From Chrysomallon squamiferum (lineage: Eukaryota; Animalia; Mollusca), in the NCBI GenBank assembly GCA_012295275.1, contig CM022674.1, positions 9,486,001-9,550,000 of the forward strand: DNA of 64,000 nucleotides, read 5' to 3'. The notes below the pieces were generated by a model. The model saw only the letters and a program-made list of their open reading frames with translations. It searched no databases and was not told where the DNA came from. Numbering within the stretch: position 1 is the first letter of the stretch; every line of letters begins with the position of its first letter. The position numbers and the translations under genes are program-made. Shown here in pieces: positions 1 to 64,000 of the stretch.

Positions 1-53
1 AGAATCAAGTCAAAACATAAGTTGTAAGTTGCGTTATATAAGTATGTATGTGT

Positions 54-55
<2 letters not shown>

Positions 56-105
<50 letters not shown>
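56..105. repeat. (CA)n microsatellite
   Basis: Uninterrupted CA run; explains the HT-repeat ORF 29..217. Confidence 0.95.
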
Positions 106-107
<2 letters not shown>

Positions 108-576
108 ATTATACAGCACGATATCAAAAACAAGGGAGAAAGATATGTTACCATCCTACTGCCAAATGTTTAATAAAGCAAGGCCAAAACTTCAGCTTTA
201 TCTCCCCTGAGCTCTGACTATCAGATGGAACTGCCAGTTTGTACAACAATCTGCTGGTTGCTGCATTTTCTCAGACTCCCAATTTTCCTTGATGCCTATA
301 TACATTAGATTTCAGTGAAAACTGCAGAATCAAAGAACAAAGAGAAGCTTGGCTGACAAATTTCAAAGATGGTTTTTACCACCAAACTTGTCATATCTTG
401 CTTGCAGATTTCCTTAATGTCAAACAGATTTTTAATTATTTGCATATATCAGCAGATGAAGACAATTTATGTACTTATAATTATTAATACATATTAATAT
501 TTATTTAATATTTGTCATTGATTTATCTTTTCTCTATTTTATTATAGAGACTAGATAATCTCAAGATTATATACAT

Positions 577-600
577 GGGTCATTCCATACGGAATGACCC
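577..600. mobile_element. 24-bp ends-only derivative of the GGGTCATTCC-TIR DNA transposon
   Basis: acat-GGGTCATTCCATACGGAATGACCC-acat: 10-bp perfect inverted termini, 4-bp direct flanks, same termini as the element at 2333-2820. Confidence 0.8.
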
Positions 601-1346
601 ACATATAGAAATTAGTATTTAATAAAATTATCTACTGTTAGTATATGCAAAAGAAATGTATCTAAAGTAACACAGATTCATAGTTATCCAGGTTTTATGT
701 TAAATGAAAGACGAGATTACATATCTATGTCATGATTATGTGCCAACATCACTCATAGATCCAAAAGGAATGTTGCTACCATCAACACGTATGTTCATAA
801 TCTGTGTCTCAAACTAGATCATCCATCCCAACAATGTGTACAGTCATGGAGATTCCAAACACTGACTGTGCCAAGCTTCATTTATGACCAGAACCACAAA
901 GCTACAACAATTCTATCAGACACTCATGTTCTGTTTGCAATCACACCACCTCATGCAGACATCATAATTCCAATTGTATGTCTAGATCTTCAGGGTCAAA
1001 CACAAAAATCTTCTGAATAATACAGCTGAAACAATTTCAGTAATAATATTTTTGTACTCATGACTGACAACATCTAATGTTATGGATGCCGACATCAAAT
1101 ACACTGATAATACAACAAAACAGAAATCACAACTATAAATATACTTACAAAGTAGTTTTTAACCAGACCTATACAAAATCCATTCGTTTTTATTCCACAA
1201 ATATGAACAACAAAAATAGTACTTCATACATCAGTAAAAAATATTCAGTGAATAAAGTAATCCTATGCGTCACTGACAACAAAAGAATGATCAAAAGAAG
1301 TCAAATTCATAGTAAAATACTTTATATAAATCATTTTAACACATAC

Positions 1347-1469
1347 CCTTCTGTTTCTGAAAATCCCAGTTGTGAAGAATTGCTGCTGGAATATAAAATT
1401 CTGCATTCTCATGGCATTCAAAGCAGTAATATCTTCCATTGAAAGAACAAACACGTGATTTGCCATAAA
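1347..1469 (-). CDS. PLEKHM1: PLEKHM1-like exon 13 (Rubicon-homology domain)
   Basis: ttttcag acceptor, gtatgt donor; YGKSRVCSFNGRYYCFECHENAEFYIPAAILHNWDFQKQK (a different frame from the listed ORF 1263..1466). Confidence 0.9.
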
Positions 1470-4400
1470 CTGAAAATATTTTAAAAGGCATTAAATAACA
1501 TCTTCATACTCAGAAAAAGCTGATAGATCTGACAAAGTTTGTTTTTCAGTCATACATTAATTTTTGTTTTATTCCTGAAAATTATCTTTGAATTATTTTT
1601 ACAACATTTCTAAAAGATCTTCTCAAACTGAATTAAAAAAATACAGACATTCTAAATATTTATATAATTTAATTTAAAAATCATAATAATCAAAATCAAA
1701 ATCAAAATAAAAAAATTGAATGTTTTAAATATACCTGTTTATATTATTTTTAACAGGGAATATTTAACTACTGACAAATAAATGGAACAATAAATATTTA
1801 TTAGATAAAATTTACACAGTCCAATGGGTCTACTGCAAGAAAAACACTGATAGTTTTGAGAATCCAAACCCTTTTCTACTGCCAATTCACCAAGTTGTTT
1901 TAAATATATGCTGTTATTCTGAAAAATATATAAATAATAACTGATATCAATTTTCTAAAATCTGATAACAGTGAAAATAAAAATAAAATATAAAATGTAA
2001 TTAATCATAACATTATAATATCAGATATTTAAATGAGAAAAACAATTAATAATAATAATACTAATAAACTGAAATAAAATGGAATAAAAAGACCAGACTA
2101 TTTATCCTAATGATTATGACATAGTAATCAGTACTTTATTAGCATGATACATTATTATCATTAGCTTTTATTTAATTTCACAAATATATAAATAAAAAAT
2201 TATAAAAATCAGATTAAAATTAAAAAAAAAATTAGAACAGATGCAGGTATTAGTATAAACACTTATAATACCAATAACAACCTTCCTTCAGCCATTTAAT
2301 TATTTTTATTTACTAACTAAGATAATGGAATAGGGTCATTCTGTGTCAAATCACCCAATGGGTTAAACCCGACTATCTCAGATTTCTATGAAATTTGGTA
2401 GACTTGTTGGCTAGGATCCCACAGCACCAAATCTGAAATTCCAGGCCAATCGGACCAGTGGTGGTGGAGATATGACCCACCGAATTTTGATATTTTTGGC
2501 AAAAGTGGGCATGACCACCAACCTTTGAACCCTCATATCTCAGGAACTACTGGGCCAATCTTCATAAAATTGGTATTGTTGAAAAGGCACTATTACAAGG
2601 ATTCCAAATCTGCCATTATTGTTCAGTTTGGAAAATTTGGGGGTCACTGACCTTTTGACCTTTGCTATGACCTTGAAATTGACACTGTGGATCACATGAC
2701 CTTGAGATGACCTTTATTGAAATTTAATAAAGTATACCAAGTGTCATAAAAATCTGAGACGGTCAGGTTTAAATTTTTTTTTTTTTTTTTTGGGGGTGGT
2801 GATTTGACATGGAATGACCCAATAGAAAATAAAACTGAATGTTAATAAAATCTTCTGCATAAATAACATTTATACAAATGTGACGTTTTCTTTTCTTGAT
2901 GTTAAGTTTTCAACTTACTTACAGAATTACAGATTTTTATAAATGTTATTTGTTTGTTTTTGTGACACATACTTATTTTAAAACACTAATTATTTGTAAA
3001 ATGAACTGAAAAAGACTCCAAAAATTCATTTAAAGACATTCTAAAAGCTGAGGTAATAGAAATACTTTAATTTTCTCTTTCCTTTTTTTTGTTTTTATAA
3101 ATAATATCAAAACTAGTTTTCAGTCTCTATACAAAATAGCGTTGTTATGTTGTTTATATTTTGTAAAATGTCTCAAGTAGTTACTAACTTTTTTAATGAA
3201 TTTGCTTCTTCAACATTTTTTTTTGGGGGGGGATATTATTTACATATTTGTAGTAAATAAAATTACATTCTTTTATATTTATTATTATATTATTATTACT
3301 GTTGTTTTTGTTGTAATAAACAGCATAAAACATATAATAATATAAAACATTATTTTTCTGTTTCAGTATTTAGTAGAATTTTCTTTGTTTGTTTCTAAAT
3401 AATTAAATACGAATTGATTTTGACTATGGAGTATCTGTATACTCGTATATTATTTCATACAGTCTAAAAAAAAACCATTCACTTAAGTTAGCTGTGTTTG
3501 TTACTCACATTATTTACTTTAAAACCTTTACTGCTTTAATGTTTTGACTGTAAATCAATAAAATGGCCAATGTAAAAAAAATAATTATTTAATGACTGTA
3601 AGGAAAGATTAAAAGATAACTGTTTTCATTACTTAATAATGCCTTTTTTTTTTGAGAAAAAAAATCTATTATGCATTGAAAAACATAAAAAAAACAAAAA
3701 ACAATCAAAACCTGCACTTAACAAAATCTAACTAAAGTCTTCTAGAATAAACATAAATACTACTTTAATAATAAAAATAGAAATATTTTTTAACAAAAGA
3801 TTTGAAGAATGGTGCCATTTGTCTGATTCAGAAGCCAATAAAATATACAAAAGTAATTATGTGCATACATAACAGAAATACCCTTTCTCCTTTTCCTGTA
3901 GGGGAAACTGGGGACTGATGAACTATGGGGACCTTTGACCTACCTCATAAACTTCTGACTGCAAAAATGCTAGAGACATTTATCCACCATCAATGCAACC
4001 ACCTTTTTTTTGGGGGGGTTGGATCATATGAGCCACTTTGGGTTTCCCATGAGCAGGTGACTCACTGGATCCCACTGCATTTCAAATGAATATAAAACTA
4101 TAAAATCAATGTTATTTGATGGATAATTAATTACTTGTATTACTTTTCTTCAATACAGATTAGAGTGTTGTATCTGATATAAACAGAATGCCTAGAAAAA
4201 AAGAAACAAAGACAGAGGTCTCTTCTCAGCAGAGCTAATGAAGGGCACTGTTCACTACATCAATGCAATCACACAACCAAAGATGACAATGGGGGCTATT
4301 AAGTCCAATTTCTCCGAAAATCTCCCAGGCAAACTATGTCATGTGCATTTATAGAGCTGGTTCAGGTAGAAATAAGCTAAGTTGAAGCAGATTTCATTTT

Positions 4401-7400
4401 GGGTGTCCTTCCTAAACCTGTTGTGCAAATTACCAAAAGGTAGAAAGGAATCATTGCAATTCAGTGGCAAATTTTATGGGTTCAAGCTTGAATACAATTC
4501 ACCATTAGTTTAGGACTCTTGCAACTACAATGAAACCATAGAGACTGAATCAATAGCACAATAGGCCCTAGATTGAAAATGTAATTCACCCCTTAGTTTA
4601 TTACAGTATGTGCATCTCAGATGAAACATGACAGGATCAAAAAAACACACAAAAAAAAGAATTTTTGTGTTGTTTGTATCTAGTTTCATTGTGATAATGG
4701 CCCAAAGGACCCCAATGGTGGCTCACTGGTCATTAGTGTGTCCCATAAAGATGTTGTTGAAGACAACTTATCAAAATATATTGTAATCAAGAGCAATAAT
4801 GTCTCTATAAATATCAACATTTTTTCTATCAACAGTTATGAAATGGCCAAATATCTTATAAATGGCTCATCTGTTCCCAGTTTCCCCAGCACTTATTGCT
4901 ACATGCTCAATGATAATTAATAATAAGCCATAATAACACCACCTTAAATGCTGTTGTGAGTAACAGCAGTTATATTACAAGAAGAAACACTGCAATAATT
5001 TAATTCAGCTTTTATCAAAACACGTAAGCAAAACTGATTGGTGAAAAGCCTAATCTGTGAACCAGCATGCTAAACTCACTCTATCAGTATCTACAATGAA
5101 GTAAGGGGACACTGCCAGTAATATTTCAAAATCTCCTTCTATCTGTTCATCACTACTCTGAAATATTCAATTTATAAACAATCTGTATAAATTTACATTT
5201 TAATTACAAAAGAAAAATGTACTGGACATGTCACTGTTTATTAACATAATATTAAAACATGTTTAGATAGACCATATGTCACCATAGAGGAATATAAAAA
5301 AAGACATGAAAAGTCAGTTAGTTACCACTATTTATTAAGCTCAGTTCTCTAAAGTATCAATACAAATATGTCAGAAAGCTTAACAGATAATGATATTACT
5401 CTTTAACAAGTTCATCCAAATATTATGCTTTTTCGCTATACTTTTTGTTAAAATGGCATTATCACACCAGTAATACACACAAAAAACTATCAGTGATGTT
5501 TTTAAACAATACTATAAACATATTAGTTATAAAATTCTATTAAAAATATGCCTATGTCATTAAAAATCCAGAAAACTTTTTTTTTTTCTACCACATATAG
5601 ATATACTATAAAAAAAAAAAAAAGTGAGAGAGAAAGTAATTATATTTGTATAGCTGCACCAGTTTTAAAATCTTTCATATTAGTACAAAACTACAGAATA
5701 AATTTGCTGAAATAAAAATAATTCTAAATATTCTTATTTAGCTGTTGTTCTTTCTTTATATCTTAGGGGTTTTTTAGTTCTTTTATTATTATTTAAAAAA
5801 AAAAAAATCCTCATGGTTTCATTACAATTTCATATTAATCTTCAAATATTGGCTGGAAAATTATTTGCATAAATGGACACACACACACAAAAGAAAAATA
5901 TATATTAATTTAAAAATTGTTTGAACTGTTTGCCTTGTTTACTAAATTAGGGGTTTAGATTAACATTTAATGCCAAAATAAGTTTGATAACAGCTACATT
6001 AGCAAAACATTATTATTTTACAGTTATCATTATTAAGCTACACTTACACAAGTAATCATTCAGAACATTAACAATATACAACATATGTAATATAATCCAA
6101 TAAAATGTCTATAATCTTACTACTCAAATATCTATTTATTTTGAATAACAGAATATGTCAATGTAGCATATTTTAGAATGATTATAAATTAATATAGAAT
6201 AATGTTTCTATTCACTGGTATCAATCATATGAATTAAACAATATTTAATTGTATGTATATATATATATATATATATATTCTTGTCAGCACCAACAAATAT
6301 TTCACTGTAATTCAAAATTTTAATATAAATAATTTGTTTACTGTTAAAAACTAAGTTCTCTCTGTGACAATAAAATCAATTCACATGTTCAAACTCAATT
6401 TGTTCCATCTCCAAATCCATTAAAAACAAGCAGTATGTAAACAGAATGTAAAATAATGAATTTACTACCTTAGATGGTTTCCGTGTTTGAAATGTGCCGT
6501 CAGCTGAATCTGTAGTACTTGTAAAATTCTCAATTACATCGTCAACTGATGAATTTGATAGTGAAATAGATGGCTCATACATTTTCAGCAAAGTTCCAAA
6601 ACTAGTAACTGAAAGATATTTCAACATTTTACATAAGATGAATATGTATAGGTAGGTACATGTGCATAATATTCTTGTACTGATTCTCTGATAACAATGA
6701 CTTTAAAACAAACATCCATCATGCATTTATTCTATGGTATTTTAAGGGCCAATATTTATGCTTGTCTGGTGCTTGTAATAATTCATACTCTCCACCCCGA
6801 TTCTAATGCAAAAATCAGTTCAAGTATCACTGTTATTATAAAAGAAGGTTTGAATGAATTTCAAAAACTATGACTGGTTTATTAAAGGAATGGAATGTAT
6901 TTTGCTGATTGATTAAAATAAAGAATTTCGTATGTCATTATGGTATATTAATGATGTGGATGTGTATGTGTGTATGTATGGCCATTTTTAAATAAAACAT
7001 GTATTTTTTTTTTCTGTATGTTTTTGTTTATAATGCTACTGAAATTAAAAATTAAAAACGACAATAAACATTTTTTCTGACAGCATATTTGTTTAGTTAA
7101 AAAACAAAATGCTATTACAAACTTTACATTACTTTTAAGATTTTGAACGTTTTTACCTTTGGATTTGTTTTCAGAAGAAGTTTTAAAATTCAAATTCTGT
7201 TCTGTCAGTTGTGGAGTTTTTTCATTTATATTGGAAGACCAACCAATCATTGAGTTGAGACTGTTACCACGTGGACTGCTAGTTGTCACAGAAGGAAAAT
7301 CATTAACACTTCTTCCACCACTTATAATGTTGTCAATGTCCTGTCTTACACTGGACAGGTGAGGAACACTGTGTGTTTGTATACAGCTTGCTACAACTGA

Positions 7401-9221
7401 TGAAAGCTCAGCTTTCACTGGTCCTGACTTACACTTAGGACTTGTTGGTGGAGATAAACTGATAGCATCTTTTAAATTTTCACAGTTAATAGTCAGTTGC
7501 CTACATGCAGAAACATCACAAACTGAATACTCATCTTTATGTGAATATGAATTATTTATGGTGCTGGATTCTTCTTTCTCTAATCCTTTTACTTCAGAAC
7601 AGCAGACTTTATTTTCTTCATGTTTATATTTACTTGTATATTCCACATCAGTTACTGCAACTGAATTAATTTGAGTGAAAAGGCCATTTTCTAAATCAGT
7701 TATTTGTTCTGGCATCTTCAGATGATTATATGGTTGAATGGCTAAATCTGCAGTGTAAGATGAGTCTGGACAAGAACTTGGACTGGAACTGGAAACCTCA
7801 GAAGCTGTGTATTTATTATACATTAGTTGTTCTGTCTCTTCCATATCACTGTCTGTAAATTCTGATACAACAAATTTCTTAGAAAAAGGAGACTTATCAG
7901 GCTTTACAAATGCTTTTGAAGTTTCTTTCAAATGAACTTGTGTATCACTTGATAATGATTCTGCATCTTCTGTGAGAAGGTTGAATGTTATTTCTTATTT
8001 GCAAATTGGAAATTCTTATATCAGTGACATTAGTGATAATTCAATACATTATTATCTATAAATGCATTCAATGGGAGAAAAAAAAAAATAATAATAGAAC
8101 TGCAAAACAATGACATTTTAAGATAATATTATGTGCATTACAAAGACACAAATTGTTTACACTGAACCTAAAGCAATTCAGATTAACTGTTTCATATTCT
8201 ACAGGGTGTTTTGGGGGTGTATGTTTAAACTTTCTTTAATAGATAAATAAAAGTCAGATACAAAATCTGTGGTCTATGTTGAGGAACCTACATTTTCAGT
8301 TCCTATGTTTTTTTGTGATTCTGAAAATTCCAAAGAGGCAAAAATCATTTATTTAAATAATTCTGACTGTAATAATATAAAATGTGTTATCTTCATTATC
8401 TAAATCAGAGTTATTTTGACATTCAGCTGTCAAAAACTGAAAATTATTTGATATTATATTGAATTTTATTCCACAATTAAAACATTTATTTGAAACACTG
8501 ACATTATTTTTATTTTTAGAAAATATTAGAAATAAATCTATATTACCATCCTTCAATGATGTAGTTGGAGTTGAATTTCTTTCAATCACACCGCACAGAA
8601 TCAATGGTGTGCATGTCCAGGTATTGAGCATACTGGAGTTCAAAGACAATTTGAACTGAAGAGAGGACAACCCTGAAAACAGTTTCCTTTATCATCATAT
8701 AGTTATTTAATGCTTTAAAGTTCTCACAATGGACTTAATTGCCAAAAGGATAAAAAAAACTATCATTTTAATAAATGTACTCCATCTTTATTTCATTTTT
8801 CTTAATTGAAAATTCAAATGTACTGACAAAAACAATGTATTGACCAATAATATTAACCATTAAAATTCAAAACAAATATTTATCTAATGATGAACTAAAA
8901 ATTACCTGCAAGAAAACTTTTTAAAATTTCAGGCTGTTCAAGATCACGCAGATATGCTGTTGATGAATAGTAGTGTCTGAAAAATAATTTACATTAAAGA
9001 TTAAAAATTTTATTGTAATAATAATCACTGATCAAATTAACCACAAATATACTCTTTTGTTACCAAGACTAAAAGCAATAAAAATAAGAATGACTATGAT
9101 TTGTAAAACAGAACTACAACTGTGGAGAAAAAAAAAAACACATGAAAAATTAATTGAATGTTGTTAAATCATTATCTGATTTCAAGTAACAAATAAGTTT
9201 TTTTTTTTTTTTTTTTTTTTG

Positions 9222-9252
<31 letters not shown>

Positions 9253-11033
9253 TAATTAAAGTTTTATACTGAAATTAAAGAAATGTGTTTAAAATTTGTT
9301 TACATTTACATGCAAAAAGAAATATAAATATACTCACTGTATATATAAAAATAAATAAATTATAATTCTAAAATAAAATTGCTGAAAAACATAAGATAGT
9401 TGGAAAGAAAACAAACAGCTGCACAAGTGCACAGCTCTGATCATGGGTCCCAAAAGTTTACATGCATGCCAAAAACTAAAATCTTTCAAACAAGATATTT
9501 ATGGTATTGGGGTTGTATTAGTGAAACTCTATACCTCATTAATATGTACAACGATCAGTTTTGAAAATTTCAAGTTTGTTTATATTTTGTTATACATTTT
9601 CTGCTCCAGAGATTCGTTTAAAAAGTTTCTGTCTCTGAAAATGAGAGATGTAAAAGGATTAAAATTAATAGAAATGTAACAATCATAATGACTTGTTGAT
9701 GTAATTTCAATTGCTTACTTCAGTGTGCTCATGTCTGATATTACTGAGTGAATATAACTTTCCATCAATCCATCATTTAATGCAACTCTCACCCATGCCT
9801 TAAAAGAAAAACAAAATTAAATAATTATAAATAAAACTTGAAGAATTAAATTGACTATAAAATCATGAATCTTTTTTTATTAATACTTAAGTCCACAAAT
9901 TCAAGGATAATAATAACTGAGAGTGATAGGGGTCAGAGTTCAGCCAGCTAGTTAGAGTTGTTTTTAGTTACCTCCAGAAATGTCAGTGAATTTAAATAGA
10001 ATACTGGTGATTACAGTAACAGACAGCTGAATGCATATGACAAGATAATTAAGATACAGTGTTTCGTATTTAATACTAACAACAAACAAAAAAGGCTGCA
10101 AGTTTATTAATTAATTGATAAACATTATCTACCTATCAAATACTTCTCTAACCCTAACTCCCTAAGACGCAGCCCAATGTTTTAACATTTTGTAACTTTA
10201 ACTAAGATGAAACGGACCCATTTATATGTATATCATTTTGTTGAAAAAAAATGTTAGTCAGAAGAACTCTAAACATAATCTTTCAAGCAGCAGCAGTTTC
10301 TGGAAAAGCAGAAAATAGAGACAATACTCTGATGAAAAACAAGTAAAAGCTGACCTATAGTGAATTAAAACTAATCATGGACAAGAAACTGTAAAAACAA
10401 ACCATATACTGCTTTTTCAGAATCCCTCTGAACAATGTAAACTTTGAAACAGTCCAAATCAAGATATTAATTTTATTACAGAACAGTTAATTACCATAAA
10501 TCTGATTACGAAAGATGAATTCAGACAACTAGATGAAAATAAATACAAAATAATACCAAACAAGAAAGAATCACTGACAGACTTTAATCCCAGGCTTTAA
10601 CACTGGAAACAGAAAATGATATTCTAAAACCACAAACAGAAACAAAATAAATACCACAGCCAAACTAGCTGTATATAAAAATGAATTGGCCATGCACAAC
10701 AGATCTCAAGGACAAAGTGTGTGTATGTTTGAGATGCCAAATAAATCTGAAAGTGCTGAAAAAACAATGGATGCAGTCATTGAAATACTGCATAGTGTTG
10801 CTGTTCCACTAACCAAATAATACACTGATACTGAATATCATGTTTCTTTATCACAGATGTAAACTAAAAAGACCTGAAAATATTAAAAAAAAAAAAAAAA
10901 AAAAAAGTAAAAGTAAAATAAAGTCAATCCTTAGAATTTCCTGGGAGAAACATCAGGCTTTGAAAGCATCATCAGAACCTTAATGTTCCTATGTATCTAA
11001 TTTATTTATATAAGCCATTGTATTCATACTTTT

Positions 11034-11077
<44 letters not shown>

Positions 11078-14000
11078 ATGTGCGTGTGTCCCAAATTGTA
11101 TAGGGTGATAAATTAGTAAACAAATTTATGTGAGCTGGTAATACTCAAGATATATACACTTTAATTCAAAATTCTGAGGATGTATCATTTATTTTTGAAT
11201 AATAATTTAAAGAAAAGAATTTGATATAGAGTGTATTCCCAAAATTCATAAATAGAGTCCACATTTTATCTTGTGATTTAAAAAAATTTAACTGTACAGT
11301 GTAATAAAGGAGTTGATCTTGGAACAAATTAATAAGTCTAAACAGACTAAGTTTATAGATTCTTAGATTAATTAATAGTTTAGGCTTTAATTTTATTAAG
11401 TAAAAATACTAAATACTAAATTATAGAAAACATCTATATTTCACAAGTTTCAATTTACCTCATAATAACCTGGTACATATAAAACATGCTAGTTAACAAT
11501 AAATTATGTGTCACAGGAAAAAAAATCACAGAAAAAAAAACACAGGTAAAGAAGTCACACAAAAAAAGTCACAATTTTTAATTAAGATTAAGAAATATAT
11601 TTATTTGAAATGAAAACTAGATTAAATACATTTTGTCATTGTTTTTGTTAATGTTTTTGTTTTTAATGTTAGTGGTTTTGGCGGATGTTCTACCCAATAC
11701 CACGAAGAAATTATGTCAGTTATAATGAGATCTTTTGACACATTTCCACCATAACTTTGTTTTGCGAGTTGCATGTTTGATATACATGAACCCCTCATAA
11801 CAGATTTTGTTACCATCCTCATTGCTATGAATAACTTCCACATTAAACATACTTCTGATACTAGGGCAAGCTGGAGAAAATGTAGTGAAAGACATTTTAA
11901 CCTGGGACATTACGTAAATCATTTACAATAGAAAGCCCTTAGTTTAAATCAATCTTATTCAGTAAGCTAGACCTAATCCTGCCTAACTGATCCTAATTAA
12001 TGTATAACAAGTCACCACCCCTGCACAATATGAAGCCCCCTTCTTTAAACTAGCCTAATCAATAAGCTTAACAATTACCCCATGCATATTATGATGCCAC
12101 ATTCAGTACTCTACAAACCCATACTTTTTGTTACTTTTTTTCCTATACTAAAATGTGACGTTTTTCTGTGACTTTTTTTTCAGCCACCATAGATACATCA
12201 TTAAATAAGCAGTGATTCATTCTCATTAACATATACTGAAGTGACAATGATAAACCAGTATTTTATAAACATCTGGAGTCAGTTTATTGAGAAAATGGGA
12301 AATACATTATATATGTGGAAACTGGAGTTTAATCTTAAACAAAGATATGGATATGTCAAATTATAATAAAATGAACAATCCAAAAGTTAGAAACAAGCTT
12401 TTAAATTTAACTGAAGATTATAATTTAGTGGATATTTGGTGATATGAATCTTTAGATAGTGAAAGAGATATACATAGCTGCAGACAAAAACTGGAAGGTG
12501 TTTTTATTAGGTCTTGAGCTTGATGGATAAATATTTTTGTACATTAGAAAACAGCAATTATGTGACAAAAGCATTACATGCATTATCTGTATTAACTGTA
12601 TTAACCTGTTAGAAAACTGAAAGCAAACTGAGGAAGAAGTAGAATCCTTTTATCAAACATTACATCCTAATCAAGATAATGATTTGATTAATATATATCT
12701 AGACAGAATACTTAATAACTAAAGAGCAGTCAGGCTCAATGGTATTGTAAAGAAGTTACTAAGATTTTAAGAAAAATGAATAATTTAAGTCATTGGACAC
12801 AGATACTGATCAGTTTATCAAACTGTTTTGGTTTAAATCTTATAAGTTAAAGATTCAAATAAATAGATTTGATTACACTTATTCCAAAGAAATTAAGGCA
12901 AAAGAATATATTAAGAATATCACACCTAAACATTATTTATATATTATTGCAGAAAGAATAAAATCCACCCTCCTACCACTAGCATCCAGAGATCAAAATG
13001 GATTTATATAAGGCCAATCAATAGGCAATAATATTAGACCTTTATTACATTAGACAGATAAAAAGTAAGCCTGGGATGTTATTAACTGTAGGTTTTGAAA
13101 AAGCCTTCGATACCATTTCATCAAACATTTATAACAAAAGTTTTAGCTTATTTTAAGTTCGTCCTCCTCAAATCATAGATGGATATTGACCTTTTATAAT
13201 GAATGTGAATTATGTTTAAATGGTAAGATCAGCGAATGCTTCAAACTTGGCAGAGGATGTAGGCAATATCTCACTATATTTTTATTTTAAATGTATTTAT
13301 TTTTGGAATCTTTGTAAGAAATAACAAAGATATACATGGGATTAAGATAAATGGCAATGAAAATAAAATTTTACATTTTGCCAACAACATCACACTACTA
13401 TTAGATTGGTGTGATAAAACTTTTATAGCATCTATGGAAACATTAGGACATATCTGGTATTAAAATTAATAAAGATAAAACTAATACAATAAAATTAGAC
13501 AAAGACTGAAATGATCACAGACAACTGGGTTCAAAACATAAATTAAAATGAACTACAGACTTCACAAAACTTGGGGGATGGTTTTCCACAGATCTGTATA
13601 AAATAAATACAAGAATTAAACTATAATGCTAAGCTGAATGAGAATCAAAGGTTGCTTGAATGACGGTCGAAACATTCTTTGTTACCACTAGGACAAAATT
13701 TTAGTTTTCGTTATAAAATGTTGCCAAAACCAACAGATTCTTTAAAAGATTAGAAACCTATTTCTTTCATCTGGAAAAAAAGCCTTGATAAAATATCTAG
13801 AAAAAAAACACATTAATTAAGGATTATCAAAATGGTGGTTTAAGAAAAACAAATGTTAAATTATTTTGTAAAGCACAAAAAGTGGAAAGTATACCTCATT
13901 TTCTGTTTATGTTAACTACAGAGAAAAGACTTAGATATTTTCATACAAAATCTTGTTATTTATCTCAACAACAAATAAGCATTAGGTATTATATGGCATT

Positions 14001-14296
14001 AAAGTTTCAGATAAATGTGAACTTCTTTGTATGTTTAGTGAAAATTTAATACATTATTTTTGATCATGTAAATATGTCCAGACATTTTGAAACACTGTTA
14101 CAAACTGCTGTATTTTTTAGGACAAAAGTGAGACTCCAAATAAATGCACAAACAATTATTTTAGGCAACCCAAATTATTCTGAAAAAGATTTAGTATTGT
14201 TAATTAGCAAAGAGAGTGTATATGTTTATGTGTGCATGTATGTGTGTGTGTATGTGTGTGAGTGAGTGAGTGACTGTGAGAGTGAGTGTGTGAATA

Positions 14297-14348
<52 letters not shown>

Positions 14349-16764
14349 TGTGTGTGTGTGTGTGTTATCAAAATGCAAACAACAACTAACTTTAATTGGA
14401 TTCCAAAATTCTCTGGACATGTATTATTATACAGATATATTTGTAAGATAAATAAGATAAATAACAGAACAATTAAATTTGAAGAAAAAAGTAATATCTG
14501 GACAAAATTATTTGTGTAAAATGTAAATATTTCAAATACATCTTAACTATTTTGGGATAGAACCTTACATAATGTTTATATGACAAACATTTACTTTTAC
14601 GAATGTGAAGAACATATTTATAGGATTTTTTTTTTAACAAATAATTTGGAAACTTCTGTATTTTAACACATAAATTAACTTTTATATTTTGTTATATTAA
14701 CATGTGTTATTGTACTATACACTACACTCAATATCCTGTGGTGAAATAAAAATAATAAAAATTTAATTAAAAAATTAATATTAATAAAGAAAGGATCATT
14801 GTAGATAGAGAAAAATAATAAAAAGTTTAATTTATTTTCAATACATTCACTTTATTCTTATTGGCTTTGCCAAGATAATACCTCTAAGTCAACCTGTTCT
14901 TGTAAAAATATATCCATTTTTGTGTAAGTAGTGTTTTCTTCAGTGCTTATAATCAAATTAAAGAAACAATGACAAGAATAATGACAAGAATAATGACATT
15001 TCATCATTTTGAATTTTTCAAGGAGAAACAGTTATAATGTTACTGCATGGATATCATCAATCAATACAACAACAACAAAAAAGAAAACAAAAAGGAAAAA
15101 GCATTTCTTCAAACGTAAATCTAATTACAGTGGTACCTTGACTTATGAGTGCCGCAACTTATGAGTTTTTTGAGTTATGAGTAGCCACCCGGTCAAGTTT
15201 TTGCTTTGAGCTGCAAGCCAAAATCTGAGTTATGAGCGAATTTCAGATATGCTGCCACAAGTTGGTGCAACAAAAAACATAAATCCAGCCAGCATCCCGT
15301 GTGTCACTCATTTACTTCACGTGGTTAACTTGCAGCGGAAGCATCTCTGTTGTGTTGTGCTCGCATTTTGTGCAGTATTTTGCCAAATTTCTTTTTGTCT
15401 GGCCATGGATCGTAAGAAAGTCAGTACAAAGGACAGCTGTGAGAAGAAGAAGCAGATGATGTCCACTGAATTGAAGCTTGAATTCATAGAACATGATCGA
15501 TATGTGCATACAGTCAACTGGGCTAGGCAGTATGAGCATAGTACTTCTACGATATGCACCATACAAAATTGATTTCATATATAAGCAAATTGAGTTATGA
15601 GTTCGGTCATTAAACTCTTAAGTCAAGGTACCACTGTATATAAATAAAAATGATAACATGTAAAAAAATCACATTACAAAAAAATAAAATAAAATTAGAA
15701 AAATAGGGTTGTTTTTGTGTGGCTGGTATATCAATTAATGGTATATCAATTGATTTCACTTACAAAAATTGATTTGATTTATGAACATATTGATATACGA
15801 GCTCAGTCACAGAACAAATTAAATTTGTAAGTCAAGGTACCATTGTATTGAGTATTTAAATTACTATAACAAAACAAAACAAAAAAAACAAAAAAAAAAG
15901 GAAAAAGAATTTAATCAAAGAAAATCTAGAGAAAATATTAAACTGAACATTATATTAGTTTTGAGAAAGATCAGTTTGTTTCATGTTTGTATTTTAGATA
16001 CATTTCTATACCCTCTACTGATTAAAATTGCTCACTCTTGACAGTCCAATTTCTGTTGTTATCTGTGGCAGCTGTTTCAACTGTGAAACCACATCACCAT
16101 GAGTAAAATGGACAACAAAATTCCAAAAATTCTGGAAAATAATACAAAATGCATTTGTTTTTCTGAAATGAATTAATTAAGTTAGGATAATGTATTAATA
16201 AATATTTCTGAAACACCAGTTTGATGCATAATTCTTTTAAATTTCTTTTATACAATCTATAAAAGAAATTTAAAAGAATTATGCATCAAACTGGTGTTTC
16301 AGAAATATTTATTAATACATTATCCTAACTTAATTAATTCATTTCAGTAAAACAATCCTTTAGGGTCTTGATACATAATTTAAACTAGTTATGCTCAGGA
16401 CTGATTAAATAAATGTATGACTTAAGTTTGTCTCTGCAAATCAATAGCATAAATGTAGTGAAATGTTTTTTCATATACTAACCAATGAAACCAATGAAAC
16501 AATTACCTGAATTTATGACAAACCGGACATTAAAACAATATGCTTATATACTGACAAAACATATTATTTAAAAACCACTGCTTAGTAATTTGAATAAACA
16601 CGAACCTGGTCATAAAAATACATCTAGCACATTATTAATAACAAATATTAAATACAAATTCTATTTATAACTATATTACCAAAGTGAATTCTCCCTGTGA
16701 CTGTGCAGCAAAGTTCATATAAGTTGTAAACTGAAATACCAATGAAGAAATAAAAAGATAAATT

Positions 16765-16808
<44 letters not shown>

Positions 16809-18176
16809 TAGATATATTTTCTATGATCTTGCTTAGTAATCATTATGGGTGAAACAAATTATAAATGCTAAAAACTTAAATAAAAAACCATTCGAAGCAA
16901 AACAAAGAAACTAATTTAACATTAACTTAATCACTGATGGTTTATACATTATTAGTAATTAACCGATTAGGAATTTTTTACTTTATGATTTTGAAACATC
17001 TGACTTTCATAGATGTAAACAGCATTTTCTTTTAACACTGAGCATGAAACATGCTTATATTAATGAAAAATCCAAACTTGGCTCAAAACATATTTTTGGT
17101 AAATAATATCCTTACATTTTCATTTTATATATTGATATCATCAAGAGGTTGGTAAGAAATCTTATGAAATTTAACTATGTGACATACATTTCTGTGTTCT
17201 CTCAGAATGAATATAATATCTTTTATTTAATTAATTTAATGAACTTGAAGCATGATATGTAACACTGAATAAATCAGTTATTCTCTTATAGCCATGCATA
17301 TTAATAATGTTGATGCTAAAACAGATCGAGGTTTCTTTCATTTAATTTGAATAATGAGTTTTATGAAATCAATATATAAATCAATTCTACCTTATGTTTT
17401 AGTGAATCTTTTAAACCATGTAGAAAAACAGCTTCCAAAATATTGCACAGATTATTCCCTTCACTGTCACTGTACAACAAAATTATTGTAATGTATTCAC
17501 ATCAAGGTTATAGCATTTGTAAGTGAAATTCAAAGACAACATTTATATATTTTTATACAGATTTATTCAAACACAGGTGTCAGTTTGTTAATTTCAGAAT
17601 ATATGTGTGTGATATATTTCATAATATGTGAATGGAAATTATATACTCAAACCCCACCTACTGAAAAATGCTATAAAATTTAGTTTCAACCAAATATATG
17701 ATATTTTATTAATAACAGTTATTTACAATTTATATCAAATCCTGTAAACAAATAAAGCCTTCTTGGAAGCTACTGTATAAAATATTAACAAAACAATAAT
17801 ATATAATAGACTAAGATTTTCTAACAAATGAATTTTAATTTAGCAGTAGTTTTAAATACCTTCTAACAGCTTCATCTGAGCAGAGCTGCTTCTGCTGAAG
17901 AATTTTAAGTCCTCTGGAGAATTCTGCTGTGATTTGTTTCTTTATTTCATTTTCATGTCTGTTTGTTTTAACTGATGGGTCTAGAAGGAGAAAATAAATC
18001 CTTCATATACCACACACACACACACACACACACGTTTCCTTCAGTATTATAGGAAATATGCAGAATACAAACTATTTGTCTGAAAGAGGTATTCAACACA
18101 AGATCACTTATAAAATAGTAACTGAAAAAGTTCTTATGTCTTTTCAGCATGAGATATGTAAAATTTTATTGTTTTA

Positions 18177-18209
<33 letters not shown>

Positions 18210-19975
18210 GTGAATTCATACAAATTTTAAACACACAGGCAATGATATAATTATATAATGGAGAATGTGATACTGTATATTGCAGATGAATACACTTAAA
18301 ATGTAAATGTTATTAATTAACTTTTTGTATGTGATATGTAGATAAACTGATAGATAGTAACATTCAGTATGACTAACTTAATGAAGTATGTCTATATTCT
18401 AATATATAAAAATATAAAAAATGGGAACATATTCAAATCTAAGTTTCAGTTCTTGTACCCACTACATTTCCTGATATAAATCTACTGCAGAGCATATACT
18501 GATAGTGTCACACTATGGTATAATAACAAACTTACTAGAAGTAATTGTTAAAATTATGATAAAGTTGTTATTAGTTTACCCTTATTTATGCATAAAAGTT
18601 TGTCTGAATGACAACTTAAGAAAAATATGCAAACAGTCTTTACTTTTAGTTTAGTTTTGAAAAACTAACCAGCATACGCAAGAAAAATGTTAATCCTAAG
18701 TTTGTTAGACACAAACTTCTGTGTCCCCTCATACATCTACTCATGAACTGAAGCCACTTCATGTTACAGGTGAACTTTTCTCTAATGAAGTAAAATACCA
18801 TAAACTTACATCATTATGCATTATGATTAGTATGGAAATAAATAGAAGACCAGCAACTGCTGAAAATGTAAACTATGTCATCGGTATATGTGTAGATTTT
18901 CAACCTTACCACTGCTGGCTGCTTTGCAATCAACCTAGAAACCAATACATGACACAAACCTATGGGGCTGATTCCCACATACCTACCTTAACCTGAAGAA
19001 AATTACAACTGGTTAAAAGAAAATCCCCACAAAATTAACATTTTATATTTATTAATTCATTACTTTCAAATGTATTTCATGATCTGGACCTTTTCATTCT
19101 GATTAATTTGGTATAAAATAATATTATTTCTAGAAGAATTTATGAATTTTCAAAGATTTAGATTTCTATCTCATGAATAAAGTCCAAATTAATGATATTA
19201 CCAACTTTGGCTTCACATATCAATTCAAATCTATTTTTCTGAGGTATAAAAAGAAAATACAGAATGCACATTCTTAACAGATAGAATGAAAATATAACAA
19301 AATAAGCTTTCTAAAAGACAACCTTGCTTCAATATTGACCCTTAAAAATTGAGTTCTGTTGAAAATAGTAATTCTGCAGTGCAAGGATGCCCGAGTCGGG
19401 ATATTAAATCTTCTCCACAAATGATGCAGCCATAGTAACTGATGATGCCTGAGTTTTTATGGATTTAGTAACGATTGGCAGAATTATAATATTACAGTTC
19501 TACATATTTTGATTATGATGACAATTCATAGCAAGTAAGATTTTTATGATTTTTTTTTGATTTTTTTTTTATATCTTTACATGATATATAATTGTAAAAG
19601 AAAATGATGTTTTTGAAAAATTATGACTGTTATATATACTTTGTAACTGCACAAACGGCATAAAAATAAAAATAAAATAAAATTTGGAAATTTTTAAGTG
19701 ATGTTAAAACTTCATTATGTTAAAACTTCGAATTTTCGTAATTCTGAAATAATTATAAACAGATCTTCAGTTATCAGTTTGGAGTCAACCTGCTAGTGCT
19801 AGAGTTACCTTAACCTCGTATTTGAATTATTTGAAGTATTTCCCGAACAGAACTTCAGAAGAGTAGTTTGGAGTACCTACTGGCTACTTAAGACAAATCT
19901 ATTCTCTTTCTTAATGACTGGTTTTAACCGTTTATTTGTAATTGAAAACTAACCTTTTCTTCCAAAAATATTCAT
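1347..19975 (-). CDS. PLEKHM1: PLEKHM1-like Rab7/Arl8 effector (RUN domain, Ser-rich linker, Rubicon-homology/DUF4206 domain); 13 coding exons visible, C-terminus lies beyond the window start
   Basis: Phase-consistent GT-AG exons: 19954-19975, 17860-17980, 17391-17469, 16680-16730, 16036-16131, 9719-9798, 8906-8976, 8547-8672, 7157-7969, 6469-6608, 5080-5157, 1816-1918, 1347-1469. Translation gives RUN motifs (LCNILEAVFLHGLK, NFWNFV, EIGLSRAWVRVALNDGLMESY, YYSSTAYLRD, FLAGLSSLQFKLSLNSSMLNTWTCTPLILCG) and RH motifs (EKGLDSQNYQCFSCSRPIG, CSFNGRYYCFECHEN..IPAAILHNWDF), matching human PLEKHM1 as I recall it. Confidence 0.9.
1816..1918 (-). CDS. PLEKHM1: PLEKHM1-like exon 12 (start of RH domain)
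   Basis: NNSIYLKQLGELAVEKGLDSQNYQCFSCSRPIGL; phase 0 to phase 1, canonical splice sites. Confidence 0.9.
2333..2820. mobile_element. Non-autonomous DNA transposon (MITE), 23-bp TIRs, 4-bp TSD; Sola-like
   Basis: Left gggtcattctgtgtcaaatcacc, right ggtgatttgacatggaatgaccc (2 mismatches), flanked by aata on both sides. The Sola assignment rests only on the G-rich termini and 4-bp TSD. Confidence 0.8.
3901..4887 (+). mobile_element. Internally deleted pogo-like (Tc1/mariner superfamily) DNA transposon
   Basis: TIRs ggggaaactgggactgatga / tcatctgttcccagtttcccc; TA on the left flank; decayed MPRK..KTE..ELMK-like transposase N-terminus from about 4188. Confidence 0.65.
7157..7969 (-). CDS. PLEKHM1: PLEKHM1-like exon 9, large Ser/Glu-rich low-complexity linker
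   Basis: 813-nt phase 1/1 exon overlapping ORF 6948..7931; ctcacag acceptor and G|gtaaaa donor. Confidence 0.8.
11140..14220 (+). mobile_element. Decayed L1/Tx1-clade non-LTR retrotransposon ORF2 (APE endonuclease and RT), interrupted by a MULE remnant
   Basis: Frameshifted motifs in the expected order: INIY..NDKPVFY (~12225), NNPKVR..NLVDIW (~12375-12440), DQNGFI..IGNNIR (~12990), GFEKAFDTIS (~13090), GRGCRQ (~13250), FANN replacing FADD (~13380), DYQNGGL (~13822). Boundaries are approximate. Confidence 0.8.
11470..12188 (-). mobile_element. Mutator-like (MULE) remnant with FLYWCH zinc-finger fragment
   Basis: ORF 11716..11922 contains VIHSNEDGNKICYEGFMYIKHATRKTKLWWKCVKR (FLYWCH pattern). 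Inverted arrays of aaaaagtcacag / ctgtgacttttt subrepeats lie at 11510-11575 and 12125-12188. Confidence 0.7.
14230..14365. repeat. Compound (TG)n/(AG)n microsatellite
   Basis: Visible dinucleotide runs. Confidence 0.9.
15128..15636 (+). mobile_element. Tigger/pogo internally deleted element with CENP-B-type HTH fragment
   Basis: TA-cagtggtaccttgactta ... taagtcaaggtaccactg-TA (18-bp perfect TIR, TA TSD); encodes MDRKKVSTKDSCEKKKQMMSTELKLEFIE..ARQYEHSTSTICTI, a typical Tigger transposase N-terminus. Confidence 0.9.
15700..15845 (+). mobile_element. Second Tigger-like right end
   Basis: Ends in taagtcaaggtaccattg-TA, the same TIR as at 15619-15636 with one mismatch. Confidence 0.7.
16163..16347. 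repeat. Perfect inverted repeat, 90-bp arms with 5-nt loop
   Basis: 16163-16252 is the exact reverse complement of 16258-16347; loop caatc; extends to 16155-16355 with one mismatch. Confidence 0.95.
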
Positions 19976-20569
19976 CTCTGACAACATATAACGTTTCGAA
20001 TAAACACAACGTTAAACACTTCGCAGATCATGAAATCATGCGCAAACATTTATATAGTTGTTGTACGTAACAGTTGTCTGTTTGGAATATAGCTCCAACT
20101 GCAATTATTCTTGTTTAGATTGTCGGATCGTGAATAACTACAGTTATGACTTCCCTTTTTAATATTTAACTTCTACTGATAGAACTGAAGTTGATCAGCA
20201 AGCACAGTTTAGGAAACAAATGACCTAAATTTATTAAATTTTATTTTTATTAAAATGGAACATACACATGGCTTATATATATATCACTCGAGTCACTGCA
20301 TCTACTTTGATTTGTTAGTTTACGAATACAAAAACGGTATTAATAATATCCGAAGTGGTTCTGATATGATGGTGATAGCAGATCAATAAAATATGAACTT
20401 CTTTCATCATGTATCAAACAACCTTATTGTAAACACAGTTAATCGGGAAAAAAAAAAATAATAACTTGTTTTGCTTCGTATTTGCTTTCAAAACTGCATT
20501 TTGTTGATGCTCTAAAATAAATGTAATACTTTTAATAAAGAAGTCATTTTTCAAATACGCATCATCATT
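19976..20569. promoter_or_regulatory. Probable bidirectional promoter of PLEKHM1-like and RDH14-like genes
   Basis: Divergent start codons at 19975 (-) and 20570 (+); CpG dinucleotides are locally retained relative to the flanking gene body. Confidence 0.6.
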
Positions 20570-21520
20570 ATGGGTTCCTGGTTTTGGTTAGTTGGTGCTG
20601 CCTCAGCAGTCACTTTTCTAGTGGTTCGGAGAATTGTCACCACAAAATATATATGCCTAAGCAAAGCAATGATGACAGGAAAAACAGTAATAATTACTGG
20701 GGCAAACTGTGGAATTGGAAAGGCAACAGCACGTGAATTGGCCAAACGAAACGCTCGAGTAATTTTGGCTTGCAAAGACGACAGAAAGGGAAAAGAGGCT
20801 GCAGAAGACATCCGAAGAAGTACAAGAAGCGGGGAACTGGTTGTGAAATGTCTGGATTTAGCATCACTGCATTCTGTCAAAGCTTTCTGTGAAGACTTCA
20901 AACGTGAAGAAACTCGTTTGGATGTTCTCGTAAATAATGCCGGAATTTTTCAGTGTCCATACCAAAAAACAGAGGATGGATTTGAAATGCAAATGGGAGT
21001 GAACCATTTCGGACATTTTTTACTAACTAATTTATTATTAGACATGTTGAAATCGTCTGGTGGCAGAGTTGTCGTTGTGGCATCATCTCTGCTGAAATTT
21101 GGATCAATTAATTTCAGTGATCTGAACTGTGAAAAACACTATGACAAGAAGAAGGCTTACTCAAACAGCAAACTAGCCAATGCTCTATTCTGCAGACATT
21201 TAAGTAGACACCTGCAGGATACTTCAGTAAGTGTCTACTGTGTGCATCCTGGCATTGTTTTGACGAATCTTGGTAGATATACATTACCAGTGGGTGTAAG
21301 ATTTCTTTTGACACCTGTGGCCTGGTTGGTTGGAGTTAAAACACCTACAGAAGGGTGTCAAACTGTTGTATATTGCAGCATAGCTGAAGAATTAAGAAAT
21401 AGCAGTGGTAAATACTATGGAAACTGTAAAGAGGAACCATGGCCAGAGGTTGCATGTGATGATGTAGCAGCTAGCAAGTTGTGGCAAATAAGTGAACAAC
21501 TAACAAACAAGTTCATGTAG
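20570..21520 (+). CDS. RDH14: Retinol dehydrogenase 14-like short-chain dehydrogenase/reductase (RDH11-14 family), intronless CDS, 316 aa
   Basis: N-terminal membrane anchor, TGANCGIG Rossmann motif, NNAG, EDGFEMQMGVNHFGHFLLTNLLL, catalytic YSNSK, VHPG, KTPTEGCQT. Confidence 0.88.
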   Translation: MGSWFWLVGAASAVTFLVVRRIVTTKYICLSKAMMTGKTVIITGANCGIGKATARELAKRNARVILACKDDRKGKEAAEDIRRSTRSGELVVKCLDLASLHSVKAFCEDFKREETRLDVLVNNAGIFQCPYQKTEDGFEMQMGVNHFGHFLLTNLLLDMLKSSGGRVVVVASSLLKFGSINFSDLNCEKHYDKKKAYSNSKLANALFCRHLSRHLQDTSVSVYCVHPGIVLTNLGRYTLPVGVRFLLTPVAWLVGVKTPTEGCQTVVYCSIAEELRNSSGKYYGNCKEEPWPEVACDDVAASKLWQISEQLTNKFM

Positions 21521-22117
21521 TTCTTTAAAATATTATGTTAAAACTTTTATGCATAACCTAATTTCAATAACAGTAACGCTGTCAGCTATGGTGATCTTAA
21601 AATAGCACGATTATTTGTGTTTGTTTATTCAGTAGTGTATACCTTTTAAATTTGATTTTTCTGTGGTTGTGGCAATATTTTGGAAATAAATTGAAACTGG
21701 AAAAAAAAAAAAATTAAATTTAAAAATAAAATTAAAATTGTTGTTTTTGAAACTTTGTTAAAAAGTAGTACATGCATAATAAATAACAAAATATCAAGTA
21801 ACTAAGTACAAATGTCCTTATTCAGTCTGTTCTTTTGTTTGAAATATGCTTCAAAAAGTCCATTCCCACATTCAGAGAGATTCTCAAGAACATCTTTTCT
21901 AAATATATTCAAGGAAAATCCACCTCCATTTATAGTCCATTTATATAACTTTTATAAGGTCTGTTACAGTATAATTCATTACTTTCAGGGTTTTTTTGTT
22001 CATATGTTCTTAATGTAATCTTGTAAATTTCCTTGAGCCCACTCTGAGAACAAAGGGCACACAACTGGCTATCTTTATTTGTATTTACCTTTACTGGCAG
22101 TAAGATTGTACCTCCAC

Positions 22118-23002
22118 CAGGGCCTAGGCAAAGTTAGATCCTGGCGCCCTCAGCAAAATGTCAATTTCAAAATTTAAAACAAACAAACAATTCAACATTT
22201 GAGCACAGACAAAATGTTTTTACCCCAATGTGCTCAAATGTCCGGACACTCCCCAAAAAACACTACTTGATACTATTTTATTTGCAAAACTAAGACATGA
22301 ATAAACAAACATAATGATAGGCACTAGTGATGAACTAACAGCATAATGGACAGTTGAACAGACACTCAATACTAATATACCTGAAACTAAATTTGGCTGA
22401 GGGATAAATGCAGACATTTAAACAGGGAGGGGGGTTTCTCTTTTTTTTCTTTGTTTATACCATTAAACAAAGAAAAGAAGAGTTAACGCCTTCAGTTTCG
22501 TTTGCGACAAACTGAACATTTCGTATACGCGTGATTATACGGGAAAATGCGTGGCCTGTAAAAACACGCGAACATAATTACGTCAGTCTGTTCTTTGGTT
22601 TGAAATATGCTTCAAAAAGTCTTCGACTAGTTACGATCAGATATGCTGGACACTCCCTATCCTTACCCAAAACTCTTTTCTGCGACGGACAGCCCGCTGA
22701 TCTGTCAGAAAGCGTGCCCGTCACAGACGTGCTTCACAACAGCTTGTTCTGATTAGCAGGTTAATTTTTTTCATTTCAGTTCAGTTATGTCAGTTTCAGT
22801 TTCAGTTTCAATTACGTCCTGATACTTTCGCGTACGCGCTATTTTCACTCATTCATTTTGCTTGTTCCTGTCAGACTGAATCTTCCCGATTAGTTGTCCC
22901 TGTATGAAATAAGCCAGGATAAAAATGACCCTCAGTAAAACTAAAATATATGTATTTACTTTTCAAAATTTTGATTTGGAGAAATGCGCCCCCTGAAATC
23001 AT

Positions 23003-23034
<32 letters not shown>

Positions 23035-23049
23035 TCAGCGCGGGCCCTG
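22118..23049. mobile_element. Non-autonomous hAT element with 8-bp TSD
   Basis: acctccac-CAGGGCC ... GGCCCTG-acctccac: perfect 8-bp direct flanks and CAG-type termini; GC-rich subterminal gcgccc/cctag motifs. Confidence 0.85.
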
Positions 23050-23255
23050 ACCTCCACATATATGCAAATCTACTTTGCAAAAGTATGAAAAATATTGACT
23101 GCATATTTGCAACATATACTGCGACGTATTATGACAATGTTGCTTCAGAATGAGCCCTTAATTATTGAGATTTTATCAAAATGGCAATTGTGCGCAAACG
23201 GCTCAAAAACTTAAATAAAAAATTCATATCTCAGAAACTGTTTGATTGACAAGTT

Positions 23256-23288
<33 letters not shown>

Positions 23289-23446
23289 CATCATTAGAAT
23301 CAGGAAAAAAACAAAACAATTAAATATGAGTCAACCTTTTATTTCCCAATCACTTTCGGATACCTAATATTATGTGAATAAAGAATGAATTTATTCATTC
23401 AGTTCTAGGCGGATTGACTATTTCATTTTTATTTTTATTTATTTTG

Positions 23447-23484
<38 letters not shown>

Positions 23485-23619
23485 TAATTCTTACTTATGT
23501 TTATGAAATCAGTTTTGTATTAATTATTCACTGAATGATCTTCCTATTCTCTGTAGGTTCAGGTTAACTAGTTCATGAAATAGACTAGACTACTGCTCAC
23601 ATGATAATGATTGCTGAAG

Positions 23620-23749
23620 TAGTGCCCGGATGATGATGTCAGACTATTTGGTCGCCATATTTGTTTCCGTATTCAGCTGCTGCCGGGTGTTTTGGCGATA
23701 GACCGAAATATTTTAAAGTTTGATCGAACTCTTCCGCTGCTTACAAGAT
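23620..23749 (+). promoter_or_regulatory. VAMP promoter and first exon region
   Basis: CpG-rich; YY1-like CGCCATATT at 23653; ETS-like cttccg at 23731; ends in caagAT|gtaagt. Confidence 0.6.
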
Positions 23750-26700
23750 GTAAGTTTATGAAAGTGACTACATAAGGATTCAATCATGTTATTTTCAAAT
23801 AATTTGCTTTATCGTTATGCATATTTCTTTGCTAGGAGAGATGCTGAAAAAAAAATAAAAAATGATTTCCGCTTTGCAAACACTGACACAGTGCAGGATA
23901 ACTTAAGAGACATATTAATTATTATTGTTAATACTAGTTTCATTATAAATAGTAAATTATAACTGTTAAGTAACATGTAAAAGATGGAAGAAGATTAAAA
24001 TACTGAGTCCGCACAGCATTATAATTAATATTAGGGTGTTCGGCGATTCGTAATGTCACAAAATAGCTCATCAACAGTATCATGAGTATGAACCAAACAG
24101 TGATATTTCAAAATTCATATAAGAAACTTATTGCTTCCATTCATAATAGTATAGATTTTAGAAAATGAGTGCATTTTGTTTGAATGAAAAAATAGTAAAA
24201 ATTTATTTCGAACTAATTTTTTTTACTCTTAAAAACTGGTATCAGGTATAATGAATGTATGAGGCCATTAACTCCATTGAAGGCAATATTTTTTTTATTT
24301 TTTTATTTTTTATTTTTTTTATTAAATTGCTGATCATTATGCTTTTTACATATGACATCTGGTGCACTAAAAATGGAATAAAAAATGTCAGAATTATAAT
24401 GGTTTCAAGTATTCTTTTACGGCAGTGTACTCAGTATTTGTCTGCTAGGAAGTTTTGGCACATTATGATACCTAATGAGAACAGTCATCTTCATATTCAC
24501 CTGTCAATGTCTGTGAAAATTATTTTCTTTTTTGATTTCATGAAATACTAAAGCTGTTGATGGAAACTGATACATTGGCTTGTTAAACTTCCAAATTCAA
24601 CAATTTTACATTCATTTTCTGTATTTTTTTTCTGATTTGTGCTAATTAAGGTATGTATGGTTATTAATATTACCAAACCATAATGTAGAACTACATTTTC
24701 AACTTGATCAAACATTTCAAACTGGATTATTTTTAAATATGTGCATACTAAAACTGAAAGCAGATTAATGATGAAATTTTGCCATCTGCTGTATTCCTTT
24801 CAGAAATGAGCTATCAGACAGTTTGTACCAAACATACGGTTACATAGGGGTTTCCCTTAAGGGTATTATTCATCTGTATAACCTTGATAACCTTTATAAG
24901 GTTCCAGGGATTGGTTTTGGTCAATTTCTGTAATTTGGCCAGATCCCAGGGTTGCCACATTAGACATATAACCTGTATTATTATTATTAATTTCGTTTCA
25001 TTTTTATAATATTTTTTTGTATTGTTATTATTTTTATTATTCATACCTAGAAATGAATAATAACCAAGTAATTGAGATACCTGGCAAAGCAGCAAAACAG
25101 TTTGTAAATGTCAGTGAACTAAATTCCTATTTAACTGATATTATGAGATGCACAAGATATGTTTAATTATAGAGAATAGATACCTAATTATTCTAAACAG
25201 CACAGAACATGTTTTAGGGCAATATAATAATAAAATTTAGTATATTTTAATATTTGTTATTTTCATAAGAACTGTGAATATTATAAATTTTAAATTGGAA
25301 AGGGTATTAACTGGTTAGAACATCACAGCTGTAAATTTTATCATTTGTATTGATTATGGATGAAATGTTTGGAAAAAACCCCACAAAAAGAAATATTTCT
25401 TTGACTTCTCACAATTATTAGTTTACACTTTATTGATTCTAAACAGAACTTAAATTGACAGTGGGTTTATCCAGCCTTTATTTACACTTACAATCACCTA
25501 CAATTATCAGAAGTATTTTTATAAATTCAAAATTAATAAAGAAATGGTTTTGAAAAATGAAACTAATAATGAGGATTATCTTGAAAGTTATTAATCAAAG
25601 AGAATATACATTAATACTGCTGAGTATCTTGGCTGGTCAGTTTGAATCTATTAATGAGATGTTAAGGCTACATTGAATTACAGCACATACTGATTCCCAA
25701 TAATTTTACTATTTTTGCAAATTGGTGGTTTGCCAATAATATTGAATTGTCCTAATAAAATGTTTGTTCATGAGTGTGTGTGGAATACAATATATATATA
25801 TATTTTTATTTTGCTCTTATTCTTATGATGCAGAAAATTGAATAACATGAATATTTTAATATTCTTGTATTGGAAACAAGTTTTTCCTTATTTAATTTAT
25901 TAAGTGACTGCTAATTGAGTGACTGATAGGAAATGTTTAGTCAGTTTTAAACAATAATAAATCCCATACACACAAGACATGCACACACAACATACATTTA
26001 TTGCAGTTGTTATTTTAATTATTTTATTTTTCAGTTATAATTTCTCAGCCTTTTTCTGTTTGATAAAATTATTCTTATTAGTATTATAAATTAGTTATTC
26101 AACAAATAATTTTTGTTTCAAAGGTCAGAAGACATTCCTAAAGTTATCATCAGGTATTTTGTATTATCTTTTTAATTTGTTGTGTTTGAAGTTATGGAAT
26201 TTTGGAAAATCTTTGCATGTTCAAGAAATAACACCAGTCAAGTATATTTGGAATTGGTACACAAATTATATCTTTGTTATTTTTTTCTTATGTTCATTGA
26301 CAATTGCTACTGTCAATAATGGTAATTTAAAAGCATCAAAACAACATAGAAACAAAAGATAATAATTTGTAATTATATAAAAACTTATATATAAAACTAT
26401 AGTAATTGATTTTTAGGAGTAAGTGGATAGATGAGTAGAAGACAAAGTTACTGTTTAATACTGGCAATAGTAGTATATTGCCTTTTTAATATTTTTATAA
26501 TTGCCCATTTATGCTGAAATATTTTGAAACTTAGAATTACAGTAAGTAAAACATTTATTATGTCAATAAATTTTGTTGAAATGATACATAATTAGCCATC
26601 ATTTATTCATTTTTTAAAATTTATTATTTTGTAAATAGAGAAATATTTTCCAAACATATTATTTATACAGCAGTTTATTTTGATGCTGTTAACTGATGTT

Positions 26701-29700
26701 AGACAAACTGATTTTGTTACTTTTTTTAATGGGAATGGTTTATTATGGGCATGCTTAAACGAAGTAATTTGAAAATATTTCATTTACTTTTTAAAAATAA
26801 TATTTATATTTTGGGAATAGGCTCCAGAAATATGAAGAATCGTATTGAGTACATTTTATTCAAGTAATACTTTGTTTTGATTGAAAACATTTACATATTT
26901 TATTGATACATAATTTTTCACAGCAATTCTATTTGAGTAGATCTTTTGTATATTATTATCATTAATATTATTAGAAAGTCTGTAAAATCATTACAGATAA
27001 AACATCACTTATAATATGTTGTAGTAAAGTGTAAAAAACTGTTATTATTAGTTATTATATATCAACACTTTTAAAATGTTTGATGAGGAGAAATTCAAAT
27101 CAGACTGCATTATTTTAAAAGGTAAAAAGTACATATGAAACTTTATAATGAAACTGTGATAATTTTTGCTATATCCTAGGTCTGGCCCCCAAAACCCAGC
27201 ACCAGGAGTACCTGGAGGTCCCCCGTAAGTAGAGGACTAACTGTCCTTTGGCTAAACACATATCAGAGATTATCAAAGTTTGACAAGGAAAAGTTCAATA
27301 ATGTTTTCCTTTGAATAAATAGTAATTAATTTGAAATTATTGTTGTTGTTATTATTATTATTATTATTATTTTACTAATTTATTATTATTCTTTTTTTAA
27401 TATTTGTTTTTTCGTTTCAGTTAATCTATATATATTTTTATTATTATCATTTTCAATTCTTAATTTTATTTATTGGACTCTCTTATTTTTTTATTTTTTT
27501 TTTTATTATTAAATACCCATATATATATATTATTATTTTAATTTTATTTTTTGCTTTATAAAACATTTACTTTAAATTTAGGTAAATAAAATTATTACTA
27601 GAAATTAAGTTCTTTAATGTAATTAAACTTTTTACTAACACATTTGTATTAAGGATAACTTTTTCCAGGTCTTTGGTAAACTCTGACATGAATGTGTTGG
27701 TCAAATAGCAATGTCATGCACACAGAACTTGTCCTTGTGGAGTATACATGTTGTGCTTTGAGTATTTTTATTTCTTATAATAATTATTATCCTTTTTGTA
27801 GTGGCATAAATGATTTTAATCGTTTTCTTTTCTTTTCCCCTCTATTTTTAACTAGCATACTCTTTTTTTTTTTTTTTTTCATTTTGATGTTGATAATTAC
27901 TTTATTGTAAATTCTTGCCATATTTAAAAAAAAAAAAATTGCAGATGGTTTATTTAACTTTTCAAGAGAAATAAAATATGTTAGAGGTTATTTAAATATT
28001 TATTTTCCATATGACTTTAAAAATATTTTAAGGGGGTGAGTTTAATTTAGAATTATTATTTATTTAGTTTATTTTTAAGTTTTATTCTACACTGCATGGT
28101 TTTTTTTTAATTAAATTCTTATTCAGCCTTTTATTCACCACAGTTTATTTTGCAATAAATATAATACATTTATATTTTACTGTTGTGATCTGTATGACAG
28201 ATTTTTACCTTTATATGTAAACGGGTATGGAAGTTATTTTCAAATAATACTACCAAATACCAGGAACTAACCATTTAAAAAAAATAGCGTTTTGTAATTT
28301 GAATTTATCATGTGAAATATTATTTTCATATTAAAGATTATTAGACATTACAATAATTCAGTAGGTCTTGAGTGAAATTGCACTTGGTGTTTAATGTCAT
28401 ATTTTTCTTAAATAGTCAAATATATATTTCAGAGAATATTTAATTATACTTAATTTATCATTTGAAAGCAGTTGTTTTTAATATGTAAAGGAAATATTTC
28501 ACAAACTGCTTGAATAATTTAACTTCATACATAAAACGTTTGTAAAATACTTTATGAACTGCACAAAGGCACAGTGTGTATGTAAAAAATGTGAAATGTG
28601 TTTTATAAATACGAAAGCAGCTTTCAGGACTTGGGCAGGATTAATTTTAAATACTGCAGTTTTCTTCTGTGGTACTGTGTATTAATTGAAAAGTATTGGC
28701 AAGGATATGACATCCTGCAGCACCATTACTCTCAGAGAGAATGTTTATTTCTAGTCATTGTTCATTTACTTGTCACTTGATGTCTGGTAATTTTTGAATT
28801 AAGCACAATTATAGAAACTATAGAAGTAACAGGAGATATTAACCATGAAAATCTGAGTTAGAGCAACATCTCTTTCTTTATTTGTATATAATGGTAATGG
28901 TGGGGATATGCCATTTTCTAGGCTGGTACTGGTTTATGACCTTCAGGATAAACATTATTTTGTAAAAATATCTTTTTACAAGTTACACTTTTTTTCTTCT
29001 TTTTTTTTCCTTCTGGATTTTAAATAATTCTCACATTTCCCAGTGTTTTCTTTGTTCTCTAGTAACTGGAAATGAATAGTATGTATTCTAAGAGTAACTC
29101 TTTGTAGTTGCTATTTAGACAAACCTACAGATACTGTTGATATGAATGTGATTATAAACTACATGGAAAATATTTGGTCATAGCAGTAACACCATCAATG
29201 AGATTGGCAACAGTAATAAAGACTTTGAAAGAAGAAAATAAGTAATAATATTAAAATGAATGAGCTATATGTCTTAGCTAAGTGATGCTATTGTTAATAG
29301 TTTTGTTCATAGGTCAGGAAGTGCAATGAAAAACATGACACAAAGGAAAATTTGGCATTGTCAAAACACCCTTTTTCTTTTAATGTGAAATGCCATAAAG
29401 ACTTTTTCCCATATGAAAATCTGTTAAAATGTTCACAAGGACAACAGCACACAACAGCACACTATGTAATATTTTTCAGATATATGTTATGGCAATATGC
29501 AGTGGTTTTTAGTGAGGTATGAATATAGATGATATCATAACCAGATATCCTGGTGGTATGAATATTGTTCCTTTTTGTGTGTGTGTGTGTGTGAAGAAAA
29601 AAAGGAAACGTATTATTAAGTAATTTATTTTAGTAAAGAATTTGTTTTGTGTCAAAATACTTCAATACAAATGTATTTGTAATCATCATTAATCATGTAA

Positions 29701-29894
29701 AATTGAAAAGAGAAATGATGGGATTTTATGACTTACCTTAATTTATCTCACTTAGGTCAGCAGGAGGACCAGGGGGTCCACCCCGTGCAGAGACAAACAA
29801 AAGGTTACAACAGACTCAGGCTCAGGTTGATGAGGTAATTGCATATCTGCAGCTGAAATTTTAGTTCTCATTGTTACATTGAACTTTTTTACGC

Positions 29895-29948
<54 letters not shown>

Positions 29949-32900
29949 TTTATTTTTATTTATTTATGTTTTTGATATATTCAGAATTCAAACTGATATG
30001 TATGGGTAATTAATAAAAAATGTATCATAGAAACTATAAGAAAAAAAATTATATTAGGACTTATAAAAAAAATACATGTTGTTTGACTAACTGCAGTGTT
30101 GAATTGGAGTTTTATTATTGTTTATTATGGTTAAACATTTGATAATTTTTTGTTTGCAGGTTGTGGATATTATGCGAGTAAATGTAGACAAAGTGTTAGA
30201 AAGAGACCAGAAAATAACAGAACTGGATGACCGGGCTGGTAATGACTTTTAAAAACAAAACATGAAACATTTATAAATAATTAATGTAGGAATAGGACAA
30301 GCCAGGGCATCATATCAGATAATGTATGTACCTTATTCTGGTATTAGTTTTTCACATTTTTTAATCATCTCTGTTTTAGACTTATTCTAATACTCTATCA
30401 AATCCACAACTCCTTTGAATATCTAAACACCTATATTTTAATCTAATTTCTCATCAGAAGTTTTCAAATTACAGATGCATTGCAGGCAGGTGCTTCACAA
30501 TTTGAAGCTAGTGCAGGTAAACTGAAAAGAAAATACTGGTGGAAAAACTGCAAGGTATGTGATACACTATTATCACTGTTCATAATTAAAGAGAGAAAAA
30601 AAAGTCAGATTAGTTGAATAGATAACCCTAGATTTTTTAAGTAACCATGTTCTAGTATTGTTGGGAAATATTTTCTGTTTGTCATTTTCGAAATAAAAAA
30701 ACAAAATGAAAAAAAGAAGACAAATCAGTTCCAGCATTGATTCCACCTGAGATTAGTTTAAAAGATTTTATTATTGATGTTAAATTTTTATCAGTGTAAA
30801 ATACCATTTCATGTACCACAGAAGATGAAATATCATCTGCTTTTAAATACAACACGTATATGTGTTATAATGGGTTTAAACAATTTGCAGATGATGATTA
30901 TACTTGGATCAATAGTTGCTGTTATTATTATCATAATTATTGGTGAGTTTAGTCAGTGTAGTCTCCACAAAATTCATCAGTGTTGTTTTGTTGTAATATT
31001 ATTGCACCTGTACATAGGTACTTGTTTCATCATTTTTATGTTTATAATTTTAAAAAATAAACAATAATACATTTGTATTCATTTAATCATTAAGGCACTG
31101 TGTGGCAGTAGAAAATGCAAAATTTGGGTCAGTTTGACAGTTCTTAACTTTTTGCAGATTTACATTCCTGAGCACGTCCCATTCCTCAATTTATTAAAAA
31201 TGTCTTTTTTAAGCAGTAAAAATGCATTTTTTAATGCTACCCATTCATATTTGTGTTCATTTCTTTTGAAAAGTTCATTTTAGACCCTAGCACAAGACAT
31301 TTTCTTTACACTAATGATCAAGTATTGCATATGAAGCTCCTGTTCTTCCCATGTACTATTTTGGAGAGTTTTGTTGTAATAACTAGGTCACATTCATATG
31401 ATAACTCATTTTCTGTTTAAGGGGTGTGAAGAAGAAAGTGCTTATCAAATTTGCCATATTGGGTCACTTCACCGACCACATCCAAAAAAATGGCTATTGT
31501 TTACTTTGACAAATGGCTTTTGTGAGGAAATCTCACAGAAAATGTGTCTGAAAGGCAAGTTCTTGAGAAGAAAGCATCTAGCTTATGTAAGATAGGGCAA
31601 AGCAAGTAAGCACAGTGACACTGGTGAGAATTGATAATGACTCTGTCAGCATGTCAGTCACCTTTGTCTTTATTTTGACAACTTCAGAATCAGAACCTTT
31701 TGTTTTGGGCAGTAAAATCCAGACATATTTTAAACAGGAAACCTATGACAGTGTACTTACTGCTGAGTGACTTGCAGAATCTTTGAAGTTTTTAGGCATG
31801 ACTCAGAAATAAATAATAGGTCTAAATATGTTTCTTGTCTTATTTTTATATTTTTCTCCTTTTCAATTTCTCAGGAAATGTCTGTTCAATTCTAATGGAA
31901 TTTGGTACATGTTTACACTGCAGATGGTGATGATATTTTTGATAGTTTTCATTTTATAAAGACACACAATTTACAACTTTTTTAAAACAGAAAACACTAT
32001 TAATAAGTTAGAGCCAAAAAAAAAATCTCTGTTGCACTGTCAACATATATTTACAGCAAATGCTTCTGCTAAAAACTTCCTGTGTGATGACTGATGTATT
32101 TTGTAGCTGAAAAATCAGTTCTTAAAACCCTGTCATTCCACACTGCTTATGTTGGTTTCTATGGCAGTGGCAAGCAATAAACTTGAACAGACTGCATTTT
32201 TACATTTAGTATTCAAAGTATTATCATTTACTATCCATTAAACATGTTTTCTTTAGCTACTTGAAAATTTAACATCTACTGCTGCACAATGCCTTAAGCT
32301 GAAAAATAAAATAATATCCTATTTAAATTTGTCATTCTTAAGAACAGAAATGGTACCCCTGGCACTGTAGATCAGAACAGCATGAAATTAATCTCATTTT
32401 GACGTAGTATTCAAATTTTTCTTTTCTGTTTTAGACACTGTTTTTAGCATGTATGTTTTCTTTTTGTTTTCTTTTTGTTTTTGTTTTTTGTTACTTGTCT
32501 ATTTGTGTTATCTTGCAGATGTGGTTAATTCTCATTGGAATTATTGTTGTGATTATTATTATTATTATTGGTAAGTTTTCTAATCTTTTGTTAAAAAACA
32601 AAGTCACTTTCTGTTTTTGTTTTCACTAAGTCAACAATAAAAAAAATAAAAATAAGAAATTAATATATAAATATAAATTAAATAAAGCAAAAATTAAAAT
32701 ATATGAAATGGATCAAAGAACAAACAAATAACTGGCAGGTGATTTTGAATTTTTCTTATTTTTAGTTAAAACTTTTTGTCATCTTTTATTGTTCATGTTA
32801 TAATTTTGGTTTCACATCAGTTTTTATAACTAATTTCCACTAGTTATATATGATATTACTTAGACAACTTATAATTTTTGTCAGTGAGTATTGAATAGCT

Positions 32901-35900
32901 ATTTATAAGTTTTAAATTTTTTACTGCCATTTTGCCTCTTAATTGTTTATGAACATGCAGTGTATTGTCATTCTGAGATAAATAATTGGTTTTAACTTTT
33001 GGAAATACGGCCAATCAAATATTGGAAAGAAAATTAATTCCATGAGAAATCATTTTAGCATAATCTGGTTTTCTGTTTGAATTTGATTTGGATTATGTGA
33101 CCTTGAAATGACCTTTAGCAGTCAGATTTGCAGTCTAGAAAATCAATAACAACATACAAAAACAATTACAGAATATAAAATGTTCTTTATAAGTCAGCAG
33201 TTTTCAGAAAAAGCAAACGTGAGGCAATAAAGCATGTTTTGCACCACTAACCGATAATAATACTAATAATGTATGCATTTATATTGCATACTAGTTCTCT
33301 GTATTCTTATGGCAGTGGGATAGAAATTTTTTTGTCTTCATCCATGATGGGGAGTGGTTCATTGTGAACACAGTTACCTTGGAAGGTCTATAAAGAATTA
33401 CAGCAGTTGAAGCAGGAATGTCTACTAATCATAGGTGTCTTGGTCATGGTATAGATCTTGAAATGATGAATCTTGAGAGCTGCTTTTAAAGCTGTTTCTG
33501 CAGACTTGATCATTTCTGACAGGCAGTTCCATTTCTTTGAAGCAGCAGGTATCCGTGTTATTCTTGCTGTATCTTGCACAAACTGCAGATGCTGCAGTTG
33601 CCCTTTACTAATAAATGTTACAGTTGTGACTGTTGCACTAAGGTCTGATATTCCTTCTATTTCTTAGTTGATAGTGAATGTTTTGATATTTGAAATTTAA
33701 CTGGTTATAGTAAGTTCTATCTTGATCTGTACAGCAAGACATTTTGCTTTTGATGCTAATATTCCCAAGTACATACACTGTGTTGCTTGATTAACTTAAC
33801 ACCTTTTAGGTGCATGATCTTCATGATGTCATCATTGGTAAATAAGAGCATCTCAGTCCACCTCAGTACACCCCAGAATGTTCCTTCATTTGTATTGGCT
33901 TTCTGAAACCTTCATGACTGGGATGTTTTCTGTGCAGAAAAATTGTGACCATTTCAATACTTAGTCTTTTTTCTTTTAATTTTAGATCTACTTCAAAGCA
34001 GTTTCTATGGTCAAACATATGAAAAATAAAATTGTATTATTCTCTTTGTAAACTTATTAGACAATACACAGTATAAAATAGCAGACTAATGGATTTTAGA
34101 GAAGTATTCAGCACAAATACAGTAAATGTAATACAAAGAATTTCCTATGCAGCTTTGACTATTGCTGACTTACAAAGAATATTATCAAAATTATGACAGA
34201 AACACTTAAATTTATAGATGTATTGACTGCTGAAGATAAAATCTGTATATTTACACATTTAAGAGAAAATAATAGTTTTTAAGTGAAATTTCCACTGAAT
34301 AGAATGAATGTACATTTCAGGCTGCTAGCCTTTCATAGAAATCAGTTTCTCAAAAACTTAAATTATAACTATAAAAGATAACATTTATCTTTAAATGTGT
34401 ATATTTTATAATTATCTTTCACTTTAACATTTTATGCAGTCTGTGTCTAAACAGAGACAAGACATGTCATGACTTGAAATAACTTGAAACTGTTTGTTTT
34501 TAATTATCAGTCATTATGTGATATTATCTGTTTTCTTGACTTGCATTCAAAACTTTATTTTAGTTATCAAATAGTTCCAAGACTAATTGCAAGTTAGTAA
34601 AAAGAAAAAAAAAACAACATCTCCTTGCATTTCACAAAATATACTTGGATATTTAACTAGATTATTGAAGCTACTAGACCAAAATGCCAGTAAAAAATAC
34701 AACCCTCAATGATTTAATTACTAAATTGATTTTCCTTTCTAATGTTTTTATAATAAATGATTAACACATATGTTCTCTTAAACATAGATATATCAGATAC
34801 AGTCTTAATGACATTATCTTCTATTAGTAAGGGCTTCTCTTTTCATAACTTCTGATATATTTGTTCTGATATATTTGTTCTGTTAAACTTAACTAATTTG
34901 TTTTATATCCTAATTAGTTTGTACATTTTGTCTGATACCATATCCATTTTTTGTACTTATGATAGTTTTAATGTTTAAAAATATTTGATTATTAGTGAAG
35001 TGATGTAAAATAATAATAATAATAATAATAAAAATAAAAATAAAAGGAAATAAAAAAGAGGTAAGTAAACACATACTTAATTTACTAAAGCATTAATTCA
35101 TTTTTTTATTTTTTTTTTTTTTTCTCCCATGTTGAATGAAAAAGCACAATAGGGACAAAAATAATTTTACTTATCTCCCTTTTTAAACTTACAATTTGTT
35201 TTATTTTGATTTTTTTGTTTTTCTGCATTTTTTTTTTTTATATCCAAACAGTATGGGTAACAACATCATAATTTACAGGTACTATCTATGTATGTCACTA
35301 ACAGTATTGTGTACTTTTGTTGTCTTGGTATTGTCTTTCTATCAAGTCGTGTTCTGCCAAGATCTGAAAGCTATAGTATCTTAAAGTATTTATTTTAATA
35401 TTTTCAAGTAGCTGGATTTAAAATGGATATCCTATGTTTTGACATACTAAAAGAAGAAACCTGATGTTTATTATCTTTAATAATATGGTTTATGTAACCA
35501 CCAGATCGTTATTGTCACAGATAAATATTCAGCCTTCTTTAATGTTAATTTGATTAAAACAGTTTATGGTATGTTTGCTTTAAACTGATTATACTGAATA
35601 TTTACATATTTGTTTTTTTTTTAAATTATTGTTTTAAAAGTTTATAATATTTAGATATTTAAAAATGTTAACAATTTAAGGGACATGACTTGATAGGTTT
35701 CATAATACTAGTAGTGTGTGTGTGTGTGTGTAGGCCCTAGTGCTCGATCAAATGTGCTATTCGAATATTCACTTACTCCTAAAACATTTACTGTTTCAGA
35801 TAAATATTTCAGATTTTTACAAATGGAAATGCATATATGCAGATTACATAATGATGAAATATGGTTTATCATTCTAACTTTTTTTTTTGTACTATCCAAA

Positions 35901-36178
35901 CATTTTTGGAAAGGTGCTGTATGAAAACTATTTGTGCTAAAGTTTCCAAAAATGTATTATATATATTTAAAAACATATACTACAAAATGACTAAAGAAAA
36001 TATTGGGAAAATTAACTGTTCTTTCCATATATCTTTTATACAATTTTCTATTGTTTAATAATACAAATAAAAAACATTATTTTTTTAAATAATCTTTTTG
36101 AAGTATGTAAACAAAGATAAATTTTTCTGTTATTTTGTAGAAATACATGTCCATGATGAACACCAGCAGTTTGACTGA

Positions 36179-36276
<98 letters not shown>

Positions 36277-39149
36277 GGTTTGGGTTGCAGAGGTTCATGA
36301 AATAGGGTATGATAATATTATAAAAAAGCCAAAAATAAAAGTACCCATTTGTCATAAAAAATAAACTAGTACTAGTTGGGGTTTTTGGTAACAAAAGGGG
36401 ATTATCCCCATGAAGTTTCAATTCTGTAACACTAAAAAAAAGAATGATTTTTGTTATGTTCACCTCACGTCCCTTTAAATAATGGATTTGAGGATTCTGT
36501 AATAGATGAACATACTGAATTGGTTTTGTTGATTTTCTGTAATAAGATATTTGTATATCAGTACATTCTAACATTTAAAATTGCTTAATTTGAACAAAAT
36601 TTAAAGAGTTTAATATGGTTTGCCTTTGTTAATATTGTCAGTTCAGTTTCACATCCATAGTTAAATAAGACTTTCGTAATTCATAATTATTTTTGTTCAT
36701 CAAGTGAAAACTTTAATTTAAAAAAATAAGGGTTTAATGGACTCCTTCATTTCTCCTGTCATAGTTTAGTTATATAGCAAGTGTCATAATCTATTTTTGC
36801 TGCAGTAAAGTCACCTGAAGCAGACAGATTTAAATTAATACACATTTTTGTCAGTTACGATTAAAGTGAAATATATTAACAAATAAATGTTCAAAAATTA
36901 TTTGTTATACTTTGTTATTTAAAGATCAAGTTCTTGAGCAAAATTCATTTTAATGCAAGTTGTCTAAAAGAACATTGCATTTGACAATGATCACACCTAG
37001 TTATAAGCCAGTGACTGTCTGGGTAACAGGTTGGATCAAACTTATAAATGGACACTGTCAAACAAACATACATTTTTCTGAAAACACCCTTAAAGTAAAA
37101 CCTTACATAATATATAAAAGGCTTTGTAATTGAAAATCAATTTTTAATTTAATAAAAAGAAATAACTAACAATTATATTTACTGCCCACATTTGCAAATA
37201 CATTCATTTATTTTATAGGGAAATAAAATGTGGCTTATAAAAATTATTTTTACAATGTTTTCTTACCTGCTCAATCAAAAAAAAAAAAAAAAAAAAAAAA
37301 GGTCTATGATCTACTCAATGACAAAATTGCATCACTGTATTTTGTAACTCTCTTTATATATATATATATATTTTTTTTTTTTGTAACAGTGGTTGAAAAA
37401 CCCCACAAATACAATGTTAACTTGGAAGTATGCAGAAAATGTTCAGGTTATAATTGCTAAAATGGGTATCATTACAGTTTTGGGATATGTCTGTTTTTAG
37501 AGTTAAGAAGGGGTCTTTTTGTGTTTTTTTCAATAAATTAAATATTGCTGAGTTAATGTCCACTAACCTCATGAAATACTATAGTATTTACAAATTAGTA
37601 ATGAATATTCGGATAACAAACAAAAATGGGTCATGCTTCCATTTGACTGGATGTAAAATTGGCAGGCTTAAATTCGGTCTTTGCTTTAGGGTATAACAAA
37701 TTGGCAGTACAGTTTTGGGATTCAAGAAATAACTATGAATATGCTTTTGATACACCTATAGAAAATATAATCTTAATAAATTGTTCTGTGATGTCATATG
37801 ATACTAAATTTTATTATCTTTTTATTTTTTGTTTCCTTTTGCCTAGTCTACTTTGCTACCAACTATGGCTAAGGGTATTTTTTATGCAGTCATTTTCTTC
37901 TGTATTTTACACTTAATTTTATTGTAGTCTCAAAAGTAAAAAGAAAACAAAAGCATGTTTGTTTGTTGTTTTTGTTTTCTTTATATACTACATTATTAGT
38001 GAGCACATCATTATTTAAATGTTTCCTCCGAATGTAACTTTTTTTTTTTTTTAATTTAAATTTTTGGAAACTATGTATTAAGATTTTCAAGTGAGACCAT
38101 AGTTATTTATTAATGCAAGGGTTTTAACTGTGTTTCTATTTTTAACTGACAGTTTATTGTTCAACTATTCAAACTGAGTGAAAAACTGAAAGAAGCTCTC
38201 ATAATGTTTGAGATTAATAACAAGCTATATCTCTCTTTCTGAGAATGTTATAATTGGTTTCTCTTATTTTTAATAGAAGTCTAGTTTCTTAGTTTTGTTT
38301 CTTTTTTTAAATCGGAGATAAAAGAATTGTATGATGATAATAAAAATATTCCATTGTTTTTGTTTTGCACTAAAATAATTTGATGTTTTGATGGAGGAAG
38401 TTGCATGGGAGGGGAATCCCAATTTTTGCGATTTTATAATTTATATTTGCTCTTCTGCTAAACTATTTTGTTAATGGATGTTGGCTTCCCAGACACAGTT
38501 AACCAAGATTTAAGAATAGTGACCAATCAAATAAATCAATATGCCTTATTTCAGTCTCCATTTTTCTCTTTTCTTTTTTTTTCTTGTAACGCTGCTACTC
38601 TAGAAACAATAACTTTTAAGGTTCAAGACATATGTAAAGTGTTAACAACAGATTTCACCGATACTGAACAGTTTCTCTTATCTGTAGACTTTTTTAACAC
38701 CAACAAATGCTGCAAACAGCTTTCATTGACATAAGATGTACCGTAACACAAAATGTTATCACTGCAGTATATTTCATTGTTTTGTTTTTTTTGATGCCTA
38801 GAACTTCCAGTCCATCAGTCTTGCAGAGCATTGCTGATCTAAGATTACTACTTCTACTTTATCTATTTAAAAGAAAATATTTGATTAAAATGAAAATGGT
38901 CAAAATCAGTTTCTTTCTGTCAAGACTGACTGTTGTCACACCCAGAAATCACCAATTTAAACTTATTTGGAAAATTATTATGGAAGTGCATGACCCTCCC
39001 CCAAATAGTGATCTCACAATAATCAGCACACATTTTTATGCTTTTGTTTTGATAGAAAATGTTCAGATTTTTAACATTTATTATTATTTATTCTTAAAGG
39101 CAACCATGTGTATGTGTGTTTAGCTTTACTATTTCTCTCTCTCTTGCTT

Positions 39150-39229
<80 letters not shown>

Positions 39230-40355
39230 CATGCACACATCTGAAACTGTAGGAAGTGAATGATATGTATATCCAAGCACTTAGATTTATTTTACTGATG
39301 ACAATTTGAGGCATGCTAATAACCACTGGTGCCTTTACCACCATTTTGTTTCATATTTTTTTCTAAATTTGTTTTTTCTCTTACTTCTTTCTTTACATCT
39401 TAATTTATTCTATTAAGTAGCAAACACATTTATTTATGTAGGCGTTTGGTTATAATTATAGTACAGGTGCTTTTATATAAAATTTAAAAAAACAATTTAA
39501 GTTATACAGCCTTTGCCATTTTATTTAAATGAGTAGTGTTGTAGAAAGCAGTTGTACAAAATTATTTATAAAAGCTAGATGCTTTTTACTGCTACGGAAT
39601 GGTTGTCACACTTGAAATTCAGAATTTTGAAAAGAGAAATTGTCACAATAATTATGGCAATCTTTTACCCTTACAAGAGTTAATGAGATTTTTCAGCAAT
39701 TTTGTTCTAAAGATAGTTTTCAAACACGTTGGTAAATATACCTTTAATAATGTTAAAACATCTAAATTGTTTTATCCAGTTACATGTGTCTATATAGAAA
39801 TACCAAAGAAAATAATCAAAGACCCAATGATATTTTAAAACAACAACACTTTAATGGATTTTTATTATTGTATTGAGTAGATGGGGAGGGATGTGGAGGA
39901 AATACAGAGGAACATGTAACATTGACTTTTAAGTAATTTTAAAATTGGACTATCTCTCTAGCATGCGTGAGAAATTTTTTTTGCAGTAGCATGTAACATG
40001 CATGTTTTAATATAGAATAAAAATAGTTTTGCATGATAAGGTGATAGAATTAAAAATGTTGTACATCTCTTAAGATTAATATATTATATAATATAACAAA
40101 TTTTAGGCTAATTAATATATTCTAACCTGATTTATTACACTCATGATACATCATGATGAATATTGATAAATGAAATTTTGAAAAATACAAAGTTTGCATT
40201 GCCTGAAGCACTTCTATTTCATAATAATCAAGATTTTAATGATAATGAAATAAATATTGTGATTGTGTTTTTCAGTGTGGGTTGTAACATCACAGGGAAG
40301 TGGTTCTTCTGCACCTGCTCCTGCTCCTACTACAAATGAACCAGCTAATCCTTGA
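23748..40355 (+). CDS. VAMP: Synaptobrevin / VAMP1-2-3 family R-SNARE, alternatively spliced (118 aa with the short tail, 138 aa with the long tail)
   Basis: Exons 23748-23749 (AT of a split ATG), 27180-27224, 29756-29834, 30160-30238, 30475-30554, TM exon 30891-30942 or 32519-32570, last exon 35252-35271 or 40276-40355. Protein [95 protein letters not shown] + TM. The zero-layer Arg (ERD) and the Q-F bond cut by tetanus toxin/BoNT-B are conserved. Confidence 0.95.
26124..26153 (+). CDS. VAMP: Candidate 30-nt cassette exon of VAMP ([12 protein letters not shown]-terminus)
   Basis: tttttgtttcaaag|G TCA GAA GAC ATT CCT AAA GTT ATC ATC AG|gtattt; phase 2/2; first base completes the split ATG. 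Confidence 0.5.
30891..30942 (+). CDS. VAMP: VAMP transmembrane exon 6a ([17 protein letters not shown])
   Basis: tttgcag| 52 nt |gtgagt, phase 0 to phase 1. Confidence 0.9.
31094..32293. mobile_element. 1.2-kb non-autonomous DNA transposon with TTAA TSD (Kolobok-like)
   Basis: ttaa-GGCACTGTGTGGCAGTAGA ... TCTACTGCTGCACAATGCC-ttaa; purine-purine termini with a TTAA target are typical of Kolobok. Confidence 0.75.
32519..32570 (+). CDS. VAMP: VAMP transmembrane exon 6b ([17 protein letters not shown])
   Basis: Long pyrimidine tract, tcttgcag| 52 nt |gtaagt; same length and phases as 6a. Confidence 0.88.
35252..35271 (+). CDS. VAMP: VAMP alternative last exon 7a (VWVTTS-stop)
   Basis: Poly-T tract, ccaaacag|TA TGG GTA ACA ACA TCA TAA; a phase 1 join gives the conserved V-W end of the TM helix. 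Confidence 0.8.
36181..36276. repeat. (TC)n(TA)n microsatellite
   Basis: Visible run; source of the ER-repeat ORF 36077..36574. Confidence 0.95.
39151..39228. repeat. (CA)n microsatellite
   Basis: Visible run. Confidence 0.95.
40276..40355 (+). CDS. VAMP: VAMP alternative last exon 7b ([26 protein letters not shown]-stop)
   Basis: tgtttttcag|TG TGG GTT GTA ACA TCA ... CCT TGA; GC-richer than its surroundings; phase 1. Confidence 0.88.
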
Positions 40356-43300
40356 GGATAATTAATCTGCGAGTTTGGCTCGTACATTACATGCATACCT
40401 ATCTGTATTTTTATGTGTGTGTGTATGTACGTGTACACACAAACAGATCACACATAACATACAGACAGACACACACACACACACACATATAGACATCATT
40501 ATCTGACATGGTGGTTATATCATTTAGGGAGAATCATTCCAAAATTGTAGTCAGTTTAATGTCTAGAAGGTTTGAATTTTGAAAAAAAAGAAAAAAAAAA
40601 GTGAATTTTGTTTTCAATATTTCTTTAATAATATTATCATTTGTTTTACTACAGAACTATTTCATTACATGTATAAATGCTATTTACATTTCAGTGATAT
40701 TATCGGTGTTTATTCTGCTATCTGAAAACTTGCAATAAATTAATCTTTATATTAATCAATATACAGAAAACAGTTTGTCAGTTACCACATACAATAGCTT
40801 TAAAAAGGTTAAAAATCATCATGTTAATCTTAACAATGTTGAATTCTTTCAAATTGTAAACATTTATTTTATTTTACTTGTAAATTTGTAAAGGAACAAA
40901 CTGAAATTTGTTCAGTTTACTAAGAGGAGTAAAATATATTAACTTAGTAATTGTACTTTTTAAGTTGTTATGATTGTATTAAATTGTTTTTAATATACAG
41001 CAATTAACATTAGAGGGGTGAAAATTGAAAATAGTATTCAAAGACTAACCACATTCAGCTGGGGGGGGGTTAATTGCTGTGTAATACAGATTCAAAAAAC
41101 AAACAGAAAGTTAATTATACAATTTCTTCTATAGAAACTGTATATTAAACAAAATGCTGTGTTAATTTAAACTTGGTAGCTGCAAATTGCCTTTTAATTT
41201 TTAAGTTCTGTTTTTCTTTTCTTTTTTTCACCACAAACTAATCAGAATTAATTAATGTTAGATGTTTATTTCAAAATATTTAGTGTAATCTATAATTACT
41301 TTTAAATAAATCTGTAATTGAAAATAACAGTTTAGATCAATAAAGTCCTCATATTTTTCAAAAACAAGAAGTATAACTTGTGTAGGTCAGTCTGATTTTG
41401 AATTATTTAATTACTTGTATCTATACAGTTTCTTTTGGGGTTTTTTCCATGCTGTTAATTGATTTCCTTTCTACACAATTCATTTGATATTTAATATTTG
41501 TGTACTTTGTTCACTTGTATTCAACTGGTAGAAAGAATTCACTCTTTCAGATTGATATTTATTATTATATATGATTCATATTTCATTTATCAGACTGCAG
41601 ATAGTATGTTATAAAATATAAAATACTATATATGAAATAAATTTCTTTAGATTTTATTTCTTATATTTACATGAATGATTTTAACTACAGAAAATGTGTG
41701 ATTTGGTTTATTCAGGTTAAGCATGTTCTTACCAATAAAAGTTTGTTTTTTCTTGGCACAATTAAGATGAAAGTGAATTGTTATAAACATTCACTCATAA
41801 CCTTTATAATTTATACATTTATTATTTATATATTAGCTCATGCCAATATTGGTTCCATTTCATTTTTACATTTGATATGGCATGAAAAAACAACAATATA
41901 AATTAAAGACAACAGTATAAATTAAACATGACTTTAATCACTTTGCAGTCCTATCATAAAGATTTCTTTTAAGTAAACTGTTTGAGGGTGTTGCTTCTTT
42001 TTCGTTTTCAGTTAAGTTAATGGTAAATAAGCCTAACACAAATTATTTTTCATTACCATTCTTAATTTTTAATCATTGTATTGCCACATGTGTATATAGT
42101 GGAATTGATAGTTACATTGTAGATTTGTTAAACATTTTATGAATTACAAACATTTGTTGTTTTTGTATTCTGTACATTAAAATCAACTGTATGAATAAAT
42201 GAATATATCTAAAATTTGTGTGTTATTGTGTACATCGATCAATAATAATAATAAATACATTTGTATAAAAACTAATTTTTATTTATGATGTTACATATTT
42301 GTTTTTCTCTCTAACATAAAGTATTACCTTAAGGCAATTAAATTACATTTAATTACTATCTTTTAATTATGATTGGTAATAAGCCAGCTTCCAACATGTT
42401 TCATATTTATTTATTGTGTAAAATTAATCCAGGTTTGTTTAAGAATTTATACAACTGTGCATTTGAAACTTCTGTATAAATCTATTCTTTATTTTAAAAA
42501 AAATTTTCTTTGTAACATTTAGAGGTAAACAGGTGTTTACAAAATATTTTGTAAAATGAATAAAATATGGTCACAATTAAAGCAGCATGATTGTTTAGAA
42601 AGTTTATCTTGGTAATTTTAGAAGAATGGTTTCTAATCTGTTTATTTATTCATTTTTATTTTTGATCCTGACACTAATCGCAAAGAAAAGATATCTTGTC
42701 ATAGTTTCGTTAAGTGAATGAAGATTAAATTCATATGTTTCTGGTATCTACAGATAATTTATTTGTATAAGATCAAAACAAATCATGAGATTTAAATACA
42801 GAATTAGTGGCAGACAGCAGTTGTTATAATTATTTTGAGAATTGAAATAATGAAGAAACATTTTTTGTATTAGTCTGCTTGTTGTAAACACTTTGTATTA
42901 AATTAGATCACTGAACTTCAAAGCTCTGTGCAATATGTATCTGGTAAATCTGATGGAAATGTTAATTTAAGAAGAATAACTGTTGTGGTACACTATGTTC
43001 TGTAGATTCTATTAAACAGGATAGTGCATGTTTGTCTTTTTGTCCACTTGTTACTAGTTGAAGATATTTGTCAGTAGCACATGGTAAATTTTGTCATATT
43101 AGATAATAAATCCTTCCATGTAACTTAATGTTGTTTTGTTTTTATTCACTAACGTGTTAAACAAATCTTTATTAGCATTTGTAATAGCATTTGTGAATTA
43201 AGAAAAACCAAATCATTTCTTCAGCTAATTTACAGTCGTGAATACATTAAGAACCTGAGGATCATTGAAATAAGTAAACCATGATGGCAACAGAATATTG

Positions 43301-44232
43301 CCAGTTGTACAAGATTGTTGTTATAGATAAGGTTATTGAAACTGATTAGTTCTCTGTATTTGTTGTAAGGAGCTACCATATTTTTCAAAATAAGTTTCTT
43401 GCATGGTCTCATTTTTCCCATAGACAAGTACAGATTTGTCATTACTGACAGCTAGGAATCAACATTTTACAAATTAAAGCAGTCATTGGACAATAAGAAC
43501 CATACATCTGGAATAATTTTAAGTACTAAATAATTTTTATTAATCGGGTGCACATCTGACATTTTATTTCGTATTTTATAATTTTGCTTTAATCTGAAAT
43601 TGATGGGATGATAACAATGTGTTCTAATAAATCATATTCAGAATGCCCCATATGAAAACACTAATTTAGAAGAACAAAGATGAGAAGGAAGACATGATAA
43701 TGAAATAAGAAGTTAATTACATAATCACATTAAGTTCATTAAATGTTTTATATTTTTTTATGGTTATGAGAAAAGCTTGGAACTTTTGTACGTGTCACAG
43801 GCATAGTAATTTTAGAGTTATTATAGTAAGGTTTGGAAATAAATAATCATATCTTACATATAAACAAAATAATAATTAGCTGCTTATAAATGGAAATAAA
43901 AATAAAACCCCATAAAATATACAACCAGCACATCAATATACATACTTTGATAACATTGCACAGTAAAGCATCAAAAGAAAACCTATTTGTAAACCATGAT
44001 TTTCTTCCCAAAAACACCAGGAAGTATCAACATTTCATTAAGAAAAATAAAATATAAGCATACAAATTTAAATCTCATTTTCTTGACACTTTTAACACAT
44101 TTATACAAGTTATAGATTAAAACAACAGCTCCTACTATTGGAAAAACATAAAATACAATAAAAAAAGGTTATAGCTAGATTTCTGAATATGTTCTTAAAC
44201 ACTGGAAAAGTTAAATTTTAAAACAGAGTTTG

Positions 44233-45270
44233 TCATGGAACTGAGCTGTCATTTCTGAAACAACAAAGAGAAGGAAGATTGCTCCAGTTATAATTATATG
44301 AATTACGAACTTTGTATTCTTGATAACAAAGTTTCCCTGTAGTTTTGATATTTTCATATAGGTGTTTCATCTGTCTGATGGACTGTTTATGTGTCACTAG
44401 ATATGCATTGTTACATCCTCGAGATTTGAATTCTGTATCAAAGCGTGGATCATGAATTCGCTTTATATCAAGTGGAGCAAGCCAGCTACCAACTGAAACA
44501 TCTTCATTCAGAAATGTTTTTAAATAATTAGCATTACTCGTAACAAAATTAACCAAATCACTGGAAAGTATATACCCACCCCCTAAAGCATATGGAAGAT
44601 AACGATCACAAGCAAACCAATCTTTCTCTGCCCATTTTCCCAGTCTTTTTATGTGAGCACGACCATCAAAAAACCCCCAGTATAAACGATTTTTAGGCTT
44701 AAACTTTAAAATGTCTACTATTTGATCTAAACGTGCATAACTGTCATCATCCACTTTGAGAACATATTGAAAATCAACATTTTTATCAAGCCATTTGAAA
44801 GCTTGCAGAAGTTTATTTGTTAAAGTTGTGTATAATTCTTTATGCTTTGGTAACAGTAATAAATCTTTATAACTAAACTGCTCTCTGTCTAATTCTTTCT
44901 TAAAACTTTCTTCAAGTGATGCTGTTCCAATAACAAATCTAACAAAAACTCCAGCTGGCTTATTTTGTAGCCATGTTTTTCGAATGGTGTCTCTCTCAGC
45001 TCTGTTATGAGGATCAGTAACTATCAGAACAAATAAATAAGCAGATAAATTTTTTGATGGAGATAGTAAATGTTTGTTCCACAAAAGTTTGTTTTTGTCA
45101 TATGCAACATTTTCTTTCACAGTACCTGCTGATACTTCATCACAGGTCATTGTGCACACTGTCATATATATCAAGGCAACAAAAGTCAACAAAATTCCAC
45201 CAATCAAAATACTTGTAGCATATCTTTTAAGTTTCCTTTCAACTGTAACGAGAGCTCTGTTGAAATACAT
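44233..45270 (-). CDS. B3GALT6: Beta-1,3-galactosyltransferase 6 (GT31; GAG linker galactosyltransferase II), intronless CDS, 345 aa
   Basis: Type II N-terminal TM, RDTIRKTW, LKVDDDSY (DxD), LYWGFFDGR, CDRYLPYALGGGYILS, EDVSVGSW, HDPRFDTEFKSRGCNNAYLVTHKQ. A 5' UTR acceptor lies at about 45328. Confidence 0.95.
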   Translation of the reverse strand: MYFNRALVTVERKLKRYATSILIGGILLTFVALIYMTVCTMTCDEVSAGTVKENVAYDKNKLLWNKHLLSPSKNLSAYLFVLIVTDPHNRAERDTIRKTWLQNKPAGVFVRFVIGTASLEESFKKELDREQFSYKDLLLLPKHKELYTTLTNKLLQAFKWLDKNVDFQYVLKVDDDSYARLDQIVDILKFKPKNRLYWGFFDGRAHIKRLGKWAEKDWFACDRYLPYALGGGYILSSDLVNFVTSNANYLKTFLNEDVSVGSWLAPLDIKRIHDPRFDTEFKSRGCNNAYLVTHKQSIRQMKHLYENIKTTGKLCYQEYKVRNSYNYNWSNLPSLCCFRNDSSVP

Positions 45271-45829
45271 GTTTTATGGATTTGCATTAGTCAGACCATT
45301 TTCTTCACAGATTCTGCTTGCAAATTTCTGAAAAAGAAAAAGATTTCAGAATTTTTGACAGCCCTATGTTAAAAAGAATTAAAATTTACTTTTCTTTTAC
45401 ATTGTAAATGTTAAAAAGCAATTCCAATCTACATTTTGAATGTATGTACAACCCCCAAAAACCTAGATAATAAGGGAGGAGCAATAGGCTTCATTATATT
45501 TGAAACATAAAATATTTATTTTAGTATAATCCATTTGTAAACTGGCTGGTAACAAGCAATAATGAAGATTTCTTTAGAAACTAGTATTTAGGTTTTAATA
45601 AATAAAAATGTGCTTAAATCAGGGTACAAAATCTTGTGGTATAGTTCATAACCAGATTTTGTTAGTCATTTCAGAGGTCAGTAGTGTTGATACAGGTAAA
45701 TCTGTACAGCTGGCTCAATACCATTAAATTCAAAAGAAATCTTATCTTTATATATATATATATTCAACTTTTTTGTAGTACAAACAGGTATGAGTACTAA
45801 GGATGTACAGTAGTTCCAGTATATAGCTT

Positions 45830-46010
45830 ATGTTCTGACTGCAGCTTGGCAAACATGTGCTCTTTCATCAGGATTTTCCATAATAGTTGCCGATAACTGT
45901 GGCTGCAGCCATTGTATTTCTGTACTGTCCTTCAGTTGCTGAACTTTCTGGAGTGTTGAAGTACATATATATTCTTTCAGGTAAACCCCAAAGAAACTAA
46001 TCTGAGTAGC
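45830..46010 (-). mobile_element. Tc1/mariner transposase C-terminal remnant
   Basis: Minus strand reads gattagtttctttggggtttacctgaaagaa, a decayed DFFLWGYLKE motif, followed by ..QQLKD..IMEN..RAHVC. Confidence 0.55.
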
Positions 46011-47530
46011 AGCAATTATGTTTTTTGGGTGAGCATAACTGATCTATTACATTTGAAATAAAAATTCATGATTATTGTTCCTTTTTCACTGAAGATATTT
46101 TCCTTGAAAAATTTCCAAATTTCAAAAAAAATCCCAAAATGTAAAGTGAATAATTTTTTTTAATTAATATTTTTATTTTTTAAAAACTAAACTTGATTAT
46201 TTTTTTTATCCAACAGGGACTTAGGGACAACTTATAATAATAATAATTCAAAACTGGACTATCATCATGTTTGTTCAGGAGTTTATTAGTATCAGAATTA
46301 TGTTATTTCCTTCGTTCACCAATAGCTATGTTATTTGAGTTTGATTTTTTTTTTTTTTTAATATTTTCCAAACAACAAGTAACAGTACATATTTAGCTTC
46401 ATCTTTGTATTCATTTCTTCACATGATCTCTCATAAACAATGGAGAATCAACAGACAAATTTACTGTTTCAAAATGATTGTCATGTGACTAAGATAAGCT
46501 TATTTGGGACTTTAAATCATATACAAATTGCTGACTATGTCTTTCTCTCTAGGTACTTAATTCTGGAAGCGTGGTGTTCTCAGCAAACAATGAAGCCTGA
46601 TGTTGCTGCTGATGTCTGAGAAGTTCATTCTTTCATTTATTTCATTGAGTCACCAAGTAATTATGTGGCATAATATTCCTGTTTAGAGAGTTTTAGATAA
46701 TATTAAACTTTCTAATAATAATGTTGATTATAAAGAAAGTTTGTAGTAAGTTAGCTTTTAATGAACTTTTTTGAGGTATACTAAATTAAGGTGTAAGGTA
46801 AATTAGTGCAATTAATTAATTAAATTTATCGGTGTTGCTCTTAAAACCGTGCTTAAACATACTACATACTTATGAAACTCATCAAAAGCGTATGAAGGAT
46901 AATGAAGAAAAAATACCAGTTAATTTCATTCTGATACAAACTCGTTACGCCTTAAGTTCTTTCTTAACAATGCTACCTAAGAGATCTTGTCATTTTAATC
47001 TGCTTTTCCTTTTTATTGCTTTCTTGCTTTCTTATGATATACAATTTAAACAACAATATTTTTTTAAACTGTCACATACATAGCACTCGATACAATGCCA
47101 TTTTAGAATGTTACTGATGTCACATTGTCAGTTAAAGAGAAAATATGCTTTATTATTTTATAATAATGATTTACCTGATGAAACACGTTTTCTAAGGTAT
47201 GATCAAATTCTGAAGCAGCATTTTTTTTTTTTTTTTTTTTTTTTTTATATATATATATCTATAATTATAGTATTACTATCTAATATCATATTAACGGACA
47301 AACTCCCCAACAAAGCTACAAAAATAGACAATTCCAGATTTAACATCCATTACTGTATGTTTGTTCGTATCAATAAGAAAGCGCGCACCAACAGTTACCG
47401 TAAAGAACTACGAATTTTCTATCATTTTTCGTATATTTCGTTCTGTCAACAAAAAAAACAAAAGTGTGGAAAAGATCCTACCTTTTTTCTTTATTCATTT
47501 CGTTTTTAAGAAAGCGTTGTTTGAAAGGTA

Positions 47531-47612
<82 letters not shown>
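47531..47612. repeat. (TAA)n microsatellite
   Basis: Visible run. Confidence 0.95.
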
Positions 47613-47617
<5 letters not shown>

Positions 47618-48053
47618 AATAAATTAATTAATTAAAAAGAAGCTGTGAATTAACTGAAATAAAGTAGTTTCTATAGTATGGAAGTAAGGTCGGATTACTA
47701 GCTCTACTAGATTGATACGACTCCATCTCTTTTATAAAAAATACTAAACTACAAAAGAACAAAGAACAAGAACAAGAAGAACAAACATAAAATGTATGCA
47801 ACATCTCCAAGGCTGACATTCCTGTTAATTAAATAATCGAACTTGTGAATCTTTTTTTAACTATATACAATCGGTAAATAAATATATATTTTATGACAGA
47901 TTTAATATTCAAATTTGAACTGTTCTCCAAATTTGGTAAATTAATATATAAATAAAAAGGTATGGAGATATTCGTTATTTATTGCATTCGATAAATTTGT
48001 TTGCGGCACTTTATGTGAAACAAAACAAAAACACCCATATTAATATTATTTTT

Positions 48054-48099
<46 letters not shown>

Positions 48100-48119
48100 T
48101 GTTTACAATTGTTTGTTAC

Positions 48120-48225
48120 ATTTGTTCGAAATTACTGGTGAAGGCATCATTGTAGAAGGAAATCTGATACAAACGGAAGTTAAATACTTAGTACGCCGAA
48201 CTCGGGGACCGCCATCTTTGTAAGT
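48120..48225 (+). promoter_or_regulatory. Probable promoter and non-coding first exon of the GIMAP gene, divergent from B3GALT6
   Basis: ETS-like acggaagt 48173-48180, YY1-like cgccatctt 48210-48218, donor ttt|gtaagt at 48220; CpG-rich. Confidence 0.55.
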
Positions 48226-50216
48226 AATGAGTAAAACGAGGTGTTTGTTTGTTTTGATTTCTCTATTTTTTGGTGCACTATCATTTGCTGCAATTTTGGA
48301 ATTTAGGTCTACCCCTTTGTTTGAAGTGCTTTTACCCAATATATTTCTGTGATTATTTTCTTTTGCTCAGTTGGTACACTAGTTGAAGTAGTTCTGAGTT
48401 TAGAATTTAAAAAGGTCATATAAATCAAACTTCCACTGACCACTGTCAATTGTCATTGTCAACTTTGACACTGGCAGTCATATGCTTGCATGACCAGTGT
48501 TGGCGATAACGGTTCCTTGTATTACAATTGTATTATAATAAATAAGACTAAGCCAGAGCACGTTGACACTTGAAGATAAAGCGATATTTTAGAGCCATTC
48601 ATTTAAATTATCACAATTGACACAGGCGAAAACACACGTATTGCACACTACATCATTAAAAAGTTTTATCCATTAACTTTAAGTAAGCTATAGGAACATT
48701 TCTGAAAGTATATAATTCACATACTTAAAATATTATTATAGTCAGCCAGGACAACAAGTTAGCATAACTCCAATTTAGTTTTATAAATATTTGCAGTGAC
48801 TAGACTTAGACTAGTGTGTATCCATAGGTTGTAGGAAAAAATGCTACATTTGTATGTGTGCGTGTATATATATGTAATGTTAAACTCTGATATAATACTG
48901 TACTTTGTTAAGCAAAACCAAGTGGCTGAGTGATGCTGTATATTAATATACATACATGTATCTAACAATATTGCATGAATAAACTGTATTTTAAAAGGTT
49001 TTTTTTGTCCATTGGAGTGTTATGCTCACATGAGCAGCCATGGAAATGTATCTGACAGATCAGGTTTAAATGAAAAGTACATAAGCTGTTTCATTTATAA
49101 AATATAATGAAAATATTTATAAACTATATAAAAAATCCAGTTATTTTTTAAAAATATATATCATTACTGCTCTTTAAAATTAAGTTGCAGTGAACTGTAT
49201 TCCTTGTGCCTGATGTCTTATAATTAATGCATTTTAAGATATTTTATGTTTCCAGTTAATAATTTTAAATATTATTTGTAAATACTACTTTTATGAAGTT
49301 AGGAAATAATTCTGTAAATTTTTTAATTAAAACACTTTCTTTTTAATTTTCAAAATTCTTAAATAACTTGGCATCAAGATAATGTGGTTCATTAGATTTA
49401 TTTCCCCTTGGAATGCTGAGCTACTTTTGATTCCAGCCAGTGTTACCAAACGAGCTGAAACATAAATAGTCATTAAAATCTAAAAAAAAAAATAATAATA
49501 AAAAATTCCCTTTAAGGATTTTGATTTTAAATTGTACTTTCTGAGTATATTGTTGAAGAGAATGTTGTACTTAACAAATATAAGAATAAGTAGCGTGCCA
49601 AACAGAAAAAGTTCTACTGTCAAAATCTACACCATTTCTATGTTTATTACTAAGATATTCACATGATGTGAAATGGCATGGTCTTTTTTAAATTGTTTTG
49701 ACAAATGATTATACATACAGAACAGTTCAAGAACAGGAACCCTGATCACAAAAATGTAATAGAACTTAATGATGTTCAGAGATAGGACTGTAAAACCAAA
49801 ACAGAATTGTTCATAATATTAGAACATGATGAGTGTTATCAATTAACTGTCAAATATGAATTCAACAGTAAGCCTCTAATCATAATCAGTTTTGAAATGG
49901 CATACACACAAACATACCAGAACAAATGGCAACCAATATTTAAGGAAAAAGAATTAAGGATTCCTATGTAAATAGTGCTTTATCTGCATCATAAAGATTG
50001 ATAAAAGTTGCAATTCTGTTTGGTTCTGATACTACCTGATCCTAATTTCAAATTACAACAATAAGATCTGTTGTTCATGTTGATTAACGGTTGCTTACAT
50101 TTGCATGGTCACTTTTTATTTTTCTGAAATATGTCCAATTTGACTTTATGCAAAGGAACCCATCTAAACTGATAATTTGTTTTTATTTTACAGATGATAG
50201 AGTATGTGGTTTGAAA

Positions 50217-51820
50217 ATGAGAATGGATTCAAATGAAATGTCATATTTATCTAGCTCTAGTTCAGAATCATTTGCAGGTGATCATTTTTCTTCTTTTTTA
50301 AATAACTCATCTATCTTTAACCTGTAATTGAAATTTCAATAACAATTGGATTCATTTTTTTTTTTTTTTTTTTTTAATTTTTTTAAATCCTTATTTTATT
50401 TATGAAATACCTTCATTTTGAAGCTAAATCTGAATATTTACTATTCATAAAGAAGTTTTCCTGTGCTTTATAGAAGACGAAAATCTCTGCATTTCATGAT
50501 TTCATATTATAAATAATGTTCTCATGCATGTTGTCATTAGTGAACTCTTGTTAATACTATTTATTAGTATTAATTATTTTTTATTTTTTACACATTAAAT
50601 CCCTATATTGATCATCATTAGCTGCAGAAGTTCACAATCATTTTTGTTTTTAACTTAGAAGTGAAAATCTAGTAAATAAAAGCAAGTTTTTAGTTCTTTC
50701 AGACAATGGCACAGAATCGGAAGAGATGAGACTTATTCTTGTTGGAAAAACAGGTTCTGGGAAAAGCTGTACTGGAAATAGCATTCTTGGGTCAAAAGTT
50801 TTCCGTAGCAGCTCTTTTGGTAACTCAGTCACTGAGGTGTGCACTTTTGGCTCAGTCACAAGACAAGGCAGAAATATGACAGTTATTGATACCCCAGGTT
50901 TGTTTGGAACTGACAAATGTGAAAATGAGATCAAGACTGAAGTTATCAAATCTGTTTATTTAGCAGCACCAGGACCACATGCAGTAATATATGTTTTTCC
51001 TATAGGTGATAGATTTACCTTGGAGGAAGAGAAAACGGTTAACTTGTTTTATGAATATTTTGGTAAACAGGTCTGTAGATACTTTCTGGTACTGTTCACA
51101 AGAAAAGATTTCCTTGTCCGAGATGGCATCAATCAACATGACTACTTATCAAACCTTCCAACTGGGCTTGATAAATTAGTACAGGAATGTGGCAGACGCA
51201 CAATATTTTTTGACAATTTTGCCAAAGAATCGGAGAAAGAAGAACAATTGCTGCAACTGATTGAAACTGTAGATTCTATACTTCAGACCAATGGTTATGG
51301 ATACTACACTTCTCATCTTCTCAATGAAGCCGAAAAAGAAATGAGACAAAGAGATGAAAATTTTCTGAAAGATAATGAAGTGAACAGACAGAAAGAAGAA
51401 GTCAGAATTAAAGAGAGATACAGGGAGCAGCTGGAGTCAGAAGCAGACACCACAAGGAAAGAAGAAATTGAAAAAGAATATCAGATAAAACTTTCTGCTT
51501 TGCAAAAGTCCTGGGTAAAAAAGGCCCGCAATGAATCACGATCTCAGATCACCAAAGGATTATTCCTTGGCGCTGTCTTTGGATCTCTGATAGGTGGGGC
51601 AATAATAGGAGGATTGTCATATGGGAAAGTAGCTGCTGCTACTGCTGCTGTGGAAGCATCCACAGCTGCTGCGACAGCTGCAACTGCTGCTGCACAAAGA
51701 GCTATGGAGCAGTTGGCAGAAGCACCAGCAGCATTTCAAAAGACAAGTGATGGATCGGCTTTGGCTTCTGTTGCCATGTTAGCTATTGGTGCCTTATTGT
51801 CTGCAATCTTAAAAGCTTAA
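50217..51820 (+). CDS. GIMAP: GIMAP / AIG1-family GTPase with coiled coil and two C-terminal hydrophobic segments (~392 aa)
   Basis: Exons 50217-50277 (MRMDSNEMSYLSSSSSESFA) and 50703-51820 join in phase 1. G1 GKTGSGKS, G2 SVT, G3 DTPG, conserved box APGPHA..RFT.EE, G4 TRKD, ECGRR..FDN. Confidence 0.9.
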
Positions 51821-51974
51821 CAAATATAAAAATAATAATAACATAATAAAATAAAAATAAAAGTGTTTTGAAACAGATTATTAGAAACATCAATTGTGTT
51901 TACTTCTATTCAGTTCTTTTTATTGCATTATTAATTTTTGTTTTAAAAACAGTACAATACTGAAATAAAATGTA

Positions 51975-52016
<42 letters not shown>

Positions 52017-53329
52017 TTATATATATATAGCAGCAGTAGATGATAAAATTTAACTAGTTATTGATAAAAACTGAATATTCTTACTACAACTGTAGCAAAT
52101 GACATATTAAATTGTATTTTTCTATTTTTGGAACTGATCAGATGGTTACTTGAAGTTGAGTTTAGAGTAAAATCAGTTACTTGTGCATATTTTATGTACA
52201 AAAGCAGCCAATCTTCAAGACAGTTCTTAAATTCAAATGGTCATTTTTCTTTGAGTTTTGTTGATTTTTCTGTAGGTGGGTAGAATAAATATTTCAAAAA
52301 AGGTCTTATAGAATATTATTTCCCCAAAACATCATATGGAATACCATAAGATCGTTTTATACCCATTTTTGTCAAAAATATAAAAATGTTTACAGCTGCA
52401 AAAATCCTGTTCCTATTGGTTAAGTATGTTCGCCAGATGTCACCATTATAATTATTTTCCCATGTATACAAATAAATAGCACGAGCACCAAGTATTAGTT
52501 TGCTTCCAATCATTAAAGCTAATTATCTTTTGTTTTTGTTTGTTTTTTTTTTTTTTTTTTTTTTTTTTTTCATCATTCATTCTTTATTTCTCTTTTTCAT
52601 AAGCCAGAAAACTTCATTAGCTATTTTTCTTTGGATTGTTTTTTTTTCTCTGTTACTTTTTCCTTTGTCGATTAATTAGTTAAATTTAGATATACAAATA
52701 CAGTATTATAAATAATTAGAAAAACCCTGGATTACCCACAATAATAAAAAATATTAAAAAACAATCTAAAACCGAAATAAGTATTAATGAAAAGTAAACA
52801 GTAAAACCTAAATTCAATGTGACAGTACATGCTAAAAAAACAATTGTAGTAAAATAGTTGGGGAAATGTACATATGCTGAACCTCTAGCATTTTCATCCT
52901 CTGATTGTTTAGCCATTACTATATAGTATATGATACCTCGATCGATTACGTGCATTTTGCAATATTAAAGATGGTGAAAGGTCAACTGACTCAAAAAAGG
53001 CGAGGATTGATCGTATTTCGCTCATTTAAATGTAACATTTTGCCAATTTTATAGGTATCGTTCTGGTAATTATATAGGTCATTTGTAGAATATCACATAA
53101 TTTGTTGGTTAGGACATAGTCTTTGCACATGAGGATCGAAAAAGTTTCATGCCGCGTCAGGAAGATTACATGTGGGGTATTTTTATGTCTTAATGCCCTA
53201 TGCTGAACCGTCACGCCATTCCTATATTCAGTATATGTTCTGCCTGTTCCAATAAAGGCCACACAGAATATTGATCATTATAATGTTTTCCGTAGTAAGT
53301 TTCTCCCAATTCCTTTATTTTTATTTCAG

Positions 53330-53500
53330 AGGGTCGAATGGAAAGTGGACCCAAGATGTCATGAAAAGAGCCATTCAGGCGTACACTAACGCCCGAGTTG
53401 AAAAGAAAGCTGAACGCTACGTGTCATACTACCATATTTCAAAATCAGCATTTTTAAGGCATTTGAACTGCAGAAGTAAATATTTAAGTGGCGGTATTAA
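53330..53500 (+). mobile_element. pogo-like HTH_psq transposase N-terminal remnant
   Basis: GKWTQDVMKRAIQAY..KAERYVSYYHISKSAFLRHL resembles the pipsqueak HTH pattern W..E.M..A..A...AA..Y.IP.STL.R; the sequence decays into poly-A. Confidence 0.55.
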
Positions 53501-54149
53501 AAAAAAAAAAAAAAAAAACACTTACCAGAAGAATCGGAACAATCGTTCGTTGACTATATTTTGGAGTCAGATAATATATATAATTAGACTAAATCGTAAA
53601 TGCGTTTTACGGTATATAAACTCTGAGTAGTTTTAATTTTTAACATTTTATTGAACATAAATTCCAAATAGTTTGATGTTTTGCATTTTACAAAAAAAAA
53701 AAATTCTGAATTGTGAAGTATATCTTTGACACAATGAATAACCTATTTTGCATTCGTGTTTATCTCTTCCTTTTTATCATTCTAATCATAATCTGAATTA
53801 GGCGAAAGATAATGTATTAAAAATGGATTTTGCAAAGGATACTAGGAATTCCCTCTAATGAATCACTTTTTCCTATACTGAACCGATAAGGTTCAATATA
53901 AGTCTCTGGGGCCCCAAATTAAACCTTAGACGACATTTTGTATTTGATCCATAAAACTTGGAGTGCAGAAACTTTTTTTTTTTTTTTTTTTTAAATTCTT
54001 TTCGGGGATTTATCAACTACAACTAGACTGATCTTATTTGATTCCATCTGGACTGAGCCGAAAAGGTCTGAAGTTAGCGGTTTCAGTATCGTACACGTCC
54101 CCTAATAATGACAGCTGATTGCAGTGCAAATCGAAATAAAAGATGAAGA

Positions 54150-55352
54150 AACCATGCAGCACAGAAACATTTGTGATGATGCGATTACATAATGAAAAAA
54201 AAAAAAAAATAATAATAAATAAAATCTTTCACAAAAACAGCAGAAAACACAATCCGTGAACCAAAGTACTTATGAAATAATCATATATAAAATTAATAAA
54301 AAAAAAAAATTATATATATATAATAACAATAATAATAAAAGAAGAAGAAAATGTTAAAGAAAACAACAACAAACAAACAAACAAAAAAGCACTCCGAAAC
54401 ATCACCATCAAACTATTACTTTGTATATTTTGTAATAAACTGCTTCCTCCATTGTCAGTTATAACATAGAAATGTTGCTTACGGTCGCGACCGATTCAAC
54501 CTAAAATTCTCTAGTTAAATCTAAAACCCATGGCATTAAAAAAAAACTGCATTAAGAAACAATGCAGCACAGAAACAACATTTGTGAGGATGACGATTAC
54601 ATAATGAAAAAAAAAAAATAATATAATCTTTCACAAAAACAGCAGAAAACACAATCCGTGAACCAAAGTACTTATGAAATAATCATATATAAAATTAATT
54701 AAAAAAAAAAATTATATATATATAATAACAATAATAATAAAAGAAGAAGAAAATGTTAAAGAAAACAACAACAAACAAACAAACAAAAAAGCACTCCGAA
54801 ACATCACCATCAAACTATTACTTTGTATATTTTGTAATAAACTGCTTCCTCCATTGTCAGTTATAACATAGAAATGTTGCTTACGGTCGCGACCGATTCA
54901 ACCTAAAATTCTCTAGTTAAATCTAAAACCCATGGCATTACAAAAAAAAACTGCATTAAGAAACAATGCAGCACAGAAACAACATTTGTGAGGATGACGA
55001 TTACATAATGAAAAAAAAAAATAATATAATCTTTCACAAAAACAGCAGAAAACACAATCCCTGAAGACGAACCAAAGTACTTAAGAAATAATTATATATA
55101 TATATATATATATAATGAACAATAAATATAAAATTTATAACAATAATAATAATAATAAAAGAAGAAGAAAATGCTCAAAAAAAACAACAAAACAACAACA
55201 AAAAAAAACCCTCCTAAATATCACCAGCGAAAATATTACTTTGTATATTTTGTAATAAACTGCTTCCTTCATTCTCAATTATAACTTAGAAATGTTACGG
55301 TAGCGACCGATTAAACATGAAATGCTCTCGTTAAATCTAAAACCATGGCATT
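54150..55352. repeat. Tandem repeat, three units of about 405 bp
   Basis: Marker atgcagcacagaaac recurs at about 54154, 54562 and 54966; ttacggtcgcgaccgatt and ccatggcatta recur with the same period; the third unit is more diverged. Confidence 0.95.
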
Positions 55353-56331
55353 ACGAAAAAATACTCCCATCTAAGCAGTCACATCTAAATTAATAATAAT
55401 AATAATAATAAAATATAAAAAACGAAAAAAACAACCAATTAGTCCTATTAAAATTGTATTAACTTACACCAAGGAATGAAAACGCTCGTCTAGAAGTCGA
55501 CATTAAAAATTGTCACGTGTTCTGAGCTGGCATTATCGACCACTGGCTGGCTATACTTTCAAACAGTGAGTACCCTGCTATAGGTTTTTACGTACGGTAC
55601 TATTAGGAGAGTTCATGTATGTGAATAAGAGAACAAATCCACAAAACCTATTTGAACGCCGACTAGAAGAGACTATATTTTTCAGGTAATTGATTAATTT
55701 ACTTTCCTTGTTCTCGTTTTATCACTGATAATCGAAAATGTTCAGTTACTCTGTCTCTGAATTAGAAAACTCACTGATAGCTGGTGATTGTACAATCAAA
55801 TCAACGTTCTTTTACTTATTCAAATTAAAATCAGAAGATGCTTTTATTTTAATTTTATAAATACGGCTTCTTGCTCCACTCATGGCAGGGTGGCTACAGC
55901 TTTTATATTCTGTTTTCTTTTCATATTTACTATATTTTTATGATTTTTTATTTTCAGATGATAATTATGAATCTGTTTTAGGCGCTTTCTGGTTTCATTT
56001 GAGGATATTTCGAATTTATCGCTTCTTACTACTCTCAATCCAAAACACATCTTTCTTATTTTTTCTTCTTCTTTTCTCGTTTATCTCTTTGACATTTATC
56101 TGAAGTCGGTTTAAACCTGAAATTATATCGTTATTTCTTCTAAATCAAAATTAAACTGCATATTCGGAAATGAACTGATCGGTATCGTACATATTTAATA
56201 TTTTAGGCTTGTAAACAAAATACTGGTCGAAGGACAGTCTGTCTTTAACAGTGAAATGGAAGAGAGAATACTGAACGGATAGAGAAAGACGTAACAACTG
56301 AACGATGGGTCAGTAAAATATCTCCTTTAAT

Positions 56332-56976
56332 ATGGAGACAAGTTCCAAACACTCTACTAATAGCACAGAGCAGGATGATGTTGACGACCGATGGCGCTTG
56401 CGCATTATTGTTCTGTCTTACCTTAGTCTGGTGTTGCTGGCTTCCGCTGTTTTGAATGGCACGATATGCTTGTTGTTTTACAGAAAACGTCAACTTCTGA
56501 CTGTTGCCAATAGCTTTGTTCTGAATCTTACAGTTTGTCAGTTAGGTAAGATAAATATTTATTTTCTTTTACAAGTGAGACATAAAATTCAAGATTGATG
56601 AATCATTATTTATTTATTTAATTAAATATTTATATATTTATTTATTTATTTAATTAGATGTATTTAGATCCCATATATATCATACGTGCTCACTGGGGTG
56701 TGTAAAAATAGAGTTCATAGTAATATTATTACCTGTTTAAAAAAAAAAAAAAAAAAAAAAAAATTCACACTCACACATACATACAAACACACACAAATTG
56801 TGGGATATGTAAATACATATAATGAAACAATTTGTTTATATTTCTTTACGTCGATTATTTCGTACTAAAAATTAGTCTAGATACATTTTGCTGACTTCAG
56901 CTATTGGTTTACCTCCTATTTTGCCTCAGTTATGTTTTTAATCATAAACGTTTTATATATTTTACTATAAGGCCAA

Positions 56977-57022
<46 letters not shown>

Positions 57023-60000
57023 GCAACAACAACAACATAAATAGTAATATTTAGAAAAAAAGTAAAAAGTAATAAAATTAAAATTGATGTATTGCATTTT
57101 ATTTATTTATTTATTTATTTATTTTAATGATCACTCTCGGAAAACTTTAATTAGCTGATCAGCTAACGTGGTACACTACGTGACAACTATAGCTAAAATT
57201 ATTCGACTGATATACATGATTCAGATAATTACAAATATTCTTGTGTCCCGTAATAGTTTAAATAATAAACAAATTAACTTTAAAAAATAAAAATAAAAGG
57301 CAGTGTCTAAATAGAGAAAAGGTCTAAAACAAATTTATTCTGGTCATAAAATAAAAATTAATGCTGGGAATAAAATCTGAGTTAATTGTGTTCGAGTTCT
57401 TGTAGGTTTCTTCTAAATGAAGTTAGTTATCGGTGTTTTTATTTTTTTTATTTTACTTTATTTCTTTTGTTTTGTTTGTTGTTGTTGTTTTAATATCTAA
57501 GACAAATGCATTTATTCTCACTAATATATTAATCACATATTTGATGCCTATAAACTGGAAAGAAACGTAGTCAACATTCTGGTCAGAAAGATAATGTATT
57601 TCTTCTTTTATTTCTTTCTCTTTGTTTTAAATGTATTATTAATACTATCTCTAATTATCGCTCAGTGTAGGAATCAAGCAAAGATTAAACGTTCCGTTAT
57701 TGGCTTTTATCTGTGCCTGACTTGTTTCGTCTTGTCAACCAATTAGACTAATATTTTTATTTCAATAGATCCAATTTGATTTTCGAAAAGTAATTATGAA
57801 AGTATTCATTTAGATGGAGAGGATATTGATTAGTTTACTACACTGAACGCCACTGTAAACGAAAGAGGATAATTTTATATATTTAATGTTATTATACAAA
57901 TGGCTATATTCCACAGTTACATGCAAAAGAGTTCTTTGATTATAACTGATTTCGCCCCAAATCACTGCACTACCGTAACCATGTGTCAGTCTGGATCCAC
58001 ACATCTCCACGGCAAAGTCAAACACACAGTCGTTCAGTATTTATTTGAAGAAAACGATTTGTCTGAAAACAAGAAACTTCACGCCGCAATCTCCAACATT
58101 AATATGTGAAAATTGTGTCTTGATGTTATAACCCTCTTTTGCCTGTGTCTTTTTCGATCCCAGGTAACCCCGGTTTGCAGTAAAGGAGTGAAACAAATGT
58201 TTGTATTAATGACTGATGGCAACTACCATAATGCAGTTTCAATTATATATGTCTTGAATGTCTGCTTTGAAAAGAACATAATATTCAATATCAGTCATTA
58301 TTTAAATATATTTTAGGATAAAGACATCGATATTTTTCATAGTATTGGACATTATGAACAGTGTCTCCATTGTTATAACTATTCTTCAGAAAATTTCAAA
58401 AGTAATTATATAGTATTAACATTTTATTTTATCGATTGTTATATATGTATATATATAAGAATATATAACGAAAGAAATGTTTATCCATTTATGTAGGATT
58501 CTGTCATCTGTCTATTTATCTGGGATTGCACGGTTATCATAACAATAGGTAAATATATATATATATATATATATACTTTAATACATATATATCTTGGCTT
58601 ATAAATTAAATCAAAATTATATTTTTATTAATAAAAAATATAAAGAAAATAAAAGTAATAAAATGATAATGTGTGAGTAGACAGAGAGATCGATAGACAT
58701 ATATATATAATGGTGACCCTGCAATCTCAGATAAATAGACAGATGACAGAATCCTAGTAAATGATAAACATTTGGTTATTTATAAATAAATAAATAAAAT
58801 AGATTAAGCATTACTTTAAATAACCTGAATAATTATTGTTGAGTGTTCTTCAAAGTTTTTCGAATTATTTGTTTATTTTTCTGTCTCTCAATTAATTAAT
58901 TAATTTATTTATTTATTTATTTATTTATTTGTCATTTATTTATTTATCATCATCATTATCATTGTTTTAAATTTTTTGATGAATTATTTTGATAATACAG
59001 AAACTATATATGTATGTATGTATGTGTGTGCGAGTGTCCCTCGGTAATAGTAATGGACCTGTACACCGAGAACTAAGTACAATTACAAGAAGTACATACA
59101 CTATATTTCTGTTTCCACAGACTGGGTGGGATGGGAGGGTACTGATTATTTACTTTATTGTTATAAAATTAATATTACGACTCAGTGATAATTTACACAT
59201 TATCAAAAGTTTTTATTTTGTTTTATAGGGTTAACGATTACAGTTCTTCCCTTTGTGATTACGTCAGTAATTACAGTGTCCTGGGTGATGAGTGACTACT
59301 GGTGTCAGATTCAGGGCTATGCGATGACTGTGTTCGTTACAACTACGCAGTACTCGCTCTTCATCATATCAGTGGATCGGAATTACGCTATAACAAATTC
59401 ACTTCGATATCCGCGTATTTTTTCTCCACGTCTGTGTATTTTACTTATTGTCATAACCTGGAGTCTTGGTTTATTACTTGCACTTCCTTCTTTGATAGAT
59501 CATGGCCAGTACCAGTACATAGACTCCCGCTTTCTCTGTGGTTTGCCTTTCACTTCAAAACAGGAGTTTGCTATTGCTTTTCTACTAGTTGAGTACTGTT
59601 TGCCATGTATAGGTCAGATTCTCTGTTATTTTAGTATTTTCAGAGCAGCTATTAGACACGGGAGACAAAATAATCGCGTGTATCCCACTTCACCAAGTAC
59701 TCTAATACCCCTAAATCATACAGAAGCAAGTTCTGAAAACGTTACAACTGATACAGAAAACAATTTGAGAAGAAACTCACTAAATATCACACCTATTACA
59801 CTTGTAGGAAGTAGAACCAAGTATAAAGCAGTAAAAACTTTGTTTGTTATTTGGATTTCTTATGTTGTGTGCTGGATATGGAATATAGTTAATGTTGTGA
59901 CCGGTCTGACTCAGAGCCCCATTCCATTTTCACTGGATTTAGCTTCCACATGTTTTATGTTCTTGTCATGTGTTTTAAATCCTGTAGTTTTTGCTTTCAT

Positions 60001-60403
60001 GAATAAGTCCATTCGCTTTGAATTATCTAAATTGTTAGCAAGAAATGAGGGAGCTATTCTTCATGTTGCTCAGACTCGTGACAATGGTGGGAACACGGTA
60101 CTAACAAGTGTTTCATCAGGGCGGCTACCTAACTCAGTTTGGGGAGTATCTAGTCAAAGTCTGCAGACTAAAGTTAACACTCTTCTTGTCAGACCAATTC
60201 AAATGGTAACTATACAGGAGGTATCGGAAAACGACTTGGCAATTTCATCTCAAAATTTAAAAAATACCTTTTCTAATTCTAAAAGTTTCAATAATAGTTA
60301 TCAGAAATCGTATGAATTAATTAAAACTGATATCCCCGTTGAACCAGAAAATAAATTTTGTTCTAACAAAACAGGAACTCATTCAAAACATTCTAAATCT
60401 TGA
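56332..60403 (+). CDS. Class A orphan GPCR, GPR161/GPR101-like (~462 aa, two coding exons)
   Basis: Exons 56332-56545 (G|gtaag) and 59229-60403 (ttatag|GG) join in phase 1. Seven hydrophobic helices. FYRKRQLLTVANSFVLNLT..VLPFVITS....W.....WC resembles GPR161 ICL1-TM2-ECL1 as I recall it; ISVDRNYAI; LNPVVFAFMNKSIR. Confidence 0.85.
57905..58100 (-). mobile_element. Tc1-like transposase remnant in the GPCR intron
   Basis: Minus strand gives FLFSDKSF (cf. VLFSDESRF) and HGYGSAVIWGEISYNQRTLLHV (cf. HGGGSVMVWGGIS..GRT.L). Confidence 0.65.
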
Positions 60404-61879
60404 GCAGATATTGTTAATCATGAAAATGCTAACAGTCGTCTTCCACAGGAATTAGTTATGTCAACATTCCATCTGGAAACGTCTTACCAAGCAAATCACT
60501 GTCGTGTTAAACATAACACGGCTCAGTGTAATTCTGCAACCCATGTCTCAGTATTTTGATTAGTACTTTACTACACATCAGTTCATTTTAATGTAAAAAC
60601 AATGATAATAAATACAAAAATAATTTACTTTGTTATCTACACTCTGACAAAGTAATGTTCGGCGCCTAGATCAAAGATATTAAAAATAAAATAATTGATT
60701 AAAGGGTTCATATTTATGATATATGCCACGAAATTACAGCACAGTTTGTGCTAACTTCAACATTAACCTTGTGATTAAAAACATCAGTTATTGTATTTAT
60801 GAATGCAAACTATTTTCTTAGAAATATATTCTGTAAATTAATTCCATAGTTACGACAGAACATTGTTTATGTGTGCCGAGTTCGAGTTACCTAAATGGTT
60901 AGGAGGTACAGCTACTAAAACTGAAAATTATTTTTAATTGATATTTTATTATCAGAAAATTTAATTATCATTTTAATGCTAAATAAATTATTATAAAGTG
61001 ACTTTCAAACATCTATTCCTATATAATTTATAGAGGCAGTTAGATAGATAAACTGAGTCGAGAAAGAAAATTAAGAGTATCCTAATGCCAAATTGTTGAT
61101 TTTCAATACATTTTTAATACACTTTGAGAACACCTGTTTGTTTCCTTATCACTCATCTAATGAAGATATGAACAATGCATCATCAGTGTGCTGCACAGAG
61201 GTGTTTGTCGCAGACTAATGAATACTAATGCAAAGTTAAGCTACTGCAGTAGGTGCTTCTAAAGGTTTTCTCAGATTGCAATTACTCTGCCACTTAATGA
61301 AATGCACTACGAAATAATCTATTGTAGATAAAAATCAATGCGTCTAGATTTCACTGGGATTTCTTAAACTCATAGCGTAAAAACATAGCGGGTAACAACC
61401 TCTCATTAACAGTATTCCATGATTATACAGAGTAAGCATGCTGTTGGTCATTATTAATATATATGCTGTTTAGTGTGTTTGTGTTACATTAATATTAATA
61501 TTATAAACTGAAATATGTGACAGTCAACAGTTTTATTATTGACAAGATATTATTATGAAAACATATTATTTGACTGTTAACAAGTCTTACTTACTTTTCT
61601 GTAAAAACTACCCGTTATACATAATACAGGTATACATAATTAAGTACATCTTTTGGTATGTATGTATGTATATAACTGAATGTATGAGAACTTGTCTGTT
61701 TAACCATCTCCCAAATCTTAGTGCAAATCTTAGATAAAATGTTAAATTAATTAATATTTTTTCAAAATTATCTGAAACTGAACAGATTCGAACCCTATAG
61801 TCCATTCTGTTATATTGTTATCTACTAATCAATAATAAGTTTGCTCTTTCTACTCAGCCTTGGCTCTGTAAAAACATGT

Positions 61880-61882
<3 letters not shown>

Positions 61883-61933
<51 letters not shown>
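61883..61933. repeat. (CA)n microsatellite
   Basis: Visible run. Confidence 0.95.
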
Positions 61934-61936
<3 letters not shown>

Positions 61937-64000
61937 ATTTTACATTTTTCTGTAAAGCAGGTTGAGAAGTAGATGGTACTGAAATGGATAGACTGATGAG
62001 GATAACGTTATCATACATAACACTATTCATCTGACTATTTAACTCAGTTAACTTTACATTGCATAAACAGTAATTTTCTAATGCAGCCTCTCTTCTAATT
62101 AATTTTATCTGGTTAATTATCTGTGGGATAAACTTACTGTACTAATATCACTTAGGCAACAGTATATTTTATTTGTCATGACCATTCATTTGTATCGCAC
62201 AGATAAAAGCTATGTTTGTTAATAACAAATATTTGTGGGCGAGTATGTTTTCCACGTTAAACTTCCACGCACGTGCAGTTTAATTTCATTTTTATAATTA
62301 TATCTGTAATACATTATTCTCTGTACTGTAATCCTACTGTTTATGATTGTCATTGTTAATACGCAGTAATAAAATGGTGCTTATGAAAAATACATTATTT
62401 AATAAATTTATCATAATTATTGTTGATTATGATTGAAATTATGAATAAATGTACATTTTTTTTTAATGAAGTTCCATTGATAAATACATTTATGTTTATT
62501 AATTAATTGTCAATGAAATTAATGATCTAAATAGTATCATTTTTTTATTTTGTTTATATGCAAAAGTAAAAAATACTTTGATTACAAATTTCCCATTGTT
62601 TGCCTGCATTACATATAAGTCAGATACTACTATATAGGGTTCATATTGAAAGTAAATAAATAAAAGAAATAAACACAATATTCTTTTTAATAATCAAAAC
62701 AATATTCTGCAAGTAACAAATAAAGCAAGCAAACAATACATTTTTGTTAAAAACTATAGTCTGAAGTAAGAGAAAACATAGTAAATTATAAAATGTTATA
62801 TCTGGTCAATCATAATGATCCATAAATAATAATAATAATAAATAAATAAATAAAAAAACATAATAATAAAATAAATAAATAAATAAATAAAATAAAATAA
62901 TAGAAATTTTAGAAACATTCAGCAATTATCTTGTGACAATTTGTCAAATTTAAAAAAAAAAAAAAATTCCAACCATTTTCATTAGAATTTATTCATAAGA
63001 TTTCTTTTATTTGCAGGAGCCAGTTCTCTTGCCTGTGATCTACGATCTCGCCAGTGCAATTCCTGATAATTTTAACCAAGAGTTCCAATTATCACAATTT
63101 ACTCCTAATAACTTAATATTATAGAAAAACTATAAAATTAAAAACGAATGTAATTATGGATAAAACACAAATAAAACTACCACTAATAAATACAGAAGCA
63201 AATACTGAATGTAAAACTATTAACATGAAAAGTGCTGTTAAAACATTATGCACACCCGATGATTCTTTTATTACACAAACAATGTTTAAATTATTGAATA
63301 CACAAGTATACATTTAGATGTGAAACATGTATTATTTGTGTGTGAGTTTAAAAGTTTGAGCATATGAACGGTCAATGATGAATTATTAGAAAAAAAGGTG
63401 AGGGGAAAGGAAGATAAAAAGAAAAAGTATGAAAAAATGATATATATATATATATACTTTATTAGGTACTGGCGTCCTCACTGCGCAGCTGCCCGCAAGG
63501 GCTGAATCTGTTTAAAATTACTGTCTTTTCCACGCTCGGCACAGACACATTATTGTTCAAAGAAGCTTGTAGTGTGTAACATTTCCTCTTTCCAATGCAC
63601 TGTTTGTTTTTGCTTCGATGAAGAGTTGCGTTACGAGACTTCCTATGCGTTTGAAAATTCACATGGCTTCCTTTCTGTCGTCCTGCGGTTTCCCTTTTGA
63701 ATAAGAAGACTTATTCTTAAGTGGATGGATTTCCATTCAAAAAGACAATAATCTTTTTTAAATCCAGCAAAAATTTTTTTCTGAACCTATGGAAACAAGT
63801 GTTTGAATTGAAAATTGTCTATCTTTTCGAGAAGAAAATCCCCAATCAAATATAATTTCTGAAAAGATCGGTTTCTGCGTTTTGTAATGGACACTGAGAT
63901 TATTCTGATGATATCACTTTGAAATCGTGGGACCATTAAACTTCATTCACTTGTTCGTCAGAAACTAACTTCGACATCGATCAACGTTATCACTAAGCAA

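Follow-up and report, generated by a model that had tools for sequence, protein, structure and literature searches.

Exons 5a and 5b of SNAP-25 are tandem duplicates that have been described as the product of a duplication in higher vertebrates (PMC2581893). Exon pairs of this kind may later be shared out between genes: Abascal, Tress and Valencia reported in 2015 that paralogues (CALU, MARVELD3, U2AF1 and others) each retain a single member of an ancestral pair of mutually exclusive homologous exons, and all 11 of their cases start from an exon pair that is still present in a human gene (PMC4494069). Neither VAMP nor synaptobrevin is mentioned in the main text of that article.

It is still termed controversial whether the transmembrane (TM) helix of a v-SNARE shapes fusion or serves as a passive anchor (PMC5460238). 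The kinetics of the fusion pore have been tied to β-branched residues of the first helix half (PMC7239655, PMC4972536) and are altered by natural anchor swaps (PMC7239655). Mutation of G100/C103 of VAMP2 impairs pore opening (PMC5460238), and the G100L substitution alone is without effect (PMC4972536).

Here we analyze a synaptobrevin gene of the mollusc Chrysomallon squamiferum that contains two homologous exons for the TM anchor. The gene lies in a window of 64,000 nucleotides (contig CM022674.1 of assembly GCA_012295275.1, positions 9,486,001 to 9,550,000); coordinates below are those of the window, and all features of the gene are on its forward (+) strand.

Results

A Synaptobrevin Gene with Two Homologous Anchor Exons

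Five exons precede the anchor exons, 6a and 6b. Among the exon combinations tried, a single one was compatible with AG/GT splicing and gave a core of 95 codons without stops. The predicted coding part of exon 1 in this combination consists of the first two bases of the start codon (23748..23749). Predicted exon 2 (27180..27224; 45 nt), placed from its sequence and from molluscan homologues, is frame-neutral and encodes a Pro/Gly-rich N-terminus; it is probably a cassette exon, and the matching block is present or absent among molluscan homologues (Aplysia P0121/P0122, Liolophura P0029/P0026). The SNARE motif begins in exon 3 (29756..29834; 79 nt), continues in exon 4 (30160..30238; 79 nt) and is completed in exon 5 (30475..30554; 80 nt), which encodes its C-terminal half and the juxtamembrane WWKNCK linker. 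In the contigs of RNA runs X1, X2 and X3, the 3′ end of exon 3 appears as a loose end before 30158, and exon 4 is joined to exon 5 at 30237>30474 with GT..AG ends. Exon 4 is present in one copy within the window, where no duplicate of exon 3, 4 or 5 was found.

Exon 5 matches Pfam family PF00957 (E 1.8e-07), its best matches among solved structures are synaptobrevin and VAMP2, and 26 of 27 residues are alike between it and the synaptobrevin of PDB 1l4a_A. As in the synaptobrevin/VAMP1-3 group of R-SNAREs, the SNARE motif is followed by a basic WWKNxK linker, a single C-terminal TM helix and a short luminal tail, and there is no longin domain. Inclusion of one of the two anchors yields products of 118-138 aa built on the 95-residue core.

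Exons 6a (30891..30942) and 6b (32519..32570) proved to have exactly the coordinates, 52-nt lengths, phases and translations that had been given for them in the original prediction. Both start in phase 0 (exon 5 ends at 30554) and end in phase 1, with AG in front and GT behind (donors gtgagt for 6a and gtaagt for 6b). Exon 6a, defined by its sequence, encodes an anchor with Met at position 2 and Gly at position 6, which we call type a (VAMP1/2-like); exon 6b, defined by its sequence and by RNA contigs, encodes an anchor with Trp at position 2 and Ile at position 6 (type b, VAMP3-like). Between the two exons, 35 of 52 bases match, as do 11 of the 17 residues. Of the features by which mutually exclusive homologous exons are recognized, shared origin, equal length and phase and adjacency are found in this pair. 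We searched the window with a filter for 52-nt exons that start with ATG, are flanked by AG and GT and encode at least 11 hydrophobic residues out of 17. The filter retrieved exactly two sequences on the forward strand, 6a and 6b, and none on the reverse strand; in 200 shuffles of the window, it gave 0.07 matches on average, a maximum of one and never two. We regard it as practically certain that 6a and 6b are a real alternative exon pair. Both exons had been credited with strong splice sites; as to canonical AG and GT this is correct, and as to strength it is too favourable for 6a, the acceptor of which is canonical but pyrimidine-poor (9 pyrimidines in the 20 preceding bases vs. 14 of 20 for 6b).

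Three candidate last exons, not one, were found (at 35252, 37847 and 40276), all of which begin in phase 1; they had been missed in the original prediction. The coding part of candidate exon 7a (35252..35271) is preceded by an AG acceptor after a T tract, reaches a stop after 20 nt and would add a six-residue W-type tail; similar short W-type tails occur in Haliotis P0123 and Littorina P0047. The coding part of candidate exon 7b (37847..37872) would add an eight-residue YF-type tail that resembles the end of VAMP1/2, with 7 of 8 residues as in the tail of Haliotis P0045/P0137. Exon 7c, with a coding part at 40276..40355, is joined to 6b in runs X1, X3 and X4 and encodes a 26-residue W-type luminal tail rich in Ser, Pro and Thr, which tails of Gigantopelta P0038 and Haliotis P0124/P0125 resemble; the contigs run on from 7c into the 3′ UTR, to at least 41190. 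The anchors and tails of the window gene have their closest homologues in Haliotis and Gigantopelta, from which a gastropod origin of the window is probable.

Splice Path in RNA of Chrysomallon squamiferum

Five public runs cover the stretch, four of which, all from one study, are recorded as RNA; they are represented by assembled contigs, which carry no read counts and omit rare forms. The contigs of runs X1-X3 were compared over positions 29960-36170, with the repeat at 32451-32578 skipped, and those of runs X1-X4 over positions 39260-42400. The joins between exons 3 and 4 and between exons 4 and 5 were present in all three RNA runs that bear on them. The first 30 bases of 6b come right after 30554 in X1, X2 and X3 (3/3), and the end of 6b precedes 40275 in X1, X3 and X4 (3/4; X2 has no cover at that site). 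These joins show a splice path 5-6b-7c in which 6a is skipped. Among the contig joints listed, there was none into or out of 6a, which the contigs cross unspliced, none that would include 6a and 6b together and none to candidate last exon 7a. Out of the junctions proposed earlier as a check, 30554>32519 was thus recovered (3/3 runs), and 30554>30891 and 30942>32519 do not occur among the joints listed. As regards transcripts with a single anchor exon, the contigs of Chrysomallon squamiferum contain 6b alone, and both single forms are annotated isoforms in other species.

With its stronger pyrimidine tract, and as the one form observed, 6b likely represents the default here, and 6a would most likely be a regulated form used in neurons or other cells with regulated secretion. 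As to neurons in particular, we lean slightly toward an enrichment of 6a there. The curated Aplysia entry P35589 (P0122), which we take to have been cloned from nervous tissue, is of type a.

Both Anchors Occur in Other Animals

Homologues were collected by a search with exon 5 and by protein cluster look-ups. Both anchor types on the same core were found in Aplysia, Biomphalaria, Physella, Haliotis, Liolophura, Mercenaria, Ruditapes, Ostrea and Magallana. Isoforms of one gene that differ only in the 17-residue block exist in gastropods, a chiton, a clam, tunicates and hagfish. The pair is therefore kept in other molluscs. The central claim, that one gene combines two homologous alternative anchor exons with an identical SNARE core, is upheld by the exon sequences and by the isoforms of other species.

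Of the 12 a/b pairs compared, 8 (Aplysia, Biomphalaria, Liolophura, Mercenaria, Myxine, Eptatretus, Ciona and Styela) show no difference anywhere in the core or, from the second residue on, in the tail, and 3 (Larinioides, Physella and Ostrea) combine an identical core with different tails. Two models of the spider Larinioides share an identical core of 132 residues and carry anchors a and b, respectively, and the a/b pair of Lampetra has the 89 residues up to the anchor, plus the tail, in common. In the hagfish Myxine and Eptatretus, the a-form starts like VAMP2 and the b-form like VAMP3; for cyclostomes (hagfish and lamprey), the evidence for both anchors comes from proteins only, not from the genome. 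In models of Magallana and the nemertean Lineus, in which both exons are co-joined, anchor a is followed by a stretch in a shifted frame, at 17/17 positions codon-compatible with a type-b exon, which fixes the exon order there as a then b. All echinoderm models sampled are of type a, with two alternative tails, and all hemichordate models sampled are of type b, though models can miss exons. No amphioxus sequence was present among the 120 matches listed in each of three protein searches.

A scan of metagenome contigs retrieved 80 loci, in 51 of which the linker exon is followed by an intron. Five of these 51 (L034, L036, L037, L063 and L075) contain two 52-nt anchor exons in tandem, a before b; they amount to three distinct loci, L036 and L037 being identical to L034 over the exon pair. 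The exon of L034 is 100% identical to proteins of Ciona, Styela and Halocynthia, and this locus also has last exons of the YF type and the S type. By the same filter, 32/51 loci have one anchor exon and 14/51 have none, most loci ending too soon; exon a stands alone over at least 6 kb in L030, L040, L041, L053, L058, L070, L079 and L032. The bias of the pyrimidine tract toward b recurs in L063 and L075 and is reversed in L034. Two vertebrate loci could be compared: in the fish VAMP3-type locus L028, b is present and there is no a between exon 5 and b, and in the vertebrate VAMP1-type locus L032, a is present and there is no b in the 8.2 kb behind it. Outgroups to the vertebrate duplication with both exons in one gene are the tunicates (L034, isoforms of Ciona and Styela) and, by proteins only, the cyclostomes.

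Anchor Types a and b Correspond to VAMP1/2 and VAMP3

Twenty a/b pairs (40 anchors) were compared; 17 rotifer, flatworm and other single-form entries were excluded, as was Lineus, for which a frameshifted model is the sole source of the b form. Trp stands at position 2 in 20/20 b anchors and 0/20 a anchors, and position 6 is Gly or Ser in 19/20 a anchors and Ile in 18/20 b anchors. Profiles built by leaving out one clade at a time classed 40/40 anchors correctly and 39/40 when position 2 or positions 2-3 were omitted; the a anchor of the spider is assigned by 2.1 bits only, and its class flips without position 2. Mean identity over the 17 residues is 7.4 between a anchors of different clades, 8.05 between a and b within a species and 11.2 between b anchors of different clades. 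Judged by these sequences, type a is the weaker case for identity across phyla, above all in the spider, because the a-a value lies below the a-b value while the b-b value is high. The anchor block is short and of low complexity.

Profiles from molluscs alone placed VAMP1/2 in type a (20/20) and VAMP3 in type b (42/42), and profiles from all pairs placed VAMP3 in type b in 41/42 cases, the 42 including the VAMP3-named P0317, which has no anchor after the linker. The description of the 6a anchor as VAMP2-like and of the 6b anchor as VAMP3-like is supported by this classing. Each paralogue thus keeps a different exon type, a in VAMP1/2 and b in VAMP3, with a genomic check in two loci (L028 and L032). 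The tails follow suit: YF is found in 20/20 VAMP1/2 and 0/42 VAMP3 proteins, and W in 35/42 VAMP3 proteins. Anchor and tail are uncoupled in hagfish, lamprey and Ciona, and models of Ciona and Styela include all four combinations of anchor and tail.

In the tree of the core, the 19 vertebrate rows group together at 87/88, and the two-anchor cyclostome gene stands beside VAMP1/2 at 87/85, both values being unstarred; a grouping of VAMP3 with tunicates was not rejected by the AU test (p 0.199). Should the placement in the core tree be correct, a was lost from VAMP3, and b disappeared from VAMP1/2 only once cyclostomes had split off.

Residues with a known link to the fusion pore were compared as well. 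The first helix half contains four β-branched residues out of nine in 6a and likewise 4/9 in 6b, and over the 20 pairs the content is higher in a in 8, equal in 5 and lower in a in 7. With no consistent difference, β-branched content was rejected as a discriminator of a and b. Small residues at positions 5-11 are more numerous in a in 17/20 pairs and never fewer. Anchor position 6 corresponds to G100 of VAMP2.

Degree of Exclusivity of the Two Exons

The length of 52 nt had been taken to enforce exclusivity through the reading frame. This argument fails: inclusion of both exons leaves anchor a intact and gives products of 150-173 aa. Such a form has an out-of-frame tail, and since its stop lies inside a last exon, it would probably not be removed by decay. 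Models with both exons co-joined are known from Lineus, Styela and Magallana, and models without an anchor from Ciona and Clavelina. Steric exclusion was rejected, the introns between a and b (1576, 199, 639 and 374 nt in four genomes) being too long. No inverted repeat common to the window, L034, L063 and L075 was found. Competing RNA pairing between the A-rich segment 30691-30724 and the pyrimidine tract of 6b (32456-32496) was not accepted either; the complementarity of the two is of low complexity, is one of 70 such pairs, counted without a control, and there is nothing comparable in L034, L063 and L075. Because no steric, shared RNA-pairing or decay mechanism fits and co-joined models exist, exclusivity is probably regulated and leaky. 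There is no TGCATG within 600 bases of the exon pair in the window; two YCAY clusters (30804 and 31454) out of 12 in the window lie near the pair, and no pattern of neuronal splicing motifs is common to the loci compared.

Discussion

The observations are probably best explained by an ancestral bilaterian anchor switch that was divided up by jawed vertebrates. Splicing would select one of the two tandem anchors and one of three candidate last exons on one synaptobrevin core. The anchor pair would date back to the last common ancestor of protostomes and deuterostomes. Following gene duplication, type a would have become fixed in the VAMP1/2 of jawed vertebrates together with the YF tail, and type b in their VAMP3 together with the W tail; VAMP1, VAMP2 and VAMP3 are presumably copies from whole-genome duplication. 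A single ancient origin of the pair appears very likely to us, since the pair is present from molluscs to lampreys and is therefore likely an inheritance from the protostome-deuterostome ancestor. That VAMP1/2 and VAMP3 represent separated splice forms is quite probable, and the likeness of 6a and 6b to VAMP2 and VAMP3 is then probably due to common descent, not analogy. The price of this explanation is that many losses have to be assumed, given 5/51 two-exon loci, loci with a alone, echinoderms with a only and hemichordates with b only. The lineages with a single type imply that neither anchor type is indispensable.

One may suppose instead that anchor exons were duplicated independently in molluscs, spiders, tunicates and cyclostomes, with Trp at position 2 reached by convergence and the likeness to VAMP2 and VAMP3 reflecting convergence on a few hydrophobic residues. 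Only 17 low-complexity residues are compared, identity between a anchors of different clades (7.4) is below that of a and b within a species (8.05), the distribution is patchy with single-exon lineages in between, and other synaptobrevin exons duplicate too, L047 and L054 having two exon-5-like copies each. We nevertheless consider independent origins unlikely: length, phase and a-then-b order are the same in the window, L034, L063, L075 and the co-joined models of Lineus, Magallana and Styela, b anchors of different clades (11.2) are more alike than a and b within a species, classing succeeds for 39/40 anchors without position 2 or positions 2-3, and the alternative YF last exon is common to the lineages as well. 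A more local doubt concerns 6a itself, which might be a relic or rarely used in Chrysomallon squamiferum, so that the gene makes essentially the 6b form only. The 5-6b join as the only one listed in 3/3 RNA runs, the contigs that cross 6a unspliced and the pyrimidine-poor 6a acceptor all agree with this. However, 6a has an open frame, canonical splice sites and 15/17 residues as in the type-a anchor of Haliotis, and its synonymous codon changes equal or exceed replacements relative to three mollusc-like genomic a exons (5/5, 6/3 and 7/6). The RNA runs, moreover, are from one study, and contigs omit rare forms, so we hold a relic 6a to be very improbable.

In terms of function, we suggest that the cytosolic helix half is where the difference between a and b resides. 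Through a small residue at the site equivalent to VAMP2 G100 and a greater number of small residues nearby, type a may act as a flexible hinge, from which fast opening of the pore on triggering is predicted; type b, with its fixed interfacial Trp and bulkier helix, is predicted to serve constitutive or recycling traffic or different vesicle sorting. We thus infer a flexible anchor for triggered release and a Trp-anchored one for general traffic or different sorting; the hinge mechanism as such is put forward tentatively. It is just as conceivable that the pair is ancient and real and yet serves sorting or lifetime (vesicle entry, acylation, dimerisation, recycling) or separate regulation with different 3′ UTRs, with no effect on the fusion pore and no neuron-specific use. 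The lack of a consistent β-branched difference, the absence of an effect of G100L alone (PMC4972536), the free combination of anchors with tails and the lineages that live on one type all speak for such a role; against it stand the fixed differences at the G100 position, which is tied to pore opening (PMC5460238). A role in sorting or regulation is compatible with the evolutionary part of the switch explanation and departs from it in function only. Returning to that explanation, the division between neuronal and housekeeping v-SNAREs may possibly be older than the VAMP2 and VAMP3 genes by all of bilaterian history, both kinds having been made from one ancestral locus: an ancestral tissue-regulated switch of anchor, tail and Pro-rich N-terminal exons would have been kept by hagfish and lampreys and hard-wired into the paralogues of jawed vertebrates.

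The cassette amounts to a natural anchor swap on one unchanged core that has been retained from molluscs through lampreys. The residues it singles out for experiments are those at positions 2 and 6 and on the small-residue face, not the overall β-branched content. If the proposed history is true, two anchors that have shared one unchanged cytosolic domain ever since protostomes and deuterostomes parted would be natural proof of a selected, cell-type-specific function of the v-SNARE TM helix. The origin of VAMP1/2 and VAMP3 would become a partition of older splice forms, invisible to screens that start from human exon pairs, and work on the synaptobrevins of Aplysia, squid, Ciona and lamprey would deal with a single gene name that covers two anchors and several tails.

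No paper on this anchor cassette or its link to VAMP2/VAMP3 was found in the full texts searched, which were mainly the main texts of open-access papers; it may be contained in tables of conserved exons or in articles on SNARE evolution, and there is some chance, which we rate as rather low, that specialists in SNARE evolution have already noticed the cassette. What is already known is the kind of exon pair (duplicated mutually exclusive SNARE exons, separation of isoforms) and the isoforms themselves in automated annotation. RefSeq and UniRef models of molluscs, tunicates and cyclostomes (for example, Aplysia XP_035828734/XP_035828735, Liolophura XP_064599343/XP_064599344, Ciona X4-X10 and Myxine X1-X3) already contain both anchor isoforms, under inconsistent names, such as synaptobrevin-like and VAMP1-, 2- or 3-like.

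Among described systems, variant J of Drosophila n-syb resembles the window gene in that neuron-type-specific splicing changes the C-terminus of synaptobrevin; it differs in that an alternative C-terminal exon is used, and the published account of the variant describes no duplicated anchor exon (PMC6025963). Vertebrate VAMP1/2 and VAMP3 share with the window gene a near-identical core and the anchors and tails, a with YF and b with mostly W. They are, however, separate genes with one anchor type each in all proteins sampled, whereas the window gene has both anchors and three candidate tails. Exons 5a and 5b of SNAP-25 are like 6a and 6b in being mutually exclusive homologous exons of a neuronal SNARE gene that give two isoforms per locus. 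They belong, however, to another SNARE and have been ascribed to higher vertebrates, whereas the synaptobrevin pair spans protostomes to lampreys, replaces the TM helix and is absent from the sampled paralogues of jawed vertebrates. Unlike in the cases of PMC4494069, no sampled jawed-vertebrate gene keeps both anchor exons, and a screen that starts from human exon pairs therefore could not find the anchor pair. The synaptobrevin genes also go beyond those cases in that the partition appears to have taken in an alternative last exon together with the anchor exon.

Alternative Tails and Anchor Exons of Synaptobrevin Genes

Three candidate alternative last exons, encoding luminal tails, are present in the synaptobrevin gene of the window, at positions 35252, 37847 and 40276. 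The combination of one anchor with alternative tails was also found in echinoderms, hemichordates, Priapulus, Gordionus, tunicates and cyclostomes, and alternatives of the tail occur even in lineages where a single anchor type was found.

Among the synaptobrevin loci retrieved from metagenome contigs, a group defined by the exon 5 end KFWWKNMK (L046, L049, L052, L053, L056-L058, L068-L070, L072, L073, L076 and L077) has a glycine-rich type-a (VAMP1/2-like) exon as the sole anchor exon seen, and no type-b (VAMP3-like) exon was detected in these loci within up to 9.8 kb. Transcript L014 carries a type-b anchor, though its linker is the same as that of the KFWWKNMK loci.

In L047 (1714-1959) and L054 (286-541), an exon-5-like linker exon occurs twice in tandem, with a spacing of ~160-175 bases; the copies end in WWKNCK and WWKNMK and are possibly another alternative exon pair of a synaptobrevin gene. 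The rotifer-type loci (L030, L033, L038, L040, L041, L043, L044, L055 and L061) contain two synaptobrevin-like units with ~1 kb between them; in public gene models the two units are fused, which yields proteins with two SNARE motifs.

The A-rich stretch upstream of anchor exon 6a (30691-30724) and the pyrimidine tract of the alternative anchor exon 6b (32456-32496) have complementary sequences, an uncontrolled match of low complexity. No comparable pairing was found in the other loci compared (L034, L063 and L075).

Neighbouring Open Reading Frames

A single-exon short-chain dehydrogenase ORF (20573-21520, plus strand, PF00106) precedes the synaptobrevin gene, ending ~2.2 kb before its start codon, and a single-exon galactosyltransferase ORF (44233-45273, minus strand, PF01762) is convergent with the 3′ end of the gene. 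Further plus-strand ORFs encode an AIG1/GIMAP-family GTPase with a hydrophobic segment at its C-terminus (50654-51820) and a rhodopsin-family GPCR (59192-60403). The Ser-rich open frame of 348 codons on the minus strand (6948-7994), for which a Pfam search returned no match, probably represents one large internal exon within a minus-strand gene.

Exon 2 and the N-Terminus

Exon 2 (27180-27224, plus strand) is 45 nt long and frame-neutral. An N-terminal block is present in some molluscan and tunicate homologues and absent from others, which parallels the difference between VAMP1/2, with a long proline-rich start, and VAMP3, with a short one.
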